Positions 1-64,000 of a stretch of DNA of 64,000 nt are shown here, in pieces; within the stretch, counting starts at the first letter, position 1, and the number at the start of each line of letters is the position of its first letter. The stretch lies in IMG/VR virus record IMGVR_UViG_3300043331_002222, one strand, 5' to 3'. Source of the DNA: a virus. The notes under the pieces were generated by a model. It searched no databases. It had not been told where the DNA came from and saw nothing but the letters and a program-made list of their open reading frames with translations. Both the position numbers and the translations under genes were made by a program.

Positions 1-71
1 CGCTTCCTCTCGGGTGCGGAACCAGCGCTGGCACCAGAGCCGGGAGCGGGTACGGGCTTTCGGTTCACCGT

Positions 72-2501
72 TCACTCAGGCCTCCACAAGAGCGGATCGA
101 CTACCCGCCAGCCCGTCCAGCGGCTCCCGTCAGAGCGGTCACGCTCGAACCCCGGCAGCTGCCCGAGGCGCTGGCTGAACTGCTTCAGCCCGGCTCGCTC
201 TCGCCAGGCGTCCGCGTCTCCGTGCTTCTTCAAGAAGTCCAGGTACGCGAGGTGGAACTCCTTCGTCCGCGCGCTCTGCTGGGCAGCCAGGGAGGGGTCG
301 TACAGCAGCAGGCCGTGTTCCTGCATCTGCCGCAGCACCTGGCTCACGTCGTCCAGGTCGTCGAACGCCGCGGCCCGCTCGAGCTGGAACTCGTGGGGGA
401 GGTCGTCCGCCGAGGCCCCGACCTGCTGCGCCCGGAAGCACCCCTCCACCAGCCTGCGGAGCAGGGCGCGCTGGACGCCCTCGTCCTCGAGGAACCGCTC
501 CCGCTTGTGCACGTCCTCCCGAGCCGGGCGCTGGTCGAACCGCACCACCACGAGGCGCTGGTAGACCGCCAGGTCGCTCCCCTTCACCCGGGGCACGCTG
601 TTCGCGACCACCACCGGGGTGAACTCGGGCACCCGCTCCAGGAACACGTCAGAGCGCATCCGCCGGGCCTGCATCGTCCCGCCCCCGGTCACCTGCTTCA
701 CCTTGTCCTCGTGGAGCTGCCAGGCGTGCCCGGCCTCCTCGCACAGGGCGACCCGGCAGTTCATGACCCGGAGCAGGTCCGGGCGGGGCTTGTCGTCCAG
801 GTTCCCCCTGAACAGCGAGGGACCGCCGATCCCGGCGTAGTCGCCCAGGGTCCGCTCTAGCGCCGAGGCCAGCTGGCTCTTCCCGGTGGTGGTCGGCCCC
901 AGCAGCAGCACCAGGTTCCGCCAGGGGTTGCCCCCGACGAGGCAGCTCCCCAGCACCCGGAACAGCACCTCCCGCCGCTCCTCTCCGGGGACGAACGTGT
1001 CGAGGTACTCGTCCAGCAGGGTGGACTCCGCTCCGGGGTCGTACTCGGTCGGGCACCACCTCGTCAGGAGGTCCGCGGGGTCCGGGTCGCGCGCCCCCCA
1101 CCCGGTCAGTGACAAGTCCAGGGTCCGTCCACCGCAGTTGAGCAGCCACGGGTGCTGGTCGAACTGGTCGAAGCGCCGCCCCAGGAACGGCTGGGCGTAC
1201 CGCAGGCACGAGGCGACGCCCTCGGCTCCCTCGAGCCGCCGGTTGCGCTGGCGCATGGTCTCCCGGAGCTCTTCCTCGACCTGCTCCTGCTCTCGCCACA
1301 GCGACTGGGCCAGCTCGCTGACGAGGAGCTGCGCCCGTTGGAGCTCGTCGTGTGCCCAGCGCCGGCCGTCCCAGCACAGCCACCCGGCCTCCGGGGTCCA
1401 GAGCAGCTGGCTGCCGTACCGGGCGACCAGGTCCGTGGCGTTCATGTAGTCGGTGTTCCGCTGCCGCTCGTCGCTGTGCACGACCGGGACCGTCCGAGCC
1501 TGCTCCTCCGTCTGCCCGTTCTGCCCGCCCTCGAGCACGGTCAGGAACTGCCGGGGGATCACCACGTCGCCGTCCGAGCGCGCCTCGTAGCGGTCGAACA
1601 CGTCGTTCACGAGCTCGGAGACGTCGTGCGCCGTCCAGGGCTCGCCCTCTCGGTAGGTCTGCAGGCCCTCCGCGACCCGGCAGGCCAGGCTCATCACCTC
1701 GGCCAGGGAGCGACCCCTGTCCCGCATCCAGCCGATGCCGCTCAGGAGCCAGTCGCGCTGCTCGCCCGCTGGGACCTCCGGCGCCCCCCTCAGCCACTCG
1801 TCAGGGCCGGAGAACACGGAGACACCTGCACCTCCACCGTTCTGACCAGCTGGTCTCTGCCTAGGCCGCTCCAGCAGCGCCCGCTCCTCGGGGAGGAGCT
1901 CGGTGGGTCGACACCACTCCAACCACCGGTAGAACCCGCCCGAGGTGTGATTCGAGGGCTCGACGAGGACGTAGCCACCCAGGCCCTTGATGTTCACCCC
2001 GGGGGACTTGCTGCCGTCCGGGAGCCAGAGCGCAGAGCGCCCGCCCGAGCCGAACCCGCTCGGGCAGCGCCGGACGACGTGCAGCCCACCGGAGCCTGAC
2101 TGCTGGTACAGGGTGGCTGGCGGGTCGAACCCGAACCGGGCGCGCCAGTCGTCCGAGAAGCGCTCGGTACGGGGGCCGCCGTTGCGGGGGTCGCAGTCGA
2201 TCACGAGGTCGTCGACGTCGAGTGCCCAGGCCCAGTTCGTCCGCGGCCACTGCGCGAGCCAGCCCTGGATCGTGGCGACGTCGGTAGTCGCGGCGTGCTG
2301 CCAGCCGCCAAGCCGAGGGTGCTTGCCGACGGCGGCGCAGTCAGGCTGCTGGCAGGCGCACGTCCCGTCGAGCAGTACCTCGTAGCAGGGGTGCACCCGC
2401 ATGCCCTGGACGGAGTAGTGCTGCAGCCACCAGGCTACGGTCTGCGGGTCCGCGCTATGGCAGGCAACTGGGTGGGTCAAGGGTGCGTCCCCTCGCCCCA
2501 C
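72..2501 (-). CDS. Bifunctional primase-polymerase fused to P4/D5-type SF3 helicase
   Basis: N-terminal Prim-Pol-like region (CACxxxxC..GKHP, WATTD, LVIDCDPRNGG, TGSGG-like QSGSGGLH, GGYVLVEPS); D5_N-like WLCWDGRRW; Walker A GPTTTGKS; exact start uncertain. Confidence 0.9.
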   Translation of the reverse strand: MGRGDAPLTHPVACHSADPQTVAWWLQHYSVQGMRVHPCYEVLLDGTCACQQPDCAAVGKHPRLGGWQHAATTDVATIQGWLAQWPRTNWAWALDVDDLVIDCDPRNGGPRTERFSDDWRARFGFDPPATLYQQSGSGGLHVVRRCPSGFGSGGRSALWLPDGSKSPGVNIKGLGGYVLVEPSNHTSGGFYRWLEWCRPTELLPEERALLERPRQRPAGQNGGGAGVSVFSGPDEWLRGAPEVPAGEQRDWLLSGIGWMRDRGRSLAEVMSLACRVAEGLQTYREGEPWTAHDVSELVNDVFDRYEARSDGDVVIPRQFLTVLEGGQNGQTEEQARTVPVVHSDERQRNTDYMNATDLVARYGSQLLWTPEAGWLCWDGRRWAHDELQRAQLLVSELAQSLWREQEQVEEELRETMRQRNRRLEGAEGVASCLRYAQPFLGRRFDQFDQHPWLLNCGGRTLDLSLTGWGARDPDPADLLTRWCPTEYDPGAESTLLDEYLDTFVPGEERREVLFRVLGSCLVGGNPWRNLVLLLGPTTTGKSQLASALERTLGDYAGIGGPSLFRGNLDDKPRPDLLRVMNCRVALCEEAGHAWQLHEDKVKQVTGGGTMQARRMRSDVFLERVPEFTPVVVANSVPRVKGSDLAVYQRLVVVRFDQRPAREDVHKRERFLEDEGVQRALLRRLVEGCFRAQQVGASADDLPHEFQLERAAAFDDLDDVSQVLRQMQEHGLLLYDPSLAAQQSARTKEFHLAYLDFLKKHGDADAWRERAGLKQFSQRLGQLPGFERDRSDGSRWTGWRVVDPLLWRPE

Positions 2502-2601
2502 CCCCGCGGTACTCCGAGGTGGAAGTCAGCACGCCTCGACCGTGGGGACGAGGCGCCCCTGGCAGCTGGCCGGGGGTCCACAGGATCTGGTTCACCTCGG
2601 C

Positions 2602-2630
2602 ACCCTACCACTCCTGGAGGTTTGCGACCA
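2602..2630 (-). promoter_or_regulatory. Candidate promoter upstream of primase (TGGTCG-N17-TAGGGT)
   Basis: One mismatch to the TGGAC[AG] -35 box seen at the other promoters; 17-nt spacer. Confidence 0.4.
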
Positions 2631-2685
2631 GAGCCGAGCGTGGTACAGTCTCCTTGTCCAGCTGGCTGGTTCACACCTCAGCTGC

Positions 2686-2717
2686 GAGAGGCCCCGCTTC
2701 CGCCAGCGGGGCCTCTC
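2686..2717. terminator. 12-bp perfect hairpin, probable intrinsic terminator
   Basis: GAGAGGCCCCGC-ttccgcca-GCGGGGCCTCTC just downstream of the 2730 stop codon; no clear U-tract. Confidence 0.6.
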
Positions 2718-2729
2718 CACGTCCCGGGC

Positions 2730-2993
2730 CTAGAAGTCGTGCAGGCACAGCGGGCAGAACCAGATACCGACCGCGGCCCGTACTGGCTGGTCCGGGTACG
2801 CCTCTCGCCAGGCCACCTCGAGGTCCTGGGCCGTCTGGTAGCTGTGTCCGCACTCGAAGCACACCTGGTAGGTCCGGTGGTCGTGGCGCTCGAGCTGGTC
2901 GTGCACCACGCAGTAGTACTCCCAGACGATGTCGAGCACCTGCTGCAGGAACCCCGCGAACGGGTCCGAGGTGGAGCGGATGGTGGTCTTCAC
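2730..2993 (-). CDS. Hypothetical protein with two CxxC motifs
   Basis: CFECG and CPLC; GTG start with AAGGAG RBS, overlapping the upstream stop. Confidence 0.65.
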   Translation of the reverse strand: MKTTIRSTSDPFAGFLQQVLDIVWEYYCVVHDQLERHDHRTYQVCFECGHSYQTAQDLEVAWREAYPDQPVRAAVGIWFCPLCLHDF

Positions 2994-3259
2994 TCGCTCT
3001 CCTTGGCTAGGGCGGCCCGGAGGGGCCGGAGGTCGACGACGGCGTACTGCTCGGTCCTGGTCGCCACGCTGTGGCCGAGGTACTTGACCGCGTGGTCGTA
3101 GCACTTCGGTCCCAGCGCCTCGGGCGGCAAGAGCTTGCCCCACAAGATGAACTCGGCCGGCGTCACGTAGGTCGCGAACGGCGCTGCCTCGTCACGGCAC
3201 TCCCGGCAGCACGTCAGTAGCGCTCGGGCCGCTCGCTCTAGGTCTGAGGTGGTCGCCAC
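2990..3259 (-). CDS. Hypothetical protein
   Basis: 3' part of ORF 2990..3550; start moved to VATTSDLE; coupled to neighbours. Confidence 0.6.
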   Translation of the reverse strand: MATTSDLERAARALLTCCRECRDEAAPFATYVTPAEFILWGKLLPPEALGPKCYDHAVKYLGHSVATRTEQYAVVDLRPLRAALAKESE

Positions 3260-3570
3260 CGTGGGTCTCCTCTCTGCAGGCCCTGGCCGTACGTCTCCCG
3301 CCACTCCTCGAGGCGGGTGACAGGGTCGACCGTGAAGCCGACCTGACCGTGGACGTACAGGTCGTAGAACTCCTGCGCCGCTCGGGTCTGGAGGGAGACC
3401 TGCAGGTGCAGCTGGCAGTAGAAGCACCGCCCGTCGTAACAGACGTTGGCGTCGTACGGCCGCTCGGGCTGGGTGCACGCCCACCAGCCCTCCTCGCCGA
3501 CCTTCGCGCTCAGGTCCGCTCCGTGCATCGGGTAGGTGTCGAGCTGCCACTCCTCGACGGGGACGGTCAC
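3238..3570 (-). CDS. Hypothetical protein
   Basis: GTGA overlap with the 3567 gene; globular composition. Confidence 0.6.
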   Translation of the reverse strand: MTVPVEEWQLDTYPMHGADLSAKVGEEGWWACTQPERPYDANVCYDGRCFYCQLHLQVSLQTRAAQEFYDLYVHGQVGFTVDPVTRLEEWRETYGQGLQRGDPRWRPPQT

Positions 3571-3800
3571 GTGCCCAGGTCTCCCACCGCGGAGTCCGCG
3601 ACCGCCCACGCGATCGACATGAGCGCGAACCCCACCGCCACCACCAGGGTGCAGACCAGCGCGTAGCGGGTCCGCTGGAACCGGGTGTCGTGGTAGGGCG
3701 GGTTGACCGCAGACAGGAAGCCCGTCACCACGAGGGCGAGTCCCGTGAGGAACCCACCCCCGACCACGATCGTCTGCCAGGGCTCGCTGAGTGCGATCAC
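3567..3800 (-). CDS. Small two-TM membrane protein
   Basis: Two hydrophobic segments; GTGA overlaps on both sides. Confidence 0.65.
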   Translation of the reverse strand: MIALSEPWQTIVVGGGFLTGLALVVTGFLSAVNPPYHDTRFQRTRYALVCTLVVAVGFALMSIAWAVADSAVGDLGT

Positions 3801-4078
3801 GGTGTGACCGCTCCGTCGTAGCGGGCCGACTGGTGCTCGATCGTAGTGAGCCGGCTCCCGCCCCGGTCGAGGGGGTTGCCCGGCTCCCGGTCGATGACGT
3901 GGAGCCTCGTCCCGTTGCGGTGGACGTCGTAGCCGGCCTGGGTGAAGTGCTCGGTGAGCACCTTGACCGCCTCCTCCCAGATCGCAGCCCGGTCCATGGT
4001 GCCGTACTTCGGCGCTCGGAGCTTGGCCTGAGCCTGCCGCATCACCTCGTTGGGCATACGGTCATCAGCTTGGATCAC
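3797..4078 (-). CDS. Hypothetical protein
   Basis: Stop/start overlaps with flanking genes. Confidence 0.65.
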   Translation of the reverse strand: MIQADDRMPNEVMRQAQAKLRAPKYGTMDRAAIWEEAVKVLTEHFTQAGYDVHRNGTRLHVIDREPGNPLDRGGSRLTTIEHQSARYDGAVTP

Positions 4079-4320
4079 AAGAGCTCCTCGGTCGGGTCGT
4101 GGTGGTCCGCTCCCTCGTAGCGCCAGCCCTGCTGCTCGAGGACCTCGCGGACCTCAGCCAGCGCGTTGCGCCGGCGGGTCTGGGCTGACCGTGACAGCGC
4201 GTGCTCCGGGTCGTGCCACTGCGGTGGGTGCACGAGCGCTCGGGCCATCCTCCACACGTAGGTCGGCTTCGTCAGCCGCTCTAGTAGCTGCTCGAGGTCG
4301 TGCTCGGTTGGTTTGGTCAT
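4075..4320 (-). CDS. Hypothetical protein
   Basis: ATG at 4320 overlapping the stop of 4317..4820. Confidence 0.6.
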   Translation of the reverse strand: MTKPTEHDLEQLLERLTKPTYVWRMARALVHPPQWHDPEHALSRSAQTRRRNALAEVREVLEQQGWRYEGADHHDPTEELL

Positions 4321-4820
4321 GCCGCTACCGTCCTCGGTTCGCAGGCCCTGACCTTGGTCACGGCCTCGACAGTCCCGTCGGCGATGGTCCGGGCGCTCGC
4401 CCGGAGCACGTCGTCTTGCTCCCACTCCTCGAGCGAGTCGAGATAAAGACCGATGTACCTGGACGACCAGTCGTCGTCGTTGACGCCGAAAGCCGCGAGG
4501 ACGTGCCGTGAGACCGACTCGGCCTCGAGCTCTCGCTGGTAGTCGGGACGGTAGCGCGCCCTCGCTTCTCCGTGCAACAGCACGTGGGCGAACTCGTGGG
4601 CCAGGACCTGGCACAGGTCCCAGGGCGGAAGGTCGCCGACGGTGACGTTCCGGTCCTCGAAGCTGGTCCGGCCCCGCAAGCCCTTGCGGGCGTTGTCGCT
4701 GCCGAAGTGCTCCAGGGCGAACTCGTCACACGCTGCTTGGCTGACGGTGAGGGTGTACCCCTCGTTGATGATGGCCTGCCCGATCATGCGGGCGACCCGC
4801 TGTGTCTGCATCTCATCCAT
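4317..4820 (-). CDS. Zincin metallopeptidase (IrrE/ImmA or ArdC-MPTase-like)
   Basis: LAHEFAHVLLH plus downstream ELEAESV; leaderless start MDEMQ. Confidence 0.75.
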   Translation of the reverse strand: MDEMQTQRVARMIGQAIINEGYTLTVSQAACDEFALEHFGSDNARKGLRGRTSFEDRNVTVGDLPPWDLCQVLAHEFAHVLLHGEARARYRPDYQRELEAESVSRHVLAAFGVNDDDWSSRYIGLYLDSLEEWEQDDVLRASARTIADGTVEAVTKVRACEPRTVAA

Positions 4821-4826
4821 GCGAAC

Positions 4827-4855
4827 ATCTTACACCTACTGACCGATGACGTCCA
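4827..4855 (-). promoter_or_regulatory. Promoter TGGACG-N17-TAAGAT, leaderless for 4820
   Basis: -10 box ends 6 nt before the ATG. Confidence 0.7.
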
Positions 4856-5615
4856 GCCCCTGGCTCAAGCGATCGAACACGTCCGTCCTGGCCGGGGATG
4901 GCGAGAGCTCCGGCTTCCGGTTCGGTGTCCGGCTCCCCCGAGCGCTCTGGTGCGCTGCTGGGCTGTACCACCACGGCGACGGCCCAGCGAGGGGTCCGGA
5001 GGGCTGGGTGGGATCCCAGCCACCCCGGTAGAGGAGCGCGACGAGCTCCTCGTAGGCCGTCTGCCAGTGCAGGTCCACGACGGGCAGCCCCCGCTCCAAG
5101 AATGTTCGGCGGATCAACTGGACCCTGGCCCAGCTCCGCCGGCCCGTGTCCTCGAGGTTGACCCCCTGGCGGGTCGGCCCCTGCCCGTTGTTGCGGACCA
5201 GCAGCCGAGGGAGGACCACGTTGACCGGGGTGTCCAGGAACGCGAACACGACCGGCAGGCCCGGCGCCCGCTCCTCCTGGAGGGTCCTCCACAGCTCCTC
5301 GCTCCGACCGATCACCAGGCTGGCCATCAGCCCCTCGAACAGCACGTGCTTGTGCCGGAGGCAGTGCCAGTGCAGCCACTCCCAGACCTTCTGGGTGGTC
5401 CCGCTCGAGAAGGCGTCCAGCCCCCCGGTCTTCGTGGTGGCCGAGTAACCGCCGAGGACGGCGAGGTCACCGGGGAGGAGCTGGGCGGTCAGCTTCGGGC
5501 GGAGCTTGTTCCACCCCCCCTCGTAGAGCTTGTCCACCGGCGGGTAGTCCCGCAGGAGCCGAGTCACGACCGAGGACTTCCCCGAGCAGCTCGAGCCCCG
5601 TACCTGTACGATCAC
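4836..5615 (-). CDS. P-loop nucleotide kinase, 5-hydroxymethyluracil-DNA-kinase-like
   Basis: N-terminal IVQVRGSSCSGKSS, AVLGGY..GGLD, VLFEGL, FAFLDTP..V..RLLVRN pattern; near an AADT-like gene; start moved to GTG 5615. Confidence 0.7.
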   Translation of the reverse strand: MIVQVRGSSCSGKSSVVTRLLRDYPPVDKLYEGGWNKLRPKLTAQLLPGDLAVLGGYSATTKTGGLDAFSSGTTQKVWEWLHWHCLRHKHVLFEGLMASLVIGRSEELWRTLQEERAPGLPVVFAFLDTPVNVVLPRLLVRNNGQGPTRQGVNLEDTGRRSWARVQLIRRTFLERGLPVVDLHWQTAYEELVALLYRGGWDPTQPSGPLAGPSPWWYSPAAHQSARGSRTPNRKPELSPSPARTDVFDRLSQGLDVIGQ

Positions 5616-5773
5616 CGTGGCCTCCTCGAGACCAGCCAGCTCCGGTGACGAGTGAACAGCCGGAAGTCGTAGCCCCACTCCCCCGTCTGGTACTCGACCC
5701 CGAGGCGGCGCCTACCACCCCAGTGGACGTAGAACGAGTGGAAGCTGTTCTTGGGTGGTCGGTCGAGGATCAC
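5612..5773 (-). CDS. Small hypothetical protein (53 aa, not in ORF track)
   Basis: VILDRPPKNSFHSFYVHW...; GTGA overlaps on both sides. Confidence 0.45.
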   Translation of the reverse strand: MILDRPPKNSFHSFYVHWGGRRRLGVEYQTGEWGYDFRLFTRHRSWLVSRRPR

Positions 5774-5970
5774 AGCGCATCTCCCCTCGTCCCGGTCCGC
5801 TTGCCAGCGCCCCGCCGGAGCTGTTCTGGGCCACCCTCGGTCGGGTCCGCCCCGCTACCGACCTCGGGCAGCCCCCGGGTGTCGCGCAGCCAGCGCCGGC
5901 CCTCCCGCCAGGTACGATGCCAGCTGCGAGGGCGCTTCGTGCCTTTGTGGTGCTGGCGCCGCCGGCTCAC
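5770..5970 (-). CDS. Small Arg-rich hypothetical protein
   Basis: Fills the gap with GTGA overlaps. Confidence 0.4.
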   Translation of the reverse strand: MSRRRQHHKGTKRPRSWHRTWREGRRWLRDTRGLPEVGSGADPTEGGPEQLRRGAGKRTGTRGDAL

Positions 5971-6422
5971 GTTTGGCCGTTCAGGAACAGGGTCGGCGCC
6001 GGGAGGCTGACCAACCACTCGTACTGGGCCTGGTTGGCTAGAGCGTTCGGCCGGCGAGAGCGCACCCAGCTGGCAGCCTGCGCCCCGCTGTAGCAGTAGC
6101 GCTCCCGGATGACCAGGGCTGCGACGAGGCAGGCTCGGTTGCGCCCAGCGTCACAGTGGACAGCGGTCCGGTAGCCCGCCTCGAGGAAGAACTGGACCTG
6201 CCGCACGGCGATCTGGAGCCCCTCCTCGTCGGGCTTCTTGCCGTCAGGTAGCGCGATGTGGCTCCACAGCCCCAGCTTCTGGAAGTCAGCGAGGACGTCG
6301 TCGGGCGGGACCCGGTGGTTGACGCTCAGGAGCGCTGTCACCCCAAAGCGAGTCAGCTGGTCCAGCCGGGTGGGTCGGCTCATGACCCAGAGCTGGTCGT
6401 CTACCTGCCAGGGACCGCTCAC
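5967..6422 (-). CDS. Dual-specificity/tyrosine-type phosphatase
   Basis: HCDAGRNRAC (HCx5R) loop, IALPDG general-acid loop, C-terminal RPNALAN..Q. Confidence 0.85.
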   Translation of the reverse strand: MSGPWQVDDQLWVMSRPTRLDQLTRFGVTALLSVNHRVPPDDVLADFQKLGLWSHIALPDGKKPDEEGLQIAVRQVQFFLEAGYRTAVHCDAGRNRACLVAALVIRERYCYSGAQAASWVRSRRPNALANQAQYEWLVSLPAPTLFLNGQT

Positions 6423-6667
6423 TTCGTTCCTCGCTTCCAGCGCTGGGCAGGCTTGGTACCCCACTGCACGTACTGCTCTCGCCACTCGTGATCGCGATGC
6501 TCGGTCCACCGGCTGAGCCTCTCTCGCAGTGACCCGTCAGCGACGTCGCGCTGCCAGGTGCGCCCGTTGCCGAGTAGCCAGGAGGTCAGGATTTCCCACG
6601 GTCCCCGGTACATGATCTGGAGGTAGAAGCGTCGCTGTTCGACGCTCCCCTTCACTCGGTTCGTCAT
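6419..6667 (-). CDS. Hypothetical protein
   Basis: AAGGAGACGAG-ATG start; overlaps the next gene. Confidence 0.55.
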   Translation of the reverse strand: MTNRVKGSVEQRRFYLQIMYRGPWEILTSWLLGNGRTWQRDVADGSLRERLSRWTEHRDHEWREQYVQWGTKPAQRWKRGTK

Positions 6668-6704
6668 CTCGTCTCCTTCTCGTCGTGCGGTCCAGCCTAC
6701 CACG

Positions 6705-7715
6705 TTAGTAGGCAACACCCTCGGGGTAGCGGGCGACCCAGAGGTCCTCGAGCTCCTTCCGCGGGCCGTTCCAACCGTTCACCTCGCCGAGCCACAGTGG
6801 GTCGAACACCTGCCGCCGCACGGTGTAGAAGCTGAAGTGCTCGAGCAGGTTGGTCTCCCACCGCGCCCAATAGTCCTCGGCCGTTCGGAAGAACATGAGC
6901 TCGCGGTCCTGTGAGCGGCCGGGGTACTTGTTCTGACCGCACGCCTGACGGTAGGTGCACAGCACCGTCTCGAGCTGGTACCAGTTCAGGTCGACGCCGC
7001 ACTCCTCGAGCCAAGCCTTGGTGACCTGTGCCAGGTCCTGCGCGATCGGGTCCGACAGCTTGGGAACCTGCTGCAGGGCTTCGGCGTGGCCCGGGAATAG
7101 CCGAGCCAGCGTCTTGCGGGGGTACTTGGCCCCGTCCGGCCGCATGTCGACCATCCGGGTCGCGAGCAGCCCCCGCTGGTAGAGGGTCTCGGTGGTCTTC
7201 ATCAGCGCGTAGCGGCCGAACCCCCAGGTCATCCCGTCGATGGAGTTCCACACGTCCTCGAACTGCTCCGGCCCCAGGTGTCGGACCACCGGCCAGTCGA
7301 CCTCGCACCACCGGCGCCAGGACTGCCACGCCTCGAAGAACCGCTGGCGACCCTTGACCGCTCGGCGCTCCTTGCGGATCGGCAGCCCCTCGCCCCAGTG
7401 CTCGTCGATCCACTTTGGAGAGAGGTCCAGCCCTCGCAGCAGCCAGTTCCACTGGGCCGCGGCCCCGGCGCAGGTGTAGCTGTTGACGAACGCGCCGGCC
7501 AGCAGCACGGCGGTCTCGTCGTCGAACGCCCGGAGGGCCTGGCTGGTCGTCCGGATCTGCGGGTCGGGTCCGCCGGCAGCCAGCTCCCACGTGACGTAGT
7601 CGAGGAACCAGAACCAGTGGTGGTTGCCATTGACCTGCGCCATGGACACGGGCTCGGCGAACCGCTGCCGCAGGTCAACGAGGCGCTCGAAGTCAGGTGG
7701 CGCTGTGATCGTCAC
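6705..7715 (-). CDS. Amino acid:DNA transferase-like protein (aGPT-Pplase2/AADT family, HhH glycosylase-like fold)
   Basis: GFGRYALMKTTETL and YQLETVLCTYRQ...KYPGRSQDRE motifs, C-terminal RRQVFDPLWLGEVNGWNGPRK; GGAGG RBS before GTG 7715. Confidence 0.75.
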   Translation of the reverse strand: MTITAPPDFERLVDLRQRFAEPVSMAQVNGNHHWFWFLDYVTWELAAGGPDPQIRTTSQALRAFDDETAVLLAGAFVNSYTCAGAAAQWNWLLRGLDLSPKWIDEHWGEGLPIRKERRAVKGRQRFFEAWQSWRRWCEVDWPVVRHLGPEQFEDVWNSIDGMTWGFGRYALMKTTETLYQRGLLATRMVDMRPDGAKYPRKTLARLFPGHAEALQQVPKLSDPIAQDLAQVTKAWLEECGVDLNWYQLETVLCTYRQACGQNKYPGRSQDRELMFFRTAEDYWARWETNLLEHFSFYTVRRQVFDPLWLGEVNGWNGPRKELEDLWVARYPEGVAY

Positions 7716-7971
7716 CTGCTGCCTCCTCCCGCCGGCGTAGCTCTTGGCGTACCCGGTCGTTGCTGGCGCTCGCAACGAACCAGACCAGCGCGACCAGTGC
7801 CGCGGTCAAGTACCACCGGAGGTCGCTCAACCAGATGCCGAGCAGTGACAACACGAACACCGCTACGAAGGCGACCCGGGTCACCCACTTGAAGATCACC
7901 CGAGACTGCTCGAGGCGGTCCGTCGTCGCTTCCCGGAGCATGCGCTCCGTCTCTGTCTTCCTGTCGTCCAC
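7693..7971 (-). CDS. Two-TM membrane protein
   Basis: Two hydrophobic helices; AAGGAG RBS. Confidence 0.65.
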   Translation of the reverse strand: MDDRKTETERMLREATTDRLEQSRVIFKWVTRVAFVAVFVLSLLGIWLSDLRWYLTAALVALVWFVASASNDRVRQELRRREEAAGDDHSAT

Positions 7972-7995
7972 GTCTCGTCTCCTTGGGTCGTCGAA

Positions 7996-8307
7996 CTACC
8001 GGCTGGGAACCGACCGCGGACCGCTAGCGGCCAGCACCTCGCGGTGCCTGAGCTGCTCGATCCGCTGCCGGCGCCGAGCGCGGCGGGCTGCGTGGAACGG
8101 CCAGACCACCACGCCGAGCAGCAGCCAGTAGCCGGCCACGACCATCCACACGGTCGTGATCAGCAGTAGGGCCAGGGGGAGCAGCGCTCCCCACCGCACG
8201 GCGGGGTGAACCTGGGGGTCCACCACCAGCTTCTGCCACAGCCGGCTGGCCGAGCCTCTGAAGGAGGCGGCCGACCGGGTGGCTTGCTCGCTCTTGAGCA
8301 TCACCAT
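7996..8307 (-). CDS. Membrane protein
   Basis: Long hydrophobic stretch; GAGGAG RBS before ATG 8307. Confidence 0.55.
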   Translation of the reverse strand: MVMLKSEQATRSAASFRGSASRLWQKLVVDPQVHPAVRWGALLPLALLLITTVWMVVAGYWLLLGVVVWPFHAARRARRRQRIEQLRHREVLAASGPRSVPSR

Positions 8308-8543
8308 CTCCTCGTCGTTGGGTCTGCTTCGTCCTCGCCTAGTCTTTCGAGGAACTGGATGCACTGCCAGCTCCACCAGCCGCCTGCGCCCAGTGCGAAC
8401 ACTACGGCCAGCGGCTTCCACAAGAGCGTGAGCAGCACGGTCAGGGCGAGCACCACCATCAGCCCGCCGAAGAACACCACGATGCACCCCACCAGTAGTA
8501 GAGCGCCGATGAGGACACCGCCGAGGGCACGGAGCCACTTCAC
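8301..8543 (-). CDS. Membrane protein
   Basis: Mostly hydrophobic 80 aa. Confidence 0.6.
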   Translation of the reverse strand: MKWLRALGGVLIGALLLVGCIVVFFGGLMVVLALTVLLTLLWKPLAVVFALGAGGWWSWQCIQFLERLGEDEADPTTRRW

Positions 8544-8791
8544 TGCCCGTCTCCGGGGGCGGGACCGATCGCTAGCGCTGGGGTCCAGTCCGCTGTGACT
8601 CCGTCGATCAGCCAGGTCAGGTGGACCGACCGGCTGACCGAGTCCCAGTCCCGCGCCACGAGCTGCGCTCCGGGCTGCGGTGGCTGGAACTCTGCGGTCT
8701 CCCAGTCCCAGAACCGGTGGGTCGGTTCGTCCTTCGGTCCCTCGAGGCGCTCGACGGTCACGTACGGCACGGTAGTCCGGACCAGCTTCAT
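8540..8791 (-). CDS. Hypothetical protein
   Basis: GAGGAA RBS before ATG 8791; overlaps neighbours. Confidence 0.55.
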   Translation of the reverse strand: MKLVRTTVPYVTVERLEGPKDEPTHRFWDWETAEFQPPQPGAQLVARDWDSVSRSVHLTWLIDGVTADWTPALAIGPAPGDGQ

Positions 8792-9042
8792 GGCCAGTTC
8801 CTCGGTCGTTGGGCTCGTTGCGAGAGGATCGAGCACCGCTGGATGCGCCCCACGAACCTCGCTCGGAGCGCGGCCCGGGTGTTGCGGGCGTCCTCCCAGG
8901 TGAAGTCCTCGGGCAGGGGGTACTCGATCCGGTTTCCGTCGTACAGCTGGATGTCCAGCCGCCAGCGAGGGTGGTAGTCTAGCTCCACCTGCTCGGTGGG
9001 AGCGGAAACGGGGATCAGCGTGCTTCCTCTCATCTCATCCAC
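8788..9042 (-). CDS. Hypothetical protein, first gene of the leftward operon
   Basis: Leaderless start MDEMR 6 nt after a -10 box. Confidence 0.6.
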   Translation of the reverse strand: MDEMRGSTLIPVSAPTEQVELDYHPRWRLDIQLYDGNRIEYPLPEDFTWEDARNTRAALRARFVGRIQRCSILSQRAQRPRNWP

Positions 9043-9048
9043 GCCAGC

Positions 9049-9078
9049 ACCTTATCTCCTGACCTCCCCACTTGTCCA
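9049..9078 (-). promoter_or_regulatory. Leftward promoter TGGACA-N18-TAAGGT
   Basis: Direct sequence match; lies at the strand switch. Confidence 0.75.
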
Positions 9079-9111
9079 CGCACCTCGGTGAAAGCCCCCG
9101 CGACCAGGCAC

Positions 9112-9140
9112 TGGACAACACCTTACAACCGTGGTAGACT
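9112..9140 (+). promoter_or_regulatory. Rightward promoter TGGACA-N17-TAGACT
   Basis: Direct match; ATG 9147 lies 6 nt downstream. Confidence 0.75.
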
Positions 9141-9146
9141 GGTCGC

Positions 9147-9653
9147 ATGGATGAGATGCGACGTGAATTCCGCCCCCGTGACCGAGCGGCCGAGGCCATC
9201 GCGGCCATCGACGCCGGCCTGGCCACCTACGCTGACGAGAGCGGCCAGCTCCAGAAGGACATCGCCGCCCTCGAGGAGCGGCACCTGGCCACGGAGCGGC
9301 AGTACCGCCAGGAGCGCGCCGCTGCAGCGGTGGACCGGCTGCTGGGGCCGGTCACCGAGGAGACGTGGCGTGGCTGGGACTACGCTGCCCGAGGTGACGA
9401 GGAGTACGGCGAGACCCGGGGCGACCCCAACGAGCACCAGTACTCCAGCCCCTGGGAGCGCGACGACCGCGCTCTGCTGCTGGTCCAGCTGGCTGGTGAG
9501 CGAGGCCTGACTCCCTCCGAGCTGGCGGCCCAGATGCACATCAGCCGGGGCAAGGCCTACCACAGCCTGGACCGGCTGCTTCACGAGCGGCGCAAGGTCC
9601 GCAAGCAGGGCCGGGGCCGGTACGTGGCCGTTCAGCGAGAGGAGGACCGGTGA
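9147..9653 (+). CDS. Coiled-coil plus C-terminal winged-HTH DNA-binding protein
   Basis: GLTPSELAAQMHISRGKAYHSLDRL...VRKQGRGRY. Confidence 0.7.
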   Translation: MDEMRREFRPRDRAAEAIAAIDAGLATYADESGQLQKDIAALEERHLATERQYRQERAAAAVDRLLGPVTEETWRGWDYAARGDEEYGETRGDPNEHQYSSPWERDDRALLLVQLAGERGLTPSELAAQMHISRGKAYHSLDRLLHERRKVRKQGRGRYVAVQREEDR

Positions 9654-10063
9654 CGAAGACCAAGGGCAACGGTGACTGCTTCGACGTCGCCCTGCGCCTC
9701 GGGCTGCTCGACCCCCTCGAGGGTGAGACCCTCCACATCGTGCACGGCCTGCCCCTCGGGACCGGTTCCGAGAACTACGACCAGCGGTTCTGGCACGCCT
9801 GGGTCGAGGTGACCCGGGTCGTGGACCTCCCCTACGAGGGTGGCACCGTGAAGGTCGAGTTCCGCGAGGTGATCGACCGCTCCAACGGCCACGACGTCCG
9901 GATGCCGGCCGAGGTCTACTACCACTTCGCTCGGATCGACCCGGACGAGCACCTCTGGCGCTTCACGCCCGACGAGGCTCGGGACCGGGCGCTCGAGACC
10001 GGGCACATGGGTCCCTGGGTCGAGGACGAGTCCCTCGGCCTGTTGGGCAACGGAGAGGACTAG
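9650..10063 (+). CDS. Hypothetical protein, possible papain/transglutaminase-like fold
   Basis: GDCF near the N-terminus and FWHAWVE. Confidence 0.55.
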   Translation: MTKTKGNGDCFDVALRLGLLDPLEGETLHIVHGLPLGTGSENYDQRFWHAWVEVTRVVDLPYEGGTVKVEFREVIDRSNGHDVRMPAEVYYHFARIDPDEHLWRFTPDEARDRALETGHMGPWVEDESLGLLGNGED

Positions 10064-10072
10064 TGGTAAGGT
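10044..10072 (+). promoter_or_regulatory. Promoter TGGGCA-N17-TAAGGT
   Basis: Matches the promoter family; followed by GTGACGAGAC leader. Confidence 0.65.
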
Positions 10073-10110
10073 ACCGCTAGTGACGAGACACAGACCAGGA
10101 AGGAACCACC

Positions 10111-10779
10111 TTGACCAGCTACCGTAGTGCCGTCCGGGAAGCCAAGAGCCTCCTGCGACGGACCGAAGAGGACCAGTGGCGCCTCGCCGAGCTCTCTTGG
10201 GAGCAGGTGACCCAGCGCGGCTACTCGGCCGTCAGTTGGGGGCGTGACATCGGCATCAGCAGCCAGCACGCCGGTCGTCTGGTCCGCCTGTGGGCGCTCC
10301 ACCGGGACGCTCCACAGCGACCCAGCTACACCGAGGCGTACGCTGCGCTGAACAGCCAGCCGATCAACTCCATCACCCGGCTCCGCGAGGCCCCGCAAGA
10401 GAAGCGCGCCGAGGTCGTCCACGACCTCTTCGCCGCCGACCCGGGCCTCGAGCGGGCGGTCCGAGCCCTGGACCCGCCCCCGTTCCGGAGCTACCGGGGC
10501 ACCGGTCTCACCGACGACGCAGAGAACGCAGCGGCCCTGAACCGCCGTACCCTCAGCGACACCGACGAGGCCGTCGACTACCTCCGGGGCGCCGCTCGAG
10601 AGCTGGCCCACGCCTTCGCGGCGCGGGACCGCGAGGGTGTCCAGGACGAGCAGGCCGAGAAGCAGGCGATCGAGGAGGTGACCCGGGCGCTGTCGATGTA
10701 CGTCGCGGCCGTCAACGGGACCACCACCGTTACCGACGCCGACCGGTTCTGGCTCGAGCAGGTGGGGGTGACACTGTGA
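10111..10779 (+). CDS. Hypothetical protein with N-terminal HTH-like segment
   Basis: SAVSWGRDIGISSQHAGRLVRLW; GGAAGG RBS, TTG start. Confidence 0.65.
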   Translation: MTSYRSAVREAKSLLRRTEEDQWRLAELSWEQVTQRGYSAVSWGRDIGISSQHAGRLVRLWALHRDAPQRPSYTEAYAALNSQPINSITRLREAPQEKRAEVVHDLFAADPGLERAVRALDPPPFRSYRGTGLTDDAENAAALNRRTLSDTDEAVDYLRGAARELAHAFAARDREGVQDEQAEKQAIEEVTRALSMYVAAVNGTTTVTDADRFWLEQVGVTL

Positions 10780-11315
10780 CCGCCGCTGCCGTCACCAGAG
10801 AGTGGAGCTCGATCGACCAGCTGGACGAGGCCCTCGAGGCCTACGTCCGGCTCAGCCGAGAGCAGGGCAGGGACCCGCAGGGGTTCACGTCCAAGACGAT
10901 CCGGGTGTTCGTCAACCGGATCAGGGAGAAGCTCAACCTCCCACCCACCAGCCCGATCCAGCTGGCGTCCATGCTGCAGTACTACCGCTTCGCTCAGGCG
11001 CAGCGAGTGCGCGGCCAGACCCCCCGCTATGTCATCGCCAGCCGAGGCTACGGGACCGCTACCCGGTGGTTCATCCTCGCCAAGCCGGGCAGCGACCCGG
11101 CGACGGTCCGCCACGCACGGCTGCAGCAGGCCGAGTGGGCCATCGAGGACATGGCCAGGCGCTGGGCCAGTGACGTGGCCCACGAGATCGCGCCGGCCCT
11201 GCGGGACGCGGTGGTCGACGAGATCATCGAGGACGCGGTGGCCGACGTCACCCGGCACGTCTCGGCGGTCCGGGAGGGCGTCGAGCGGCGCCTGAAGCGG
11301 GTCACCAAGGCGTGA
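10776..11315 (+). CDS. Hypothetical protein
   Basis: GTGA-coupled to 10111..10779; 3' part of ORF 10290..11315. Confidence 0.65.
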   Translation: MTAAAVTREWSSIDQLDEALEAYVRLSREQGRDPQGFTSKTIRVFVNRIREKLNLPPTSPIQLASMLQYYRFAQAQRVRGQTPRYVIASRGYGTATRWFILAKPGSDPATVRHARLQQAEWAIEDMARRWASDVAHEIAPALRDAVVDEIIEDAVADVTRHVSAVREGVERRLKRVTKA

Positions 11316-11406
11316 CCGACGACCTCGAGCTCGACCTGGAGCGCGCGCTGACCGTGCTCCGGGTCGACCTCGAGTCGTACCTGGAGGAGACGACCGAGGA
11401 GGAACC

Positions 11407-11559
11407 GTGCCCGACGAGCAAGACCACCCCGAACTGACCCAGGAGATGTTCGACCTCTTCGTCGTCGTGGACAACGGTGACGGTACCCAGGACGACGCCA
11501 AGCACGCCGAGCTCCGAGAGCTCGCCGAGGCTGGCCTGGGCCAGGGGTCGTTCGAGTGA
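11407..11559 (+). CDS. Small acidic hypothetical protein (50 aa, not in ORF track)
   Basis: GAGGAGG RBS, stop overlaps the endolysin GTG. Confidence 0.4.
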   Translation: MPDEQDHPELTQEMFDLFVVVDNGDGTQDDAKHAELRELAEAGLGQGSFE

Positions 11560-12473
11560 TCACGGGCAGCCAGCTCGAGACCGTCCTCCGCCGCTACGGC
11601 ATCGAGCTGGTCACCAAGGCCCAGTGGGGCGCGCGGCCGTTCGAGTGCCGCAGCTCCATGCCCACCCCGTCCCCTCGCTTCTACGACCACCACGCTGCGG
11701 TCGAGTCGACCGACGACGCCCAGGAGGTCCGGGCGCACCAGCAGTACCACATGGACCACAACGGCTGGTGCGACATCGCGTACAACTTCCTGATCCCGGA
11801 CCCGGCCACGGGCAACCTCGTCTACGAGGGGCGCGGCGTCGGTGTCTCGGGCGGCCACACCCAGGGGGAGAACACCGAGTCGCACGCGGTCTGCATCCTG
11901 GGCAACTTCGAGCGGGACCGCCCGGCCGCTACCACCCTCGAGCTGGCCGCGAAGCTCATGGCCGCTGGCATCAAAGAGCGGTGGTGGAGCGACGACATCC
12001 TCGGCCACCGTGACGCGCCGGGCGCCTCGACCTCGTGCCCCGGGAAGTACTGGTACGAGAAGCTTCCCTGGTTGCGCACGCGGGTCGACCAGATCCTCGC
12101 CGGCCCGACCCCATCACCCCTACCACCGAAGGACTGGTTCGACATGGCCACCAAGGCAGACCTCAAGGAAGTCGTCAACAGCGAGACTTCACCACTGCTC
12201 ATCCGGCCCACCCGGCCCGACGGCTCGATCCAGAGCAACGTGTTCATCGTCCGCAACGACTTCACCGCGAAGTTCTGGATCGGTGACTGGGACGCGGTCG
12301 CCATCATCGAGTACGTCAGCAACCTGCTGGACGCCGGTGCCTGGAACAGGCCGTTCAACCTGCCGGCCCTCCTCATGGACCAGATCCCAGAGCTCGAGAA
12401 CCCGGTGCTCGGCTTCAGTTACGCGCCGAAGGACGGCTGGAGGGAAGCTCTAGCAGCCCTCCGTCCTCAGTAG
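11556..12473 (+). CDS. Endolysin, N-acetylmuramoyl-L-alanine amidase (Amidase_2/PGRP-like)
   Basis: DHHAA, GWCDIAYNFLI, VYEGRG...GGHT, ILGHRD...TSCPG. Confidence 0.92.
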   Translation: MITGSQLETVLRRYGIELVTKAQWGARPFECRSSMPTPSPRFYDHHAAVESTDDAQEVRAHQQYHMDHNGWCDIAYNFLIPDPATGNLVYEGRGVGVSGGHTQGENTESHAVCILGNFERDRPAATTLELAAKLMAAGIKERWWSDDILGHRDAPGASTSCPGKYWYEKLPWLRTRVDQILAGPTPSPLPPKDWFDMATKADLKEVVNSETSPLLIRPTRPDGSIQSNVFIVRNDFTAKFWIGDWDAVAIIEYVSNLLDAGAWNRPFNLPALLMDQIPELENPVLGFSYAPKDGWREALAALRPQ

Positions 12474-12475
12474 CC

Positions 12476-12505
12476 TGGACGGTTCACCCTTCCTCGCGGT
12501 AGGGT
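12476..12505 (+). promoter_or_regulatory. Promoter TGGACG-N18-TAGGGT, leaderless for 12513
   Basis: -10 box 7 nt before ATGGACGAGACG. Confidence 0.7.
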
Positions 12506-12512
12506 GTCTCCC

Positions 12513-12713
12513 ATGGACGAGACGAAGAACCTGACGGTGGTCCAGCGACTCGCTCGTGACCACGATCCTGTGGCCGAGGCCGAGAGGCGCGAGGCCTACC
12601 TAGCTCGGAAGCGAGAGCGCTGCCCGCGCTACGTGGCCCACACCGAGCGGATGGCCGCCGGCGTGGACGGCCACGAGTCTCTGGCAACCGACAACCCGGG
12701 AGTCACCCGGTGA
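12513..12713 (+). CDS. Small hypothetical protein
   Basis: Leaderless MDETK start. Confidence 0.55.
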   Translation: MDETKNLTVVQRLARDHDPVAEAERREAYLARKRERCPRYVAHTERMAAGVDGHESLATDNPGVTR

Positions 12714-13159
12714 TTCGAGCCCTCCTCTGGCTGGGGTGGTTCCTCCGAGCGGGGCTCCACCAGCTGGCAGAGGAGGGCAACGCCGGCCGTCGCATCCGAC
12801 GGCGCTTCGACATAGATCAGATGGAGATTGACAGCATGGCAACCCGAACCAACCGACACAGTGGCGAGGTCGACGTCATCGACGCTGCGGCCGCGCTCGA
12901 TGACCACGAGGAACCACCTGCCGTGATCGAGACGACCGCCGATCCTCTCCTGGAGGAGCCCGCCTTGGAGCCGCGCCCGATCGACGTCGTCGTGAACGTC
13001 CGGTTGGCGCGCACCGAGCACGGCGCTGACGCCATCTGCGTGTACCTGCCGCACAATGGCCGGCTGACCGCAGCTGAGGCCCAGGAGCTGATGATCGACC
13101 TCGACATCGCCAAGCAGCAGGTCGCCAGCATCCGCACCGCCTGCGGGTTCACGTCCTAG
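12710..13159 (+). CDS. Hypothetical protein
   Basis: GTGA-coupled; start uncertain. Confidence 0.55.
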   Translation: MIRALLWLGWFLRAGLHQLAEEGNAGRRIRRRFDIDQMEIDSMATRTNRHSGEVDVIDAAAALDDHEEPPAVIETTADPLLEEPALEPRPIDVVVNVRLARTEHGADAICVYLPHNGRLTAAEAQELMIDLDIAKQQVASIRTACGFTS

Positions 13160-13177
13160 AAGGAAGGAGCTGGGCCG

Positions 13178-13621
13178 GTGGTCATGTCCACCCACGTGCT
13201 GCGCGGTTGGGACGACGATGTCCAGCGCCCCACCGAGTACGACGTCACAGCGGAGCTGCTGGCGTCGGCCTCCACGCACCGTGACGACCACGTCCGGCTC
13301 GTGCACGACTCCGGAGAGCACGCTCCTCAGGGCACCCGCTGTTCAGCCTGTCGGTGGTTCGAGGTGTTCATCTACCGCGAACGTGGTGGGACGTGGGTGG
13401 TCCAGACCGTCGGGCGCAGCCTCGTGCCCGGCGAGGACGACCGCTACCGAGTTCACTTCTGCCCCACCCCCCGCCGCGTCATCGCGGCCCTGGTCCAGAC
13501 CCGCGGTGAGGACGTGTTCGTCCCCAACACCGCCAAGCGGGCGCTGGACCAGGCCGCGGACGCCGATCCCGTGCTGGCGGAGGCGGTCGACCAGTTGCTC
13601 GAAGACGGCCTCGCCTCGTGA
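13178..13621 (+). CDS. Hypothetical phage protein
   Basis: AGGAAGGAG RBS; CSACRWFEVFIYR...WVVQTVGRSLVPGE. Confidence 0.65.
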   Translation: MVMSTHVLRGWDDDVQRPTEYDVTAELLASASTHRDDHVRLVHDSGEHAPQGTRCSACRWFEVFIYRERGGTWVVQTVGRSLVPGEDDRYRVHFCPTPRRVIAALVQTRGEDVFVPNTAKRALDQAADADPVLAEAVDQLLEDGLAS

Positions 13622-13622
13622 C

Positions 13623-13892
13623 GTGGACGAGCGAACTCGACTGGCCGTACGGCTCAGGTCGCTGGCCGACTCCCTCGCTCCGTACCTCGTCAGCGAGAAG
13701 GGACTGCTCAACGAGGCCGCGGACGCTCTAGATAAGCGGCTGTGCTCCAAGTGCCACGAGTGGAAGGCACCCGACGAGTTCTACGGCCCCAACCGGAACA
13801 CGTGCAAGGCCTGCCACCCTCGCCGTGACCGTGACCAGAACACCAACTACATGCGGGAGTACCGAGCCCGTAAGGCTCGGAAGAGGAGATGA
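13623..13892 (+). CDS. Zinc-finger protein (CxxC...CxxC, endonuclease-VII/HNH N-terminal-like)
   Basis: KRLCSKCHEWKAPDEFY...TCKAC; start GTGGACGAG. Confidence 0.6.
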   Translation: MDERTRLAVRLRSLADSLAPYLVSEKGLLNEAADALDKRLCSKCHEWKAPDEFYGPNRNTCKACHPRRDRDQNTNYMREYRARKARKRR

Positions 13893-13898
13893 GACGAG

Positions 13899-14861
13899 AT
13901 GCTGACGATCATCGTCGAGGGACCTGACCTGGTGGGCAAGACCACCTTCGTTGACCAGCTGACCGAGGTCCTCGCCAAGAGGCACTTGAACCACGCCCGG
14001 CTGAAGGCGAGCCAGCCTGACCCACCTGACCGGGACCCCTACCAGGAGTACGAACACGCGCTCGACGCCCTGAACCTCGAGTCCATCGACGTAGTCGTCG
14101 CGGACCGCTGGCACTGGGGCGAGACGGTCTACGGCCCCATCTTCCGGGGCCGGGACCGTCTCGAGGGTGCTGGTTGGCGCCACGTCGAGCTGGCACTGCT
14201 CTCTCACGGGACCCTGGCGGTGTACCTACACCAGCCGACCGAGGTGCTCCGTGCCCGGTACGCCGCTCGGGGTGACGACTTCATCCAGGGTCACCACCTC
14301 GAGCAGATCCAGCAGGGGTACGAGTGGTGCCTCCGCAACACCGCCCTCCCCACCCTCTCCCTGATCGACCCGAGCCCCTACCTCGCCGAGACGGTGGTCC
14401 AGACCCTGTTCGACCTCACCGACAGTGGCGCGAGCTGTACGGCAGACGTGTTCACGAGCTACGTCGGACCGCAGCGGCCCCTGGCGGTCCTCGTCGGAGA
14501 ACGGCGGGGTGGTTACTCGCACCTCGGTGATCGGTTCGCGTTCACCCCCCGCAACAGCGGAGCGGGTCGGTGGCTGCTCGAGGCGCTCCCCGAGCACCTG
14601 TGGCGTCACGTCGGGCTGGTGAACTCCCTCGAGGACGACCTACGAGACGTGTGGCGCTTCACGGGCACGCCCCACCTGGTCGCTCTTGGCGAGACCGCGG
14701 CCAGAGAACTGAAGAAGGAGCGCCTGCCCCACGCTGCGGTCCCTCACCCCCAGTTCATCCGACGGTTCCTGCACTCGCAGCTGTCGAGCTACGGTGAGCT
14801 GATCGCCACCCTGATCGGCACCGAGCAGGACTGCCGCAGTTGGAGAGGAGCCACCACTTGA
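13899..14861 (+). CDS. dNMP (thymidylate) kinase fused to a degenerate UDG-like domain
   Basis: IIVEGPDLVGKTT, VVADRWHWGETVYG; C-terminal LVGER...AFTP...AGRWL...LVALGETA...VPHPQF. Confidence 0.8.
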   Translation: MLTIIVEGPDLVGKTTFVDQLTEVLAKRHLNHARLKASQPDPPDRDPYQEYEHALDALNLESIDVVVADRWHWGETVYGPIFRGRDRLEGAGWRHVELALLSHGTLAVYLHQPTEVLRARYAARGDDFIQGHHLEQIQQGYEWCLRNTALPTLSLIDPSPYLAETVVQTLFDLTDSGASCTADVFTSYVGPQRPLAVLVGERRGGYSHLGDRFAFTPRNSGAGRWLLEALPEHLWRHVGLVNSLEDDLRDVWRFTGTPHLVALGETAARELKKERLPHAAVPHPQFIRRFLHSQLSSYGELIATLIGTEQDCRSWRGATT

Positions 14862-14962
14862 AGAAGCTCGCCGAGCAGGCAGTCACTCTGGTCGTTGCCG
14901 GCTGCCTCATCGCCATCTTCCTCGCCGGCACGCTCCGGCTCGTTGACTGGATCTTGCCGTGA
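14858..14962 (+). CDS. Small membrane peptide (34 aa)
   Basis: TTGA and GTGA overlaps; one hydrophobic helix; GAGGAG RBS. Confidence 0.45.
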   Translation: MKKLAEQAVTLVVAGCLIAIFLAGTLRLVDWILP

Positions 14963-15816
14963 GGCGCTACGACCTGCCGGACCTGCGCACCGGCTACGTC
15001 ACGCTCTGCGACTTGCTCCGCCACACCGGCAAGCTCGTCGCTCCCCGTGGTCAGCGCACCCTCGAGGTCGAAGACGCCGTGATCACGGTCGAGGACCTGA
15101 GCGACACTCTCCCGATCGGGGTGGGCCGGGGTGTCAACCTGCAGTTCGCGGCTCTGGAGGCTCTGCAGCTGGTCAGCGGGCTGTCCACCCCCGAGCTCCT
15201 CGTTGCGGTCCGGCCCGAGTTCTTGAAGTACCTCGAGGCAGACGGTAGCCAGCACGGAGCCTACGGTTCCAGAGTCCACAGCCAGGCGTCCAACGTGGTT
15301 TACAAGCTGCGCCAGGACAATGACTCGCGTCAGGCCGTCATCACCCTGTGGAACCCGCTCATCGACAACGAGCCGGGCCACGAGGACTACCCGTGCACCA
15401 TCGCGCTGGGGTTCCGGGTCCGCAAGGACAAGCTCAACCTCAGTGTCACGATGCGCTCCAACGACGCGTGGCTCGGGGTCGCGTACGACGTGTTCCAGTT
15501 CACCCAGCTCCAGCACACCGTCGCCGCTGAGCTCGGAGTCGCAGTCGGTAGCTACACCCACACCGCCTGGAGCCTCCACCTCTACGAGCGGGACTGGGCC
15601 AAGGTCGAGGAGCTTCACGAGCCCAGCGGAGTCGTTCACAACCTCCCGCATGGCATCAGCCGCACTTTCGCGAGGAAGCTGCTGACCGAGCCACACACCA
15701 TCGGCGTGTTCGACGGGCTAGAGCACCAGGAGGGACTCCTCGCACCCGGTGACACCTGGTACGTCCACCAGGCCCGCAAGGCCTGGGACGCTTACTACGA
15801 ACGGAACCCACTGTGA
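14959..15816 (+). CDS. Thymidylate-synthase-fold enzyme, probably dCMP (hydroxy)methylase-type
   Basis: PRG, AYG, SRQAV, DYPCT, MRSNDAWLGVAYDVFQF, SLHLYERD; Asp at the E. coli Asn177-equivalent position. Confidence 0.85.
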   Translation: MRRYDLPDLRTGYVTLCDLLRHTGKLVAPRGQRTLEVEDAVITVEDLSDTLPIGVGRGVNLQFAALEALQLVSGLSTPELLVAVRPEFLKYLEADGSQHGAYGSRVHSQASNVVYKLRQDNDSRQAVITLWNPLIDNEPGHEDYPCTIALGFRVRKDKLNLSVTMRSNDAWLGVAYDVFQFTQLQHTVAAELGVAVGSYTHTAWSLHLYERDWAKVEELHEPSGVVHNLPHGISRTFARKLLTEPHTIGVFDGLEHQEGLLAPGDTWYVHQARKAWDAYYERNPL

Positions 15817-16340
15817 GTGACGAGACCCGCGCCGACTGGGACGAGACCTGGCTCGAGGTGGCCCGTACGGTCGCCAAGCGCAGCCGCTGCGAGCGGGACC
15901 AGGTCGGAGCCGTGATCGTGGACCCGCGCAACCGGATTGTCGCGACCGGGTACAACGGCCCACCGGCTGGCTTTCCCGCCGGTGTGGGCACGTTCGTCCG
16001 TGGTCAGCGGAACGAGTTCGCCAAGCAAGTCCGTGACTGTTCCTTCTTCTGCAAGCGGGCCATGCACGGACCATCCAGCGAGACCCTTCACTCGTACGTG
16101 GACTGCTGCGCTAACCACGCCGAGGTCAACGCCCTGAGCGTGTGCGACCGCTCCGTCCGAGAGGGCGGCACCCTCTACGTCTCGAGCGACGTGTGCATGA
16201 CCTGCGCGAAGATCATCGCGAACTCGGGGCTGGTCAGGGTCGTGGTCGGTGCCCGGACCGACCGGGAGTACCGCCGGGCCAGCGAGGGTTACGCCTTCAT
16301 GCGGATGTGTGGCATCACCGTCGAAGAGGTCCTGCCGTGA
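15813..16340 (+). CDS. dCMP deaminase
   Basis: RSRCERDQVGAVI, ATGYNG, HAEVNAL, CxxC zinc ligands (VCMTC). Confidence 0.9.
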   Translation: MSDETRADWDETWLEVARTVAKRSRCERDQVGAVIVDPRNRIVATGYNGPPAGFPAGVGTFVRGQRNEFAKQVRDCSFFCKRAMHGPSSETLHSYVDCCANHAEVNALSVCDRSVREGGTLYVSSDVCMTCAKIIANSGLVRVVVGARTDREYRRASEGYAFMRMCGITVEEVLP

Positions 16341-16543
16341 GGTTGAACCCCTTCCCGTGCGGGTCCTTCTTCCGTCCGTACCGCTACGACGTCGTCGCCG
16401 GGCCGGTCGAGCAGCACCCGACCAAGCCCGTAGAAGACTGCGAGCCGGTCACCGAGACCGGACCAGCGATGACCGTCTGGAGGTGTCAACGACCGTCATG
16501 TGGACACACGTGGCGCCAGTTCGGGTGGGTACACGTCACGTGA
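16337..16543 (+). CDS. Small Cys-containing hypothetical protein
   Basis: GTGA overlaps. Confidence 0.45.
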   Translation: MRLNPFPCGSFFRPYRYDVVAGPVEQHPTKPVEDCEPVTETGPAMTVWRCQRPSCGHTWRQFGWVHVT

Positions 16544-16734
16544 GCGAGCTCACCCTCTGCAACTACTGCAAGCTGCAACTGATCAACGAGGAGGCCAAGG
16601 CCCGGGGCGCGACCGTGACCGTCAAGGCCGAGCAGCTCCTCTCGACCATGGAACCCTGGCTGGCGGTCCGGATCAGCGACCGGCACCACGTCGAGTGCTG
16701 GATGATGGAGCTCACCCCAGAGTGCTCGTGCTAG
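16540..16734 (+). CDS. Small hypothetical protein
   Basis: GTGA overlap; LCNYC. Confidence 0.5.
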   Translation: MSELTLCNYCKLQLINEEAKARGATVTVKAEQLLSTMEPWLAVRISDRHHVECWMMELTPECSC

Positions 16735-17072
16735 CAGGTAGCCTCGTCCAGAGCTGGGGGTTCGTCTGGTTCGTCGGCTCGATGGCCGGCGTGGTGTTCC
16801 TCGTCTGGTACGAGCGGCACCTGCGCAACCGAGCGGTCCGTGACCACGTGATCCAGGAGTACGGCCAGGACGTGCCCGTCCAAGGTGCGATCTACGTCGA
16901 CAAGGCCGGTCAGATCGTGGACCCGGACCCCAGTGACGGCGACCAGTCCAGCGAACACACGGCCGCGAACTTACTCGAGCCGGTGGAGTGGCTGGAGGGC
17001 ACCGAGCCCGTCCGATGCGACCGCTGTGGCCGAGAGATGGAGCACCGGCAGGCGGAGGACCACACGTGTTGA
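16728..17072 (+). CDS. Membrane-anchored protein with C-terminal CxxC
   Basis: N-terminal hydrophobic helix; CDRCG. Confidence 0.5.
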   Translation: MLAGSLVQSWGFVWFVGSMAGVVFLVWYERHLRNRAVRDHVIQEYGQDVPVQGAIYVDKAGQIVDPDPSDGDQSSEHTAANLLEPVEWLEGTEPVRCDRCGREMEHRQAEDHTC

Positions 17073-18841
17073 ACGACGTCCAGGTCCACCTCGTCGACTC
17101 GCTCAGCGAAGCGGTCGCCTTCGCGAGCTGGCTGCAGGGCCGGACCGAAGTCGCGATCGACACCGAGACGACCGGTCTGACCTACCAGGACCGGGTGCGC
17201 ATCCTCCAGGTCGGTGACGACCAGACCGCCTGGGTCCTCCCCGTGGAAGAGCCCCGCTCGTGGAGCGGCCTGGCCCTCGAGTACCTCCAGCCCTACCAGG
17301 GCTGGATCATCGGACACCACTGGAAGTTCGACGCCACGAAGCTGAAGCGAACGCTCGGGCTCGAGTGGGGCTGGCACCAGGTCCACGACACGATGCTCCA
17401 GTCTCGGGTGCTCGAGCCCCTCCGGTCCGCGGCGCTGAAGAACCTGGCCAGTCGCTACGTCGACAGCCGGGCGAACGTCGCGCAGCAGGACCTCGCCGAG
17501 CGGATGCAGGGTGGCAAGCACACGTGGGAGTCCGTGCCGCTCACCTTCGACCCGTACTGGTTCTACGCTGGTCTGGACTGCGTGTGGACGTACGGAGTCC
17601 ACCAGCAGCTCCTGCCCCGGGTCCAGGCAGTCAGTCCCCTAGCCTACGACCTCGAACGCGGGGTCTCGGCGGTCTGTGCTCGGATGGAAGCCCACGGAGC
17701 GCTGGTCGACCAGGTCGCTGCGGAAGAGTACCGCACCCAGCTCGACCGGTACGTCCGGGAGGCGGCCACGTGGTGCGTGGAGAACTACGGGGTGAAGCCC
17801 GGGTCGAATGCCGAGGTGGTCCGGGTCCTCGAGGGCGAGGGGTTCGAGTTCGACAAGGTCACCCGCACCGGTGCCAAGGCACTCGACAAGGAGGTCCTCG
17901 GCGAGATCGACCACCCCCTGGCCCGGGTAGTCCTCGCTCGGCGCCAGGCCCAGAAGGTCGCCTCGACGTTCCTGCGGCACTTCATCGACGACGTCGACGA
18001 GGACAGTCGGCTCCACCCGAACGTCAACACGTGCGAGGCCCGGACCTCTCGCATGTCGATGGACTCTCCGAACCTCCAGCAGCTGCCCCGGGTGGACGAG
18101 CGCAACCCACCCTCGATGATGGTCCGAAACTGCATCATCAGTGGTCCGGGTCACACCTTGCTGATGTGCGACTTCAACCAGATCGAGTGGCGGCTGTTCG
18201 CCTCGCTGGCCAAGGACGACAAGCTCCAGACCGCCTTCCAGGCTGACGACTTCTTCACAGAGATGGTCCGCCAGGTCTTCCAGGACCCGGAGGCGACCCG
18301 CAAGGACCCACGCCGGCAGACCACCAAGAACGCGATGTACGCCAGGATCTACGGCGCGGGCACCGCGAAGTTCGCCTGGACCGCCGGCATCAGCGAGGAC
18401 GAGGCTCAGCGCTTCACCGCGCTGCTCGACTTCACGTACCCCTCGATCCGCCAGTTCACCCGACGGGTCGAGAACACCGCCCAGGCTCGCCGTCACGACG
18501 AGGGTGAGGCGTACGTCCGCAGCCCATTGACCCGCCGGCGCTTCGTGATCGACGACGACTCGACGTACAAGCTGGTCAACTACCTGATCCAGGGCACAGC
18601 GGCCGAAGTGCTGAAGATGAAGCTCATCGAGCTCGCCGCCGCTGGCCTCGGTGACTACCTGGTCTGCCCCGTGCACGACGAGGTGATCCTCGAGGTGCCG
18701 GACGAGGACGTGGACGACGTGGCCCACACCGTACTGCGGATCATGAACGACCAGACTCTGTTCGCGGTCCCCATCACGGCCAGTCTCTCCACTGGCAAGC
18801 GGTGGGGTGAGAAGGTAGATTGGCAACCCACGACGAGATGA
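17066..18841 (+). CDS. polA: DNA polymerase, family A, with 3'-5' exonuclease
   Basis: ExoI DTETTGL; PNLQQLP; motif A DFNQIEWR; motif B KNAMYARIYG; motif C VHDEV; GGAGG RBS before GTG 17066. Confidence 0.95.
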   Translation: MLNDVQVHLVDSLSEAVAFASWLQGRTEVAIDTETTGLTYQDRVRILQVGDDQTAWVLPVEEPRSWSGLALEYLQPYQGWIIGHHWKFDATKLKRTLGLEWGWHQVHDTMLQSRVLEPLRSAALKNLASRYVDSRANVAQQDLAERMQGGKHTWESVPLTFDPYWFYAGLDCVWTYGVHQQLLPRVQAVSPLAYDLERGVSAVCARMEAHGALVDQVAAEEYRTQLDRYVREAATWCVENYGVKPGSNAEVVRVLEGEGFEFDKVTRTGAKALDKEVLGEIDHPLARVVLARRQAQKVASTFLRHFIDDVDEDSRLHPNVNTCEARTSRMSMDSPNLQQLPRVDERNPPSMMVRNCIISGPGHTLLMCDFNQIEWRLFASLAKDDKLQTAFQADDFFTEMVRQVFQDPEATRKDPRRQTTKNAMYARIYGAGTAKFAWTAGISEDEAQRFTALLDFTYPSIRQFTRRVENTAQARRHDEGEAYVRSPLTRRRFVIDDDSTYKLVNYLIQGTAAEVLKMKLIELAAAGLGDYLVCPVHDEVILEVPDEDVDDVAHTVLRIMNDQTLFAVPITASLSTGKRWGEKVDWQPTTR

Positions 18842-19140
18842 AGGAGACCCAGATGGACGACCGGATGCGCCCCGGCCTCGGTGGAGTCGGCACGGGACGT
18901 CCCGCCCGACTGCACGAGGCTCCAACGCCCACCCCACCGGCCCAGCCCAAGACGATCGTCGACATGTTCTCGAAGAGCGAGGACCCCGAGGTCCTCGAGG
19001 CCCGGCGTCGGGAGGCCCGAGCTCGAGCCCAGCGCCACGAGTGGCTGAGCTTCGGAGTGATCGCCCTCGTGGTCTGGCTGATACTGATCGCTGTGGCGGT
19101 CCTGCCGCCCCTCGTGTTCCACCTCTGGAAGACGTTCTAG
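18820..19140 (+). CDS. Membrane protein
   Basis: C-terminal TM helix; the start may be 18853 (AAGGAG RBS). Confidence 0.6.
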   Translation: MATHDEMKETQMDDRMRPGLGGVGTGRPARLHEAPTPTPPAQPKTIVDMFSKSEDPEVLEARRREARARAQRHEWLSFGVIALVVWLILIAVAVLPPLVFHLWKTF

Positions 19141-19338
19141 GTGCCAGAGACCCACGTCTCCGCCTTCAAGGTGAAGATGCAGGACGGGCAGCCCTCGGTC
19201 TGCGTGTGCAAGGGCTGCGGTGACGTCTGGTCGCACAAGCAGACGCTGCTCGAGGCCGAGGGCAACGGCGTGGACCCCGACGAGGCTTACCACCAGTTCG
19301 TCGAGGAACACAGCCCGCACACGGAGCGTCCCGAGTGA
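19141..19338 (+). CDS. Small hypothetical protein
   Basis: CVCKGCG; coupled to neighbours. Confidence 0.5.
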   Translation: MPETHVSAFKVKMQDGQPSVCVCKGCGDVWSHKQTLLEAEGNGVDPDEAYHQFVEEHSPHTERPE

Positions 19339-19778
19339 TCATCGTCGGCGTGGACCCTGGCCAGGTGACCGGTGTCGCCTGGTGGGACACCGAGACCGAG
19401 GCGTTCACGGTCACGGCCCAGTCCCCCGCGGATGGCGCGGTGATCAACCTGTGGCTCTGGCTCGAGCGGTTCGACCGGGAGGGTCACGAGGTCGAGGTCG
19501 CCTGCGAGCAGTTCGTGATCGGCCCCCGCACGCTCCGAGCCACGAGGCAGTACGACGCGCTGCACGTCGCCGGGGCGCTGAAGTTCAAGTGCACCCAGTT
19601 CTCGGTGCCCTACCACGAGTACCGGGCCAGTGACACCAAGCGCCTCGTGAATGACCAGGTCCTCCGCCAGTGCGGGGGCTACACCAGCAGCGACCACGTG
19701 AACGACGCCGAGCGGGTCGCACTGACTCACCTGGCGAACGTCCTCCCCAAGCAGTTCCATGCCGCGCGCCGAGGTTGA
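19335..19778 (+). CDS. RuvC-like Holliday junction resolvase
   Basis: IVGVDPGQVTG, VACEQF, HVNDAERVA. Confidence 0.8.
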   Translation: MIIVGVDPGQVTGVAWWDTETEAFTVTAQSPADGAVINLWLWLERFDREGHEVEVACEQFVIGPRTLRATRQYDALHVAGALKFKCTQFSVPYHEYRASDTKRLVNDQVLRQCGGYTSSDHVNDAERVALTHLANVLPKQFHAARRG

Positions 19779-21618
19779 CTACGACCGCGGTCGCGTAGTG
19801 TTGGAGACTTCGTGGGCTGAGAAGGACCTGGCCCGGCAGGTCCCCGGGATGAACTGGGACGGCCGCGAGAAGGTCTGGCACGCTCCGCTCTCGTGGGGGA
19901 CGTGCGTGACGCTGCGCGGCGTGTTCGGCGACCGCCTCGAGGTCGGCCCGCTCCTCCGACAGTGGGCAGCTGACGCTCGGGCGCAGTGGATCGACTACGG
20001 CCTGCTCTTGCGAGAGTCTACGGCCGCGGACCTCTATGACGCGGCGGGTGAGAAGTGGAACCCGGACCCACGGCTGTACCCCCCGCAGCAAACCGGAGTC
20101 GCGTTCCTGGCCCTTCCCGACGGCGGCGTCCTGCTGGCTGACCAGATGGGCGTGGGCAAGACACCTCAGGCCCTCGTGGCGCTGCGAGCGCTGCCCGATA
20201 CGCTCCCGGGGCTGGTCATCTGCCCGAACAGCGTCAAGGGCCACTGGGCCAACGAAGTGCCCACCTGGTTCCCCGAGGCTCACCCGTACGTAGTGAACGG
20301 TGGTGCCCAGTCCAGGCGCAAGGTCCTGCTCGAGGCCAGCGAGGACCCGCAGGCGCTGGTCCTGATCCACTTCGACGTCCTCCGGCTGCACTCCCGCCTC
20401 GCGGCGTACGGGTCGATCCGGCTCTCCCGCTGTCAGGAGTGCGGCGGCCACGACGAGCGGATCACCCCGACGAGGTGCGAGGTCCACCCCAAGGAGCTGA
20501 ACCACCTCGACTTCCGCACGGTGATCGTCGACGAGGCGCACCGGATGAAGGACTCCAAGGCCAAGCAGACCCGCGCGGCCTGGGCGGTCCTGCACCAGCC
20601 CTCGATCACCCGGCGCTGGGCACTGACCGGTACGCCGATCGCGAACAACGTCGGTGACCTGTGGTCGATCATGCACGGGATCGCACCGGCTGACTACCCG
20701 ACTCGCTCCGCGTTCATCGACCGGTTCGCCCTGCTGGCGTGGAACCGGTACGCGGCGCTGGACATCGTGGGCGTCCGGCCCGACACGGCCGAGGAGTTCC
20801 ACAAGATCCTGGACCCCCGTATGCGCCGGATGCTGAAGGCGGTGGTGCTGCCGTTCCTGCCGCCGAAGGTTCGGGAGGTCCGCGAGGCGCCCATGGCCAC
20901 GAAGCAGGCCCGGGCGTACCGAGCGATGGAAGAGCACCTGCTCGCCGAACTGGACGACGGAGACGTCGTGCTCGCCACGACCAACCTCGTGAAGGCCCTG
21001 CGCCTGGTCCAGTTCAGCTCGAGCTACTGCGAGGTCGATCCCGAGACGAACCAGCTCCGCCTCAGCGAGCCCAGTCCCAAGCTGGACGTGCTCGAGGAGG
21101 TCTTGCAGGAGCTGGGACCGGACCGGCAGGTCGCAGTGTGCGCAGCCTCCCGCCAGCTGATCGAGATGGCCGCGGCCAGGTTCAACGCGAAGGGGGTCAG
21201 CTACCGCCTGTTGACCGGCAAGGTCCCGCAGCACGAGCGGCAGCAGAACCTGAACGAGTTCCAGGCCGGTGACGCGCAGGTGATGCTGTTCACGATCGCC
21301 GCCGGCGGCGTGGGCGTCAACATGTCGGCCGCTGACACCATCGTGTTCCTGCAGCGCAGCTGGTCCATGCTCGAGAACGTCCAGGCCGAGGACCGGGTGC
21401 ACCGGGTCGGCTCGGAGCGACACGAGTCCGTGACGGTGGTCGACATCATCGCACCAGACACCATCGAGGTCCGCCAGCTGCAGAAGCTCCGAGAGAAGGC
21501 GACCCGCCTCGAGGAGATCGTCCGGGACCGTGACCGGCTGGCCAAGGCGGGGTACTCGACCGCCGAACTAGACCACGAAGAGCAGCAGCTCCTGGCTGGA
21601 CACCTCCTTGGCGGATGA
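19759..21618 (+). CDS. SNF2-family helicase
   Basis: LADQMGVGKT, IVDEAHRMK, ALTGTPI, GGVGVNM, QAEDRVHRVG. Confidence 0.93.
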   Translation: MPRAEVDYDRGRVVLETSWAEKDLARQVPGMNWDGREKVWHAPLSWGTCVTLRGVFGDRLEVGPLLRQWAADARAQWIDYGLLLRESTAADLYDAAGEKWNPDPRLYPPQQTGVAFLALPDGGVLLADQMGVGKTPQALVALRALPDTLPGLVICPNSVKGHWANEVPTWFPEAHPYVVNGGAQSRRKVLLEASEDPQALVLIHFDVLRLHSRLAAYGSIRLSRCQECGGHDERITPTRCEVHPKELNHLDFRTVIVDEAHRMKDSKAKQTRAAWAVLHQPSITRRWALTGTPIANNVGDLWSIMHGIAPADYPTRSAFIDRFALLAWNRYAALDIVGVRPDTAEEFHKILDPRMRRMLKAVVLPFLPPKVREVREAPMATKQARAYRAMEEHLLAELDDGDVVLATTNLVKALRLVQFSSSYCEVDPETNQLRLSEPSPKLDVLEEVLQELGPDRQVAVCAASRQLIEMAAARFNAKGVSYRLLTGKVPQHERQQNLNEFQAGDAQVMLFTIAAGGVGVNMSAADTIVFLQRSWSMLENVQAEDRVHRVGSERHESVTVVDIIAPDTIEVRQLQKLREKATRLEEIVRDRDRLAKAGYSTAELDHEEQQLLAGHLLGG

Positions 21619-21626
21619 AGTAAGGT
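21597..21626 (+). promoter_or_regulatory. Promoter TGGACA-N18-TAAGGT
   Basis: Direct match; GACGAGACG immediately before ATG 21650. Confidence 0.7.
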
Positions 21627-21649
21627 AACCACCTAGAAGGGACGAGACG

Positions 21650-23470
21650 ATGATCACTGGGGAGCAAGTCGTAGCCCGCCGCAGCACTGAGAAGCTCAGC
21701 CGCAAAGCGGCGGTCGCTCAGCTGACCCAACACGAGGGTGGCGACACCTGGACCACGGGACGGCTCGGCGACCTCGAGAAGGGCAAGAAGACATTCGCGC
21801 AGTTCCGCCCTGGAGAGCAGCGCAGCCTGGCTGCGTGGCTCGGTGTCGAGCTGCCACAGGTCCTCCCGGCTGGTGACGAGGCTGGTTCCGAGCGAGTCGC
21901 GGTCTCGCCCGGCGCCGAACCGAGCCAGCCGGGGGGCACAGTGTACGGTCCACACGACGACCCGGTCATCTGGCCGATCTTCGACGAGCGGGAAGAGGCT
22001 CACGTCGTTGAGGTCGAGCCCGGCCCAGCACCGGCCGGCATCCAGCTAGCCGACGGTTCCAGACTGCCGCCCAGCGACTACGACCTCGCCCGGCGCGCCA
22101 CCGTCGACGCCTACGAGGCCGTGATGAAGCGGTTGGGTGGCAAGCCCGCTCCGGGCTTCGGCTGGCCCAGCCAGTACCGAGCCGACAACTGCCCGCCCGA
22201 GGACATGCCTCGCATCATGCAGTGGTGCGAGAAGGTCCAGCACTGGCTGGACCAGGTGGACGCGGGCACGGGTCCGTTCCAGGTCGATGCGGCTTCCCCA
22301 CCGCATCACGAGGGCGCTGCGGCCGTCGAAGAGCAGCGATCCCCAGCCGCCGCCACGGCGGTCGCAGCGCCTCTCGAGCCCCTGTCACCCCCTAACGGTA
22401 CACTAGCCGACCAGGTCACCCCGACCGGCAACTCCACGTCCTCCGTGTCGCAAGCGCAGGCGGAAGAACTGGTCGGGGTGGCCGCCCTCTGGCGTGACGG
22501 CCTGCGCCGAGTCTCGAACTCTGAGCTGCAGACCTTCAAGCACTGCCGCCGGCGGTGGTGGCTGAGCTGGTACCGCGGCCTCCGTCTCACGGCCGAACCA
22601 GCCACTGGGGTCATGTCACTCGGCACCCGCATCCACAACGCGCTGGCCGGTTGGTACGTGCCGAACGGCCAGACCCCGGTCGACCCGCGCACCACCTTCG
22701 AGAAGATCATCGAGGAGGATGAGCTGGCGCTGGTCAGGGCGACCGCCTCCCTCGAGGGTGAGGTGGTCGCCTCCAAGCTCAGCGACTTCCAGAAGGAGGC
22801 CGAGTACGGCCGGGCCATGATCGAGGGGTACGTCCAGTGGCTGGCCGAGGAGGGAGCCGACGCCGGCTACACCGTGGTGGCGCCCGAGCAGGTCCTCCAG
22901 ACCATCATCGAGGTCAACTCGAAGCTGTCGGTCCTCCTGCAGGGCCGATTGGACGTTCGCCTCCAGCGCGACCACGACCTGATCCGCCTGTTCATGGACC
23001 ACAAGTCGGTCGGCAACTTCACCGAGCCGGCCCGTGTGCTGCCCAAGGACGAGCAGATGAAGACCTACCACCTGCTCGAGGACGCGAACCGGCAGCCCGA
23101 CGAGCCCCGGACGGAGGGCGCGCTGTACAACATGCTCCGCCGGGTGAAGCGCACCGCTGGAGCCAACCCACCGTTCTACCAGCGGCTGGAGCTCCGGCAC
23201 AATCCCATCACCATCGAGCGGTTCCGGGAGCGGTTGAAGGGCGAGGCCCTGCAGCTCACCCACACCGAGCGGATGCTCCAGGAGGGAGTCGACCACCACA
23301 TGGTCGCCTACCCTTCCCCGGGTGCCAAGTGCAGCTGGGGCTGCGAGTTCACCGCCGTCTGCGACATGTTCGACGACGGTAGCCGGGCTGAGGACTTCAT
23401 CTCGGAGCACTACGTCCAGGTCAACCCGCTGGACCGCTACGACAAGGACGAAGAGGCGCACGACGCATGA
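21650..23470 (+). CDS. Cas4/RecB-like PD-(D/E)xK exonuclease with long N-terminal (HTH-like) extension
   Basis: VSNSELQTFKHCRRRWWL, GTRIHNAL, GRLD..DHKS, QMKTY, CSWGCEFTAVC. Confidence 0.85.
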   Translation: MITGEQVVARRSTEKLSRKAAVAQLTQHEGGDTWTTGRLGDLEKGKKTFAQFRPGEQRSLAAWLGVELPQVLPAGDEAGSERVAVSPGAEPSQPGGTVYGPHDDPVIWPIFDEREEAHVVEVEPGPAPAGIQLADGSRLPPSDYDLARRATVDAYEAVMKRLGGKPAPGFGWPSQYRADNCPPEDMPRIMQWCEKVQHWLDQVDAGTGPFQVDAASPPHHEGAAAVEEQRSPAAATAVAAPLEPLSPPNGTLADQVTPTGNSTSSVSQAQAEELVGVAALWRDGLRRVSNSELQTFKHCRRRWWLSWYRGLRLTAEPATGVMSLGTRIHNALAGWYVPNGQTPVDPRTTFEKIIEEDELALVRATASLEGEVVASKLSDFQKEAEYGRAMIEGYVQWLAEEGADAGYTVVAPEQVLQTIIEVNSKLSVLLQGRLDVRLQRDHDLIRLFMDHKSVGNFTEPARVLPKDEQMKTYHLLEDANRQPDEPRTEGALYNMLRRVKRTAGANPPFYQRLELRHNPITIERFRERLKGEALQLTHTERMLQEGVDHHMVAYPSPGAKCSWGCEFTAVCDMFDDGSRAEDFISEHYVQVNPLDRYDKDEEAHDA

Positions 23471-24273
23471 CCGAGCTCTGGACACCGCAGCAGGCCATCT
23501 GGAGCCCGACCTTCTCCCTGCTAGTCCACGCACCGGCGAAGACCGGCAAGACGACCCTGGGTGGCACGTGCCCGCCGCCGGTCCTGATCATCGACTCCGA
23601 GTGGCGGACCCGCTTCCTCCCCTTGGCCGAGAGCCTGACTCAGATGTACGGCCGACCGGTCCGCCTCACCCAGTGGGTGCCGACCCAACCACCCCCTAGG
23701 TACAACGGCACGTGGGACATCTGCGTGGTGTACGTCCAGGACTGGCTCAGCGTCGTCCGGACCTACCAGTGGCTGCTCCAGGCCGAGCACGACTTCACCT
23801 CGATCGTCGTCGACTCGATCACCGACATCCAGCGGCGCTGCAAGCAGGCGCTGCGCGGCACCGAGGCGATGAAGATCCAGGACTGGGGCACCCTGCTGAC
23901 GGAGATGGACTCGATCATCCGCGGGTTCCGGGACCTGACCATGCACCCGACCCACCCGTTCAAGGTCGCTATGTTCATCGCTGAGACCCGGCAGAACCAG
24001 GCCGGCAAGTGGAAGCCCTACATGCAGGGCCAGATCGAGGTGGCGCTGCCCTACTGGATGGACATCGTCGGCTACCTCTACAAAGAGGCGACCGCGGACG
24101 CTAACGGGCAGATGACCGGTGCTGAGGTCCGCCGGCTCCTGATCAGCCAGCACCCTCAGTTCGAAGCGGGTGAGGCGGTCCAGGGCCGGCTCGGCCAGGT
24201 GGTCGACGAACCGAACGTTTACCAGATGTACACCCAGCTCTTCGGAAGTCCTAACGGCCAACACGCCGCGTAG
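23467..24273 (+). CDS. AAA_24/Sak4-like ATPase (recombinase)
   Basis: HAPAKTGKTT, IIDSE, IVVDSIT, lies between the exonuclease and SSB. Confidence 0.8.
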   Translation: MTELWTPQQAIWSPTFSLLVHAPAKTGKTTLGGTCPPPVLIIDSEWRTRFLPLAESLTQMYGRPVRLTQWVPTQPPPRYNGTWDICVVYVQDWLSVVRTYQWLLQAEHDFTSIVVDSITDIQRRCKQALRGTEAMKIQDWGTLLTEMDSIIRGFRDLTMHPTHPFKVAMFIAETRQNQAGKWKPYMQGQIEVALPYWMDIVGYLYKEATADANGQMTGAEVRRLLISQHPQFEAGEAVQGRLGQVVDEPNVYQMYTQLFGSPNGQHAA

Positions 24274-24306
24274 GCGACGAGACACAGAGAAAGGACACCC
24301 TCCACC

Positions 24307-25275
24307 GTGAGCGTGATCGACTTCAACGAAGCCATGCGGCGGGCCAAGACCGCCAGCTTCGAGCCCCTGCCCGACAACCAGTACGACATGGTCTGCCTCG
24401 AGGCGTCGTCCGAGACGACGTCGACCGGCAAGCCGATGATCAAGGCCAAGTGGCAGGTCGAGGCCGGCCCGTACGCCGGCAAGAAGGTCTTCGACCAGTA
24501 CGTGTTCTCGGCCGACAACGACAACGCCCTGTCGTTCTTCTTCGAGCACATGCGGTCGTTCGGCCTCGACGAGGCGTGGTTCAGTCAGGCCCAGTCGATG
24601 GAGCAGATCGCGGTGGCCCTGCCAGGACGGCGCTGCCGCATGGAGCTGGGGACCCGCATCTGGGAGGGCAAGCCGCGCAACGAGGTCAACAAGATCCTCC
24701 CGCCGTCGAGCCCGAACCCGGTCGCTCCCGCGGCCAGCATGGCCGTCCCCGGGGTGCCGCCGGTGCAGCCGCAGCAGGCCCCGCCCATGCAGCAGGTGCC
24801 CCAGGTGCCGCAGCCGGCGTTCCCGCCGCAGACCACGCAGGGTCCGCAGCCAGTCGCTCCACCGCCCCAACCAGCGTTCCCGCCACAGCCGGTGGCTCCA
24901 CCCCAGCCCCAGCCGCAGTACGTGCCGGGCGCGCCGGTGCCGCCCCAACCGCAGTACCAGCCGCAACCAGGCGAGCAGTTCGCTCCGGCGCCGCAGTACC
25001 AGCCGCCCCAGCCGCAGGTTCCCGCGCCTCAGCAGGCCCAGCCCGCTCCGCAGTACCCGCAGCCCCAGGTGCCACAGGCCCCGCCGGTGGCACCTCAGCC
25101 CCAGCAGCCCTACCCCCAGCCCCAGGCTCCGCCGCAGCAGCCGCAGCAGGCGGTCCAGGTGCCGCCTATGCAGGTGCCGGGCTACAACGCACCGCCCCAG
25201 CCGGTGCCGCAGCAGCCTCCCGCCGACGGGCAGGCCCCACCCCAGCAGGCTCAGCCGAGCGAAGAGCCGTTCTGA
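24307..25275 (+). CDS. DUF669-like single-stranded DNA-binding protein with Pro/Gln-rich tail
   Basis: FEPLPDNQY, STGKPMIKAKWQVEAGPYAGKKVF, RNEVNK; about 180 aa of P/Q low complexity ending EEPF. Confidence 0.85.
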   Translation: MSVIDFNEAMRRAKTASFEPLPDNQYDMVCLEASSETTSTGKPMIKAKWQVEAGPYAGKKVFDQYVFSADNDNALSFFFEHMRSFGLDEAWFSQAQSMEQIAVALPGRRCRMELGTRIWEGKPRNEVNKILPPSSPNPVAPAASMAVPGVPPVQPQQAPPMQQVPQVPQPAFPPQTTQGPQPVAPPPQPAFPPQPVAPPQPQPQYVPGAPVPPQPQYQPQPGEQFAPAPQYQPPQPQVPAPQQAQPAPQYPQPQVPQAPPVAPQPQQPYPQPQAPPQQPQQAVQVPPMQVPGYNAPPQPVPQQPPADGQAPPQQAQPSEEPF

Positions 25276-25276
25276 G

Positions 25277-25762
25277 GTGGACCTCAAGGAGTTCCTCGGC
25301 CTGCAGCAGGAGCTGCAGGTCGAGGCCTTCCACCGAGACCCCACCGTCCTGCGGGGAGCGGAGCGGTCAGCGTTCATCCTCTGGAACGCGTACGCCCTCG
25401 AAGACGAGGTGCACGAAGCGACCAGCGAGGTAAGCTGGAAGCCGTGGGCACAGGGCGACCGCTTCGACCGGGACGCGTTCCTCGGTGAGCTGGTCGACGC
25501 ACTGCACTTCCTCGGCAACCTCCTTCTCACCACGGTCGAACCCGACGGGTCGATCGACTCTCTCGCCAAGGAAGTCGGTGAACGGTACAAGGCCAAGCGC
25601 CAGCGGAACCTGGAGCGGCAGCTCGAGGGGTACGACGGCGTGTCGACCAAGTGCCCAGGCTGCAAGCGAGCCCTCGATACTGCCGAGGCAACGGTGACGG
25701 TGGACGGCTGCCTGTTCTGCCGTGGCTGCGGCCGGTTGCTCCAGGAGCCGGCACCCACGTGA
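25277..25762 (+). CDS. All-alpha (dimeric dUTPase/MazG-like) dNTP pyrophosphohydrolase with C-terminal zinc finger
   Basis: EDEVHE...SWKPW, ELVDALHF, KRQRNLERQ; CPGC...CRGC. Confidence 0.8.
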   Translation: MDLKEFLGLQQELQVEAFHRDPTVLRGAERSAFILWNAYALEDEVHEATSEVSWKPWAQGDRFDRDAFLGELVDALHFLGNLLLTTVEPDGSIDSLAKEVGERYKAKRQRNLERQLEGYDGVSTKCPGCKRALDTAEATVTVDGCLFCRGCGRLLQEPAPT

Positions 25763-25947
25763 CGACCATGGTCCGCCTCGACTGTGGTCACGTCTACGAG
25801 GCAGACCACAAGAGCGGTGACCGGTCGGTCGAGTGCTGCGAGACGCTGTACGGCGTCCGAGCCAACCTCCCGACCGAGGTCACCTACGAAGTACGCGTCA
25901 TCAGACCGGCACCCAAGCCGGACGATGAAGAAGAGGAGGGCACGTGA
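25759..25947 (+). CDS. Small Cys-rich protein
   Basis: LDCGH...ECC; GTGA overlaps. Confidence 0.5.
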   Translation: MTTMVRLDCGHVYEADHKSGDRSVECCETLYGVRANLPTEVTYEVRVIRPAPKPDDEEEEGT

Positions 25948-26600
25948 GAAGGACCATCACCAAGGCGCTTGGGCTGGCCGCGGCCGCCCTTCTCCTGGTC
26001 GCCGCTAGCTGCCAGTCGTCCGTCAACTCCACCACCCCGAGCGGGGTGAAAGTTCACTGGCAGCAGACTAGCTCAGCGACGCTGGAGCGAGAGATCACCG
26101 TCATCGTGCCGGCCGAGTACGCCTACAGCTCGACGATGTACGCGGTCAACAACGCTGTGCTGCAGGCCAACCGCTCGCCGTACCTACACCTCACCATACA
26201 CGTCCCGAACGTCGCACCGGTCTCGTGCCCGACCACCCACTGCGTGATCGTCACGAGGGCAGACCTGCCCTACCCGAACGTCGAGAAGACGACGTGGGGG
26301 TGGAACTCGGCCGGCCACATGTACGGCATCGCCGCCCGCGTGATTCTGGACAGCGTCCAGGCCAACGGCCTACCCCACCCGACCAACGTCTTGGTCAATG
26401 CCGGCTGTCACGGGATCGCCGGCCACGCTATGGGACTGAGCCACGGTGACATCGAGGGGCCGTGCCAGGGTGGCAAGCTGACCGGCACCGACCTCGCGAA
26501 CATCGCCGCCGCACACCGGCACCGAGACGCTGTGGTCTACGGTACGGCCTCCCAGGGGGCGGTCACGCTGAAGACGAGCGAGACGAGCGACGGGAGCTGA
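25944..26600 (+). CDS. Lipoprotein/secreted protein with degenerate matrixin-like motif
   Basis: Signal peptide with lipobox-like LLLVAASC; HGIAGHAMGLSH. Confidence 0.7.
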   Translation: MRRTITKALGLAAAALLLVAASCQSSVNSTTPSGVKVHWQQTSSATLEREITVIVPAEYAYSSTMYAVNNAVLQANRSPYLHLTIHVPNVAPVSCPTTHCVIVTRADLPYPNVEKTTWGWNSAGHMYGIAARVILDSVQANGLPHPTNVLVNAGCHGIAGHAMGLSHGDIEGPCQGGKLTGTDLANIAAAHRHRDAVVYGTASQGAVTLKTSETSDGS

Positions 26601-26604
26601 GGAG

Positions 26605-27828
26605 ATGCGGGCGGTCGACTGCCAGGGGTTCGCCGGGGGCTTCACCACGGGGGTGGTCCGGGCCGGCTTCAAGCTGGTCCACAAGGCGGAGATGGCGGCC
26701 GGCTTTGGCGTCGTCAACTGCACCAGTAACCGTCACGTCCTCGGCTACGACTGGCAGGTGCAGACCTGCGACCCGAGCGAGTGGGAGCCCGTCGAGGCGG
26801 AGTTCGTCTTCGGCAACCCGCCCTGCTCGGGTTTCAGCCTGCTGTCCAACCGCTCCTTCAGGGGCGTCGACAGCCCGATCAACCACTGCATGCACGCTCT
26901 CGTGGGGTACGCGGGGGCGATCGACCCCCAGGTGATCGCCTTCGAGAGCGTCGCGCAGGCGTACAAGGAGGGGCTGCCGCTCATGCGTCAGCTCCACCAG
27001 AAACTGATGGCGCAGACCGGCCACGACGACTGGCAGCTGTACCACGTGCTCCACAACAACCTCTCGGTCGGTGGTTGCGCCGTACGGCGGCGCTACTTCT
27101 GGGTGGCCAGTCGCGTTCCGCTCGAGTTCAGCTACCCCGAGCTCTCGTACCTCCCCACCGTCCGTGACGCGATCCAGGACCTCGAGCACCTGGCGCTGAC
27201 GTGGGAACTCCAGCCGTATGGCAGCCCGGACTTCGGCACGAGGTGGAGCCGCCAGCTCCGTGCACCCGGCGGGTACACGGACGGCCACCACCCGCTCCCC
27301 GACGACACCGGTGACCGCCGGCTGTGGGCGCTCCGCGAGCACAGTGAGCCCTGGGAGGAGGGAGAGACCCTGCGGGACTGGGCGCGCCGGACCTACGACC
27401 GGTTGGGCACCCTCCCCGAGCCGTGGACCCAGCAGCAGCTGCAGCGCCACGTCGAGAAAGAGTGGGACGGGTTCGGGTTCCACCAGCCGAAGCGGTGGCG
27501 CTACGACCGGCAGGCCCACGTGATCACCGGTGGCAGCCCGGGCAGCGTCGTGCACCCGACACAGTACCGCCACCTGACCATGCGCGAAGTCGCCCGGATC
27601 ATGGGCTTCCCGGACACCTGGCGGATCGCGCCCTACCGTGACAGCAGGACCATGAAGGAGAGCTGGGGCAAGGGCATCCCCGTCCACAGCGGCCTGTGGC
27701 TGGCGCGCTGCGTGCGCGCTGCCCTGGAGGGACGGCAGCCCGAGGGTGAACTGGCACCACACCAACTGACGCTGGACCAAGAGCACATCGTCGACGTGAC
27801 CAAGCCCCACCTCCGGGAGGTAGCCTGA
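26605..27828 (+). CDS. C5-cytosine DNA methyltransferase-fold protein with atypical cofactor motifs
   Basis: Motif IV GNPPCSGFS, VI FESV, VIII RRRYF, IX REVARIMGFP, X GKGIP, motif I DCQGFAGGF. Confidence 0.85.
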   Translation: MRAVDCQGFAGGFTTGVVRAGFKLVHKAEMAAGFGVVNCTSNRHVLGYDWQVQTCDPSEWEPVEAEFVFGNPPCSGFSLLSNRSFRGVDSPINHCMHALVGYAGAIDPQVIAFESVAQAYKEGLPLMRQLHQKLMAQTGHDDWQLYHVLHNNLSVGGCAVRRRYFWVASRVPLEFSYPELSYLPTVRDAIQDLEHLALTWELQPYGSPDFGTRWSRQLRAPGGYTDGHHPLPDDTGDRRLWALREHSEPWEEGETLRDWARRTYDRLGTLPEPWTQQQLQRHVEKEWDGFGFHQPKRWRYDRQAHVITGGSPGSVVHPTQYRHLTMREVARIMGFPDTWRIAPYRDSRTMKESWGKGIPVHSGLWLARCVRAALEGRQPEGELAPHQLTLDQEHIVDVTKPHLREVA

Positions 27829-27832
27829 AGAC

Positions 27833-28189
27833 ATGAGCGAGACCACTACCACACCGACTGACCGCGGCCGTCCAACGACGGTCGTGCAGCGGGACCTGAT
27901 GGTGGCCCGCCTGCTCCACGAGGAACCGCGCCCACTGCAGCAGGTGGCCGACATCGTCGCCGCCGGAAGCTGGCGGACCGCCTATAACGCGGTCTGCCGC
28001 CTGCGAGAGCGAGGCCTGGCCGAGCTCCACCGGACCGGGAGCCGCACCCCAGTCTGGCGGCTGACCGACCAGGGCCGTGAGTGGCTGACGGACAACACCG
28101 CCGCGGTGATGCCGCCGCAGGAGTCGGTCCCGCCGGCTCCAGAAGGCGGGCCGATCGCCCAAGCCGCAGGGTTCTCGACCGTCTACTGA
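27833..28189 (+). CDS. Winged-HTH protein
   Basis: PLQQVADIV...AYNAVCRLRERGLAE...WRLTDQGR. Confidence 0.7.
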   Translation: MSETTTTPTDRGRPTTVVQRDLMVARLLHEEPRPLQQVADIVAAGSWRTAYNAVCRLRERGLAELHRTGSRTPVWRLTDQGREWLTDNTAAVMPPQESVPPAPEGGPIAQAAGFSTVY

Positions 28190-28208
28190 GAATTCTTCCA
28201 ACATTCAC

Positions 28209-28237
28209 TGGACACGGCCGCGGGCAGGCGGTAAGGT
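28209..28237 (+). promoter_or_regulatory. Promoter TGGACA-N17-TAAGGT
   Basis: Exact match; followed by GTGGACGAGACG. Confidence 0.75.
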
Positions 28238-28243
28238 GTCTTC

Positions 28244-28505
28244 GTGGACGAGACGAGGACCAGCCGGCAGCGCAAGGCCGATACCAGGTCTCCCGGGAAG
28301 ACGAGTACCGGGCCGGCTGACTGCCTCCCTTATCCTGGCCGCGGCCGCCAGAAGCCGCACAGTAGTCACCGGGACCCGCAGAACGGGGTCCCCAGTCCGG
28401 AGGGTATGGACCGGAACCGGCCACCGCGCCGAGACACCTACCCCCGAGCCCGTCCCGGTGGCTACGCAACTATGGACCCGGCTCCGTTCGCGAGCCGGGT
28501 CTTTC
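28244..28505 (+). ncRNA. Candidate structured RNA or long attenuator leader
   Basis: Several stems and a 10-bp terminator-like hairpin at 28475-28501 followed by TTT. Confidence 0.4.
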
Positions 28506-28527
28506 ACGTTCCCAACACGGAGATGAG

Positions 28528-29466
28528 ATGACAGACACACAGGCAGACCAGACCTTCACCTCGGTGGAGGTCCCGTGGATGAAGATCGGCACGCGGGTCG
28601 ACCAGGCGGTCACAGCCGCCGAGGCGATCGAGCTGGCCGGTCTGAACTGGGAGGCCGAGCGCCGCCCGGCCGGCTACGTCGGTAACGACGGCAGCTGGAA
28701 GGTCCACCCTAACCGGGTCGCGATCGTCCGAGGGGACACTGACGAGGTGCTCTCCAACCGGGCCGAGGCCTACGAGGTGGTCCAGTACCGCGAGGCGTTC
28801 GACTTCGTCGACCGCATCAACCCGAACTTCGTGAGCGCCGGCAGCCTCGTGGGAGGCAAGCAGGCGTTCATGGTGGTCCAGGCACCGGAGCACACCCGGC
28901 TGGACCTGCTCGACGGGGAAGACCCGCACGGGCTGTACATCGTCATGCGGACCAGCCACGACGCGAGCCGTGGCATCGAGGTCGCACTGCTCCCCCTTCG
29001 GGACAAGTGCATGAACCAGCTCCACCTCCCGTCGCTGACGCGGGGGTCACACCAGCGGATGAGCTTCCGGCACACCCGCAGCGTGCACCAGAAGCTGGAA
29101 CAGGCCTCGACCCTGTTCACCAACCTCGACGCCTACGCCGAGGAGGTCCAGGAGACCGCGAGCCAGCTGGCCGCGATCGACCTCGAGCTCGAAGAGGCCC
29201 GCGCGGTCCTCGACGAGGTCGTGCCGAAGGACCTGAAGAGCCGAGAGGCCCGCATCGACCGCATCGCCAGCCTCTACCAGAACTCACCCTTGAACGGCTA
29301 CGCCGGCAACGGGTGGGGGTTGGTCAACGCGGTCAGCGAGTACCACGAGTACCACCACGGGGGCGAGCGTCGGAACCCGGCGACCCGCTTCCTGCAGGGC
29401 ATGGAGAACGGCTCGACCAACGAGGCGGTCCACCGCACGGTGGCAGCCCTCCGCCGCCGGCGGTAG
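28528..29466 (+). CDS. DUF932 / TIGR03299-type phage protein
   Basis: AIELAGLNWE, YEVVQYREAFDF, AGSLVGGKQAF, TSHDAS..C.N, WGLVNAVSEY. Confidence 0.85.
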   Translation: MTDTQADQTFTSVEVPWMKIGTRVDQAVTAAEAIELAGLNWEAERRPAGYVGNDGSWKVHPNRVAIVRGDTDEVLSNRAEAYEVVQYREAFDFVDRINPNFVSAGSLVGGKQAFMVVQAPEHTRLDLLDGEDPHGLYIVMRTSHDASRGIEVALLPLRDKCMNQLHLPSLTRGSHQRMSFRHTRSVHQKLEQASTLFTNLDAYAEEVQETASQLAAIDLELEEARAVLDEVVPKDLKSREARIDRIASLYQNSPLNGYAGNGWGLVNAVSEYHEYHHGGERRNPATRFLQGMENGSTNEAVHRTVAALRRRR

Positions 29467-29508
29467 GCTGGTTCCATCCCCAGCTGGCCCAGTCGGGTCC
29501 GCTAGCGA

Positions 29509-29536
29509 AAGGAGGCCCCGGCAACGGGGCCTCCTT
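29509..29536. terminator. Bidirectional hairpin terminator between convergent blocks
   Basis: AAGGAGGCCCCG-GCAA-CGGGGCCTCCTT. Confidence 0.8.
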
Positions 29537-29603
29537 CCGTCTCTGGTATCACGTCACCGCTGTGCCCGTGGTGGAACCTCGCGTGACTGAGTGGCTACAG
29601 CCC

Positions 29604-29852
29604 CTACGCCTGTGCCGGCTCTAGGACTCGCAGCTCGTGCAACTTGAACCACGAGACCTGGTCACTGCCGTGTAGGCTGCCGTCCGGTCTCGACCGGGTC
29701 GCGCCGAACACGACACCCCACTCCTTGTCGGTCCGGTTCACCTGGACGACGATCCCCTCGCGGCCGCGGTACTGCTTCCACGAACCTCTCGGTGGCCAGA
29801 GCTTCTCGTCGCGCTCGATCCGGACTCGGTCTCCTACTCGTGGCTGGGCCAT
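29604..29852 (-). CDS. Small SH3/KOW-like protein
   Basis: RVGDRVRI...YRGREGIV...EWGV...SWF...EL. Confidence 0.65.
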   Translation of the reverse strand: MAQPRVGDRVRIERDEKLWPPRGSWKQYRGREGIVVQVNRTDKEWGVVFGATRSRPDGSLHGSDQVSWFKLHELRVLEPAQA

Positions 29853-29869
29853 GGCGAGATCTTACCTCG

Positions 29870-30259
29870 TCAGGCTGCCATGGGTGTACTGGTGCCAATC
29901 GGCGGCGCGACCGAGGGGAGGGTCGCGTTCAGCCCTCCGCTCCTGGCCGTGAGCGGGTTGTAGATCCCGAGGTAGGTCCCGATCGCGGTAGCAGTCACGA
30001 TCGCCCACTGCAGAGCGTGGGCCTGGCTGATGACCGCGACACCGTCGCTCTGGACGGCGTTCTGGATCAGGTTGCCCAGCTCCGAGACTGCGACCGCGAC
30101 TGTGGCCTTGACCCAGGGTGGGTTCTCCGGCCGCATCAGCAGCCCGACCGCGAGCGGCACGATGAGACCGGTCAGGATCGTGACGAGGGTGTTGTTGATG
30201 GTGAACCAGGCGCCCGCCGGAGCGTCCGGCACGGGCGTCTGGAGGATCAGTGACAGCAT
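29870..30259 (-). CDS. Probable holin
   Basis: ILTGLIVPLAVGLL..VKATVAV; multiple TM segments at the end of the tail module. Confidence 0.65.
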   Translation of the reverse strand: MLSLILQTPVPDAPAGAWFTINNTLVTILTGLIVPLAVGLLMRPENPPWVKATVAVAVSELGNLIQNAVQSDGVAVISQAHALQWAIVTATAIGTYLGIYNPLTARSGGLNATLPSVAPPIGTSTPMAA

Positions 30260-30269
30260 GCAGCTCTCC

Positions 30270-30704
30270 TTATCCACTCGGTGCGACCTCGCAGCCACGG
30301 AGCGTGGTCTGGAGGTCGTCTGCTAGGTCGCAGATCAGCTCGCGGATCGCGGGGACCTGGGCGACCGCTCGGTTGATGGCCTCGGTCTGAGCCTGCTCCT
30401 CGGGAGTGACCTCCTGGAGGTCGTCGACGAAGGCCTTGAGCTCTCGGATCTGGTCAGCGTTCTCGTTGCTGACCCGGGTCTGCTCGGCGTCGTTCTCCTG
30501 GACGGCGTCCACGCTGTCATCCAGGCGCAGCACCAGGAGGAGGAGCCCGACGACGAGGACCCCGATGAGCGCTAGCACAGCGTACACCCAGCGGATCGAC
30601 CGCCACGTGCCGCCGGCTACCGTCTGGACGCTGCCCGCTGCGGCCTCGACCTTGTCGGCCGCCGCCTCGATCCGTTCACTTGGCCTGCGTGGTGTCTCTG
30701 CCAT
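30270..30704 (-). CDS. Membrane protein with coiled coil (lysis module)
   Basis: One TM helix followed by a heptad-rich segment. Confidence 0.6.
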   Translation of the reverse strand: MAETPRRPSERIEAAADKVEAAAGSVQTVAGGTWRSIRWVYAVLALIGVLVVGLLLLVLRLDDSVDAVQENDAEQTRVSNENADQIRELKAFVDDLQEVTPEEQAQTEAINRAVAQVPAIRELICDLADDLQTTLRGCEVAPSG

Positions 30705-30945
30705 CTATATCGTCCTTGCGCTTTGGGAACTTCGGCAGTCCCTCGCGGTACGCCCAGCCGGCGATGATCAGCACCAGACCAGTCACCTTCGTGTCGACCG
30801 CGTAGGTGTCGCTCGCCATGTCGACGATGAAGCTGACCGACCAGAGGCCCGAGACGACGTACGCGAAGATGAGCGCGAACCGCTGCCGCCCGTTCTGCGC
30901 CACGCGTCTACCACGTGCTGAAGAAAGGGTGAACCACGAACGCAC
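30676..30945 (-). CDS. Two-TM membrane protein (lysis module)
   Basis: Two hydrophobic helices; start uncertain. Confidence 0.55.
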   Translation of the reverse strand: MRSWFTLSSARGRRVAQNGRQRFALIFAYVVSGLWSVSFIVDMASDTYAVDTKVTGLVLIIAGWAYREGLPKFPKRKDDIDGRDTTQAK

Positions 30946-31008
30946 CGATCGAGACGAAGGCGAGCGCTTTCGCGAGCTCGATCAGCACCTCGATCGCCCC
31001 CGGATCGG

Positions 31009-32067
31009 TCACGGTGTCCTCCTTACCCGCTTCTCGTACTCGATAGCCCAGGACCACGCTTCGGCCCACTGCCAGGCCTGGTCCTCGAGCACGAACTGCT
31101 CTTTGACCGCGGCCCGGCCGGCTTCGCTCTGCTCGATCCTGAACCGCTCGTCACGCAGCAGCTTCTTGAGGCAGCCCTCCCACTGCTTGGGCTTCTCGGC
31201 GAGCAGCCCGACCCCGCTCTCGCGCTGCAGCAGCGTGTACTCCTCTCGGGGGCTCATCACGACCGGCACGCCACAGGCCATCGCCTCGAGGGGCTTGAGC
31301 CAGCTCTTCGCCGCGTTGAACGAGGTGTCAGCGAGCGGGGCGATCGTCACCCCGCTCTTCGCGACCTCTACCGGCCAGTAGTCGAACTCGACGGTGCCGA
31401 CGGCGGGGACGGACCGACCGTCCAGGCCGAGCGCATCGTCCACGCCGACGCCCGAGCCGATGACCTGGAACTCGGCTCCATCCCGGACCAGACTCCAGAT
31501 AGAAGGACCGAGGACCGACAGGTCGTCCGGGTGAGAGTGCAGGCTGCCGCACCACGTGATCCGCTTCCCGTCACGGTGGGGCACCTCGAGGAAGTGCTTG
31601 GGCACGTAGTTGTGTAGCACCCGGCCCCGCCCGTGCGGTGCGTAGCGCTGCAGAAGTTGCTCGGTCGAGCAGGTGACTAAGGTCGCGTCACGGCACGCCT
31701 GCTGGGCGGCTAGCCAGTTGTGCGCTGTGTTCGACTTCGGGTGCATAGCCGCGAACGCAGGGTTGCGGGGGTGGATGCGGGCTAGGTCGTCGTCCATGTC
31801 GATGATGACCGCCACGCCCTGGGCTCGGATGAGTGGGACCGCCTGCGAGATCAACGTGAACGTGGGCCGTTGGATCACGACCGCCGTAGCGTCACTGGGG
31901 ACGATCGCCCGGCGCATCCGGCCGTGCTGGTCGACGAAACCACCGAACATCGAGCGGTCACCGGGCACGACCACCTCGATCTCGATCCCCTCGGCCGCTC
32001 GGCCTGGCCACAGTAGCCGGTAGTGGCCACAGGCCCACATGTCCGATGGGTAGACGTAGACCTTCAT
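31009..32067 (-). CDS. GT-B (family 4-like) glycosyltransferase
   Basis: CGHYRLLWP, IIDMDDDL, VTCSTEQL, IAPLADTSFNAAKSWLKPLEAMACGVPVVMS. Confidence 0.88.
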   Translation of the reverse strand: MKVYVYPSDMWACGHYRLLWPGRAAEGIEIEVVVPGDRSMFGGFVDQHGRMRRAIVPSDATAVVIQRPTFTLISQAVPLIRAQGVAVIIDMDDDLARIHPRNPAFAAMHPKSNTAHNWLAAQQACRDATLVTCSTEQLLQRYAPHGRGRVLHNYVPKHFLEVPHRDGKRITWCGSLHSHPDDLSVLGPSIWSLVRDGAEFQVIGSGVGVDDALGLDGRSVPAVGTVEFDYWPVEVAKSGVTIAPLADTSFNAAKSWLKPLEAMACGVPVVMSPREEYTLLQRESGVGLLAEKPKQWEGCLKKLLRDERFRIEQSEAGRAAVKEQFVLEDQAWQWAEAWSWAIEYEKRVRRTP

Positions 32068-32342
32068 CCCGTGTCGAACTTCCCGATGATCCAGAACTGG
32101 TGCGGTGGGGTGAACACTACCGCGACCTGGTCACCCACCGCCAAGGCCGTGCCCGTGGTGACGTCGTGAGCCGGGACCGTGTCGAGCTCGCCGTCGAGCA
32201 GCACCTCGTGGATGCCGGTCTCTGGCGTGTCTAGCTCCTGCAAGCTGGCGCCCAGGAACTTCGCCTGCACGATCTGCGCCTGGACCCGCTCGAGGACGAT
32301 CTCGACGAGGGCCTCGAGGAACTGCTGGTCGATCGAGCTCAC
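32064..32342 (-). CDS. Small minor tail protein
   Basis: Position; LAVGDQVAVVF...WIIG. Confidence 0.6.
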   Translation of the reverse strand: MSSIDQQFLEALVEIVLERVQAQIVQAKFLGASLQELDTPETGIHEVLLDGELDTVPAHDVTTGTALAVGDQVAVVFTPPHQFWIIGKFDTG

Positions 32343-33451
32343 ACGAGCTCCTCCGGTGGGTAGGTCTGGTAGGCCGTGTGACGCATCGCGCTGCCCTCGT
32401 TCAGGGTCATCGTCCAGGCTCCCTCGAGGAAGCGCACGGCCTCGATCTCGAGCGTGTTGTAGTGATCGTGACGGGGGTCGTGCGGCCCTGAGAAGTCCAC
32501 GGTCTGCACCGCGAACCGGAACTCCCGAGCGATCCGGGTCGCAGCGATGGTCGCCTGGATCTTGGTCTCGATTCCCTGGAGCTGCTCACTGTGAGCGACC
32601 ACGTACCCTCGGTTGGCCGCCGAGTGTGGCGCAGAAGCTGGCACGCTGTAGCTGCCGACCACGTTCGCACCCGAGGCTCCCGAGCCGATCACGATGAACT
32701 TGTTCGGCAGCTGGAGCAGGTCGTCACTGAAGACGAGGGTGGGCCGGTAGATCCGGGGCGGACTGCTGTAGTCGAGCACGTCCGCCTGGTCGGTGGTCAG
32801 CGCGTCCGGGAACGGGTGTGACTGGCCCACGCCCGCGTTGTCGAAGTACAGGTCCGTGTACCCGATCATCGCCGCGAGCTCGTTGAAGATCCGCATCCGG
32901 TTGGTGCCGGCTGGCCACCCGATCCCCTCCTTGGAGTGCAGGACGTAGGCGGCCGGCACAACGTTGACGACGATCGGCAGGCCAGCGAGGATCTGCACCA
33001 TGCTCGTGGTGATGTTCGCGTTCGGCCGGACCGCGAACATCGAGGGAGTCGGCTGGTCGACGATCAGCCCCTGGTCCACCAGGTCGAAGTGCCCAGCGTG
33101 CAAGTCACGGGTCCCCGCCGGGTGGGACAGTAGCGGGCTCGAGAGCGGTTCGTGGGTCGACGAGGTGAACAAGAACCAGCCCTGTGGCCAGGCCGTACTG
33201 TCCTCGGTGATCATCTCGAGGAGGAGCCGGTCGCTGAGGGTGTTCACGTCGTGCATGGTGCCCGGCGGCAGGTTGACCCGGGTCAAGGTCCGCTTCACCG
33301 TCCGGCTGGTGTCGACGGACAAGCTGGGCGCCTGGTCCCGGTTGACCGGGAGCTCCCCCAGGTGCGAGCCGAGCTTGTCGGTCAGGGTGAAGCGCCAGGT
33401 GGACTGCCGCTGGCTACGCCCGAACAGGTCCAGTAGTTCGGTGGCGGACAC
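32339..33451 (-). CDS. Minor tail (hub/baseplate) protein
   Basis: Position after the large tail protein; WPQGWF, LPNKFIV, PHSAANRG, HDPRHDHY. Confidence 0.75.
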   Translation of the reverse strand: MSATELLDLFGRSQRQSTWRFTLTDKLGSHLGELPVNRDQAPSLSVDTSRTVKRTLTRVNLPPGTMHDVNTLSDRLLLEMITEDSTAWPQGWFLFTSSTHEPLSSPLLSHPAGTRDLHAGHFDLVDQGLIVDQPTPSMFAVRPNANITTSMVQILAGLPIVVNVVPAAYVLHSKEGIGWPAGTNRMRIFNELAAMIGYTDLYFDNAGVGQSHPFPDALTTDQADVLDYSSPPRIYRPTLVFSDDLLQLPNKFIVIGSGASGANVVGSYSVPASAPHSAANRGYVVAHSEQLQGIETKIQATIAATRIAREFRFAVQTVDFSGPHDPRHDHYNTLEIEAVRFLEGAWTMTLNEGSAMRHTAYQTYPPEELV

Positions 33452-36400
33452 CTAGGCCCCGCTCACCACGCTGGCGAGGATGGGCTCGGCGAGCTCGACG
33501 ACCTCGATGTTCGCGGTCCACAGGTCCGGCATGTCGGGACTCGAGAACTGGGTCACGGTCGGCACGTTCAGGCTGGCGTACCACGAGTTGCCGCACGTGT
33601 CCCTGACCACGAGGAAGTCGACCGGGGCCGTCATCAGGTCACGGAGCGGTCGCACCGCCTCGAGGCAGGGCACCTCGTTCTGGCACAGGGGGCTGACTAG
33701 CAGGGTCCGGTTGAACGCGACCCCGAGCTTCTCGGCCGGCCGGAACGCGAGCTGGTTGTCACGGCCATAGACCGCCTGGAGGGTGAGCTGGTCGGCGTCG
33801 AGGAGCGTGTACTCCCGAGTGGTCGGCAACCGGGTGTGAGCCTCGTTGTACGCGGCGTTGAGCTCGGGCATGTCCGGTGCGGTGAAGATCAGGTCCACGC
33901 CCTCGGGCGCGGGCACGGTCGTGCAGACCTCGGGTGACCAGTCACTGATCGAGCCGTCGGCCCGGCCCTGACGGATGCGGTAGCAGGCCGGGACGCCGTA
34001 GGGGACGGACCAGTCGTCGTAGCAGCTCGGCAGGAACTCAGCGACGTTCGACAGGACCACGACCTTCAGGTGGTAGTCCCAGGGCGGGCTAGCACCAGCG
34101 GTCTGCGGGATGATGACGCTCTGCTCACCGTCGTTGAGCACTGGCCTGATCCAGGCCAGCAGGCGCACGAACTGCTGGTTCGTGTCGCCCATGTCGACGA
34201 TCGTGGTCCAGGTCCCAGAGTGAGGCGAGGGCGGCGTGATGCTGGCCGTGTCACCGGCTCCGGTCCCGAACAGCGCGAGCAGGTGCTGCCCCCGCTTCGC
34301 GAAGACTGAGCACCCGATCGAGGTTCCGTCGAACGCCGGCAGTGCGGTGGCGACCTGCTCGATGACGGGCGGTCCGTCGTCACCGCGCACCAGGACCGAC
34401 ATCGCGGACCACAGGCTCGCCGGGATCACAGTGGCCGCCTTGGGCGGGGTAGCTCCGGCCGGGACCTGCTGCCACGAGGTGACGGAGCTGGTGCGACCCG
34501 AACCGCTCGCGTTCTCCAGCTCGTGGTCCGTGACGATGCTCGGCGACCCGGTGACCGCCCACGTGTTCGCGACGGCGATCGACTCGGCGCAGTCGTCCTG
34601 GAACGAGGTGGTCCCCGGCAGCAGGCTGTGGAAGTCCGGTGCAGCGATGACGGAGGCCTTCGGCCCGTCGATCTGGTTGCGGACCTCGACGTACCGGAAC
34701 AGCGTCGGCGTCCAGCTGGTATTACCGGGCGGAGTGCCTACGAGCAATGGAGCAGTCGAGTTGAAGATGTTGATCGTCCCGGCGGTCGTGACTGTGGCAC
34801 CCAACTGCGTCCAGACGATCCCGTTGTCCGACGTGTAGAACTTCACGACGTGGTTGCCCAGCCCGTCGTCGGCATCGACCGTACACCTGATCCAGTGCCA
34901 CGTCCCGTTGGTGAAACCGGTCGCCACAGTCGAAAGCCGGAGGTTGATCGTGCTCCCGTTGGTCGTGTAGAGGAAGGTGAGCGCCCCGGTCGCGAGGACG
35001 ACGAAGCCCCAGCCGACGTTGCTGGGTACTTCTCCCTGCCCGGCGATCGACTCCGAGTCGAGCACGGTACCGGGCGTCCAGTCCGCGAGGTTGACGTAGG
35101 CCCGGACGTCCAGGTCGGTGACCTCGAACTCCGCTCGGTTGGGCGCGATGAAGGCGGACGGGCTACCGGTCGTAGCCGGGACGGAGAGCGCGGTTCCGAG
35201 GGGGTTCATCCCAGTCCCGGTGACGTTCCACCCGAACGGCGCACCGAACGCGTGCCAGTGGCAGAACAGCAGCTCGTCACCCTCGGCGATCACTGACGGT
35301 GCGATCACCAGCGTCTCGCTGGTGTCGTCCTCGTGGTCGGACGCGCCGACCGCGGTCACGCTCACCTCGTCGGGTGTGATGATAGCGACGGTCTTACCGG
35401 CCTGGTCCCCGACCCGGCGCTCCAGCTCGTAGAACGAGAAGTCCTCACCCAGCTCGGTGGGTGACCAGCAGATCCGGGGGTAGGTGATCTCCGGGACGTC
35501 GCAGTCAGCGCAAATCGGCACGATCGGTTCGAGGCTGAAGTTGTCGAACACGAGGCTGGCCGTGTCACCTGCTTCGTCGAACTGGAAGCTGGCGCCCAGC
35601 CCGGTCAGCCCGTCCTTGAATGAGTCATCGACCGCCTCGACGTGCAGTGGACCGGTCGACCCGGACGAGTGGGTGAACGTCGCGCTGATCCGCGGCCCCT
35701 GGACCTCCACGGTCAGGTGCCCGGGCAGCGCGACGGTCGAGGCGAAGTCCGAGTCGATGACGGTGACGTTGGCTCGGCCGTCGACCTTAAAGATGATCAG
35801 GTGCCAGACCACTCCCCCGACGAAGATGGTGTCGCTCTTACCGACCGCGACGGCGTACCCGCGGTAGTCATCACCGTCGTCGGTCAACCGAGCGCGCACC
35901 ACGGCCCCGATGTCGACGATCCAAGCACCACTCAACAGTGGGTCCTCGAGCGAGTCCACGTCCAGCTGGACCCGGACGTCCGGGCTGGTCACGGTCGGTT
36001 GGGGGAACTGCAGGTCCTCGTAGGTCCCGGGGGCGATCGGGCTGTCCGTGTGCAGGATGATGTCGGCGTTCGTGCTGAGCGACCAGCTGTTACCGACCGT
36101 GTCGTCGAACAGGGTGTCCCCGACGACCTGGTCCTGGAAGCTAGGGTCGGCCCGCAAGTCGGTCGCGGCCAGCCCGGCGTAGACCCGGACCCGGTCGATG
36201 TAGCCGATGAACGGTTCACTGGAGGTCGAGTTGAAGCCACCGACCCGGGCTGGAGCCGTGCCCGCGAAGATCGAGGTGACGCCGGCGGTCACCCGCTCGG
36301 CAAGGAACGTGAAGCCGTCCTCGAACTTATCCGCTGTGTAGAACCGGACGGTGTGACCGCCCGCACCGTTGTCGACGTCGATCGCTACCCGGACCGCGAC

Positions 36401-38572
36401 CCGGCGCCGGTCAGGCGGTGGAGTTAGCGCGACCGGGCTCGTGTTGATGACCTGGGCACCGACCGTCCCGTCCGGCGAGTGGATGGTGCGCAGCTGCCCG
36501 GCCGTGTTGAGCTGGACCAGCACTGAGCGCTGGTCACCGGTGGTCGTCCACTTGGAGTAGATCGTGTTCGGGGTGCCCGGGGTCCAGTCCTCCGCCGAGA
36601 TCTCGGCGTCGATGACGATGTCGCCGGTGATGTCCAGGCTCGCCTTGTCACTGGTCTCGGCCTGCGAGACCGAGGCGCCGCTCAGGCTCAGGGTCGGCAG
36701 GGCCGGGACCCACCTCCCCTTCTGATTCAGTACCTCCATCGCGTAGCTGTGGAAGTCGAAGACCTCCCGCTCCCAGCTAAGGTCCGGCCCCAGCGTCGTC
36801 AGCTCGGGAGAGTCGAAGCTCTCGGTGATGACCTCTGGTACGACCGCGACCTTGTCACAGGTCGCCCCGTGGCCCGTGACCGACAGCACGGTGCTGTCCA
36901 GCCCCGTGACTTCCGGGGCCTGGGTGAACAGCACGAACTGGAGGTCGTCCTCGGTAGTGACGTTGAACGGGGTGACCAGACCACCGTTGGCCGGGTCGGA
37001 CGCCTCCCCGGTAGCGAAGCTCGCGAACGTCTCATCACCGGTCCCGAGGTCCTCGCTCTGCATGGTCGCGGCAAGCCAGGGGCTGAACTGGCTGCTGTTC
37101 GACGAGAGCACGAGGTCGAACGGGTTAGGGAACTGGATGCCCTCCCCGAAGTCGATGGTGACCGGCTTGTACTCGTTGCCGAACTCGTCGAGGTTGTTCA
37201 GCCCGCCGGGCAGCGCGTCGACCTCCTCGGGGTCGACCTCGAACGGCCCGGCGAACGGTGCCCCGGTAACGCTGGGAGCGAAGCTCACCGTGAGTGGCTC
37301 GTCTGGGTCCTCAGCGGTCGACAGGTTGAGCCGGACACTGCGGTACTCGGTCGACGGGCTGGGGTTAGCGATCGCGTTCTGCCGAGCCTCCACACCAGCG
37401 AGGACCCGAGCGCCCCAGGTCCGGTTGTACGGCTGACTGTCGACCGTGTCGACCCCGTTGTTGATGAGCCTGACGGCAGGCACGCCGTCGCGCAGCGCGC
37501 CCACTGCACCCGTGGGGAGGCTACCCGACAGCGTGGCCGGGAAGAAGTCCCAGTCGAGGCTCTCGAAGTGGACCGGCACGACGATCATCTGGTCGCTGAC
37601 GGTCCGGACGTCCAGGTTCGAGCTGAGCCCGTACTCGCTCTCGCCGTAGCCGTTGCGGATGACCAGCGCGTACTCGGTCCCGGCTACGACAGAAGCGGGC
37701 GTGCCGGTCGCCCCGGGCGCGTGGAGCGGCACCCGCACCCACTGGTTGACCTGGTTGGCCACGCCACTGGGCACCTCGAGGATGCCGAACCCGACGCGCC
37801 GCTCCGGGATCGAGTCGACGTGCATGTTGACCGTGTTGTAGGCGAAGCCGGCGTTGAACAGCTCGACGTCGAAGATGAGCCGTCGGTTGCCGACCGCCGC
37901 CGCGAACTGGCGGATCATGGTCGGCGTGACCTCGTGCCACAGGAGCGTGTCCCCGCTCTCCACCCACGCCTCGCCCATGTGGAAGTTGGAGTTGCCCCCG
38001 GGAAAGACCCTGGTCCACAGCCTCGGGTTGGCCACGTTGTTCATGTCACCCTCGCGGCTGACCCTGAGGTTGGTCGAGAACGCGACCCACTGGATGGCGA
38101 GGGAGATGACCTGGACGTTGAGGGGGTAGCTGGCCGCGTTCGGGAACCGCAACGTGGCCTGGCCGGCCGAGCTGTTGGCGTTCACTCCGACCGTGTCATC
38201 GGCGCCGAGGTCGCCGGCCTGAGGCGCGCCACCGCCGGGGTAGTGGGTCAGGTTGTTCGACGCCGTGATGGAGCTGGGGATCTGCGTGATGGTGTGCGGT
38301 GGGTCCGCGTCCAGGTCCGCGAACTCCATCAGCTCGACGAAGTACGGCAGCCGGTGGCCACCGAACAGGGCACTGGGCGTCAGCAGCGGGACGTTGGTCA
38401 GCGCTCCGCAGTAGACCGCTACCTCGTCGACCTCGCCCGTGCGCTGGGCGGTGAACCTGAGCACGTGCTGCGTCATCCCGGTCGCCGGGGTGGAGAACCC
38501 GGTGGTCCCGACACCGAGGTACTCCAGCCCCAGCGCGCCCGGGCCGTTCGGGTTGAACGTGGAGCGGGTCAC
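33452..38572 (-). CDS. Large minor tail/receptor-binding protein with two LamG/ConA-like modules
   Basis: 1706 aa, beta-rich; two similar DWTPG...DxDNGxGxHxVxFYT modules; directly after the tape measure. Confidence 0.75.
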   Translation of the reverse strand: MTRSTFNPNGPGALGLEYLGVGTTGFSTPATGMTQHVLRFTAQRTGEVDEVAVYCGALTNVPLLTPSALFGGHRLPYFVELMEFADLDADPPHTITQIPSSITASNNLTHYPGGGAPQAGDLGADDTVGVNANSSAGQATLRFPNAASYPLNVQVISLAIQWVAFSTNLRVSREGDMNNVANPRLWTRVFPGGNSNFHMGEAWVESGDTLLWHEVTPTMIRQFAAAVGNRRLIFDVELFNAGFAYNTVNMHVDSIPERRVGFGILEVPSGVANQVNQWVRVPLHAPGATGTPASVVAGTEYALVIRNGYGESEYGLSSNLDVRTVSDQMIVVPVHFESLDWDFFPATLSGSLPTGAVGALRDGVPAVRLINNGVDTVDSQPYNRTWGARVLAGVEARQNAIANPSPSTEYRSVRLNLSTAEDPDEPLTVSFAPSVTGAPFAGPFEVDPEEVDALPGGLNNLDEFGNEYKPVTIDFGEGIQFPNPFDLVLSSNSSQFSPWLAATMQSEDLGTGDETFASFATGEASDPANGGLVTPFNVTTEDDLQFVLFTQAPEVTGLDSTVLSVTGHGATCDKVAVVPEVITESFDSPELTTLGPDLSWEREVFDFHSYAMEVLNQKGRWVPALPTLSLSGASVSQAETSDKASLDITGDIVIDAEISAEDWTPGTPNTIYSKWTTTGDQRSVLVQLNTAGQLRTIHSPDGTVGAQVINTSPVALTPPPDRRRVAVRVAIDVDNGAGGHTVRFYTADKFEDGFTFLAERVTAGVTSIFAGTAPARVGGFNSTSSEPFIGYIDRVRVYAGLAATDLRADPSFQDQVVGDTLFDDTVGNSWSLSTNADIILHTDSPIAPGTYEDLQFPQPTVTSPDVRVQLDVDSLEDPLLSGAWIVDIGAVVRARLTDDGDDYRGYAVAVGKSDTIFVGGVVWHLIIFKVDGRANVTVIDSDFASTVALPGHLTVEVQGPRISATFTHSSGSTGPLHVEAVDDSFKDGLTGLGASFQFDEAGDTASLVFDNFSLEPIVPICADCDVPEITYPRICWSPTELGEDFSFYELERRVGDQAGKTVAIITPDEVSVTAVGASDHEDDTSETLVIAPSVIAEGDELLFCHWHAFGAPFGWNVTGTGMNPLGTALSVPATTGSPSAFIAPNRAEFEVTDLDVRAYVNLADWTPGTVLDSESIAGQGEVPSNVGWGFVVLATGALTFLYTTNGSTINLRLSTVATGFTNGTWHWIRCTVDADDGLGNHVVKFYTSDNGIVWTQLGATVTTAGTINIFNSTAPLLVGTPPGNTSWTPTLFRYVEVRNQIDGPKASVIAAPDFHSLLPGTTSFQDDCAESIAVANTWAVTGSPSIVTDHELENASGSGRTSSVTSWQQVPAGATPPKAATVIPASLWSAMSVLVRGDDGPPVIEQVATALPAFDGTSIGCSVFAKRGQHLLALFGTGAGDTASITPPSPHSGTWTTIVDMGDTNQQFVRLLAWIRPVLNDGEQSVIIPQTAGASPPWDYHLKVVVLSNVAEFLPSCYDDWSVPYGVPACYRIRQGRADGSISDWSPEVCTTVPAPEGVDLIFTAPDMPELNAAYNEAHTRLPTTREYTLLDADQLTLQAVYGRDNQLAFRPAEKLGVAFNRTLLVSPLCQNEVPCLEAVRPLRDLMTAPVDFLVVRDTCGNSWYASLNVPTVTQFSSPDMPDLWTANIEVVELAEPILASVVSGA

Positions 38573-41500
38573 CCTCGCACCCTCGCGGTGAACTCGAGGC
38601 CACGCCGGTCCAGTACCCGCTGGACCGCGGCCGAGGTGGCGGTGGCGATGCCAGTTGCGTCAGCGGTGCCCGTGACGTTGACGTTGACGTTGATGTCGCC
38701 GACGCTGTTCACGAACGAGTTGCCCGGTCCGACCCCGCTGACGCTGGGCGTGGCGAACAGCCCGGACTGCTCGAGGATCTGCAGGGAGCGGCGCAGGTCG
38801 TCGAGCGGGAGGATGGCCTCCCGGCCGTGCAGGATCGCCGGGGTGCCCGAACCGAACTCGCCGATGCCGCCACCCTGAAAGAACGGGACGCCCGGGATGT
38901 CGAAGCCGGGGGAGAGGTCCGGGAGCTTGATGGACTTGATCTTGTCGATCAGGTCACCGATCCACCCGATCGCGGTCTGGATGACGTCGATGACGCCCTC
39001 GATCGCCCGCTTCGCGGTGTTGATCGGTCCCGAGAGGAACCGCCACGCGTCCTTGAGGGCGTTGATGACCGGCGTGAACGTGCCGCGGATGAAGCTCGCC
39101 GCTGGCGCGATGACGTTGTTGTAGATGTTCGAGAGCGCCGAGCGAGCCGTGTCGATCGCGCCCTTGAGGACGTTGAACGCCGAGCGGGCACCGGTCAGCG
39201 CGGCGTTGAACACGCCGCTGATGAACGAGGCGACCGGCACCGCGACGTTCCGCCACAGGAACGTCAGGACCGAGATCACCTGCTGGATGGCCGGCATGAC
39301 GACCCCGAGGAACACCCGGGCCAAGAACGAGAGCACGGGGATGAAGTTGGCGCTGATGAAGCTCCACAGCGGTTGAAAGACGTTCTTCCAGAGGAAGATC
39401 CCGAGCGAGATCAGGGCACCGATCACCGTGAGCAACGGCCCGGCGACCGCGGCGACGATCAGACCCAGTACGGGGAGGAACAACGACTGCAGGAACTGCG
39501 CGAACGGGAGGAAGACGTTCTGGTACAGGAACAGCACGACCGTGGTCAGGACCTGCAGGGCGGGAATGATGATCGTGCTGAAGATGGTGGCCAAGAACTG
39601 GAAGACGGGGACGAACACCGCTTGGAGGAACTGACCGAACGGCACGAGGACCGTCTGCCAGAGCGCCACGAAGAAGTCCGCGATGGACTGGAAGACGGGC
39701 AGGAACGTCGAGGAGAGGAACTGACCGAACGGCACGAGGATGTCCTGGTACAGCTCGACGAAGAAGTCCGCGACCACCTGCAGGAACGGTCCCAAGTTGG
39801 ACGAGATGATGGTGGCCAGAGCACCGAACGCCATGGCCAGGAGCGAGATCTGGGTAGCGATCCCCAGCAAGACTGGGGCAGCGAGGTGCCGGATGAACAG
39901 CGTGACCAGCTGGAGGAGCGGTGGCAGCACCGGAGCGATGGCGATGAAGAGGTCCACGAGGCCCTGGGCGATCGCCTCCAGAGACTCGGCCAACGATGGA
40001 AGGACAGGAGCGAGCGCTTCGACGATCTCCAGAAGCGCTTCACCGAGCGCCTCGAGGACCGGTTCGAGGGCCTCGACGAGCCGCTCCAGCGCGAACGCCA
40101 GGCCACCGATGATGATGGCCGCCACCTGCTCCAGTACGGGCAGCAGTCGCTCCAGTACCGGTGCGAGGACCCGGATCAGGGTGAGGGCTAGGTCCAGGAA
40201 CGGTTGTCCGATCCGCAGTACCGCACCGAGGAGGACGAAGAGCACGTCAGCGAGCGGTTGGATGAGCGGCGCGATCAGCTCCAGCGCGTCACCCACCCGA
40301 TCGATCAGGATGGTACCGAAGTGCTCTAGCAACGGGGTGATGCTGTTGAGGACCGGTTGCAACTGGTCGAACAGGCTCTTGCCCAGCTCGATGACCCGCT
40401 CTACCAGCCCGAAGAACGCGTTGCGGAGTGGCTCGCTCGCCGCGACGATGCCGATCAGCAAGCCGGCCAGCGGGCTGATGCGTGGGATCAGCGCGCCCAG
40501 CGGCCCCAGCGCGGACGAGATCGCAGTGAGCGCGGCGCCCGCCCCGGCGCCGGCCAGCGGGATGAGGATGCCCTTCAGCGAGTCCAGCCCCTCGAGCACC
40601 GGGTCGATCAGGTCCGGGACCCGCTCTAGGAACCCGATGAGGGCCGTGAAGAACTCGCTCTTGGCGAACGTGGTGCCCAGCCCCTCGACCTTCTCGCCGA
40701 TGGCGTCGATGACCTCGGTGGCCGTGGTGAACGCTGTGGTGAGCGCGCCGCTGAACGGCTCGATGATGCTGGCGCCGAAGCGGGCGAACGCTGCGGAGAG
40801 GCCGCCGAGCGAACCGGAGAGGGTCTGGCGGAGCTGCTCCATCGTGCCGCCCAGGGCGACGGTCGCGCCGGCGATGCCGGTCGAGCCGTTGATGATGCCG
40901 TCGGCGAGGACGTCGATCGCCTCCTGGGCGGGAACGGCCCCGTCCGAGACCATCTTGCGCATCTCCTCGGTGGTGACCCCGAAGTGGTTGCCCAGGATCG
41001 CCAGAGCGTTGACCCCGACCTCGCTGAAGGCCAGGATGTCGTCACCCATGATCCGGCCCGTCGAGCTCACCTGACCGAACGCGAAGATCAGCCGCTCCGC
41101 GACCTCGTTAGCCCGCCCGCCCTGGGTCGCCGCGGCCTCGCCGATCGCGGTCAGGATGCCCGGGATCTTGCCCGCCTCGATGCCCATGGCGGACATGATC
41201 TGCGCGCCCCGGGCGAACTGGTCCAGGTTGAACGGCGTGCCCCGCACCACCTCGAGGACGTCGGCGAGCAGCTCGGCCGCAGCAGCACTGTCCCCGAGGC
41301 TGATCGCCAGGGCCGCGGTCGAGTCCTGGATAGTGGTGAGGCGCTGGAAGCCCTTGGTCAGACTGATCGCGATCCCGACACCAGCGGTGGCCGCCGCCGA
41401 GGTGAGCGTGGTCTGGATGAACTCGGCTGCTCCACGGACAGCGGTGCGCAGGCCGTTGGTGATCGCGCTCCCGATCTCCCGAGCGATGTTCACCCCGGCC

Positions 41501-41829
41501 CGGCCGGCCGCCCGAGCGAGGTCCACGAACGCCCCGGCGGCGGACCGGGCCGCGTTGAAGAACGCGTCATCGATGCCACTGGCAGCCTGGCTGGCCGCGT
41601 CGTCGACCCCGGTGAACCCAGTCTGGATCGTCTCGAGCGCCCGGAGCGAGTCACTCGAGGCCTCTCGGAACGCCCGAGCGACTCCAGACCCAGCGTCGGC
41701 GGCAGCGTCGTCGATCCGGCTCATCCGACGGATGAACTCGTCGATGGTCTGGTCCGCGCTGCGGGTGTCGGCCACGACCTCGACGAACGCCGAGGCGATG
41801 GGACCGGCACCCGCGGACGCGAACGACAC
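38569..41829 (-). CDS. Tape measure protein
   Basis: IASAFVEVVAD N-terminus, TPFNLDQFARGAQ tape-measure domain, amphipathic repeats, C-terminal EAILPL. Confidence 0.92.
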   Translation of the reverse strand: MSFASAGAGPIASAFVEVVADTRSADQTIDEFIRRMSRIDDAAADAGSGVARAFREASSDSLRALETIQTGFTGVDDAASQAASGIDDAFFNAARSAAGAFVDLARAAGRAGVNIAREIGSAITNGLRTAVRGAAEFIQTTLTSAAATAGVGIAISLTKGFQRLTTIQDSTAALAISLGDSAAAAELLADVLEVVRGTPFNLDQFARGAQIMSAMGIEAGKIPGILTAIGEAAATQGGRANEVAERLIFAFGQVSSTGRIMGDDILAFSEVGVNALAILGNHFGVTTEEMRKMVSDGAVPAQEAIDVLADGIINGSTGIAGATVALGGTMEQLRQTLSGSLGGLSAAFARFGASIIEPFSGALTTAFTTATEVIDAIGEKVEGLGTTFAKSEFFTALIGFLERVPDLIDPVLEGLDSLKGILIPLAGAGAGAALTAISSALGPLGALIPRISPLAGLLIGIVAASEPLRNAFFGLVERVIELGKSLFDQLQPVLNSITPLLEHFGTILIDRVGDALELIAPLIQPLADVLFVLLGAVLRIGQPFLDLALTLIRVLAPVLERLLPVLEQVAAIIIGGLAFALERLVEALEPVLEALGEALLEIVEALAPVLPSLAESLEAIAQGLVDLFIAIAPVLPPLLQLVTLFIRHLAAPVLLGIATQISLLAMAFGALATIISSNLGPFLQVVADFFVELYQDILVPFGQFLSSTFLPVFQSIADFFVALWQTVLVPFGQFLQAVFVPVFQFLATIFSTIIIPALQVLTTVVLFLYQNVFLPFAQFLQSLFLPVLGLIVAAVAGPLLTVIGALISLGIFLWKNVFQPLWSFISANFIPVLSFLARVFLGVVMPAIQQVISVLTFLWRNVAVPVASFISGVFNAALTGARSAFNVLKGAIDTARSALSNIYNNVIAPAASFIRGTFTPVINALKDAWRFLSGPINTAKRAIEGVIDVIQTAIGWIGDLIDKIKSIKLPDLSPGFDIPGVPFFQGGGIGEFGSGTPAILHGREAILPLDDLRRSLQILEQSGLFATPSVSGVGPGNSFVNSVGDINVNVNVTGTADATGIATATSAAVQRVLDRRGLEFTARVRG

Positions 41830-42164
41830 TAGTTCACCTGCCCCACGACGAAGCCCATCTCGCGGGCGGCCTGGATAGAACTGGCGGCAGCGTCCTCGTC
41901 ACCCTTCCACCACGATGGAACCTTCCTCGGCTTGGGCTGACCGTCGACTGTGAACATGTGGACCACAGTGTCTTCCTTGAGGAGCGCTTCGAACTTCTCT
42001 CGGTCTTCCTTATCGAGGTTCTGGACGACTCTGAAATAGATGAGGTTGAGGTACCGGTGGTAGGCCAGTTCCTCGGGGTCTACGCCTCGGCTGGCGCACC
42101 AGCCGTCGAACTCGTGGTGGTTCCGTCGTGCCCATTCTGCGAGGACAACGACGGCTCGGTAGGG
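41829..42164 (-). CDS. Tail assembly chaperone, second (-1 frameshift) ORF, not in ORF track
   Basis: Open -1 frame PYRAVVVLAEW...FDGWCASRGVDPEEL...LNLIY...VPSWWKGDEDAAAS; no own start; stop overlaps the TMP GTG. Confidence 0.75.
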   Translation of the reverse strand, partial: PYRAVVVLAEWARRNHHEFDGWCASRGVDPEELAYHRYLNLIYFRVVQNLDKEDREKFEALLKEDTVVHMFTVDGQPKPRKVPSWWKGDEDAAASSIQAAREMGFVVGQVN

Positions 42165-42541
42165 CGGCCGCTGTACCTGCCGATCAAGAATCGCAGGACG
42201 TCCTGCACCTGGTACAGGTCGATGGGCTCTGTGACCGACCGGAGCCGGTCAGCGAAGCGCTGCGCCGACTCCGGCAGCAGCACCTGGTCGAGGAACGCCA
42301 TCAGCCTGGCGTTCAGCCGTTGGTTGGCGGCCATCAGCTGCACGACCTGCTGCTGCGTGGCGTGGTCAGCGTCCAGGTCCAGCAGCGGAGCGAACTCACT
42401 CACGTCCGTGATCTCGCTGATGATGCCGGCGCCGACGAGGGGCACCGCCTCGAAGACGTCCCCGTCGATCTTGAACTTGATCGTGTCGGGGGCCTTCTTG
42501 GTAGGTGTTGCCCTGCTGAAGTCTTGGATCTCTTCCGTCAT
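42080..42541 (-). CDS. Tail assembly chaperone
   Basis: IKFKIDGDVFEA, ends YSGRPT plus a low-complexity tail; position before the TMP. Confidence 0.8.
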   Translation of the reverse strand: MTEEIQDFSRATPTKKAPDTIKFKIDGDVFEAVPLVGAGIISEITDVSEFAPLLDLDADHATQQQVVQLMAANQRLNARLMAFLDQVLLPESAQRFADRLRSVTEPIDLYQVQDVLRFLIGRYSGRPTEPSLSSQNGHDGTTTSSTAGAPAEA

Positions 42542-42840
42542 GTGATCTCCCTAGCAAGTGCGGTGCTGAGGAACGGGCGGCCCCGCAGGTACCTCGTACC
42601 ATTGTGGACGAAGAGCGCGTACCGCACGTTGGTGCCTACTCTAACTACAAGCTGGTCCGCTCCGCGAGGGACGGGCCGGGTGACCTGAATGGAAGACCTC
42701 AGGCGGCCTTTATCTACTGGGCAGAGCCGCTTGGCATCGTTGTGCACCTTCAGCCCGGTGATGTACAGCCGGTTGCCCACCGGCCCGCCGGTGGAGTGCA
42801 AGATCCGAGAGATCGCGCCACGGTTGACCTCGACCGTCAC
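42538..42840 (-). CDS. HK97 gp10-like neck/tail completion protein
   Basis: AKRLCPVDKGRLRSSI, VGTNVRYALFVHNGT, RPFL. Confidence 0.8.
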   Translation of the reverse strand: MTVEVNRGAISRILHSTGGPVGNRLYITGLKVHNDAKRLCPVDKGRLRSSIQVTRPVPRGADQLVVRVGTNVRYALFVHNGTRYLRGRPFLSTALAREIT

Positions 42841-43367
42841 GGGCACTCCAGGCACGGCGGGTAGCCGACAAGGACCTGCAGCGTCGAGCCCGAGCACCCA
42901 CCCTCGGGTCCGACCGTGAGCTGGTCACCGTACGTCCAGTTGTGCGGCCCCGGCCCGACGAGGGTGTCCATCGCCGGCGTGTCGTTCAAGCAGCAGGCGA
43001 CCCCGTCCCAGAGCTGCTCCATGTCCAGCATGGCCTCCTGGGCCGCGATGTCGAGCTGCTCACAGGTGGGTGGCCGACCGTTCACCCCGACCGGCGCGCA
43101 CCGGGCGACGGTCACGAGGTAGACCACGACGATGAACGGCGCCGCGCAGTTGCGCGGCGTGTTGAAGTCCGGGATCGGGAACGTTCTCGACGGGTAGCGA
43201 CGGACGACGCTGACGGTCAGCTGTCCACCGGCGTCACCGCTGCAGCAGTTCTCGATCGAGGGCTCGAGCCCTGGGACCACGCAGTGCCTCGTCGGGCAGC
43301 GCGCCCCGAGGCGCGTGCAAGCGCAGTCCAGTAGGTACGCCGCGAGATCGTAGAGACGGCCGTCCAC
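42837..43367 (-). CDS. Probable tail terminator
   Basis: Position; Cys-rich ENCC..GQLTV, GPEGGCSG. Confidence 0.65.
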   Translation of the reverse strand: MDGRLYDLAAYLLDCACTRLGARCPTRHCVVPGLEPSIENCCSGDAGGQLTVSVVRRYPSRTFPIPDFNTPRNCAAPFIVVVYLVTVARCAPVGVNGRPPTCEQLDIAAQEAMLDMEQLWDGVACCLNDTPAMDTLVGPGPHNWTYGDQLTVGPEGGCSGSTLQVLVGYPPCLECP

Positions 43368-43371
43368 CGCG

Positions 43372-44172
43372 TCACCCCACGATGCGCGGTGGCGGTCGGT
43401 CCGGTGAGTACGCCCGCGCCCGGTCCATCAGGCCCCGGGGGTTGTACCGTCGGATGAACAGGTCGGGCAGCAGCACCCCGGTCAGCCCACTGTCGAGGAG
43501 CTTGACCGGGTCGAGCGTGAACGTGACGCCCTGCCGGGTGACCTGGGTGACGTACGGCGGCAGCTCGCACTCCAGCCCAGCGCACGCCTTGGCGAGCTCG
43601 CAGGCGTACTTCGCAACCGCCAGCTGCCCGAGAGCCGGAACCGGCTCTCCGAACTTCACCTCGAGGAGCAGCGTGCCCGGGCCACCGGTCACCTCGTAGT
43701 TCTGGCAGCGTGGCCACTCGGCCCCGACCCGAACGAGGCGCTGGTGGTCGTACACGAGGTAGTCCGACCCGCTAGCGAGCGGGGAACCGTCCAGCGTGAC
43801 CGAGACGACCTCGTGCACCGGGTCCGGCAGTAGGATCTCGCTGAAGCTCGTGCACGAGCACTCGCCTGCGCAGTTACCACAGGCGAGGTTCAACCACACG
43901 CCACCGACCAGAGCCGGCCACGGGTACCCCCAGTGGTTCCAAACGATACCGTCGCTCCACAGGAAGTCTGGTGGCCACTGGTCGGTGCAGTCCCGTCGGC
44001 AGGGCCGGAGCGTGACCGCGCAGTTTCCGAAGCGCTGGCCAGTCGCCAGCCACAGCGCCTCGCTAGCCGCTTCGAGGGCGAGCCCAGTGACGGCCGGCGC
44101 GATGCCTAGCTCGATGAAGTCACAGCACGAATCGTCGTCGAACGGCCACGGTTCGCAGAGGTAGCCGTACAC
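43372..44172 (-). CDS. Head-to-tail adaptor
   Basis: ASEALWLATGQRF..C.VTLRPC, ACELAKAC, VTRQGVT, TGVLLPDLFI. Confidence 0.8.
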   Translation of the reverse strand: MYGYLCEPWPFDDDSCCDFIELGIAPAVTGLALEAASEALWLATGQRFGNCAVTLRPCRRDCTDQWPPDFLWSDGIVWNHWGYPWPALVGGVWLNLACGNCAGECSCTSFSEILLPDPVHEVVSVTLDGSPLASGSDYLVYDHQRLVRVGAEWPRCQNYEVTGGPGTLLLEVKFGEPVPALGQLAVAKYACELAKACAGLECELPPYVTQVTRQGVTFTLDPVKLLDSGLTGVLLPDLFIRRYNPRGLMDRARAYSPDRPPPRIVG

Positions 44173-44176
44173 ACGA

Positions 44177-44839
44177 CTACAGGGCGACCGAACCGCAGCC
44201 GGTGATCACCGGCAGGGGCAAGGCCGCGATGTTGAAGCCGAAGTGGGCGTTGGGTGGCACGGCACTGATCCAGTCGACCGCGGTCGGACCACCTCCCCAG
44301 AGCGGGCTCGCGATACCCGACTTGCCCGAGAGGCTCCACTCCAGCACGTCGTCCTGGATGGTGAAGTCGTTGAACCGGCCGGCGCCCACGTTGGGGAAGG
44401 CCCAGTACACGTGGTTCTGGACCGCGCCCGCACCGCAGGCCTGGCCGCTGACCTTCTGCCAGACCTCCAGGCTGAAGCGCTGGGTGACCGAGCCCTCGGT
44501 GACCCAGAAGCCGGTCCCGGTCGCCGGAGCGCCGGTCACGACCACCGGCACGCCCGTGATCAGGTTGACGACGTCCGGGTCGACTGCGCAGAACTGGACG
44601 GCGAGGTCGACGCGGCGGAACTGGTCGGGCCCCACGTCGTTGACGCAGAACTCACCGTTCGCCTTGCGGAGCTGGTACTCGGTGCCGTCCTCGTACTGCT
44701 GGGTCACCCCGACCTGCACGAAGCCGTCGGTCACCACCTGGTTGCCCACGCCCGTGACGGGCACGCCGCACTCGTTCAGACGGACGATCCGCATCCGCGT
44801 GCCCTGGATGGGTGCCGCGCACAGGGTCGGCTGCGCCAT
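44177..44839 (-). CDS. Major tail protein
   Basis: GTRMRIVRLNECG, YEDGTE..KANGEFC, FCAVDPD, FSLEVW. Confidence 0.82.
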   Translation of the reverse strand: MAQPTLCAAPIQGTRMRIVRLNECGVPVTGVGNQVVTDGFVQVGVTQQYEDGTEYQLRKANGEFCVNDVGPDQFRRVDLAVQFCAVDPDVVNLITGVPVVVTGAPATGTGFWVTEGSVTQRFSLEVWQKVSGQACGAGAVQNHVYWAFPNVGAGRFNDFTIQDDVLEWSLSGKSGIASPLWGGGPTAVDWISAVPPNAHFGFNIAALPLPVITGCGSVAL

Positions 44840-44842
44840 GGC

Positions 44843-45127
44843 TTACTCCTTCGTGTGCTCGTCGATCAGGTCGGCGATCTCGTCCCGACCCATGTCGTCG
44901 GTGACGGTCAGACCGAGAACGTCGGTCGCGTAGGCGGCCTGCGCGTCCCGACCACTGCCGGAACCGGTACGGGGCGGTGGCGCAGACAGGCCGGGAGCCG
45001 CCTGCACCACCGCCTCTGCGGCGCCCACCGCGTCCTCTGGTGTCCCGTCGTAGCGGGTGAGCCGACGGAGAGTCGGCTTCCCGTACAGCTTGTCGTGCGC
45101 GTCGTGGAAGTGCTCTTCGGTAGCCAT
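44843..45127 (-). CDS. Small virion-module protein
   Basis: GGAG RBS; C-terminal MGRDEIADL helix-extension-helix-like. Confidence 0.55.
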   Translation of the reverse strand: MATEEHFHDAHDKLYGKPTLRRLTRYDGTPEDAVGAAEAVVQAAPGLSAPPPRTGSGSGRDAQAAYATDVLGLTVTDDMGRDEIADLIDEHTKE

Positions 45128-46029
45128 CAGCTGCTCCCTCCGACCGCTCCGGTCGGGATACCGCCCAGTCGGACCGGGACCGCGAAGTGGCAGCAGTCCC
45201 AGCCGATCACGTACGTCCGCTCGGCAACCAGTACGACGTCGTTGCGGGCACGGTCGAGGGCTTCCACCAGTGGTCGAGTGACCTGGATCGGCCCCCGCCG
45301 TACAGCGACCGCACCGGTCGCGTACAACCAGAAGACTCCACCGGTCGGACCGGACCCGTCTGGCGCTGTGCCCGGGTAACCCGCCCCGGCCGCCACGAGG
45401 TGGCCAGCCGGGGAGCGCAACCGGACTCCGTCCTTCGTCACGAGGGTCTGCGAGGTCAGGTGGGCCAGTGCCTCGGGCGGAACGTGTAGTACCCCCTCGT
45501 GCCCGTAACACTCGGCCAGCGCACCCTCCAGCAGCCCGACGCCCTCGACGATGTCGACCGGTGAGCCCGTGATAGTGACCGCCGCGGTCTGCTCGATCTC
45601 GACCGTCCCCGGGAACGGGCTCCCGGTGACCCCGGTGTCCTCCGCGAGGTGGGGGAGCGTACCCCGGGTGCCGGTCCAGAACTCGAACTCGACGGCCCTG
45701 GCCTCGCCGTTCGTGAGCGCGGCTACGACCCGGGCCTCGTACTCGTCCCAGTTGCCGACCGGTCCGCACACCGGCATCGAGTAGACCGTGAACGGGTTCG
45801 CGGCCCGGGTCTCCCAGACGCCGGTCGGCACCTTGGCCTCCGGCGAACCGGTCGCTGGGCAGACCTCGATCGTGACCTGAGCGGGCGTGCAGGCGTCCGG
45901 CTCGAACCGGACGCCCATCTGCCAGTGCTCGTCGGTCTCGACCGGGGTCTGTGAAACCGAGAAGAGGCCGTAACTGAGGGGGGTACGGGTGGGAGCGGCG
46001 ACCAGGTTGCGGCCACCAGTCATCACCAT
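45127..46029 (-). CDS. Second capsid protein (major capsid pentamer-type)
   Basis: Directly after the major capsid gene; YGLFSV, HWQMGV, NPFTVY, EARAVE, VAAGAGY, AERTYV. Confidence 0.7.
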   Translation of the reverse strand: MVMTGGRNLVAAPTRTPLSYGLFSVSQTPVETDEHWQMGVRFEPDACTPAQVTIEVCPATGSPEAKVPTGVWETRAANPFTVYSMPVCGPVGNWDEYEARVVAALTNGEARAVEFEFWTGTRGTLPHLAEDTGVTGSPFPGTVEIEQTAAVTITGSPVDIVEGVGLLEGALAECYGHEGVLHVPPEALAHLTSQTLVTKDGVRLRSPAGHLVAAGAGYPGTAPDGSGPTGGVFWLYATGAVAVRRGPIQVTRPLVEALDRARNDVVLVAERTYVIGWDCCHFAVPVRLGGIPTGAVGGSS

Positions 46030-46082
46030 CTCGTGCCTCCCTCAGTCGTGCCGTGGTCCATGGGATCGGCTGGCCTAGTCGA

Positions 46083-47837
46083 CTAGACCAGCGCCACCCC
46101 GTCCTGGTTGGCCGCGCCGGTGGTACCGTCGACGGTGAAGTCGACCGTGACCACGCGGGAGAGGTGACCGATGCGCGCCACGAGGTGGCACTCTTCGGTC
46201 CACGCTGCGGTGTGGTCGTTGCGGGCGTTGAGCACGCTGTCTCGGACGACGCCGAGGTCCAGGTCCAGCCCGTTGCCGAGGACGAACGTGCCCGCGGCGT
46301 AGATGAGGAACTGGACGGCGGCCGGCCACGCGGTCCGGGCGGTGGCCTGGCCGGGGAAGTCGCCGCTGCCGACCTGCCAGTCGCTGACGAACTGGACCCT
46401 GACCAGCCGCTGGTCGAACCAGCTCATGATCTGAGCGTCGCTGACCGCGAGCAGGTCCTGCCCAGTCCGCTTGGCGATGTCGCTGCGGATGGCCTCCTTC
46501 GACCACCGCGGCAGGACGACCTCGAGGATGTCGTCGTCGCACATGCGGAACCGCTCCCGGTAGTCCGCGGCCTGCAGGCCGACGGCTCCGAGGAGCCCGG
46601 TGGTGATCGGGCTGTCGGTGCCGGTCACCGTGACGGCGGTCGACTGCGCCACCATGTCGGCGATGTGCCGCTGGTTCATCACGTGCCGGTGTGCGCTCAT
46701 CGTCAACCTGATGTGGTTCTGGATGAGCTCCGGGAACGCCGACTCGGTGAGGTTGCCGGCCGTCACGCAGATGCCGTGGCAGTCGAGGCGCTCCTCGTTG
46801 AAGGTCGGGCAGTCGGGCCGTGCGCACGGCTTGGTGGGACCAGCACCGCCGGTCGCAGCGGCGATGTCGTCGGTCTCGGTCCACAGCCACACGTCGTCGA
46901 GGACGTCGCTGATCGACGGGCTGGTCGGGAACCGGATGCCGCCCCGGGTCACGCCCACGGTCGGCACGTCGACGATGCCATCGTCGCAGGCGATGTTGAA
47001 GAAGTCGTAGATGATGGTGCTCGGTGCGCACCACCCGCCGGCCGCCACGAGGTGCTCGGGGTCGGCGCTGCGCTTGACGACGTCCCAGATCTGCTCGGGT
47101 GTGGCGTCTCGGTCGAGGACGATGTCGAACTCGCGCTTGACCGTCGCCACCGTCGCCTGGCCACTGGGGTTGCCCAGGGTCTTGGCCCGGCGGTGCACGG
47201 CGTCGGCGAGCTTCTCGAAGTCATCGAGCTGACGGCCCGCCGCGTAGCTGGGGACGTCCGGTGCGACCAGGACCATCGCGTCCTGTCGTCCACCCAGCGA
47301 CGGGTCCGGCGCCCGGCGCCGCACCTCGCTGAGCGGCACGTTCAGGCGCCGCCTGGTCGGGATGGACAGGGTGCCACCCTGGTCGCCGGCGGGCTGGGCC
47401 TCTGGGGCCAGCGTCACCGTGGTCTGGGTGGCTGCCTCGACCGGTTCGGCCGGGGGCTCCGCGGACTCCGTGGGCTCGGCCGGGGGTTCGCCACCCTCGC
47501 CGCCCTCGTCTCCCTCACTGCCCTCGGACTGCGCGGTGACCCCGACGCGGGTGGCCAGTTGGTCGAGCTCGGCCGCCATGTCCTGGCGCTCGCTCTCGCG
47601 GCGCTCCTTCTCGGCGGTGACCCGGTCCATCGCCAGCGCGATGGTGCGGGCCTCCTCGAGCGCCTCGCGGGTCAGGTCCCCGCTGCGCAGTGCGTTGAAC
47701 GACTCGAGCAGCGTGCTGCCGAGGGTCTCGAGCTCGTCGGCCGGCATCTGCGTGAGGTCCTCGGGGATCTCGACGCTCTCGCCTTCGACGTGCTCGTCGA
47801 ACGTGAAGATCCAGCTGAGACGCCGGCTCTCTTGCAT
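46083..47837 (-). CDS. Major capsid (hexamer) protein with N-terminal scaffold-like domain
   Basis: AAGGWCAPSTIIYD, VTRGGIRF, PELI, NDHTAAWTEE; AAGGGAG RBS before ATG 47837. Confidence 0.9.
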   Translation of the reverse strand: MQESRRLSWIFTFDEHVEGESVEIPEDLTQMPADELETLGSTLLESFNALRSGDLTREALEEARTIALAMDRVTAEKERRESERQDMAAELDQLATRVGVTAQSEGSEGDEGGEGGEPPAEPTESAEPPAEPVEAATQTTVTLAPEAQPAGDQGGTLSIPTRRRLNVPLSEVRRRAPDPSLGGRQDAMVLVAPDVPSYAAGRQLDDFEKLADAVHRRAKTLGNPSGQATVATVKREFDIVLDRDATPEQIWDVVKRSADPEHLVAAGGWCAPSTIIYDFFNIACDDGIVDVPTVGVTRGGIRFPTSPSISDVLDDVWLWTETDDIAAATGGAGPTKPCARPDCPTFNEERLDCHGICVTAGNLTESAFPELIQNHIRLTMSAHRHVMNQRHIADMVAQSTAVTVTGTDSPITTGLLGAVGLQAADYRERFRMCDDDILEVVLPRWSKEAIRSDIAKRTGQDLLAVSDAQIMSWFDQRLVRVQFVSDWQVGSGDFPGQATARTAWPAAVQFLIYAAGTFVLGNGLDLDLGVVRDSVLNARNDHTAAWTEECHLVARIGHLSRVVTVDFTVDGTTGAANQDGVALV

Positions 47838-47971
47838 GACGGGCTCCCTTGGTACTGAAGCGACCTGTTGGTTCTCCGTTGGAGGGGACCAGGTCTCGCT
47901 CCGTACCCTCTGGCCCTGGGCCGTCGGGCTGGCGGCTTCGGTGGCCGCCCGCGCCATGCGCGATCGCGGGC

Positions 47972-48002
47972 AGTGTACCACGAGGTGTGGGGGTGCTGTC
48001 CA
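47972..48002 (-). promoter_or_regulatory. Capsid-operon promoter TGGACA-N19-TACACT (extended -10 TGG)
   Basis: Family match with a longer spacer; divergent from the 48013 promoter. Confidence 0.55.
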
Positions 48003-48012
48003 GCACGCTCAC

Positions 48013-48041
48013 TGGACACGGCCTCGATCGTAAGGTAAGGT
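48013..48041 (+). promoter_or_regulatory. Promoter TGGACA-N17-TAAGGT, leaderless for 48049
   Basis: Exact match; ATG 7 nt downstream. Confidence 0.75.
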
Positions 48042-48048
48042 CTCGGCC

Positions 48049-48336
48049 ATGGAAGAGACGAAGATCCTCAAGCCCAACCCCATCAGCACCACCCAGTTCA
48101 CCTGGGACAAGGCGTCCAAGACCTTCATCGGCGAGATCTCCAGCACCCACGGCTTCGGCCGGGTGTACAACGACTCCGCCGACGAGGGGCTCACCCTCGT
48201 CTCACAGTGGACCGGTCGTGAGATGGTGTTCGTGGTGGAGCACACCGAGCGTGACCAGGACGGTGACGTTCAGTTCTGGCTGCTCAAGCCGGTCGATCGC
48301 TCCCTGTGGGCGACTGTCAAGCTGTTCAACGACTAG
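48049..48336 (+). CDS. Hypothetical protein in an opposite-strand cassette
   Basis: Own promoter and terminator; globular sequence, RVYNDSADEG...KLFND. Confidence 0.75.
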   Translation: MEETKILKPNPISTTQFTWDKASKTFIGEISSTHGFGRVYNDSADEGLTLVSQWTGREMVFVVEHTERDQDGDVQFWLLKPVDRSLWATVKLFND

Positions 48337-48341
48337 CTAGG

Positions 48342-48364
48342 AGCCCCCGGAGACCCCGGGGGCT
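48342..48364 (+). terminator. Intrinsic terminator
   Basis: AGCCCCCGG-agacc-CCGGGGGCT followed by TCTTCG. Confidence 0.7.
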
Positions 48365-48384
48365 TCTTCGTGCCCAGAAACTTC

Positions 48385-48414
48385 TGGACGACGCTTGGCC
48401 TTGGTAGGTAAGGT
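48385..48414 (+). promoter_or_regulatory. Promoter TGGACG-N18-TAAGGT with no downstream protein gene
   Basis: Family match. Confidence 0.65.
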
Positions 48415-48420
48415 GTCGGT

Positions 48421-48705
48421 CCGGTAGAGGACCCACCTCACGGCCGTGAGGGGGGTTGTGAGTGACAGAACGAGGGCTCCCTCTCTTCTCGGGGAACCCG
48501 ACCCATTGTGACGGTACGAAACCAGCCGTGACCAGGGCTCTCCCACCAACGGCAAGTGCTGAGGTGGTGATCCCGAACTCGAGGCGAGCTACCTCGGGGG
48601 CCGTGGCGGAGGTTGCGCTCCCGTACTGAGCTCGTCGGAACGGCCTGCAACGCCCAGAGAGGCCGACGTTGGGGGTAGGCAGTCCCCCCTCACACCCTCT
48701 ACCAC
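48421..48705 (+). ncRNA. Candidate structured ncRNA (about 285 nt)
   Basis: 5' GGTAGAGG pairs with 3' CCTCTACC; at least six internal hairpins; own promoter. Confidence 0.5.
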
Positions 48706-49268
48706 CGTCCGGGCGCCCCCGAAGTGTTCTGCCCGTCGATGGTCCAGACCCACGTGACCTCGTCGACGTGGTGGAACTTGGCCCCGAGCCGGTTCATCTG
48801 CATCCAGAACTCCCAGTCGTCGCCGCTGAAGCCAGCGTTGATCGGCGGCGGGAAGTGGCACTGCCGAGCGAGCTCCCCTCGGACGAGTGCCGTGATCGGG
48901 AACGTGTGCGGTACGTTGGGGTCCCACTGCTTGCCACGGTTGCACGCGATCGGATCACCGCCACCAAGGCTGGGCGTGTACCACGGCCACACGATGTCGG
49001 CCTCGGTCGTCGCCTGTTCCCGCAGCAGGGTCTCGAGGTGGTGTGGGAGGAGCTGGTCATCGTCGTCAAGGAACGCGACCCACTCGCTCGTGGTCGCCAG
49101 CAGGGCACGGGTCCGGGTCGGCCCAGCGCCCTCCTTGTCATGGTCGACAGCGATCGAGACGTGCTCGGGCGGCACGGTCTGTGACCACACGCTGGGCAGG
49201 CACCGGTTGAGCAACGACTGGTTCCGTGGCGGGATCGAGGGGATGACTACCGCGATGCCGCTCGCCAC
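48699..49268 (-). CDS. GT-A (family 2) glycosyltransferase
   Basis: VVIPSIPPR, EGAGPTR, VAFLDDDD, DDWEFW; GGGAGG RBS before GTG 49268. Confidence 0.88.
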   Translation of the reverse strand: MASGIAVVIPSIPPRNQSLLNRCLPSVWSQTVPPEHVSIAVDHDKEGAGPTRTRALLATTSEWVAFLDDDDQLLPHHLETLLREQATTEADIVWPWYTPSLGGGDPIACNRGKQWDPNVPHTFPITALVRGELARQCHFPPPINAGFSGDDWEFWMQMNRLGAKFHHVDEVTWVWTIDGQNTSGAPGRW

Positions 49269-49885
49269 GACTGTCCTCCCACGCCGGCCCCGAGGTGAAG
49301 CCGCCAGGTCCGGTGTGGCACGTGCACGAACTTCGCGTGAATGTCGAGCAGCCGGTTGAGCAGTGCCCAGTCCTCGCACTGCCGGTACCGCTCGTACTCC
49401 TCGCTGTCGTGACTGGGGTAGCCACCTACGGCCTCGAGCATCGAGCGCCGGACGAGGATGGTGGCCGGGATGAACGCGTGCTGCCGCATGTGTCGGGCCT
49501 GCTCGGGGCCGAACGCGACTCCGAGGGGACTGCGCAGCATGCCGTTGACCGGACACGCGAGCTTCTCGTCGCTCGAGATGTTGCCCATCTCGTCGTAGAG
49601 CTCGAACCACGGGTAGACGACGTCGGCCTGCTGGCTGTACGCGGCCATGACGCACCGGGCGAGGTGGTCCTCGTTGAACTCGTCATCGTCATCGAGGAAG
49701 GCTACAAACTCGCTCGTAGCCCGCCGCCACGCCTTGTTGCGGGTCGGCCCCGCGCCCTCGCCGTCTCGGTCCACCTGCACGATCGTCTCGTCTGGTGGCC
49801 AGAGCTGGACCTCGACCGAGGCAAGCGCCCGCTCGAGCAGCGCCTTGCGTGGCGGGATGGTCGCGATGCAGACGGAGACGCTCAC
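49247..49885 (-). CDS. GT-A (family 2) glycosyltransferase
   Basis: VCIATIPPR, EGAGPTRN, VAFLDDDD, EDWALL. Confidence 0.88.
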   Translation of the reverse strand: MSVSVCIATIPPRKALLERALASVEVQLWPPDETIVQVDRDGEGAGPTRNKAWRRATSEFVAFLDDDDEFNEDHLARCVMAAYSQQADVVYPWFELYDEMGNISSDEKLACPVNGMLRSPLGVAFGPEQARHMRQHAFIPATILVRRSMLEAVGGYPSHDSEEYERYRQCEDWALLNRLLDIHAKFVHVPHRTWRLHLGAGVGGQSWRAASR

Positions 49886-51063
49886 AGGACCGTCGGCACG
49901 GGGAGGGGAACGATCCACTTCTCGACCCCGAGGTCGCGCTTCAGGACATCCGCAGCGTAGTTCCAGGCGAGCAAGAGCACGGTCTGCTCGTGCCACGCCC
50001 CGGCGTACGGTGGCCGGATCTCGATTCCGGTGTTCGGGATGAAGCGGCCCTGCTTCGCCAGGGTCGTGTCCGTGACATGGCTGACCTCGGCATCGTCCAG
50101 TCCGCAGAAGTGCAGGAGAGTCGTGGCCTTCGCTGGCGCGCCGAACCCCATGACGTCGTGGTGGGACAACAGGTTGAGCAACCGGTCCCGGACCCGCTCG
50201 GCCCGGCCCTGGAAGCCCCGGTACGCGACCAGGTCCCGCAGCCACGCCTCTTGCGCGAGCAGGTAGTCCCGCTGGTGGCAGGACACCCGTCGCTTCACGG
50301 CCTGGACCCGGATACTGCCGCCCTGCCGGTCGGTCTGCTCCACGGCCGCGACGTACAGTCCGTGCTGCTCGAGCGCTCTGCTAAGGCTGGTCAGGCTGAA
50401 GAAGTTCCGGTGCTCGTGGTAGACGAGGTCGAATGCGTTGTTGAGCAGCAGGTCCGGGAGGTACTGGACCTCGACGTAGACAACCCCGTCGTCCGCCACG
50501 AGCAGGGCCGCGCCAGCGAGCACGTCACTAACGTCCTCGACGTGAGCGAGCACGTGGTTCAGCACCACCACGCCGGGTCGCTGCACGAACCCGTCGGCGA
50601 GCTCGATGGCGAGCGCTCGGCTGAACGGCTCGTCGACGACGTTCAGCCCCCACTCCTGTGCCCGCTTGACCGGGCCGGTCGCCGGGTCCACCCCGAGGGC
50701 TGGCCCGTTCCCGGTGAAGTGCCGAAGGAAGTCCCCGTCGTTGCAACCGACTTCGACCAGGCCCTGCTGGACTAGGGCACCGTGCCGTGACAGGACCCGC
50801 ATCGCGTACTGGCCGTGGTAGTTCGACAAGGGCAGGCTGGCCGAGCTGTAGAAGCTGTAGCCGGTCCCGAACAGCTCGCCGGCCGGGACGACCTCGAGCA
50901 GCTGGGCCAGCCAGCAGCCGGTGCACACCGCGACCTGTAGCGGGTAGAGCGGCTGGCGCTCGTTCGCAGTCTCGGTGTACGCGTCAGCGATGGGGCTGTA
51001 GCCCAAGTCGAGGAAGAGCTCGAGGCCGTTGTAGCCGCAGGCAGAGCAGGTGGTGCGGATCAC
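49882..51063 (-). CDS. NDP-sugar C-methyltransferase (TylCIII/TcaB9-type)
   Basis: N-terminal CSACG...C..C zinc site, LDLGYSPIAD, VEVGCNDG, NHVLAHV, YHEHRNFFS, GFGAPAKA, LLAWNY. Confidence 0.9.
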   Translation of the reverse strand: MIRTTCSACGYNGLELFLDLGYSPIADAYTETANERQPLYPLQVAVCTGCWLAQLLEVVPAGELFGTGYSFYSSASLPLSNYHGQYAMRVLSRHGALVQQGLVEVGCNDGDFLRHFTGNGPALGVDPATGPVKRAQEWGLNVVDEPFSRALAIELADGFVQRPGVVVLNHVLAHVEDVSDVLAGAALLVADDGVVYVEVQYLPDLLLNNAFDLVYHEHRNFFSLTSLSRALEQHGLYVAAVEQTDRQGGSIRVQAVKRRVSCHQRDYLLAQEAWLRDLVAYRGFQGRAERVRDRLLNLLSHHDVMGFGAPAKATTLLHFCGLDDAEVSHVTDTTLAKQGRFIPNTGIEIRPPYAGAWHEQTVLLLAWNYAADVLKRDLGVEKWIVPLPVPTVL

Positions 51064-51587
51064 GAGGTAAACCTACCAGCGTAAGCGCGCACCACGTACT
51101 GCCAGCGCTGGTTCGGGTCGACGATCGGCCAACCTCCCTCGATGCGGTCGAGGCCCAGGTCCCAGACCCGCGGCCAGCCCGCCTCGAGCAGGAGCTTCTC
51201 CACGAGCGGGCCGCTGGTCTCCCACTGGTGGACGTCCCCGGCCCACCGGCCCGCTCCGTGCTTGATCGCCTCAAGGGTACCCCAGCTCCAGTCGAATGTC
51301 CCATCAGCGATCATCTGCTCGGCGAGCGGGACGTCCGGTCCGACCGCGACGAGGACGCAGCCCTCGCTGTGCGCGCACCAGAGCAGCTGCTCGCAGAGCC
51401 CGAAGCAGTCGTCCCGGGTGAGGTGCTCGAACAGGTGCCCAGCGTAGACGTGAGTGACCGCGCTCCGCCAGTGCTCGGGGAGCGGCCCGGTCAGATCGAC
51501 CCGCTCGTCCACTCGGTGGGGCGTCTGGAAGTCGACGTTCACCCAACCGGGCTGGTAGCGGTCAGCGCAGCCGAGGTTCAGCCGCAC
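51060..51587 (-). CDS. Small class I SAM-dependent methyltransferase-like protein
   Basis: RLNLGCA...GWVNVD, YAGHLFEHL. Confidence 0.8.
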   Translation of the reverse strand: MRLNLGCADRYQPGWVNVDFQTPHRVDERVDLTGPLPEHWRSAVTHVYAGHLFEHLTRDDCFGLCEQLLWCAHSEGCVLVAVGPDVPLAEQMIADGTFDWSWGTLEAIKHGAGRWAGDVHQWETSGPLVEKLLLEAGWPRVWDLGLDRIEGGWPIVDPNQRWQYVVRAYAGRFTS

Positions 51588-52207
51588 GGTTCCTCGGCGT
51601 AGTACTCACCGGGCACGAACCGGAGCCGGGTGTGCTTGGTCGGCGGTCCCTCAACGGTGGGGAGCAGTCGCACGGGCAACACTCGGAAGTCGAAGCTGAC
51701 CCTGGTCCGCCCCGTGTCGTTGAGCTTGTTGCCGTGCAACCGCTTCGCAGCCGAGAACTCTGCGATCTGCCCTGGCCACGCGTTGACACACTGGAGCTCG
51801 CCGTCGTCGTCTTGCACCCACAGGCTGGCTGACCCGTGAGCCGCGGTCAGCGGCAGCCACATGGTCACCTCGTCGAGGGGGTGGTGGTACTGGGCGTCGG
51901 TGTGCAGCTCGCCGACCGCGGTGTTGCCCGGGAGCTGGACCCGGAACGTGGGCACCCGTTGGTAGTAGAACGGCTCCTCGACCCGCTCGGCTACGACCTC
52001 CCGCACGAACGCATCGTAGACCCGCTGCCACGTGTGGAAGTCGCCGTAGAACAGTGGGTGCCAGGGTGACTGCTGGTCGGTCTGCCAGGTCCGCTTGGGT
52101 AGGTCGGCTTCGAGTCCGTAGAGGCTGGTGACGCCGAGCGACAGCCGGACCAGCTCTGGGAACGGGTACTCCGTCAAGTCGTAGTCGAACAGCTCCCAGG
52201 GGGTCAC
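51578..52207 (-). CDS. StrG-like 2OG-Fe(II)/DSBH-fold protein
   Basis: FDYDLTEYPF, YQRVPTFRVQLPGN, HTD..H (HxD...H), LHGNKLNDTGRTRVSFDFR. Confidence 0.75.
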   Translation of the reverse strand: MTPWELFDYDLTEYPFPELVRLSLGVTSLYGLEADLPKRTWQTDQQSPWHPLFYGDFHTWQRVYDAFVREVVAERVEEPFYYQRVPTFRVQLPGNTAVGELHTDAQYHHPLDEVTMWLPLTAAHGSASLWVQDDDGELQCVNAWPGQIAEFSAAKRLHGNKLNDTGRTRVSFDFRVLPVRLLPTVEGPPTKHTRLRFVPGEYYAEEPCG

Positions 52208-52821
52208 GCCAGGCTCCACTTCTGACGGTACAGCTCGGCGGCCTCGCGGCACTTAGCGGCGCTCTCTTCGCTCGAGTACCCCTCGAGGTTGTGGTGCCAC
52301 GTGTCGACGTCCACGACCACTGCCCGCTTGCCGGCTGCCCGGACCTGCATGCCGATCTCGTCGTACCCGTGGAACCAGGTGAACCGCGGGTCGAAGCGCA
52401 GGTTCTGCACTAGCCAGGGTGACAGCACCATGATGCTGCCCTCGAGGAGGGTGACGTCGCCCTCTCGCTGACCGAAGTCGATCAGCCGCCGGTCGGTGCG
52501 CTGGTGACCGACCGGGCTGTGGTTCCACCAGTAGATCGACTCGCCACCACCACCCGCGACCCCGACCATAGCCACGTCTGGGTTCCGTAGTGGAGCGAGG
52601 AGCTTGGCTTCACCGTCCAGGTCGAGTAGCTCGAGGTCGTCGTGGACCAGCACGAGGGCCTCGAGGTCAGCGTGGTACTGGACCGTGTCCAGGACCTCGT
52701 TGTAGGCCCGCACGATCCCGGGGTACCCGTGCTTCGTGAACGTGGGCCGGCCCCCGGTCCACGGTGCGACGTACTGGTTGAACTTCTCCCAGCTCCCGAC
52801 GCAGCAGCCGTAGACGATCAC
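52204..52821 (-). CDS. StrF-like glycosyltransferase (Glyco_tranf_2_5-type)
   Basis: IVRAYN, LVHDDLE, VGVAGG, LLEG..M, FDPRF..FHGYD. Confidence 0.75.
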   Translation of the reverse strand: MIVYGCCVGSWEKFNQYVAPWTGGRPTFTKHGYPGIVRAYNEVLDTVQYHADLEALVLVHDDLELLDLDGEAKLLAPLRNPDVAMVGVAGGGGESIYWWNHSPVGHQRTDRRLIDFGQREGDVTLLEGSIMVLSPWLVQNLRFDPRFTWFHGYDEIGMQVRAAGKRAVVVDVDTWHHNLEGYSSEESAAKCREAAELYRQKWSLA

Positions 52822-53465
52822 CGGTGACCCCACTTGGCCTGGAACGTCCGGCCGTCCAGCCCGGCCTGGTGGGCCAGGTCCGGCCGCGCAGTGTACTCTC
52901 CGACCCGGAGGTTCGGTGCCGGTGCCCCGGCTACGATCACCGTGCCGCAGCGCTGGCGGGCCTGCCAGTCCACGTCCGTGTCGCAGTACCACCAGTGGAG
53001 TGACTCGTCAGCCCGGAGTCCCTGCTCGCCGGGGAGCATGAACGCCCACGGGCACATGCGATCTCCGCCGTTCGACAGCTCCCGGAGCAGGTACGGACTC
53101 GAGATGGCCTCGTAGCTGTGGGCCGAGGCCGCGCTAGCACCCCACTCTCGCAGCCCGGTTGCGACCCGGTCGTACCAGTCGGGTGGGACTACGACGTCGT
53201 CGCAGAGGAGCGCGACCTCCCACGTGCCCTTCTCGGGCTCGCTCGCCGAGATCGCTTCGAGCTGCGTGTTCCACAGTCGAGCGAGGTTGGGTGGCTGGTC
53301 CGGGACGTTCAGGATCACGACTCCGTCGGGCCACTCACCGTCGACCGGCGGATCACTGGCGTTGTCCACGACCGTGACCTGGTCAACCTGCGGAAGGACC
53401 GCAGCCACGCACTGCCTGAGCAGCTCGAGGCGGTTGTGCGTGAGCACGACCGCGTGCCTAGCCAC
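52818..53465 (-). CDS. GT-A (family 2) glycosyltransferase
   Basis: VVLTHNR, VVDNAS, LLCDDV, WWYCDTD. Confidence 0.85.
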   Translation of the reverse strand: MARHAVVLTHNRLELLRQCVAAVLPQVDQVTVVDNASDPPVDGEWPDGVVILNVPDQPPNLARLWNTQLEAISASEPEKGTWEVALLCDDVVVPPDWYDRVATGLREWGASAASAHSYEAISSPYLLRELSNGGDRMCPWAFMLPGEQGLRADESLHWWYCDTDVDWQARQRCGTVIVAGAPAPNLRVGEYTARPDLAHQAGLDGRTFQAKWGHR

Positions 53466-53468
53466 GGC

Positions 53469-53669
53469 TCAAGCGGGGTTGTGCGTCGTCAGCGTCCCGT
53501 TGACCTGACGCTTGAACACCACCGCGTCGATGTAGCGGTCGAACGTGGTCCTCGAGCCGTCTGGCGAGATCACCGTGAACTGGGGCGGTGTGTGCCGTCC
53601 GCTCGCGATCGCAGCCGCCACGTCCGGGCTGACCGTCTGCCGTGCCTTGCCGCAGCTTGTGCACCCCAT
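53469..53669 (-). CDS. Small head-module protein
   Basis: MGCTSCG N-terminus; coupled to the protease gene. Confidence 0.6.
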   Translation of the reverse strand: MGCTSCGKARQTVSPDVAAAIASGRHTPPQFTVISPDGSRTTFDRYIDAVVFKRQVNGTLTTHNPA

Positions 53670-55708
53670 CAGCGCTTGACCACCTTCCTGACCCGGAGGG
53701 TCCCGTGTCCATCTCCTCGCTTCTGCAGCTCGCGGTAGCGCTCCGCTCGCTCCTCGGTCACGACCCCAGCGGCGGTCAGCGCGAGCATGTCGTCGTTGTC
53801 CATCCGCGCCCGCATCCGCGGCACGGGGAACCCAGGGACGTTGACCGCGAGGATGGCGACGAGCTGCATCCGGCCACCGATTCGGCGCCAGTCACCGCTG
53901 AGCGAGGCACTGCGCAGCTCGCGGAGCCGTCGCTCGCTCAGCCCGGGTCGGACCGAGCCAGCGACCCAGATGCCGTACTGGTCCTCGCCGACCACGACGT
54001 CCGCCGCAGCGAACCCGGTCTGGTCGTAGTGGGCCGCTGCTGGCGCGGCTCCGTACCGCGCTGCGGCGTGACCGGTTCCCAACGTGACGTGACCGACTCC
54101 GACGAGCTTGCCCTCGCGGGTCTTCAGCTCACCCTTGAGGAAGTAGGAGTAGGTGGAACCGCGCGGCGGAGTGACGCAGCGGTCGGCGAACGTGGTGTGG
54201 CACGTGCCCCACAAGCACAGGTGACCGTAGGCCTTGCCACCGTCGTCGATCGTCCACGGAGTCGGCCCGGGCAGCTGGGGGTTCTTGATCCAGTTCCCCG
54301 GCGGGTAGAGCGGCGCGATCACCTCGTCGTTCCCACCGACCCGGACCGCCGAGGCGACCAGGACGTCCTCGAGGGCTGCGAGCTCGGGCGGGGTCTTGCC
54401 CCCGGCCCGGAGGTGTCCGGCCAGGTGGCTGTGGACCGCGGACCGGTCACCACCGGGGATCGACGAGCCGCCCCTGGCCCCGTTCAGCGCGGCGATCCCG
54501 GCCGAGCATGCGGTCATGTTGGCCGGCCCGCCCGGGCTGTTGTGGTGGGGGAACTTCAGGTCGGCCTTCACGACCTTGCCGTCTTCGACGGCGCCGTCGG
54601 CCATCCACGCGTACATGCCCCTCGCGGTCGCTACCGGCATCGGCGAGGGGAGGCGCGACTGGACCGAGCCCGCGTCCCAGCTACCCTCAGCGGTACCGGT
54701 CTTGTGACCAGAGATCGCTCCGAACGTCTCCACGGGGTGGGAGAGAGCTGCCACGACCACGTCCTCCTCTTCGAACTCCTCCACCGTACCGAGGTGGATG
54801 CGCGCCTCGACGAACGCCGGCAGGGCCACCATGGTCGCACCCCGGAGCCGGCCTCGGTGGAACACCACCTTGTCGGGCGGCGGGCCGAACAGCATCAGGA
54901 TGCCGTCCTCACCTTCGTCCGCGGTCTCCTCTGCGGGTGTGTCCGGGAACACGAGCTCGACGTCACTGTCCTTGACGCTGTCGACGTCGACGCTGATCCC
55001 ACCGGCGAGCTCGTTGCGCAGGTCTTCGGTGACCGGTGCGTCCCGCTTGATGACGCCCCACCCCCGGATGAGATTGCCGTCTCGCTCGATGCGCTGGATA
55101 CGCCCGACCACGATCGAGTGGCCGTGTCGCTCTTCGGACTGCTCCTGCCAGCTGAGCGGAACTACGACCTCCTCGAGGTCGGGCCACTCGAGGCTGCCCG
55201 GGGCGAACTCGCGCCCGTCCCCGGTCTCCGTCCCCTCAACGGCCAGGACCCCGTGCCACGGCTCGAGGGGACCCTCGAGGGCCATCTCCTCGTCGTTGTC
55301 CATGCACGTACCATCCGGCATGCGGTGCTGGTTGGGACCGCACTCCTCGCGCTCGTCGTCCTGGTAGGACTGCCCGCGCCGGTTGCGCCGAAGGCGCTTA
55401 TCCCGGTCCGTGCCCTGGTTGGGCCTCCCCCCGAACCCACCGTTATCGGTGGCGTTGGTGAAGCTGTTAGTGACGGCCATGGTTGCGACCTCCTCGGCCT
55501 CGGGCCGATTCACGACCAGTTGTACCAGTTCCTCCGCCAGCTCGGCCAGCCCCTGGTCCGCCTCCGAAGCGTACAGGGCCGCGAGCTGGTCCTCAGCGGA
55601 GCTCCGCGTGGCGTGGCAGAACTCGGCCTCGGTGTCACCCTTCTTCACGATGCCAAACGGCCGCGAGGCCGGACAACCGGGTGCGTTCGCTACGATGTCC
55701 CAGGGCAC
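53669..55708 (-). CDS. Capsid maturation protease / prohead protein
   Basis: WHGVLAVEGTETGDGR, HGHSIVVGRI, GISVDVD, GATMVALPAF; C-terminal GHLCLWGTCH...AGSVRP...LSGDWR. Confidence 0.78.
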   Translation of the reverse strand: MPWDIVANAPGCPASRPFGIVKKGDTEAEFCHATRSSAEDQLAALYASEADQGLAELAEELVQLVVNRPEAEEVATMAVTNSFTNATDNGGFGGRPNQGTDRDKRLRRNRRGQSYQDDEREECGPNQHRMPDGTCMDNDEEMALEGPLEPWHGVLAVEGTETGDGREFAPGSLEWPDLEEVVVPLSWQEQSEERHGHSIVVGRIQRIERDGNLIRGWGVIKRDAPVTEDLRNELAGGISVDVDSVKDSDVELVFPDTPAEETADEGEDGILMLFGPPPDKVVFHRGRLRGATMVALPAFVEARIHLGTVEEFEEEDVVVAALSHPVETFGAISGHKTGTAEGSWDAGSVQSRLPSPMPVATARGMYAWMADGAVEDGKVVKADLKFPHHNSPGGPANMTACSAGIAALNGARGGSSIPGGDRSAVHSHLAGHLRAGGKTPPELAALEDVLVASAVRVGGNDEVIAPLYPPGNWIKNPQLPGPTPWTIDDGGKAYGHLCLWGTCHTTFADRCVTPPRGSTYSYFLKGELKTREGKLVGVGHVTLGTGHAAARYGAAPAAAHYDQTGFAAADVVVGEDQYGIWVAGSVRPGLSERRLRELRSASLSGDWRRIGGRMQLVAILAVNVPGFPVPRMRARMDNDDMLALTAAGVVTEERAERYRELQKRGDGHGTLRVRKVVKR

Positions 55709-55711
55709 GCG

Positions 55712-58700
55712 CTACCCCTGTCCTGTCAGGGGGTTGCCCGCGGTCAGACTGACCGGCGGCAGCCCACGGTCGACCGCGAAGTCGTACGCCAGGGCGAGTA
55801 CGTCGAGGATCGGAGCGTCGATCTGCTCCACCGTCATCTCGACGTCGCCCAGGTCCGAGTCCGCGAGGTCATGGCCGACGGTCGCCGCCCACCGGTGGTG
55901 ACCGTCGACGACGTAGTCGTCGTTCGACGTGAAGATGCTCCGGTTCGGGTCGAGCCCCCCTCGCGCCACGACGTCCTCGATAGCAGCGACCTTGGTCCCA
56001 TTGAGCTCCATCTGGGTCGCCTTGAGGTGGCTGGCAGGCCGCTTGACCCGCTTCATCTCGATCCCCATGCTGGCCAGGTGCTCCCGGAACGCCGGTGCCA
56101 GGTCCACCTCGCCACGGCTGTCGCGAGTCAGGTTCTGGTCGGCCCACGAGCCGGGCTCGGGCACTCCACCGAGCTGCGGCATCTGAGCCCGAGTCAGTCC
56201 CTTGTGCTCAGCGCAGAACAAGTTGGTGCCCTTGACCGACACGTCGCACAGGTCGTAGGTCTCGGCCTTCTCGCCCGCGTCCACGGCCGCTTGCGCCCGC
56301 TTGGCCAGCTCATCGAGCAGGGTCGCGACCCGGTCGGGCTGGTCTAGCTCGACCTTCTTGCCCTGCGCCAGTAGGTCGATGGCCTCCTGGACGTCACTGG
56401 TGTGAATCGGGTCCTGGTCACTGAGCATCGTCCGGGCGAGCCCGTCAGCCGAGAGGTTCTTGAACACCTCGGCCGAACCCTCCGAGCGCCGACCGCGCCC
56501 ACCAGCGTGACTCTGCTGGTCGTGCTTGCCACGCTGGTGAAAGGCCAGCCCGAACTCCTGAGCGAGGTCCTGGTCGTGAAACCCGCTCTTGTCGAAGCGC
56601 CGAGCGAACTCGTACCCGAGGTCGAGCTCGTCGATCAGGTACTCGATTCCCTCGACCGTGCCCTCGTCTACCTCGAGGTCGGTCCGCTGCTCTTCGCTCA
56701 GGACAAACGTCTCGAGGTCGTCGAGCTCGGCCTTGACGAGGTTGCCCTCGCTGTCCCACGGGTTCGGGATCAGGGTCTCGGGCAGCAGGACCGCCTTACC
56801 GGTTCCGGGGCTGCCCGGCGCACCAGCCCAGACCGCGGTGTTGACCCCGTGGTACTCCGAGGCCATGGCCTGCCGGCCCGCTCCCTCGTACATCGAGGAG
56901 TGCTCGAGGTAGGCCTGGTACTCTCCGTGCCGGTCGAAGCCACCGCCCACACCGGCGTGACCGAACACGTCATGCACGGCCCGGAACCGGTCGTACTCGG
57001 GCGTGGTCATCAGCGTGTGGTTGCCACCTAGTCCCGACTGGAGCGTGATGTGCCGGTTGTTGCGCAGGTCCGCGGCCTGGCTGGCCGCGTCCGGGTAGGG
57101 GTCCCCGGCGCTGAACGGGCTGAAGTCGACCGAGATCCCCATGCCGCCCTCGCTCTCGGGCCGGGTCATGAAGTCGAACATGCGCTCGTTCTGCCGTTTG
57201 AACTCGTCGTACGCGGCCTGGACCCGGGGATCGTCAGAGCCGTCGGCCATCCCCTCCCACTTCTCGGCCACGAGGTCGGCCTTGGCGAGCGGCGCTGGTA
57301 CCTCGCTGATGTCAACGTCGGGGTCGGGCAGTCCCTCCTGGTCCCGGTAGCGCTGAGCACCCTCGACGATGTAGTCGACCTCCGGATACTGCTCGCGCAC
57401 CTCAAACAGCAGCGCGTGCTTGACGTCCGGCGGTAGCCCGTTGACGAGGCGGCCGTGCCAGTCGAACAGGGCCTCGCCCTCCATACGGGGGTGAGCCTCG
57501 AGGTACGCGTCGACGCTGCCGACGCCCGGGATGCTGAGGTCGCTGCTGCGCCGCCGGCCACCCGCGTGTGACTGCTGATCGTGCTTCCCGGGCAGGTGGA
57601 ACGTGGAGGGTGCCGCTAGCCCGCCGGCGGCGGCGACCGCGACGAGCTGCTCCTGCTCGTCCGAGAAGACCCACAGGACTGTGCACCGGCAGTTGATGAC
57701 CTCTTCAGCCGGCCCGTCCGGGTCACCCGGGAACTTCAGCCGACCGTCACCGACCTCGAACGGGTCGAGCAGCCCGACCTGCTGGCCGTTGGCCCGCCGG
57801 TGCGTGTCACGGGTCCGACTGTCGTTGGTGGCCAGCCACTCCTTGCCAACGGGCGCCTCTTCCCCGAGCAGCTGGACCTGCGCGAACGCCCCGGCGTTGT
57901 ATGCGCCCACGACCTCGGTCCGCGCGATGGTCTGGGCGCGAACTCGGGTTGATGCGAGGACCTCGCGGACCCGCCGGGCAAGCTGGTCGATGTCCTCGCC
58001 AAGGCCGATCCCGTCGAGCAGCTGTAGGCGGGTGCGCCGCCACAGGTCGTCCCCGACACCGACGAGACGGTTCCGAGCCTGCATCAGATGTACCTCGGCG
58101 ATGGTGCTGGCGAGGTCGAAGCTGACCGGGAACTGCGAGATGTAGTCGATCAAGACCGTAAGGGTGTCCCGCGCACCGTCATGCATGAACACCCCGATCT
58201 GGGGCATCAGAGTCGAGATGAGCTCGACTCGCCAGGCCTGCTCGATCGCGGTCAGATCGTCGACGCTCACTGCAGCCGGGTCGACCGAGGCGAGGATCGA
58301 CTGTCCCAGCGGGAAGTCATAGGTGTTGTCACCGTGCGCGAAGCGCAGCCGGTCGAACATGATCGGCCCTGTCCGGTCGAGCGCCTCGCTGACGTGTCGG
58401 TCGGTCGGGTTGTAGGCCAAGGTGACGTGTGGCACCCAGGGCTGGTGCTGCTCGGGCAGCTGCCAGTCCTCGGCTCCGGCCGCGACCTGCGAGTCCTGTA
58501 GCGCCTTCATCGCCAGACGCCGGACCTCGGGCAGCCACGCACCGCCGATCCCGAGCACCAAGGCCGGGTCGTCACCGTTGGGGTTGAACCGGTTGACCGA
58601 GAACGCGTTGCCCTGGTACAGGGTCAGGTCCTCGGCCTGAGCGTCTAACGTGTCGCGCAGCTCGCTAACGAGCTCATCGGGCATCTCGGCGGCCTCACCG

Positions 58701-59032
58701 AGGAACCACAGGGTCAGGTGGAGCTCCTCGGACGGCTCGCCGCCCTCGAGCACGAGACGGTCGAGGTCCCGGTCCTCTGGGACCAGCGCGAGCATCGCAC
58801 CCGTGTGCTGCTGGCTCCCAGCAGCGGTCACGAACTCGCCGAGTGACCCGGTCCCGGCCCGGATGGCCCGGCGGAGCGCCCGGTCGACCAGGCCCTGGAA
58901 GCGCTCGACCCGTTGCTCGAGGTTGAGCTCGTCGGTGGCGTTGACCGCCGCCGCAGTCAGTTCCTCGGTACCGACCTGCCTGGCGAACATCTCTTCCTCG
59001 GTGAACTTCGGGTCAGGTTGAGACAGCAACAC
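55712..59032 (-). CDS. MuF head-morphogenesis polyprotein (2H phosphoesterase + MuF + HDxxGH domain + ParB-like domain)
   Basis: HLTL/HVTL pair; RAQTIARTE..KEWL..RTRDTH..FPGDP..INCRC; RAVHDVFGH; VDGHHRWAA. Confidence 0.85.
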   Translation of the reverse strand: MLLSQPDPKFTEEEMFARQVGTEELTAAAVNATDELNLEQRVERFQGLVDRALRRAIRAGTGSLGEFVTAAGSQQHTGAMLALVPEDRDLDRLVLEGGEPSEELHLTLWFLGEAAEMPDELVSELRDTLDAQAEDLTLYQGNAFSVNRFNPNGDDPALVLGIGGAWLPEVRRLAMKALQDSQVAAGAEDWQLPEQHQPWVPHVTLAYNPTDRHVSEALDRTGPIMFDRLRFAHGDNTYDFPLGQSILASVDPAAVSVDDLTAIEQAWRVELISTLMPQIGVFMHDGARDTLTVLIDYISQFPVSFDLASTIAEVHLMQARNRLVGVGDDLWRRTRLQLLDGIGLGEDIDQLARRVREVLASTRVRAQTIARTEVVGAYNAGAFAQVQLLGEEAPVGKEWLATNDSRTRDTHRRANGQQVGLLDPFEVGDGRLKFPGDPDGPAEEVINCRCTVLWVFSDEQEQLVAVAAAGGLAAPSTFHLPGKHDQQSHAGGRRRSSDLSIPGVGSVDAYLEAHPRMEGEALFDWHGRLVNGLPPDVKHALLFEVREQYPEVDYIVEGAQRYRDQEGLPDPDVDISEVPAPLAKADLVAEKWEGMADGSDDPRVQAAYDEFKRQNERMFDFMTRPESEGGMGISVDFSPFSAGDPYPDAASQAADLRNNRHITLQSGLGGNHTLMTTPEYDRFRAVHDVFGHAGVGGGFDRHGEYQAYLEHSSMYEGAGRQAMASEYHGVNTAVWAGAPGSPGTGKAVLLPETLIPNPWDSEGNLVKAELDDLETFVLSEEQRTDLEVDEGTVEGIEYLIDELDLGYEFARRFDKSGFHDQDLAQEFGLAFHQRGKHDQQSHAGGRGRRSEGSAEVFKNLSADGLARTMLSDQDPIHTSDVQEAIDLLAQGKKVELDQPDRVATLLDELAKRAQAAVDAGEKAETYDLCDVSVKGTNLFCAEHKGLTRAQMPQLGGVPEPGSWADQNLTRDSRGEVDLAPAFREHLASMGIEMKRVKRPASHLKATQMELNGTKVAAIEDVVARGGLDPNRSIFTSNDDYVVDGHHRWAATVGHDLADSDLGDVEMTVEQIDAPILDVLALAYDFAVDRGLPPVSLTAGNPLTGQG

Positions 59033-59033
59033 C

Positions 59034-59756
59034 CTAGTCCTCCATCATCCGGTTGAGCTCGTTGATGACGGCCTCGGACCGGGGGAAGTACGCCCGGTCG
59101 TTACCCTGGACCATGGCGACCGCCTCGGCGATGTCTTCCATGGGAGAAACGTCACCGTACGACGTGTCACTCACCCCACCGGGTGGCAGCCCCTCGGCCT
59201 CGAGGGCACGGTCGATGATCCCATCGGCAGCATCGTGGATCATGGACCGGACGACGACCACGTGGACCTGGTCACGCCGGAGCTGGGCTACGTCGAGCGT
59301 ACCGGACTCCTGCAGGGCCGCATATGTGGCAACGTGACCCAGCTCGTGGTCCACGATCCAACTGGTCTCGTGGAACGACAGGCTGTTCTCGTCGAGCACG
59401 GCGACTGTCATCTCCCCGGGCTTGGGTTTGAGTCCCCACTCCTCGGCCCCCCACGGGGGAATCGTGATGCCCTCGATCGAATCCGAACCCAGGGCGTCGA
59501 TGCCGACTTGCTGGTCCATCGCAACGAACTGCACGGTGCCCAGATCGTTCTCCGGAAAGCGCTCGTTGAACCGCTCTATGCCGGCCTCGATCTCGGCCCG
59601 CTGCTCAGACGAGAAGTCCATTCCACCACCGAGGGTGGGGCCAAACCTGGCCCGGGCCTGGCCGCCAGTCGTCCTGCGCCCCCTGCCGCCAGCGTGGGAC
59701 TGCTGGTCGTGGCGCCCCGGGAGGTGGAACGTCTCGTCGTGTACCAGCGCTGGCAC
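59034..59756 (-). CDS. Zincin-like protein with N-terminal FHLPGRHDQQSH motif
   Basis: HELGH plus SYG..EDIAEAV. Confidence 0.7.
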   Translation of the reverse strand: MPALVHDETFHLPGRHDQQSHAGGRGRRTTGGQARARFGPTLGGGMDFSSEQRAEIEAGIERFNERFPENDLGTVQFVAMDQQVGIDALGSDSIEGITIPPWGAEEWGLKPKPGEMTVAVLDENSLSFHETSWIVDHELGHVATYAALQESGTLDVAQLRRDQVHVVVVRSMIHDAADGIIDRALEAEGLPPGGVSDTSYGDVSPMEDIAEAVAMVQGNDRAYFPRSEAVINELNRMMED

Positions 59757-59757
59757 G

Positions 59758-61554
59758 TCAGCTCCTCACGGGCTGCGCCGCTCGGAGCGCGACGACGAGG
59801 GCCTCCCGGTCGTAGCCGAACCCCTTGGTCAGCAGCGTGCAGCAGTACGTGTCCAGGCACTGCACGGTGATGACCGGGTCGAGCCCGAGTTCGGCCGCGG
59901 TCTCGGGTAGCCGGTCCCAGGCCCGAGAGAGCAGCTCCTGGGTGTCCGTGACTCCACCGACGCAGCAGTGGGCCTGCTCGGGCGGGCAGTCGACCAGCGC
60001 CTCGGGCTGTGTGGAGCGGTACCGGCTTCTGATCCGGTTCCCAGCCCGCTCCAGGGCTCGGAGTACAAACCCCTCGAGGACCAGCACGGAAGCCGCCGGC
60101 GGTGTGCCCTCGGGAACCTCCCGGGGTGAGTTGCGGGTGAGCGGTGGCCCGTTGGTGTCGCTGCCCGCCTGATCGATGTCCTGACCAGGTAGCCCGGGCT
60201 GGGGACCCTGCCCGTTACCAGCCACTCCCGGTGCAGACGCGGGAGCGGGTGGCTCGATCCCCAGCCCGGCGAGCGCGGTCGGCGCGAGCATCGGGTTCGC
60301 GACCAGCTTCTTGTACGCCCAGTTCTCGATCTCGCTCTGGTCGGGCTTGTCGTGCTCGCTCATCCCGGTCTCACGCCGCAGAGCGTCCCCATCGACCTCG
60401 CCCCGGTCGTACAACAGGACCGCGTTGGCGGAGCGGTCCGGTCGGGTCTTCAGGTTGGCCGTGTTGGCCCAGATGATCAGCCCCTCGGTGTCCTCCCCCT
60501 GGGCCGAGAGGTACGGGTGAAGGTAGCCACCGGTGAGCGCGCCGGTCACGACCTCGAGGAGGGGCTCGGCGTGGATCTTGACCCCGGACTCCTCGAGCTG
60601 CCACGCGCCCCAGTGGCTCATGTCGCCCAGCCCGGTCAGGACCTCGGCCGGCACGTCCAACGCGATCGCACCCTGCCGTAGGGCCGAGTTGCGCAGGTCG
60701 ATGACGTGCTCCGAGAGCAGGGTCGCGAAGTCCAGGTGGTTGAACTTGTCGACCAGCTCGGCCGCGACCTCGACGGGGATCGGCACGAGCTGCGCCGCTG
60801 ACCCCGGAGTCTGGACCGCGGTCATCATCACGTCCATGACCTCGGTCACGAACGGGTGAACGCCCTCCGGCAGCTCCTTGCCCGCAGCGGTCGGGAACGA
60901 GGCCTCGGTGGGGAACACCAGGATGCCCGCCGAGGCGATCCGGCTGGCCAGAACCGCGTCGATGTACTGGCCGATCCGCCGGAGCTCTCGCAACGAGCTG
61001 AGCGCGGCTCGGGCTGGGCTGTCCGGCATCCAGTAGTAGCGCTCGTCGGGCCGCCAGACCTTGACCACGAGGGTGTCATCGGGGAGGACGACCCAGTTGC
61101 GCCCCACGTCCACCTGCAGCTCGTACACCGCGGGGTTGGTCGGAGTCGCGGGCTTCTTGAGCCGCAGGACGTCCTCGCTGTAGACCTTCCAGCTCTCTCC
61201 GTCACCCTGGTCGGTCGCGACGAGGTAACCGACGCCGGGCACTGTCAGGTACGTGCCCAGCGCCTTGAGCATCGCGGTCTGCCCGTCGAGCCCGCCGGCG
61301 AGGGCGTCCACGGCGTCGACCGCCGGCCCCGAGGTGAGCGGCTCGGGCTCGCTCCCGGGCCGGACCCGGGCGGCCTGCAACCTGGCCCGGCTGACCAGGT
61401 TCGAGATCCAGTTGGCCGCGAAACGGAGCGGACCCGAGTCGTGGTAGAACGCCCACGCCTCGTCCTGCCAGGCCTGCTTCTGACGCCGGGGATCGTCGAG
61501 GCGGCTGCCCTCGAGGACCTGCGCAGCCGCGGTCAGGCTACTTGGCTTGGTCAC
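59758..61554 (-). CDS. Portal protein
   Basis: WQDEAWAFY, LRFAANWISN..SRARL, SRIASAGIL, VPAEVLTG...HW; position after terminase. Confidence 0.88.
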   Translation of the reverse strand: MTKPSSLTAAAQVLEGSRLDDPRRQKQAWQDEAWAFYHDSGPLRFAANWISNLVSRARLQAARVRPGSEPEPLTSGPAVDAVDALAGGLDGQTAMLKALGTYLTVPGVGYLVATDQGDGESWKVYSEDVLRLKKPATPTNPAVYELQVDVGRNWVVLPDDTLVVKVWRPDERYYWMPDSPARAALSSLRELRRIGQYIDAVLASRIASAGILVFPTEASFPTAAGKELPEGVHPFVTEVMDVMMTAVQTPGSAAQLVPIPVEVAAELVDKFNHLDFATLLSEHVIDLRNSALRQGAIALDVPAEVLTGLGDMSHWGAWQLEESGVKIHAEPLLEVVTGALTGGYLHPYLSAQGEDTEGLIIWANTANLKTRPDRSANAVLLYDRGEVDGDALRRETGMSEHDKPDQSEIENWAYKKLVANPMLAPTALAGLGIEPPAPASAPGVAGNGQGPQPGLPGQDIDQAGSDTNGPPLTRNSPREVPEGTPPAASVLVLEGFVLRALERAGNRIRSRYRSTQPEALVDCPPEQAHCCVGGVTDTQELLSRAWDRLPETAAELGLDPVITVQCLDTYCCTLLTKGFGYDREALVVALRAAQPVRS

Positions 61555-61903
61555 GCACGCTCTCCAAGGTCAGCTCGTCGAGGGCCTGCTGGTTCGTCAG
61601 GTGATCGTGCAGCATGACGGCGAAGCCGCTCACCAGTGCTCCACTGACCCAGACCAGGGCTGGGAGCGCCAGGTCACTCGACCACCAGGTCAAGAGGGTG
61701 ACCAGCCCGCTCACGTAGAACCCGGCGCACCAGGGACACGTGACCAGGTAGGCTCCCGTCGAACCCTCCCCGGCCCGTCGGACTACCCAGTCGCGTACTC
61801 GAGCCACGGGTGGCAGCGTCGCCCTGGTGACCACGTACGTCGCGTAGGCCGCTGTCAGCCAGACGGCGAGGAACGTGGCGAACACGGGGCTGATCATAAT
61901 CAC
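61538..61903 (-). CDS. DUF1360-like membrane protein
   Basis: TM helices with LVTCPWCAGFYVS. Confidence 0.75.
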   Translation of the reverse strand: MIMISPVFATFLAVWLTAAYATYVVTRATLPPVARVRDWVVRRAGEGSTGAYLVTCPWCAGFYVSGLVTLLTWWSSDLALPALVWVSGALVSGFAVMLHDHLTNQQALDELTLESVRDQAK

Positions 61904-61925
61904 CAGCCGCCCGAGGCTGCCATGG

Positions 61926-63920
61926 CTAGTTGAAACGACCGCGGTTGCGAAGCAGCGCGCTGGCCAGCTCGTACTCCTCTTGAGCGGCCTGCTTCTCGGC
62001 CTCGGTGGGCTCGACCGGCCGGTAGATGGGGCCGACCAGCTGGTGTCCCGGAGTCCGGGGCCGGTCGTAACGGGTCTCGGTCAGCACCCGTGCCGGGACC
62101 GGCAGGCTGGCCGCCTTGTGCCGCTCCCAGTACGCCATCAGCAGGGCCTCGGCCCGGTCCGGGCTGGCTCCGAGGCGCTGGCTGAGCTCGCTCTTCGGCT
62201 CGATCTTGATCTTGCCGTTCGTGGGCAGGACCTCGTAGGTGGCCGCGCACAGCTCCCCGAGGACGTCCACGTCCACCTCGGCGAGGTCGACGAGCCGGAG
62301 GCGGCACAGCTCCCGGAAGTTCCAGTACAGCTCGGCCCGAGCGTTCAGGTACTCGTCGCTAGACGGCTTCTCGCTCGACTTGAACGCCACGACCTCGGCG
62401 TCGTGCAGCAGGGTGGACCGGTCTCGCACGGTGGGCTGGTGCCGGGTCGAGATCCGCTTGAGCTCGCTGACCATCCCGTGGCCGACCCCGGTCGCGTCCA
62501 CGACGACCCGGGTGACTCCCCACTCTCGCAGCTGCGTGGCGACCTGGGTGGCCAGGGCGACCGTGTCTCCCTCGTCAGCCCAGACTCGCTGCCGACCGGC
62601 CCGTGGTCCCCGCCGCTCCCGGAGGACGGTCCGGTCCGCGCCGTCCCCGGCGACGTCCAGCCCCGCGCAGACGGGCGTGTCCTCGGGCAGGTCCAGCGTC
62701 GTGCAAGCGACCGCCCAGCTGAACGGCACCGTGCCGTTGTCGGCGTCGGTCGGGAACACTCCCTCGACCTTGGCCTGGTAGATCGCGCTGCGCTCCCCCC
62801 AGACGGCCCGCCGGTCCTCGGCCCAGCGCCTCGAGATCAGACTGGCCGCGACGTGCTCACTGACCGGCTCCCCGGTGAAGTTCGGGGTGGCCGAGGCGCC
62901 GACGTGGATGACGTTCCACGAACCCGGGTCGGTGACGTCGGTCGAGACCGTGACCGCCCCGTCACCGGTGTCGGCGTACTCGTGGTGGGCGTGACCCAGC
63001 GGGCTGGCCCCGCAGACCTCGCCGAACGCGGTGTTCGCATCATCGGGGTTGCCGATCGCGAGGAAGCGGCTCTCCTCGTTCGAGACCAGGGTCGAGGCGG
63101 CGTCCCACAGGCTACGGGGGATGCCGCACGCCTCGTCGAACACCACGAGGACGTAGCGGGCGTGGATGCCCTGGAACGCGTCCCGCTTGTAGTCCGGGGG
63201 CTTGCGGCCCATCGCGACGAGCTCCGAGCCGATGTACCACTCGCTGGTGAGGTTGACCCGGCCCTGCAGTCCGCCCTTGGTGTGCAGGCGCCCGATCTCG
63301 CGCCAGAGGATGGCGCGGACCTGGCTGGCGGTCGGGGCGGTCGTGACCACGAAGGCCGTGCCCGGCGGGTGGACGTCGTTCCACCACAGGACGCACACCG
63401 CCGAGCCAAACGACTTGCCGATCGTGTGGCAGGTGTGGACCGCGGTGCGGGGGTGGTCCCGGACCGACTCGATGATCCCGCGCTGCCGGCTCCAGAGCTC
63501 GACTCCGAGCCGGTCCCGTGCCCAGGCGACCGGGTCCCGGAGGTAGAGGGAGTCCTTCGGGTCAGCCCGCTCGACGACGTTCCCGACGTTGAAGTGGTCG
63601 ACCGCGTGGGCAATCGGGTCCCCGGGGTCGGCCGCGAACCCGACCACCGGGTTCTCGACGAGGTCGTCCAGACCCCACCCCGAGGTGACCACGCTCAGTC
63701 CCACCGGAACGGCCAGCTGACCAGGGCGGGAGCCGTTGTCGGGTGCTGCCTTGTCCCGTCGGGTGTCCCTGGCAGGTGTCCTGAGGTCAGCGCTCAGGTC
63801 GGCGAACAGGTCGTCCACGACCGCCACCCTAGCACCCAGAGGGTGGACAACATCTTCCATCATGTGGTAAGCTGGCTCCATGGACGAGATGACGAAGATG
63901 AGCGGCCACCAGCGGCGCAA
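61926..63920 (-). CDS. terL: Terminase large subunit (true start probably GTG 63818)
   Basis: LWSRQ, Walker A variant CHTIGKS, Walker B VVFDEA, IGNPD, nuclease GLDVA..G.D, VVDATGVG, SPDRAEA. Confidence 0.92.
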   Translation of the reverse strand: MRRWWPLIFVISSMEPAYHMMEDVVHPLGARVAVVDDLFADLSADLRTPARDTRRDKAAPDNGSRPGQLAVPVGLSVVTSGWGLDDLVENPVVGFAADPGDPIAHAVDHFNVGNVVERADPKDSLYLRDPVAWARDRLGVELWSRQRGIIESVRDHPRTAVHTCHTIGKSFGSAVCVLWWNDVHPPGTAFVVTTAPTASQVRAILWREIGRLHTKGGLQGRVNLTSEWYIGSELVAMGRKPPDYKRDAFQGIHARYVLVVFDEACGIPRSLWDAASTLVSNEESRFLAIGNPDDANTAFGEVCGASPLGHAHHEYADTGDGAVTVSTDVTDPGSWNVIHVGASATPNFTGEPVSEHVAASLISRRWAEDRRAVWGERSAIYQAKVEGVFPTDADNGTVPFSWAVACTTLDLPEDTPVCAGLDVAGDGADRTVLRERRGPRAGRQRVWADEGDTVALATQVATQLREWGVTRVVVDATGVGHGMVSELKRISTRHQPTVRDRSTLLHDAEVVAFKSSEKPSSDEYLNARAELYWNFRELCRLRLVDLAEVDVDVLGELCAATYEVLPTNGKIKIEPKSELSQRLGASPDRAEALLMAYWERHKAASLPVPARVLTETRYDRPRTPGHQLVGPIYRPVEPTEAEKQAAQEEYELASALLRNRGRFN
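63844..63873 (+). promoter_or_regulatory. Rightward promoter TGGACA-N18-TAAGCT
   Basis: Family match; ATG 63880 lies 6 nt downstream. Confidence 0.7.
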
Positions 63921-64000
63921 GCTGAAGGCTAAGCTCCGAGAACTCCGGTGCCGGCGTTGCCGGAACCAGGCACTCAGCTGCTCGATCGCCCTGGGAGAGT
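63880..64000 (+). CDS. Partial leaderless ORF (MDEMTKM..., runs off the window)
   Basis: Open to the end of the window; MDEM start shared with other leaderless genes. Confidence 0.5.
   Translation, partial: MDEMTKMSGHQRRKLKAKLRELRCRRCRNQALSCSIALGE

What the first reader, a model, noticed from the sequence alone, without database searches (positions are those of the whole stretch)
48385..48705. Highly structured ~285-nt RNA candidate with paired ends and its own promoter
Seen: the promoter has no plausible protein gene downstream. GGTAGAGG (48423-48430) is perfectly complementary to CCTCTACC (48696-48703), closing a multi-branch structure containing CCTCAC-GGCC-GTGAGG, GGT-ACGAA-ACC, CCACC...GGTGG, CTCGAGG...CCTCGGG, CGTCG/GGCCT...AGGCC/CGACG and GGGGG...CCCCC stems. 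It converges on the last glycosyltransferase stop codon. I could not match it to tRNA, tmRNA, RNase P or hammerhead cores. Inference: a new phage ncRNA class, for example packaging-associated, a protein sponge or an anti-defence RNA.
Basis: partly seen in the sequence, partly recalled or inferred. Interest (0 to 1): 0.7.

Follow-up and report, generated by a model that had tools for sequence, protein, structure and literature searches.

The report
Expressed manA-type RNA of soil actinophages
The flagged stretch is a real folded RNA gene of a soil phage, recovered from soil RNA data. It is an uncatalogued, enlarged relative of the 'manA' RNA (recently shown to build RNA-only cages), built on a remodelled tRNA skeleton, and cultured Streptomyces phages with and without it allow a direct test of its function.

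Summary
Real RNA gene, but not a new class. Window 48431-48699 (+) has its own promoter; the motif occurs 9 times in the window against 0.1 by chance. Three soil metatranscriptome runs hold it as one 249-264-nt contig with almost no flank cover. It matches Rfam manA end to end but below threshold (21 of 55 bits). I found 25 homologues, mostly filling gaps in tRNA arrays of Streptomyces BF and Microbacterium GD phages. They covary strongly, and a model built without the window scores it at E 5.5e-16. The core looks like a long-variable-arm tRNA (U8, A14, A15-U48, G53-C61) with enlarged arms and no elbow. A loop-3/helix-8 pairing covaries in 15 lineages (0/20000 permutations) and matches a cage contact in manA cryo-EM. 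manA's L5-L7 kiss is not kept. Close BF phages lack the RNA, so it is accessory, not a packaging RNA. Best reading: a stable trans-acting RNA that self-assembles through kissing loops and supports phage translation under host attack; assembly and function are inferred. The scan found manA-like phage RNAs on other DNA before; my note searches found none for actinophages.

The parts
48385..48414 (+). Promoter of the RNA: -35 TGGACG, 18-nt spacer, -10 TAAGGT; start site inferred at about 48421-48423
   Evidence: motif class 9 times in the window vs 0.1 expected; start site inferred, not mapped
48423..48703 (+). Probable primary transcript, closed by the 8-bp helix P0 (48423-48430/48696-48703). 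P0 is particular to this copy.
   Evidence: not seen in homologues
48431..48699 (+). manA-type RNA core
   Evidence: Rfam manA 48436-48698, 21.1 bits, E 0.0059; model R1 48431-48698, 56.1 bits, E 5.5e-16; RNA contigs 48436-48699, 48437-48685, 48439-48693
48431..48456 (+). P1 hairpin; loop with its closing pair is the palindrome CGGCCG (candidate L1-L1' kiss)
   Evidence: homologues have GACG or GGCA loops
48458..48693 (+). P2, 5-bp acceptor-like helix (48458-48462/48689-48693), followed by unpaired A-C-C
48463..48510 (+). D-arm equivalent: U8-G9, 3-bp P3a (48465-48467/48507-48509), GAA, and hairpin P3b inserted in the D loop, with loop L3 at about 48481-48490
48512..48628 (+). Anticodon-arm equivalent, the enlarged P4 domain: P4a 48512-17/48623-28; P4b 48525-33/48599-607; P6 48535-48574 (tip shares 19 nt exactly with phage Caron); P7 48579-97; Px 48608-21
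   Evidence: the window's registers were set by hand from homology, so they are inferred
48633..48668 (+). Variable-arm equivalent: P8a 48633-38/48663-68, P8b with loop L8, and strand J8 (48655-48662), which is complementary to L3 (48480-48486 with 48656-48662)
48670..48688 (+). T-arm equivalent: U48, 5-bp P9 and an 8-nt loop L9 without the UUC motif
48013..48367 (+). Upstream unit: promoter of the same class (48013-48041), 95-aa ORF of no known family (48049-48336) and a terminator-like hairpin (48339-48367) that separates it from the RNA gene
48699..49268 (-). Last glycosyltransferase of the sugar cluster; its stop codon overlaps the 3' strand of P0
46083..47837 (-). Major capsid (hexamer-type) protein; the RNA gene lies antisense within the head module

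Best explanation
An accessory, separately transcribed, very stable phage RNA of the manA fold, belonging to an actinophage branch that Rfam does not capture. Its skeleton is a remodelled long-variable-arm tRNA: the four-way core is kept, the acceptor helix is cut to 5 bp, the elbow is lost, and the D loop, anticodon arm and variable arm carry added hairpins whose loops pair with each other. As in manA cryo-EM structures, these loop pairs most likely form between molecules and build rings or closed cages (L3 with J8 of a neighbour; the palindromic L1 linking rings). It acts in trans, in the same service as the phage tRNA arrays where most copies sit: sustaining phage translation when the host attacks tRNA, as a multivalent nuclease-resistant decoy or container. 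SHOWN here: gene, promoter motif, discrete RNA contigs, covarying fold, L3-J8 complementarity, tRNA-core nucleotides, dispensability in relatives (about 0.9). INFERRED: oligomer or cage (about 0.6); counter-defence or tRNA-support role (about 0.3).
For: Full-length manA matches for the window and for homologues up to 45 bits, E 1e-8. A bona fide manA is hit back by model R1. 36 of 46 predicted pairs show compensatory change; 89.6% of cells paired against 41-47% for slid controls. L3-J8: cognate mean 5.3 vs 2.9 Watson-Crick pairs, 0 of 20000 permutations over 15 lineages, and kept in held-out L264. The preprint 10.64898/2026.07.01.735769 shows L3-L8' as an intermolecular contact and all five manA variants solved as oligomers. 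tRNA-core positions are invariant in 25 of 25 sequences. Most homologues fill the gap between two tRNA genes; others have their own promoter or terminator. RNA contigs match the model's boundaries. Absent from Abafar, Stella, Manuel and Immanuel3.
Against: The L5-L7 kiss, the one contact shared by the four four-way-junction manA structures, has no clear counterpart; the P4 domain is rebuilt. L3-J8 could be an intramolecular pseudoknot, and sequence cannot tell. The L8-L9 test was not significant. This copy has no tRNA genes in the 64-kb window. No paper found gives a function for manA. Cages are in-vitro results from a preprint. The homology fold is 13 kcal/mol above the MFE before pseudoknots. 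Homologues were fished with motifs taken from the window, so invariance at positions 8-15 and at the 3' end is partly built in.
Confidence: 0.5

Rival explanations
1. A monomeric tRNA mimic: all long-range pairs form within one molecule, and the RNA titrates a host tRNA-binding protein (leucyl-tRNA synthetase, an anticodon nuclease or a processing enzyme).
For: It keeps U8-A14, A15-U48 and an A-C-C 3' end, which are tRNA-Leu elements (PMC2377443, PMC12360207). Loops of the array homologues read U-NAG-CG, like Leu anticodons. R1's only other hit was a type II tRNA-Leu.
Against: G18-U55 and G19-C56, needed for leucylation, are absent. The acceptor is 5 bp with a 5' extension. The isotype test did not single out Leu: Lys scored higher on average. 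The window copy lacks the UUAG loops.
Confidence: 0.22
2. A largely neutral or selfish stable RNA that spreads in tRNA arrays and promoter cassettes because it is processed like a tRNA and resists decay, or a processing or catalytic RNA.
For: Patchy presence and a clean loss in Abafar, which keeps an 18-nt remnant. Found in unrelated phage types.
Against: Dense covariation, including a long-range pairing, implies selection on a complex fold. No ribozyme family matches, and no mobility gene was seen beside the array copies.
Confidence: 0.12
3. A virion or packaging RNA like phi29 pRNA, a pentameric kissing-loop ring on the prohead (one of the first reader's options).
For: manA builds pentamers and pRNA is a kissing-loop pentamer (PMC7357161). 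The window copy and L032 lie inside head modules, and BF arrays lie just upstream of the scaffold and capsid genes. RNA is seen where capsid mRNA almost is not.
Against: Four complete cultured BF phages lack it. Five capsid-related records lack it, two of them complete. The phage encodes an ordinary large terminase and portal. It lies antisense to the head genes.
Confidence: 0.08
4. A cis-regulatory element or riboswitch as manA is catalogued, or an antisense RNA acting on the glycosyltransferase-capsid transcript.
For: Rfam type and the original description (PMC2864571). It overlaps the glycosyltransferase stop codon and is complementary to any read-through head-gene mRNA.
Against: There is no downstream gene on its strand. 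Homologues lie between tRNAs or have their own terminator. Conservation follows the fold on the + strand; the - strand folds at z = -0.15.
Confidence: 0.06

Closest known systems
manA RNA motif (Rfam RF01745; PMC2864571; cryo-EM preprint 10.64898/2026.07.01.735769)
   Same: Order and nesting of P1, P2, P3a/b, P4, P8, P9; UG-AC-N-GAA core and 3' CCUCNCAC; L3 pairing with the strand just before the P8 3' arm; phage-borne; L8/L9 CUG/CAG register as in manA_A0F1.
   Different: About 265 nt against 192; 21 bits against a 55.2 cut-off; P4 domain rebuilt (P4a, Px, P4b, P6 with a conserved internal-loop tip, P7), with no L5 GGUGGUG / L7 ACCA kiss; palindromic L1; extra terminal helix P0; soil actinophage rather than marine cyanophage or Photobacterium; stand-alone gene, not a 5' leader.
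Type II (long variable arm) tRNA, tRNA-Leu type
   Same: U8, G9, 3-bp D stem, G13, A14, A15-U48, 5-bp T stem with G49 and G53-C61 running into an acceptor helix, then A-C-C; most copies sit inside tRNA arrays.
   Different: 5-bp acceptor, 5' hairpin extension, no G18G19, no UUC T loop, no single 7-nt anticodon loop; ARAGORN and Rfam tRNA negative.
GOLLD and ROOL RNAs (PMC12286853)
   Same: Abundant phage RNAs of unknown function near tRNA islands that form RNA-only cages.
   Different: Much longer (659 nt and over 800 nt in that paper), different folds, no Rfam match here; works-like analogy only.
phi29 prohead RNA (pRNA)
   Same: Kissing-loop ring formation is plausible; gene lies near head genes.
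   Different: No sequence or fold match; dispensable in relatives; terminase/portal phage.

Membership tests
manA RNA (RF01745) | Score at or above the Rfam gathering threshold (55.2 bits) | tested here: not met
   21.1 bits, E 0.0059, model positions 1-192; homologues 22-45 bits
manA RNA (RF01745) | Core architecture P1-P2-P3a/b-P4-P8-P9 with conserved junction nucleotides | tested here: met
   reciprocal hit of a true manA by R1, E 2e-5
manA RNA (RF01745) | Four-way junction P4-P5-P6-P7 with the L5-L7' kiss (absent junction in variant 6FAB) | tested here: not met
   P4 domain has another layout, and GGUGG is paired within P6. An L7-Lx GC/GC kiss is possible but unproven.
manA RNA (RF01745) | L3-L8 long-range pairing (contact I2) | tested here: met
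   cis or trans not determined
manA RNA (RF01745) | L8-L9 pairing | tested here: inconclusive
   4 bp possible in the window; permutation p about 0.13-0.53
manA RNA (RF01745) | Position in the 5' leader of a protein gene (cis-regulatory) | tested here: not met
   No downstream gene on its strand; homologues lie between tRNAs
manA RNA (RF01745) | Assembly into pentamers, decamers or 60-mers | not testable with these tools
   needs SEC or cryo-EM
tRNA | Core tertiary nucleotides U8, A14, R15-Y48, G53-C61 | tested here: met
   25 of 25 sequences; positions 8-15 partly fixed by the search pattern
tRNA | 7-bp acceptor stem, G18G19, UUC T loop, 7-nt anticodon loop | tested here: not met
tRNA | Descent specifically from tRNA-Leu | tested here: inconclusive
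   Best single tRNA is a type II Leu, but Lys has the higher mean among 227 tRNAs
tRNA | Aminoacylation | not testable with these tools
   the missing elbow argues against it
phi29-type pRNA | Essential and present in all phages of the group | tested here: not met
GOLLD / ROOL / RNase P / tmRNA / known ribozymes | Rfam covariance-model match | tested here: not met

The most novel reading that the evidence does not exclude
manA-type RNAs are tRNA genes turned into self-assembling building blocks. This actinophage form builds, inside infected cells, an RNA-only cage or ring that shelters phage tRNAs or soaks up host tRNA-targeting defence nucleases, which would be a protein-free counter-defence compartment.
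Probability: 0.2. Interest if true: 0.9.

Novelty: new variant of a known kind. Interest (0 to 1): 0.6.

Why it matters
manA has a reported cage structure but no function, and its known carriers are mostly marine metagenome sequences and cyanophages. This branch puts a manA-fold RNA into cultured SEA-PHAGES isolates on standard hosts. It includes a natural pair: Zeigle has the RNA and Abafar lacks it, with 98.8% identical scaffold proteins. The question of what phage RNA cages do in a cell thus becomes testable. The tRNA skeleton, which the cryo-EM preprint's main text does not mention, suggests how such RNAs arise and why they live in tRNA arrays. It also argues that the Rfam 'cis-regulatory' label does not fit this branch.

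Tried and rejected
Rfam at threshold, ARAGORN and the sigma70/terminator scan: nothing. Direct blastn of the window RNA against phages: no real hit; homologues came only through motif patterns. Pattern scans gave many false hits (a coding repeat in L012-L019, Collinsella rows), removed by helix checks and model R1. R1 found none in 151 sampled genomes of the class of a Micromonospora genome, with no positive control and few candidates scored, so this is not proof of absence. Energy-based evidence is weak, and the MFE shares only 28 of 85 pairs with the homology fold. The L8-L9 covariation test was not significant; I did not re-tune it. The tRNA-Leu-specific origin was not resolved. Lack of RNA cover on the flanks was not used to rank expression. 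Pairing of the UUAGCG loops with the GCUGA of the P6 tip was rejected, because that segment switches to GGUGA together with its own stem partner while the loops stay. The 95-aa neighbour has no family or useful structural match. No whole genome is held for the window. My memory-based likeness to RNase P and group II intron motifs was not borne out.

Full report
Setting. The window is a 68% G+C tailed phage of actinophage type: terminase, portal, MuF-like protein, a sugar-modification cluster and a hexamer-type major capsid protein, all on the minus strand. Identical DNA occurs in rhizosphere and soil metagenomes. The flagged stretch lies on the plus strand between a 95-aa orphan ORF, closed by a strong hairpin at 48339-48367, and the stop codon of the last glycosyltransferase at 48699.

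Observation. The promoter belongs to a class found nine times in the window, against 0.1 in controls. Energy alone would not have made the case: z = -2.0, and 28 of 190 GC-matched segments fold as well. No Rfam family reaches its cut-off, but manA (RF01745) aligns over all 192 positions to 48436-48698 at 21.1 bits, E 0.0059.

Expression. Six soil metatranscriptome runs hold about a fifth to a quarter of the words of a 1-kb query. In three runs laid on 6 kb, one contig each covers 48436-48699, 48437-48685 and 48439-48693, with no differences and no loose ends; the only other true piece is one depth-2 capsid fragment. A DNA run continues past the 3' end but has its own gap near the 5' end. These are contigs, possibly from one campaign: they show a discrete RNA-sized piece, not strand, exact ends or level.

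Family. Patterns built from the manA-like anchors recovered a true manA (L003, 65 bits) and then a set of sub-threshold relatives. BLAST extended these to Streptomyces cluster BF phages, Microbacterium jumbo phages (Cece, A3Wally, Big4, Zooman, Pumpernickel) and Caron. There the RNA fills a gap of about 245 nt between two tRNA genes. Metagenome scans added more. Three (L032, L085, L133) have no tRNA nearby and show a promoter-like or terminator-like flank, as the window does. RNAalifold finds compensatory changes in 36 of 46 pairs. The curated structure is paired in 89.6% of cells, against 41-47% when slid. A model built without the window scores it at 56.1 bits, E 5.5e-16, as the only hit in 64 kb, and hits true manA at E 2e-5. 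Homologues score up to 45 bits on the manA model. Caveat: the anchors used to fish were taken from the window.

Fold. The window copy forms all helices of the family: P1; P2; P3a with hairpin P3b; a P4 domain of P4a, P4b, P6, P7 and Px; P8a/b; P9. The 8-bp end helix is real, about 0.9% by chance, but private to this copy; it may protect ends that tRNA processing defines elsewhere (inference). The strongest tertiary signal is between loop L3 and the strand just before the 3' arm of P8: different sequences in each lineage, always complementary (5.3 vs 2.9 pairs; 0 of 20000 permutations), and again in held-out L264. By position this equals contact I2 (L3-L8'), which is intermolecular in Photobacterium manA. 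L1 is a palindrome here and GACG or GGCA in relatives; L1-L1' contacts are reported for the 60-mer, and GACG loops are known two-pair kissers (PMC7357161). L8-L9 was not significant. The L5-L7 kiss of manA is not kept. In the window, L8 is also complementary to the Px loop, with three changed pairs relative to BF phages; this is a single event and untested.

tRNA skeleton. R1's only other hit was a type II tRNA-Leu. Read in tRNA numbering, all 25 aligned sequences have U8, G9, G13, A14, A15, U48, G49, G53, C61 and an A after the acceptor-like helix. U48, G49 and C61 were not in the patterns that gathered this set. P3b sits in the D loop, P4 replaces the anticodon arm, P8 is the variable arm and P9 the T arm. 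The acceptor has 5 bp and the elbow (G18-U55, G19-C56), needed for leucylation (PMC2377443), is gone, so it is not a working tRNA. A Leu origin is suggestive only. The preprint's main text never mentions tRNA.

Distribution. Of 29 BF records, 15 carry the RNA by BLAST. Abafar, Stella, Manuel and Immanuel3 lack it genome-wide, with Zeigle as positive control. Five records related through the capsid protein lack it. It is therefore accessory and mobile.

Mechanism. Shown: an own gene, a discrete RNA piece, a conserved fold, a covarying long-range pairing, a tRNA-like core, and dispensability. Inferred from manA structures (preprint 10.64898/2026.07.01.735769): loop pairs form between molecules and give rings or cages, at about 0.6. 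Inferred from context, as for GOLLD and ROOL near tRNA islands (PMC12286853): a role in keeping phage translation going under host attack, as decoy or container, at about 0.3. Rivals: monomeric tRNA mimic 0.22, neutral or processing RNA 0.12, packaging RNA 0.08, cis or antisense regulator 0.06.

Verdict. It works like manA and shares its core, but it fails the Rfam threshold and lacks the L5-L7 junction, so I file it as a new variant and not as a member. Interest is 0.6: the class is known and this scan has met manA-like RNAs before, but this branch has expression evidence, a visible tRNA ancestry and cultured phages with and without it.

Noticed in passing
window:55712-59032 (-): 1106-aa head-morphogenesis protein fuses a 2H phosphoesterase (2'-5' RNA ligase family, PF13563) to a MuF domain.
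   Followed up: no
window 4855(-), 9078(-), 9112, 12476, 28209, 48013, 63844: Promoters of the TGGACR-N17/18-TARRNT class are followed 7-9 nt later by ATG/GTG-GAN-GAG, which suggests leaderless mRNAs with a shared start. The RNA gene may have borrowed such a cassette.
   Followed up: no
L266 vs window 48428 and 48681: The only two differences in the 1.4 kb compared are A-to-G changes inside the RNA; both turn a predicted A-U pair into G-U (P0 and L8-L9).
   Followed up: partly
L023, L022, L031 (loops L7, Lx, L8): tRNA-array homologues carry two or three hexaloops reading U-NAG-CG, like Leu anticodon loops; the window copy has other loops there.
   Followed up: partly
L028:327-500 (phage Big4): A hypothetical protein is annotated over the RNA, probably spurious.
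   Followed up: no
L270 (Abafar, record 16439-16456): An 18-nt remnant of the RNA's 3' arm is left after a deletion in the tRNA array.
   Followed up: partly
L032:4262-4498: A stand-alone homologue lies antisense between head genes of another phage, the same arrangement as in the window (gene roles judged from sequence, not tested).
   Followed up: partly
L003:4772-4976: A bona fide manA RNA (65 bits) on an IMG/VR contig without tRNA genes.
   Followed up: partly
window:48699-53465 (-): Glycosyltransferase and methyltransferase cluster between protease-like and capsid genes, possibly for virion glycosylation.
   Followed up: no
window:48049-48336 (+): 95-aa orphan ORF with its own promoter and terminator-like hairpin; no family or structural match.
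   Followed up: partly

What the first reader, a model, noticed from the sequence alone, without database searches (positions are those of the whole stretch)
48699..53465. Seven-gene sugar synthesis and transfer cluster inserted between prohead protease and major capsid genes
Seen: four GT-A glycosyltransferases, an NDP-sugar C-methyltransferase, a second methyltransferase and a DSBH oxygenase-like gene, all translationally coupled and co-oriented with head genes. Established: actinophage virion glycosylation by 2-3 glycosyltransferases is known; sugar C-methyltransferases are typical of antibiotic and O-antigen pathways. Inference: the phage builds its own branched, methylated glycan for the capsid. 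No nucleotidyltransferase or dehydratase is present, so it would draw on host NDP-4-keto-sugar intermediates. DNA as acceptor is less likely but not excluded.
Basis: partly seen in the sequence, partly recalled or inferred. Interest (0 to 1): 0.8.

Follow-up and report, generated by a model that had tools for sequence, protein, structure and literature searches.

The report
Phage branched-sugar glycosylation gene cassette
A soil actinophage carries, inside its head-gene operon, seven coupled genes (plus an eighth 17 kb away) that tailor a methyl-branched sugar and transfer sugars, most likely to coat its own particle; particle glycosylation is known from three mycobacteriophages but not with this chemistry, and the acceptor here is unproven.

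Summary
On the minus strand, 48699-53465 carries seven overlapping genes:
- two clear GT2 glycosyltransferases (g1, g2);
- a weaker GT2-like protein (g7);
- a StrF-like GT-A protein (g6, PF13712);
- a StrG-like 2OG/Fe(II) dioxygenase (g5);
- a small class-I SAM methyltransferase (g4);
- a TylC3/TcaB9-type NDP-sugar 3-C-methyltransferase with its zinc and catalytic residues intact (g3).

They lie between the capsid maturation protease and the major capsid gene. They are not flush with the capsid gene: 861 bp with an opposite-strand ORF intervene.

It travels with this cassette in 20 of 48 related viral contigs.

The C-methyltransferase cassette occurs in at least 48 uncultured viral contigs. 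Wherever the flanks resolve, it sits inside the virion operon, at three different sites. About 70 more distant relatives of this phage have protease and capsid genes adjacent, so the cassette is an insertion.

Twenty-four cassettes carry their own 4,6-dehydratase-family gene and three more carry another sugar-nucleotide SDR. This window has none, so host supply of the keto-sugar is plausible.

The cassette does not track the hydroxymethyl-pyrimidine DNA pathway (present in 4 of 9 near-complete genomes). That argues against DNA as acceptor.

Virion glycosylation is the best reading (about 0.6) but is unproven. This scan has already reported the general theme on other DNA. This cassette differs in the branched-sugar and StrF/StrG chemistry.

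The parts
52818..53465 (-). g7, GT2-like GT-A glycosyltransferase, 215 aa
   Evidence: Pfam Glycos_transf_2 is sub-threshold (E 5e-4). Atlas neighbours are GT2 clusters, mostly viral (score 0.99). In a 32-sequence family alignment the DNAS-type motif (D34 N35) and the D89 D90 pair are invariant. 39% identical to Streptomyces phage Zuko gp108, annotated 'glycosyltransferase'.
52204..52821 (-). g6, StrF-like GT-A protein (PF13712, Glyco_tranf_2_5), 205 aa
   Evidence: Pfam 24.7 bits against a cut-off of 27. Atlas neighbours carry PF13712 in 60-88% of members. The family profile hits PDB 2qgi/2nxv at E 6e-4. H60-D61-D62 and H176-H177 are invariant. GTGA overlap with g7. Present in 41 of 48 related cassettes.
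51578..52207 (-). g5, StrG-family 2OG/Fe(II) dioxygenase, 209 aa
   Evidence: AlphaFold model pLDDT 96. Foldseek match to StrG of S. griseus: TM 0.87/0.92, 36% identity, E 1e-23. PtlH TM 0.63. H102-x-D104, H158 and R169-x-S171 are invariant in 44 homologues. Weak NCBIfam TIGR04324 'sporadic carbohydrate cluster 2OG-Fe(II) oxygenase' hit. Present in only 3 of 48 related cassettes.
51060..51587 (-). g4, small class-I SAM-dependent methyltransferase, 175 aa
   Evidence: No Pfam hit. AlphaFold model pLDDT 92.7. Foldseek matches O-, N- and C-methyltransferases at TM 0.5-0.6. The family motif is MKLNLGCGDRY...W.NVD...YAGHLLEHL; the window copy reads GCA where the other 19 read GCG or GSG. Present in 19 of 48 cassettes.
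49882..51063 (-). g3, NDP-hexose 3-C-methyltransferase (TylC3/TcaB9/KijD1/MtmC family), 393 aa
   Evidence: Pfam Methyltransf_13 (3e-17), _23 (3e-19) and _14 (2e-24). PDB 5t64, 4rv9 and 3ndi at E 2e-53 to 7e-52 over the full length. The alignment keeps four Cys (C6, C9, C47, C50) and the YxxxSS, H and Y-x-E-H positions of TcaB9. It belongs to a phage-associated clade (46 viral contigs plus 3 MAG contigs) set apart from 50 bacterial homologues by a branch with SH-aLRT 99.
49247..49885 (-). g2, GT2 glycosyltransferase, 212 aa
   Evidence: Pfam Glycos_transf_2 2.5e-12 and Glyco_tranf_2_2 7e-9. phrog_14775 1.6e-27. FLDDDDEF motif. GTGA overlap with g3.
48699..49268 (-). g1, GT2 glycosyltransferase, 189 aa
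   Evidence: Pfam Glycos_transf_2 6.6e-10. phrog_14775 6e-37. FLDDDD motif. 22-nt overlap with g2. 40% identical to Zuko gp106.
31009..32067 (-). Distal GT-B (GT4-like) glycosyltransferase, 352 aa; a probable eighth member of the system
   Evidence: Pfam Glyco_trans_1_4 4e-9 and Glyco_trans_1_2 2e-6. phrog_7162 9e-29. Homologues lie within or directly beside the C-methyltransferase cassette in 20 of 48 viral loci. In the window it sits where class-C cassettes sit, just after the distal tail gene at 32339-33451.
53669..55708 (-). Upstream flank: capsid maturation protease-like gene, 679 aa
   Evidence: phrog_18402 and phrog_859. tblastn hits are annotated 'capsid maturation protease' in Arthrobacter and Gordonia phages.
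46083..47837 (-). Downstream flank: major capsid protein; probable start at 47837, 584 aa
   Evidence: phrog_777 1e-137. Relatives align from residue about 68-77 of the long ORF, and the ATG at 47837 has a purine-rich stretch upstream.
53469..53669 (-). 66-aa ORF between the protease and g7; function unknown
   Evidence: 57% identical to an ORF at the same position in L003. No family match.

Best explanation
This is a phage-encoded glycosylation system expressed with the virion genes. It most likely decorates virion proteins (major capsid and/or tail proteins) with an oligosaccharide that contains a 3-C-methyl-branched 6-deoxyhexose.

Proposed steps:
1. The host RmlA/RmlB-type pathway supplies an NDP-4-keto-6-deoxyhexose (inferred).
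2. g3 methylates C-3 with SAM. The family and its active-site residues are shown; the substrate is inferred.
3. The 4-keto group is reduced, either by g3 itself as in the bifunctional MtmC, or by a host reductase (inferred).
4. The StrF-like g6 and StrG-like oxygenase g5 tailor a sugar nucleotide or the growing glycan (inferred).
5. g4 O-methylates a sugar hydroxyl (the fold is shown; the role is inferred by analogy with the Corndog O-methyltransferase).
6. g7, g2, g1 and the distal GT-B enzyme, with g6 if it is a true transferase, add sugars one after another to the acceptor (inferred).

The seven genes are translated as a coupled unit within the late head operon.
For: Enzyme identities.

Coupling: four GTGA overlaps plus 10-nt and 22-nt overlaps.

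Context: the C-methyltransferase cassette occurs in 48 IMG/VR loci and is co-oriented with virion genes wherever the flanks resolve.
- Protease|cassette|capsid gene in the window, L003 and L013.
- Capsid gene|cassette|head-tail adaptor in at least 24 loci of a lineage with unrelated head genes (phrog_12 portal, phrog_80 protease, phrog_10 capsid).
- Distal tail genes|cassette|GT-B in 13 loci.

Insertion: about 70 relatives with 40-55% capsid identity have protease and capsid genes adjacent and no cassette.

Pathway logic: 24 of 48 cassettes carry a 4,6-dehydratase-family SDR (PF16363, E 1e-51 to 1e-58) next to g3, and 3 more carry another SDR.

Precedent: Corndog has an O-methyltransferase plus three glycosyltransferases (gp35-38) just upstream of its major head gene gp41. 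These enzymes are reported to modify capsid and tail tube proteins (PMC11600133 and PMC12363180, both citing Freeman et al. 2023).

Against DNA as acceptor: a homologue of the window's dCMP-hydroxymethylase-like gene is present in 4 and absent in 5 of 9 cassette-bearing genomes that are at least 90% complete.
Against: No acceptor was identified. Capsid and tail-tube C-termini do not differ in any clear way between cassette-bearing relatives and those without a cassette. No Ser/Thr tag stands out on a virion protein.

The window's enzymes show no BLAST similarity to Corndog gp35-38, so the link is by analogy, not homology.

Gene position is not proof of a target. I recall that Che8's glycosylation genes lie outside the structural block; this was not checked here.

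No ketoreductase, dehydratase or nucleotidyltransferase lies in the window, so the sugar product is not defined.

g6 and g7 rest on sub-threshold Pfam scores. The window's g4 has Ala at a nearly invariant Gly of the SAM motif.

The phage also has a hydroxymethyl-pyrimidine pathway, so a DNA target is not formally excluded.
Confidence: 0.6

Rival explanations
1. The cassette glycosylates the phage DNA, for example by adding a tailored sugar to 5-hydroxymethyl-pyrimidines made by the phage's thymidylate-synthase-like enzyme. This would protect the genome from host restriction.
For: The window encodes a dCMP-hydroxymethylase-like gene (14959-15816) and other DNA-modification genes (earlier notes e1-5360941 and e1-5360936). 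Four cassette-bearing complete genomes also carry that homologue. From general knowledge, GT-A-fold enzymes can act on DNA bases (base J glucosyltransferase).
Against: Five of nine cassette-bearing genomes that are at least 90% complete lack any homologue of the hydroxymethylase. One of the five has terminal repeats and is estimated 100% complete. The closest complete relatives (G006, G007) have the hydroxymethylase but no C-methyltransferase. The cassette always lies in the late virion operon and never with the replication and nucleotide genes, which here are on the other strand. In this phage the hydroxymethyl group already has candidate downstream enzymes.
Confidence: 0.08
2. The enzymes act on a host target and not on the virion. 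Candidates are a cell-wall polysaccharide, a lipid-linked intermediate or a small molecule. The purpose would be to alter the cell surface late in infection (receptor masking, exclusion of other phages) or to drain host NDP-sugar pools.
For: All the families involved are best known from cell-envelope polysaccharide and antibiotic sugar pathways. GT4-type GT-B enzymes often use lipid-linked or membrane-associated acceptors (general knowledge). No virion acceptor motif was found.
Against: The genes are embedded in and co-oriented with virion genes in three independent arrangements. The genome looks lytic: it has its own polymerase, primase and helicase, and no integrase was seen among the genes scanned. 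Surface conversion would therefore bring little benefit. No flippase, polymerase or undecaprenyl-phosphate transferase accompanies the cassette in any locus examined.
Confidence: 0.15
3. The acceptor is a virion protein other than the capsid: a distal tail or receptor-binding protein. The glycan would tune adsorption and would not shield the head.
For: In 13 loci the cassette lies directly after homologues of the window's distal tail genes (33452-38572 and 32339-33451), and the window's GT-B gene is still at that site. From my memory of the Freeman et al. 2023 abstract, tail tube subunits are glycosylated in the known mycobacteriophage cases.
Against: In the window lineage and in at least 24 loci of an unrelated lineage the cassette abuts the major capsid gene. 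Nothing in the sequence separates the two targets, and both may be modified.
Confidence: 0.15

Closest known systems
Virion O-glycosylation operon of cluster O mycobacteriophage Corndog (gp35 O-methyltransferase, gp36-38 glycosyltransferases); also Che8 and Myrna (Freeman et al. 2023, cited in PMC11600133 and PMC12363180)
   Same: Tandem soluble methyltransferase and glycosyltransferase genes in an actinophage. They are co-oriented with the head genes and placed just upstream of the major capsid gene. The system is reported to modify capsid and tail tube subunits.
   Different: No detectable sequence similarity to gp35-38. This system has up to five transferases. It adds sugar-nucleotide tailoring enzymes that are not among the Corndog genes examined: a 3-C-methyltransferase and a StrF/StrG-like pair. 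One member lies 17 kb away. Glycosylation is not demonstrated here.
NDP-hexose 3-C-methyltransferases of antibiotic deoxysugar pathways: TcaB9 (PDB 3ndi), KijD1 (5t64), MtmC (4rv9), TylC3
   Same: Full-length three-domain architecture, a four-Cys zinc site and the catalytic Tyr/His/Tyr-x-Glu-His positions.
   Different: About 30-35% identity to the solved enzymes by inspection of the alignments, and at most 37% to bacterial genomic homologues. It belongs to a separate phage-associated clade. It is encoded in a virion operon with no aglycone pathway. The substrate and the nucleotide carrier are unknown.
StrF/StrG pair of the streptomycin biosynthesis cluster of Streptomyces griseus
   Same: g5 superposes on StrG at TM 0.87/0.92 with 36% identity. 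g6 belongs to the PF13712 family to which, as I recall, StrF belongs. The two genes are adjacent and overlap, as noted in earlier finding e1-5360946.
   Different: As far as I know, the biochemical roles of StrF and StrG are themselves unestablished. The StrF relation of g6 was not tested directly here. g5 is present in only 3 of 48 related cassettes, whereas g6 is in 41.
Mini-cassette of Streptomyces phages Zuko and KimJongPhill (gp106 glycosyltransferase, gp107 methyltransferase, gp108 glycosyltransferase)
   Same: g7 and g1 are 38-40% identical to gp108 and gp106. A small methyltransferase lies between the two.
   Different: The Zuko cassette has no C-methyltransferase, no StrF/StrG-like genes and no dehydratase, and it lies in the non-structural right arm. 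g4 is barely similar to gp107. No experimental data were found.

Membership tests
NDP-hexose 3-C-methyltransferase (TylC3/TcaB9/KijD1/MtmC) | Three-domain architecture: N-terminal zinc domain, class-I SAM domain, C-terminal C-methyltransferase domain | tested here: met
   Pfam PF08421 (residues 6-65), PF13489 (102-239) and PF08484 (247-388), all above cut-off.
NDP-hexose 3-C-methyltransferase (TylC3/TcaB9/KijD1/MtmC) | Four-cysteine zinc site, and catalytic residues equivalent to TcaB9 Tyr76, His181, Tyr222, Glu224 and His225 (numbering recalled from the literature) | tested here: met
   The HMMER alignments to 3ndi, 5t64 and 4rv9 keep C6, C9, C47 and C50; the Y in 'YSFYSSAS'; the H in 'LAHVED'; and 'VYHEH' against 'IYDEH'.
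NDP-hexose 3-C-methyltransferase (TylC3/TcaB9/KijD1/MtmC) | SAM-dependent methylation of the carbon next to the keto group of an NDP-4-keto sugar | not testable with these tools
   Indirect only: 24 of 48 related cassettes place a 4,6-dehydratase-family SDR beside the gene.
Actinophage virion O-glycosylation systems (Che8, Corndog, Myrna) | Phage-encoded soluble glycosyltransferases, with a methyltransferase, in tandem | tested here: met
Actinophage virion O-glycosylation systems (Che8, Corndog, Myrna) | Homology to the characterised enzymes (Corndog gp35-38) | tested here: not met
   tblastn of all eight window proteins against the Corndog region found nothing at E <= 0.01. Che8 and Myrna were not compared.
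Actinophage virion O-glycosylation systems (Che8, Corndog, Myrna) | Glycans attached to capsid and tail tube subunits (at their C-termini, as I recall from the Freeman et al. 2023 abstract) | not testable with these tools
   Comparison of C-terminal sequences was uninformative. No Ser/Thr tag was found.
StrG-family / PhyH-like 2OG-Fe(II) dioxygenase | Double-stranded beta-helix fold with the HxD...H iron triad and an RxS 2-oxoglutarate site | tested here: met
   Model pLDDT 96. StrG TM 0.87/0.92; PtlH TM 0.63. H102, D104, H158, R169 and S171 are invariant.
GT-A glycosyltransferases (GT2; PF13712 for g6) | Rossmann-like GT-A domain with an acidic DxD-type metal and nucleotide-sugar motif | tested here: met
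   Met for g1 and g2: Pfam above cut-off and DDDD motifs.
GT-A glycosyltransferases (GT2; PF13712 for g6) | The same feature, for g6 and g7 | tested here: inconclusive
   Pfam scores are below the gathering cut-offs. Supported by Atlas neighbours, weak PDB profile hits and invariant DD pairs. g7 also gives a weak NTP_transf_3 hit.
Phage DNA hydroxymethyl-base glycosyltransferase systems (T4 type) | Obligate co-occurrence with a hydroxymethyl-pyrimidine synthase | tested here: not met
   The hydroxymethylase homologue is present in 4 and absent in 5 of 9 cassette genomes that are at least 90% complete. Positive controls rang.

The most novel reading that the evidence does not exclude
Soil actinophages carry a mobile, modular 'glycan locus' that hops between fixed sites of the virion operon. 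Its content varies: with or without a dehydratase, an O-methyltransferase, a StrG-like or P4H-like oxygenase, and one to five transferases. On this reading, phage particles display antibiotic-type C-branched deoxysugars whose structure diversifies like bacterial O-antigens, and a phage-specific clade of sugar C-methyltransferases makes them. A more radical version is that the tailored sugar goes onto the hypermodified DNA and not onto protein.
Probability: 0.3. Interest if true: 0.8.

Novelty: new variant of a known kind. Interest (0 to 1): 0.6.

Why it matters
Virion glycosylation in phages has been demonstrated only in a few mycobacteriophages, with simple transferase-plus-O-methyltransferase operons.

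This cassette suggests that many uncultured soil actinophages (at least 48 contigs) go further. They appear to tailor the sugar nucleotide itself by C-methylation and oxygenase chemistry otherwise known from antibiotic and O-antigen pathways.

The cassette is exchanged between unrelated phage lineages, yet it always lands inside the virion operon.

If confirmed, three things follow:
- the known chemistry of virus particle surfaces would widen;
- a compact and abundant source of branched-sugar enzymes would become available;
- there would be a tractable system for asking what a glycan coat does for a phage in soil, where antibody evasion cannot be the selective force.

Tried and rejected
- Near-identical DNA in the isolated-phage collection: none.
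- No whole genome is held for the window, so genes beyond the 64 kb could not be checked.
- The Freeman et al. 2023 paper is not held. Its content is cited second-hand or from memory.
- Sequence searches of g4 and g5 against PDB: nothing. Folding was needed.
- g6 against Zuko gp109: unrelated. g4 against Zuko gp107: marginal.
- The profile search with the g6 family returned only unnamed metagenomic proteins and no StrF-named entry, so the StrF link of g6 stays untested.
- Literature searches for phage capsid glycosylation with a C-methyltransferase, and for StrF/StrG, found no paper.
- Capsid, pentamer-like and tail-tube C-termini do not separate cassette-bearing relatives from cassette-free ones.
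- Promoter and terminator scan of 47700-48900: nothing.
- The manA-like RNA match was not found next to the cassettes of relatives.
- No complex prediction was run. An enzyme-substrate pair with an unknown acceptor is a poor case for that tool.

Full report
**What is there**

The window is a high-GC (about 68%) lytic-looking actinophage. Replication and nucleotide genes lie on the plus strand at 9-30 kb: polymerase, helicase, exonuclease and a thymidylate-kinase-like gene. A primase lies on the minus strand at 72-2501.

A long late operon occupies the minus strand from 64 kb down to about 30 kb. In order it holds:
- large terminase (61926-63998) and portal (59758-61569);
- a MuF-type head protein (55712-59032);
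- a 679-aa capsid maturation protease-like gene (53669-55708);
- the cluster in question;
- the major capsid gene (phrog_777), a phrog_779 gene, the major tail protein and a head-tail adaptor;
- the tape measure gene and large distal tail genes.

The seven genes of the finding are real. Each has the coding GC pattern of the genome. Each has homologues at 40-77% identity in many viral contigs.

With starts refined against homologues, six consecutive junctions overlap: four GTGA, one of 10 nt and one of 22 nt. 'Translationally coupled' is therefore justified.

**What the genes are**

- g3 (49882-51063) is a full-length member of the NDP-hexose 3-C-methyltransferase family. All three Pfam domains are above cut-off. 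It matches KijD1, MtmC and TcaB9 at E about 1e-53. The four zinc cysteines and the Tyr/His/Tyr-x-Glu-His positions are conserved in the printed alignments.
- g1 and g2 are GT2 enzymes with DDDD motifs.
- g7 is GT2-like. Pfam is sub-threshold, its Atlas neighbours are GT2 clusters, and it is 39% identical to Zuko gp108.
- g6 is of the PF13712 GT-A type. It scores just under the Pfam cut-off, its Atlas neighbours carry PF13712, and its family profile hits PDB 2qgi.
- g4 has no Pfam hit. It folds confidently (pLDDT 92.7) as a minimal class-I SAM methyltransferase. Its family keeps an LNLGCGDRY...NVD...YAGHLLEHL pattern, but the window copy has Ala at one motif glycine.
- g5 folds (pLDDT 96) as a PhyH-like 2OG/Fe(II) dioxygenase with invariant HxD...H and RxS residues. 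Its best Swiss-Prot structural match by far is StrG of the streptomycin cluster: TM 0.87/0.92, 36% identity.

**Corrections and an added member**

The capsid gene most likely begins at 47837. That leaves 861 bp between g1 and the capsid gene. This interval holds a plus-strand 95-aa ORF (48049-48336) with a coding-like GC pattern, and about 360 nt of non-coding DNA. A 66-aa ORF (53469-53669), conserved in the relative L003, separates the protease from g7.

More important is the 352-aa gene at 31009-32067, at the far end of the tail block. It is a GT-B (GT4-like) glycosyltransferase. Its homologues lie inside or directly beside the C-methyltransferase cassette in 20 of 48 related loci. The system therefore probably has eight genes, split between two sites.

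**Comparative context**

Homologues of g3 at 49-61% identity occur in 48 IMG/VR contigs. They carry a recurring core: g7 in 37 loci, g6 in 41, g3 in all 48, and one or two g1/g2-like GT2 genes. Accessories are g4 (19 loci), GT-B (20), g5 (3), a 4,6-dehydratase-family SDR directly next to g3 (24, plus another SDR in 3), a P4H-like oxygenase (2), and two unknown families.

The cassette takes three positions, always co-oriented with virion genes:
- Class A: protease|cassette|capsid gene, in the window, L003 and L013.
- Class B: capsid gene|cassette|head-tail adaptor, in at least 24 loci whose portal, protease and capsid genes belong to other PHROG families than the window's.
- Class C: distal tail genes|cassette|GT-B, in 13 loci whose tail genes are related to the window's.

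About 70 more distant relatives (capsid 40-55% identical) have the protease and capsid genes adjacent with no cassette. The cassette is therefore an insertion.

The closest complete relatives (G006, G007; about 81 kb) carry a different sugar set upstream of the capsid gene: an SDR, a TOD1/MUCI70-like transferase, an unknown protein, and g2- and g1-like genes. They lack the C-methyltransferase. No protease homologue was detected in their loci, so whether that set occupies the same junction is unresolved.

In a quick maximum-likelihood tree, the phage-associated C-methyltransferases (46 viral contigs plus 3 MAG contigs) form one side of a branch with SH-aLRT 99. Fifty actinobacterial and other bacterial homologues, at most 37% identical, lie on the other side. 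Class-C sequences nest among class-B ones, which suggests the module moves between phage lineages.

Among isolated phages only distant C-methyltransferase homologues exist (under 32% identity, in large metagenomic phage records, gut phage fragments and a cyanophage). Only Zuko and KimJongPhill carry a reduced g7/methyltransferase/g1 set.

**Mechanism**

The enzymology of the TylC3/TcaB9 family (established knowledge) needs a keto group next to the carbon that is methylated. The frequent dehydratase neighbour in related cassettes fits an NDP-4-keto-6-deoxyhexose substrate.

The window has no SDR. Three SDR queries found nothing, and all ORFs of 280 aa or more are otherwise accounted for. One complete genome with the cassette (G013) also has no such gene. 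The caveat is that the window may be only about 80% of the genome.

No ketoreductase is evident. MtmC shows that this family can reduce as well as methylate, but that possibility was not tested here. The transferases would then build an oligosaccharide and g4 would O-methylate it.

**Which acceptor?**

Direct evidence is lacking. Several points favour virion proteins:
- The cassette is invariably embedded in the virion operon at three independent sites.
- It abuts the major capsid gene in two unrelated head-gene lineages.
- Corndog offers a precedent. Its O-methyltransferase plus three glycosyltransferases sit just upstream of the capsid gene and are reported to modify capsid and tail tube proteins (PMC11600133, PMC12363180).

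It was tested by co-occurrence. The hydroxymethylase homologue is found in 4 of 9 cassette-bearing genomes that are at least 90% complete and is absent from 5. Positive controls matched at E 1e-43 to 1e-67. The cassette is thus not tied to that DNA chemistry.

Two searches for an acceptor signature were uninformative: C-termini of capsid, pentamer-like and tail tube proteins, and Ser/Thr-rich tags. Because class C sits beside distal tail genes, a tail target is as open as a capsid target.

**Comparison, novelty and verdict**

The system works like the Corndog/Che8/Myrna virion glycosylation systems but is not homologous to the Corndog enzymes. It adds sugar-nucleotide tailoring that is not among the Corndog genes examined.

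This scan has repeatedly reported glycosyltransferase/methyltransferase islands in virion operons on other DNA, so the theme is not new. The C-branched sugar chemistry, the StrF/StrG-like pair, the split arrangement with a distal GT-B gene, and the movement of the module among three operon sites are what is new.

I class it as a new variant of a known kind, with interest 0.6. Confidence is about 0.6 that the acceptor is a virion protein and about 0.9 that the cassette makes and transfers a C-methylated sugar.

Noticed in passing
window 48436-48698 (+): Sub-threshold but full-length match to the Rfam manA RNA motif (RF01745): 21.1 bits against a gathering score of 55.2, E 0.0025-0.005. The conserved GAGUGAC.GAA and UGGGGGUA...UCCCCCCUC.CACC cores are kept. 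It lies antisense to the cassette and converges on the g1 stop codon. It was not found beside the cassettes of seven relatives.
   Followed up: partly
window 48049-48336 (+): A 95-aa ORF on the opposite strand, in the middle of the late operon between g1 and the capsid gene. GC pattern is coding-like (0.54/0.39/0.90). No family match and no homologue in any fetched locus.
   Followed up: partly
window 53469-53669 (-): A 66-aa ORF (MGCTSCGKARQ...) between the protease and g7. It is 57% identical to an ORF at the same place in L003. Function unknown.
   Followed up: no
L001:6963-7772 and L004 (about 6771-7559): Two related cassettes carry a prolyl-hydroxylase-type 2OG oxygenase (PF13640, E 1e-13) among the transferases. 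This hints that some cassettes hydroxylate a protein acceptor before glycosylation.
   Followed up: no
L014:11185-11862, L013:7878-8657, L003:4820-5476, and also L001, L004, L062 (same contig as L013), L063, L101: An unknown protein family of about 215-260 aa lies directly downstream of the C-methyltransferase in five of the 48 C-methyltransferase loci, and in the alternative cassettes of L063 and L101. It is absent from the window's cassette and has no Pfam match.
   Followed up: partly
L063:191-4916 (complete relative G006) and L101: The closest complete relatives carry a different sugar cassette upstream of the capsid gene: an SDR epimerase/reductase, a TOD1/MUCI70-like transferase, an unknown protein, and g2- and g1-like GT2 genes. 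There is no C-methyltransferase. This may be a variable glycan locus, but no protease homologue was detected there, so the junction is unresolved.
   Followed up: partly
L066-L141, tail tube C-termini: Many relatives without the cassette end their tail tube protein in a Thr/Pro-rich tail (for example NVTTTAPPTAACDPTTLAA). Many of these relatives also carry a g1-like GT2 gene upstream of the portal gene, which may be a simpler glycosylation system in the wider lineage.
   Followed up: no
window 51060-51587 (-), residue 8: The window's g4 has Ala where the other 19 family members have Gly, in the GxG SAM-binding motif (LNLGCA against LNLGCG or LNLGSG).
   Followed up: no
L017:2726-3970: In the class-B lineage the head protein after the portal carries an ADP-ribosyltransferase-like domain (phrog_3895 and phrog_802).
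   Followed up: no
L145-L147 (MAG contigs): C-methyltransferase copies 57% identical to g3 sit on contigs binned as Chloroflexota (38 kb) and Micromonosporaceae (2-3 kb). They are probably phage or prophage DNA. The Micromonosporaceae bins, and a Micromonospora g5 homologue (P0040), give a weak hint about the host.
   Followed up: no

What the first reader, a model, noticed from the sequence alone, without database searches (positions are those of the whole stretch)
55712..59756. Repeated FHxxG[K/R]HDQQSHAGG peptide tags cargo domains in a MuF polyprotein and a neighbouring protein
Seen: three copies, FHLPGKHDQQSHAGG (57557-57601), FHQRGKHDQQSHAGG (56497-56542) and FHLPGRHDQQSHAGG (59685-59729), each followed by an Arg-rich stretch and then a distinct domain: an HDxxGH domain, a ParB-like domain, and a stand-alone HELGH zincin. 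The Ser codon differs in each copy (TCA, AGT, TCC), so selection is on the peptide. Inference: a capsid-targeting, processing or ejection signal, making a modular system for loading enzymes into the head and delivering them with the DNA.
Basis: partly seen in the sequence, partly recalled or inferred. Interest (0 to 1): 0.8.

Follow-up and report, generated by a model that had tools for sequence, protein, structure and literature searches.

The report
His-rich header peptide on phage cargo
A 15-residue histidine-rich peptide sits in front of each of three add-on enzyme modules in this phage's head genes, and in front of hundreds of other modules in uncultured phages and prophages. It is most likely an undescribed signal that marks proteins carried inside the capsid, though no cutting or loading has been shown.

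Summary
Three copies of FH(LP/QR)G(K/R)HDQQSHAGG lie on the minus strand. Two are inside the 1106-aa 2H–MuF polyprotein and one is at residues 10-24 of the 240-aa ORF between the portal and MuF genes.

Synonymous codons are scrambled, so selection acts on the peptide. AlphaFold2 puts both internal copies in low-confidence linkers.

A profile of the motif finds 557 protein clusters, nearly all with several copies. Copies lie a median 225 aa apart. In 97 of 154 proteins the first copy is within 60 aa of the N-terminus. In none is the last copy within 60 aa of the C-terminus.

The modules behind the motif are diverse polyvalent-protein domains, including ADP-ribosyltransferases, GNAT, kinases, NUDIX, zincins and ParB/Srx.

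Close relatives of this phage have the same head genes but neither the motif nor the modules. Homologous modules elsewhere carry other short headers.

My best reading (about 50%) is a per-module leader that head-assembly or processing machinery recognises in trans, working like the T4 capsid-targeting sequence. Cleavage and packaging remain untested.

The two key papers on these proteins do not mention the motif. This scan has already flagged the same kind of motif on other DNA.

The parts
57557..57601 (-). Header copy 1, FHLPGKHDQQSHAGG (P0001 aa 478-492). It starts about 12 aa after the end of the MuF domain and precedes the 'HDVFGH' module.
   Evidence: lies in the stretch with pLDDT below 50 (model residues 1-27)
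56498..56542 (-). Header copy 2, FHQRGKHDQQSHAGG (P0001 aa 831-845), preceding the ParB/Srx-like module.
   Evidence: lies in the stretch with pLDDT below 50 (model residues 353-396)
59685..59729 (-). Header copy 3, FHLPGRHDQQSHAGG (P0002 aa 10-24), at the N-terminus of the ORF between portal and MuF.
55712..59032 (-). 1106-aa polyprotein P0001, in the order 2H phosphoesterase, MuF, header, 'HDVFGH' module, header, ParB/Srx module.
58283..58825 (-). 2H (LigT-like) phosphoesterase domain, about aa 70-250.
   Evidence: PF13563 E 8.8e-9, above its cut-off; phrog_2659
57638..58105 (-). MuF / SPP1 gp7 head-morphogenesis domain, about aa 310-465.
   Evidence: PF04233 E 3.7e-17, 63.5 bits against a cut-off of 29.6; phrog_2468 E 1e-41
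56591..57550 (-). Cargo module 1, about aa 495-814. This conserved domain has invariant RAVHDxFGH, GFDRHGE and EYHGxN motifs. No Pfam or solved-structure match was found, and there is only a weak zincin-like resemblance.
55715..56497 (-). Cargo module 2, aa 846-1106, a ParB/sulfiredoxin-fold domain with an invariant DGHHRW motif.
59034..59756 (-). 240-aa ORF P0002: header plus a roughly 195-aa module carrying HELGH (candidate zincin-like peptidase). Close relatives have no ORF at this position.
59758..61554 (-). Portal protein (context).
   Evidence: phrog_776 E 9e-134
53669..55708 (-). 679-aa prohead-protease-like protein (context). It has no header motif.
   Evidence: phrog_18402 and phrog_859; a distant relative carries PF04586 HK97 prohead protease
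46083..47981 (-). Major head protein (context). It has no header motif.
   Evidence: phrog_777 E 1e-137

Best explanation
The motif has the family consensus [K/F]-H-L-x-G-x-H-D-Q-x-[S/T]-H-G-[R/G]-[R/G]-G. I read it as a short linear leader attached to the N-terminal side of each accessory cargo module of phage polyvalent head proteins. It lies in a flexible linker and is read in trans by a component of head assembly or maturation. Its job is to mark the module that follows it for handling inside the procapsid, meaning loading and, in polyproteins, separation from the MuF or portal carrier. [quoted passage not shown] One is a free ORF after the portal gene (zincin-like). Two are strung onto the C-terminus of MuF (the HDVFGH domain and the ParB/Srx domain).

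Shown: the motif, its peptide-level conservation, its header position, the diversity of what follows it, the head-gene context, and the accessory nature of the cassettes.

Inferred: recognition in trans, packaging, cleavage, and delivery with the DNA.
For: 1. Header position. In 154 motif proteins carrying 552 copies, the median gap between copies is 225 aa. In 97 of 154 the first copy is within 60 aa of the N-terminus, and in 0 of 154 the last copy is within 60 aa of the C-terminus.

2. Peptide-level selection. Same-codon fractions are 0.52 in the window and 0.53 among 14 copies in L001, against 0.61 and 0.625 expected from codon usage.

3. Linear-motif character. AF2 gives pLDDT below 50 for both motif stretches and above 90 for the domain between them. 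The logo has a sharp 15-residue core.

4. Cargo diversity. 541 modules fall into 244 sequence families. Pfam names ART-PolyVal, ADPrib_exo_Tox, GNAT, HipA-like and PI3/4-like kinases, Zeta toxin, NUDIX, LPD1, PARP and four zincin families.

5. Head context. MuF is the commonest leader domain, in 12 of 39 leaders. In L005 the portal's C-terminal extension and the next three head genes carry 16 copies.

6. Accessory cassettes. Relatives with a 53-62% identical protease and the same gene order have MuF ending right after its domain, no ORF between portal and MuF, and no header of any flavour.

7. Header and module can be separated. The same middle domain carries other headers in other proteins, one flavour per protein. 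Only 8 of 153 HDQ proteins mix flavours. On the module tree HDQ needs at least 3 changes.

8. Virion presence of such proteins. A large polyvalent protein is abundant in phi24B virions (bioRxiv 10.64898/2026.04.10.717836). Rhodococcus phage E3 gp205, which carries the middle domain, is annotated as a structural protein.
Against: No proteomic or biochemical data exist for any protein that carries the motif. tblastn with two short motif queries found no cultured phage carrying it, which is a weak test.

The motif is absent from the major head protein, the protease and the portal of this phage. If the prohead protease cuts it, that protease uses a different site on the capsid protein or does not cut it at all.

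In L001 and L002 the motif proteins lie more than 10 kb from any recognisable head gene, so a head location is not universal at the gene-order level.

A tag between every pair of modules is redundant for loading alone. That is why I add separation to the model, but separation is pure inference.

No conserved partner is shared between the window and L005.
Confidence: 0.5

Rival explanations
1. The motif is only a cleavage site, cut by a metallopeptidase module that travels with the polyprotein. This is the MPTase-hub idea of Iyer et al. 2017. The candidate here is the HELGH module of P0002, or the HDVFGH domain acting as an HExxxH-like variant. On this view the motif has no role in targeting.
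For: Iyer et al. propose that zincin-like MPTases process polyvalent proteins (PMC5512222). Every well-sampled locus has a candidate: the window has P0002 plus the middle domain, L001 has a P0002-like module (32% identity, E 1e-7), and L002 and L005 have the middle domain. Four zincin Pfam families occur among the modules. The weak structural rows for the middle domain include several zincin-like proteins: abylysin Z 3.0, jannalysin, CapP, PprI and YbeY. Header flavour is partly clustered on the middle-domain tree, with 16 changes against 27.6 when shuffled.
Against: A pure cleavage site should fall at either end of split genes. Instead the counts are 97 against 0 of 154. Only 46 of 154 motif proteins carry the middle domain. 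The zincin assignments are weak: Pfam gives nothing at E<=1 for P0002, and the middle domain's best Z is 3.7 with Asp in place of the catalytic Glu. AF2 does not dock the adjacent motif onto the middle domain. The clustering on the tree can be explained by shared ancestry.
Confidence: 0.2
2. The motif is a structural or metal-binding hinge. Three His residues spaced five apart, plus Asp, would bind Zn or Ni to compact the chain in the capsid or let it unfold for passage through the tail. No partner protein and no cleavage are involved.
For: H(-5), H(0), H(+5), D(+1) and Q(+2) are 87-100% conserved. The motif lies in low-confidence linkers followed by Gly-rich sequence. No conserved partner was found between the window and L005.
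Against: The other header flavours at the same positions (GHPFRGNQW, NQPRDxxGRW, PEGxRRYxxPIG) lack the His triad. A hinge does not explain copies at the extreme N-terminus of free-standing proteins or the absence of C-terminal copies. It also does not explain why flavours are uniform within a protein.
Confidence: 0.12
3. The conserved stretch is mainly a footprint of cassette exchange. Header-coding DNA would serve as the homology patch at which modules are swapped between phages, and the peptide itself would do little.
For: Header plus module behaves as a unit that is present or absent between close relatives. The same module sits behind different headers. The core DNA of the window copies is about 80% identical by hand count (for example 36 of 45 bases).
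Against: Synonymous sites are no more alike than codon usage predicts. Six-fold degenerate codons differ between copies (Ser TCA, AGT, TCC; Arg CGG, CGC, AGG). The peptide is conserved in genomes from 52% to 70% GC and across phyla. All of this points to protein-level function. Exchange is probably a by-product.
Confidence: 0.08
4. Copy 3 is not an independent N-terminal tag. Instead P0002 is made as a portal-P0002 fusion by a +1 shift at the portal stop codon, so that all three copies are internal linkers of carrier fusions.
For: Both junctions have the same geometry: an SD-like GGAG, then a stop codon, then one base, then GTG. In L005 the portal is directly fused to motif-headed modules. An earlier scan note reports shifty stops in a related linker.
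Against: The same geometry is ordinary translational coupling with a well-spaced SD and a GTG start. The P-site codon AGC re-pairs poorly in the +1 frame. Ninety-seven of 154 family members begin with the header near the N-terminus, and 144 of 154 start with Met.
Confidence: 0.04

Closest known systems
Phage-type polyvalent proteins (Iyer, Burroughs, Anand, de Souza & Aravind 2017, J Bacteriol, PMC5512222)
   Same: These are multi-domain effector chains encoded beside or fused to MuF and portal. They share the domain repertoire seen here: 2H phosphoesterase, ParB (DdrB-like), ART, GNAT, NUDIX, Zeta toxin, LPD domains and zincin MPTases. They are predicted to be packaged and injected.
   Different: That paper describes domains and proposes MPTase processing. 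Term searches of its text (linker, HDQ, motif, cleavage, short, glycine) found no conserved header or linker peptide. Here a 15-residue motif punctuates the modules and also heads free-standing proteins.
T4 capsid-targeting sequence (CTS) of IPI-III and Alt, removed by prohead protease gp21 (reviewed in PMC3012670 and PMC9958956, both listed; details are from my own knowledge)
   Same: It is a short N-terminal leader placed in front of unrelated cargo proteins. It directs them into the prohead and marks a processing site, and the cargo is injected with the DNA.
   Different: There is no sequence resemblance. The T4 CTS occurs once per protein, at the N-terminus. The header here is also repeated inside polyproteins, is much more strongly conserved, and spans several bacterial phyla. 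Neither targeting nor cleavage has been shown for it.
MuF polymorphic toxins of temperate phages (Jamet et al. 2017, BMC Biol, PMC5576092)
   Same: An N-terminal MuF domain carries variable C-terminal toxin or effector domains in the head operon.
   Different: That paper contains none of the words linker, motif, cleav-, boundary or junction. The architectures it describes have one C-terminal domain rather than several modules each with a header.
Prohead-protease processing of ejection proteins in giant phages (phiKZ gp175, SPN3US gp245; PMC7411985 and PMC10052503, listed)
   Same: Many internal head proteins are cut at a short recurring site before DNA packaging.
   Different: Those sites are 3-residue motifs (S/A/G-X-E, from my own knowledge) that are shared with the capsid protein. 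The HDQ header is 15 residues long and is absent from this phage's capsid, portal and protease.
Encapsulin cargo-loading peptides (from my own knowledge; not searched here)
   Same: A short linear peptide on diverse enzymes docks them to the inside of an HK97-fold shell.
   Different: Encapsulin peptides are usually C-terminal, are not His-rich and are not repeated between domains. No docking of the HDQ header to the capsid protein was tested.

Membership tests
Phage-type polyvalent protein (Iyer et al. 2017) | One polypeptide with two or more unrelated effector-type domains | tested here: met
   P0001 contains 2H, MuF, the HDVFGH domain and a ParB/Srx domain
Phage-type polyvalent protein (Iyer et al. 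2017) | Encoded among head or packaging genes, or fused to MuF or portal | tested here: met
   The gene order is terminase, portal, P0002, P0001 (with MuF), protease, and further on the major head protein
Phage-type polyvalent protein (Iyer et al. 2017) | Contains a zincin-like MPTase hub domain | tested here: inconclusive
   P0002 has HELGH but no Pfam hit at E<=1. Atlas neighbours carry ATLF, M90 or Mx1 only in a minority of members. The middle domain resembles zincins only weakly, at Z 3.0 or less.
MuF / SPP1 gp7 head morphogenesis family (PF04233) | Match to the family profile above the curated cut-off | tested here: met
   63.5 bits against a cut-off of 29.6, aa 337-452. TIGR01641 scores 38.3 against 39.65, just under its cut-off.
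2H phosphoesterase (PF13563) | Match to the family profile above the curated cut-off | tested here: met
   36 bits against a cut-off of 27, aa 102-221
ParB / sulfiredoxin fold | Fold match to ParB-N or Srx structures, plus the nucleotide-binding signature | tested here: met
   The AF2 model has pLDDT 88.8. The top Foldseek rows are pNOB8 ParB-N (E 7e-3, prob 1.0), Srx, Noc, ParB-CTP and free serine kinase over about 100 residues. The profile aligns DGHHRWA with 1vk1 and 5x0j. Pfam itself gives no hit.
Zincin metallopeptidase (P0002) | HExxH on a helix plus a third ligand, in the zincin fold | tested here: inconclusive
   The HELGH string is present. There is no profile hit. The language-model neighbours are only a lead.
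T4-type capsid-targeting leader | Short leader placed N-terminal to unrelated cargo | tested here: met
   The counts are 97 of 154 against 0 of 154, and the cargo falls into 244 families
T4-type capsid-targeting leader | Directs the protein into the prohead and is removed by the prohead protease | not testable with these tools
   This needs virion MS, N-terminomics and reporter fusions
Prohead-protease cleavage site shared with head proteins | The same site occurs in the capsid or scaffold protein that the protease matures | tested here: not met
   No copy, even a degenerate one, occurs in the major head protein, the protease or the portal. Only 1 of 112 protease homologues, including MuF-2H-protease fusions, carries any header.

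The most novel reading that the evidence does not exclude
The HDQ header and its sister flavours (GHPFRGNQW, NQPRDxxGRW/F, HPRGxDGxF, PEGxRRYxxPIG) form a general, portable address system of tailed phages. Any protein placed behind such a header would be loaded into the capsid, released from its carrier and delivered into the next host. Each phage lineage would read its own flavour. This would be a previously unrecognised cargo-sorting code spanning several bacterial phyla, and a ready-made tool for loading phage heads.
Probability: 0.3. Interest if true: 0.85.

Novelty: new variant of a known kind. Interest (0 to 1): 0.66.

Why it matters
Phages are known to carry enzymes in their heads and inject them to disarm the host. 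Outside T4, and in part P1, nobody knows how those proteins are chosen and loaded.

A strongly conserved 15-residue header stands in front of hundreds of unrelated modules, in phages and prophages of Actinomycetota, Pseudomonadota, Chloroflexota and Myxococcota. That gives a concrete, mutable handle on the question. The header can be fused to a reporter or deleted, and its partner can be sought.

It also gives a cheap way to find unknown injected effectors: whatever follows the header. Most of the 244 module families have no Pfam name. It also warns that gene callers can clip the header, as happened for P0002.

If the header proves sufficient for loading, it would be useful for engineering phage heads as protein carriers.

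Tried and rejected
- **Complex prediction.** The 679-aa protease-like protein (alignment A7) was run against the header (A1). The result was no verdict, score 0.00, so it is evidence neither way.
- **tblastn of short header queries against 50,697 cultured-phage records.** This gave no true hit. It is a weak test because the queries are short and filtered.
- **tblastn and word search with P0002.** No phage hit turned up, and the only match was its own cluster. A later local tblastn found one related module in L001.
- **Fold searches for the middle domain.** Foldseek against PDB gave nothing at E<=0.001. VIA-wide gave a best Z of 3.7. AFDB clusters returned only uncharacterised proteins. The profile against PDB sequences gave nothing meaningful. 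This does not show that the fold is new.
- **Pfam and NCBIfam.** No family covers the motif. Neither library hits P0002, and Pfam does not hit the ParB-like module.
- **First ParB-like alignment.** Alignment A5, built from a single-linkage cluster, was too mixed and was replaced by A6.
- **Search for a shared partner.** tblastn of window head proteins against L001-L006 found none. Only 20-29 kb of each contig was visible.
- **Own-genome search.** No genome is held for this window.
- **GTDB pattern scan.** It returned 120 loci, of which only about 30 passed the profile and about half of those lie in long ORFs. The rest are chance matches.
- **Literature searches.** Searches with HPRD and with MuF/cargo terms returned noise.
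- **DNA-level recombination signal.** Rejected as the main explanation by the codon test.


Full report
**What is there**

The window's minus strand carries a head operon. In order it encodes the large terminase (61926-63920), a small membrane protein, the portal (59758-61554, phrog_776), a 240-aa ORF P0002 (59034-59756), a 1106-aa polyprotein P0001 (55712-59032), a 679-aa prohead-protease-like protein (53669-55708) and, after a block of unnamed genes, the major head protein (46083-47981, phrog_777).

A profile scan finds no weaker copy anywhere, including in the capsid, portal or protease.

P0001 reads, in order: 2H phosphoesterase (PF13563), MuF (PF04233), header, a roughly 320-aa domain with invariant RAVHDxFGH, GFDRHGE and EYHGxN, header, and a roughly 260-aa domain with invariant DGHHRW.

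P0002 has the header at residues 10-24 and an HELGH string at about residue 136. Its GTG start has a GAGGAG Shine-Dalgarno sequence 5 nt upstream. The public gene call starts at Met46 and so loses the header.

**Is the repeat more than chance, and at what level is it selected?**

The three copies share 13 of 15 core residues but differ at many synonymous sites. Ser is TCA, AGT or TCC. Arg is CGG, CGC or AGG.

Where the amino acid is the same, the codon is the same in 52% of pairs, against 61% expected from local codon usage. Fourteen copies in another phage (L001) give 53% against 62.5%. The peptide is therefore held by selection. There is no sign of recent gene conversion or of a DNA-level signal.

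**What the modules are**

AlphaFold2 with 40 homologues folds the middle domain confidently, with pLDDT above 90 over model residues 31-350. Both header stretches come out below 50, which is how a linear motif in a flexible linker behaves.

The middle domain has no Pfam or NCBIfam family and no convincing solved relative. Several of the weak rows are zincin-like proteins. HDVFGH sits at the end of a helix and is followed by DRHGE. An HExxxH-type peptidase is therefore possible but unproven.

The last domain folds well (pLDDT 88.8). Its top fold matches are ParB-N, sulfiredoxin, Noc and free serine kinase, and its DGHHRWA motif aligns with the same motif in 1vk1 and 5x0j.

P0002's 'zincin' rests on HELGH, a language-model lead and one related module in another phage. 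I could not fold it.

**The motif outside this window**

A profile of 12 copies was searched against 1.84 billion cluster representatives. It finds 557 proteins at E<=1e-3 and 116 at E<=1e-10, nearly all with 2-10 copies.

- In the best 154 proteins there are 552 copies, a median 225 aa apart.
- In 97 of 154 the first copy lies within 60 aa of the N-terminus. In none does the last copy lie within 60 aa of the C-terminus; the smallest tail is 63 aa.
- The logo is [K 68% / F 16%]-H-L-[P/A/Q]-G-[Q/K/R]-H-D-Q-x-[T/S]-H-G-[R/G]-[R/G]-G. It has a sharp N-terminal edge and a Gly/Ser/Arg-rich decay. The window's F-form is the minority form.
- The 541 modules behind the motif fall into 244 sequence families, 189 of them singletons. 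The two commonest are exactly the window's ParB/Srx-like and HDVFGH domains.
- Pfam names the usual polyvalent-protein repertoire among the modules: ART-PolyVal, ADPrib_exo_Tox, GNAT, kinases, Zeta toxin, NUDIX, LPD1, PARP and zincins.
- Where a long leader precedes the first copy, it is most often MuF, in 12 of 39 cases.
- In one 50-kb phage contig (L005), 16 copies run through the portal's C-terminal extension and the next three head genes. One of these is a 317-aa gene made of header plus a ParB/Srx domain 48% identical to the window's.
- In two other contigs the motif proteins are not near head genes within 10 kb.
- True copies also occur in about 20 IMG/VR contigs. They also occur in long ORFs of cultured Actinomycetota and of MAGs of Pseudomonadota, Chloroflexota and Myxococcota.

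**Header and module are separable, and both are accessory**

Homologues of the middle domain (50-60% identical) sit in other polyproteins behind other short repeats. These include EFGDxxGHPF(H/R)GNQW, F(N/D)PxQPRDxxGR(W/F), HPRGxDGxF, FANPWHDEIGRF and PEGxRRYxxPIG. There is usually one flavour per protein. Only 8 of 153 HDQ proteins also carry another flavour.

On a quick maximum-likelihood tree of the module, flavours are partly clustered but need 16 changes against a minimum of 6. HDQ needs at least three. The seven near-identical 642-aa rows were left out of that tree.

Three phages with the same gene order and a 53-62% identical protease have MuF ending just after its domain. They have no ORF between portal and MuF and no header of any flavour. 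Only 1 of 112 protease homologues, including MuF-2H-protease fusions, carries any header.

The header therefore belongs to add-on cargo cassettes, not to the assembly machinery.

**How it most likely works**

Five observations point to a per-module leader that is read in trans:

- the motif lies in disordered linkers
- conservation is strong and at the peptide level
- the flavour is uniform within a protein
- the same modules carry different flavours in different phages
- the bias is strictly towards the N-terminal side

A plain inter-domain cut site would be expected at either end of split genes, and that is not seen. A loading tag alone would not be needed between every pair of modules already fused to MuF or portal.

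The most economical model combines both, as in T4. There an N-terminal capsid-targeting sequence brings internal proteins and Alt into the prohead and is then removed by gp21 (my own knowledge; reviews are listed). I give this combined model about 0.5. The steps from 'header' to 'loaded, cut and injected' are inference.

The main rival (0.2) is Iyer et al.'s idea that a resident zincin cuts the chain (PMC5512222). Each well-sampled locus does hold a candidate peptidase module, but the assignments are weak.

Three further rivals rank lower:

- A metal-binding hinge fits the three His residues spaced five apart but not the His-free flavours.
- A DNA recombination patch is contradicted by the codon test.
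- A portal-P0002 frameshift fusion has no support beyond junction geometry.

**Known or new**

The class of protein is known: polyvalent proteins (PMC5512222) and MuF toxins (PMC5576092). Neither paper mentions such a motif. Pfam and NCBIfam have no model for it. My literature searches found nothing on it.

That polyvalent proteins are in virions has direct support in phi24B.

Earlier notes of this same scan describe His-rich or other header motifs in head-gene polyproteins of other uncultured phages. The phenomenon is therefore not new to the scan. Those notes are unverified AI readings and were used here only as leads.

I class the finding as a new variant of a known kind. It has good testability, because cultured hosts with motif-bearing prophage regions exist.

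Noticed in passing
window 56591-57550 (-), P0001 aa 495-814: The 'HDVFGH' domain is very conserved, with 48 invariant columns in 40 sequences, and folds confidently. It has no Pfam, NCBIfam or solved-structure match. It is split by LAGLIDADG inteins in three homologues (P0020, P0024, P0052). It occurs at about 30% identity in 199 Mycobacterium phage records and in Rhodococcus phage E3 gp205, which is annotated as a structural protein. It shows a weak zincin-like resemblance.
   Followed up: partly
P0005-P0059; for example P0040, P0032, P0011, P0014, P0023: At the same module borders, other polyproteins carry other short repeated headers: EFGDxxGHPFRGNQW, (F/Y)xPxQPRDxxGR(F/W), FDESKHPRDxxGRF, HPRGHDGxF, FANPWHDEIGRFAPKG and RHVRTPEGxRRYxxPIG. 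Several share an aromatic-x-x-(H/Q)-(P/D)-R/D-x-x-G-R-aromatic skeleton followed by Gly-rich sequence. They may form one superfamily with HDQ.
   Followed up: partly
L005 3249-6218: A Portal_Mu portal of 989 aa carries two HDQ-headed modules in a C-terminal extension. This would put 12 copies of cargo on the portal crown unless they are cut off.
   Followed up: partly
window 59617-59756 (-): The public gene call for P0002 starts at Met46 and omits the header. Automated start calling may hide N-terminal headers systematically.
   Followed up: partly
window 59030-59036 and 59754-59760 (-): Both gene junctions (portal to P0002, and P0002 to MuF) read SD-like GGAG, stop codon, one base, GTG. Close relatives instead have a 4-nt portal/MuF overlap. 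This may be a scar of cassette insertion.
   Followed up: no
window 53669-55708 (-): The 679-aa protease-like protein seems to hold two S78-like halves, each with conserved Ser/His and a (V/L)xxPAF / NVPGFP strand. There is an H-H-containing middle region between them. Pfam sees none of it. In many relatives it is fused behind MuF-2H.
   Followed up: partly
window about 49880-53470 (-); L159 12113-15459; L160 11211-17045: A block of genes lies between the protease and the major head protein. In relatives it encodes several methyltransferases and family-2 glycosyltransferases, which suggests virion glycosylation. The window's own ORFs there got no PHROG hit.
   Followed up: no
L159 1-1184; L160 1-1434: Relatives of this phage carry a TROVE (Ro60-like) gene, with VWA in L159, just upstream of the packaging genes.
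   Followed up: no
L001 10001-23811: Two adjacent giant genes (1858 and 2745 aa) carry 5 and 9 strict HDQ-type copies; the HMM counts 6 and 10, including HNQ variants. They lie among small early-type genes and near an ArdC-N gene, not next to head genes. Header-tagged cargo is therefore not always encoded in the head operon.
   Followed up: partly
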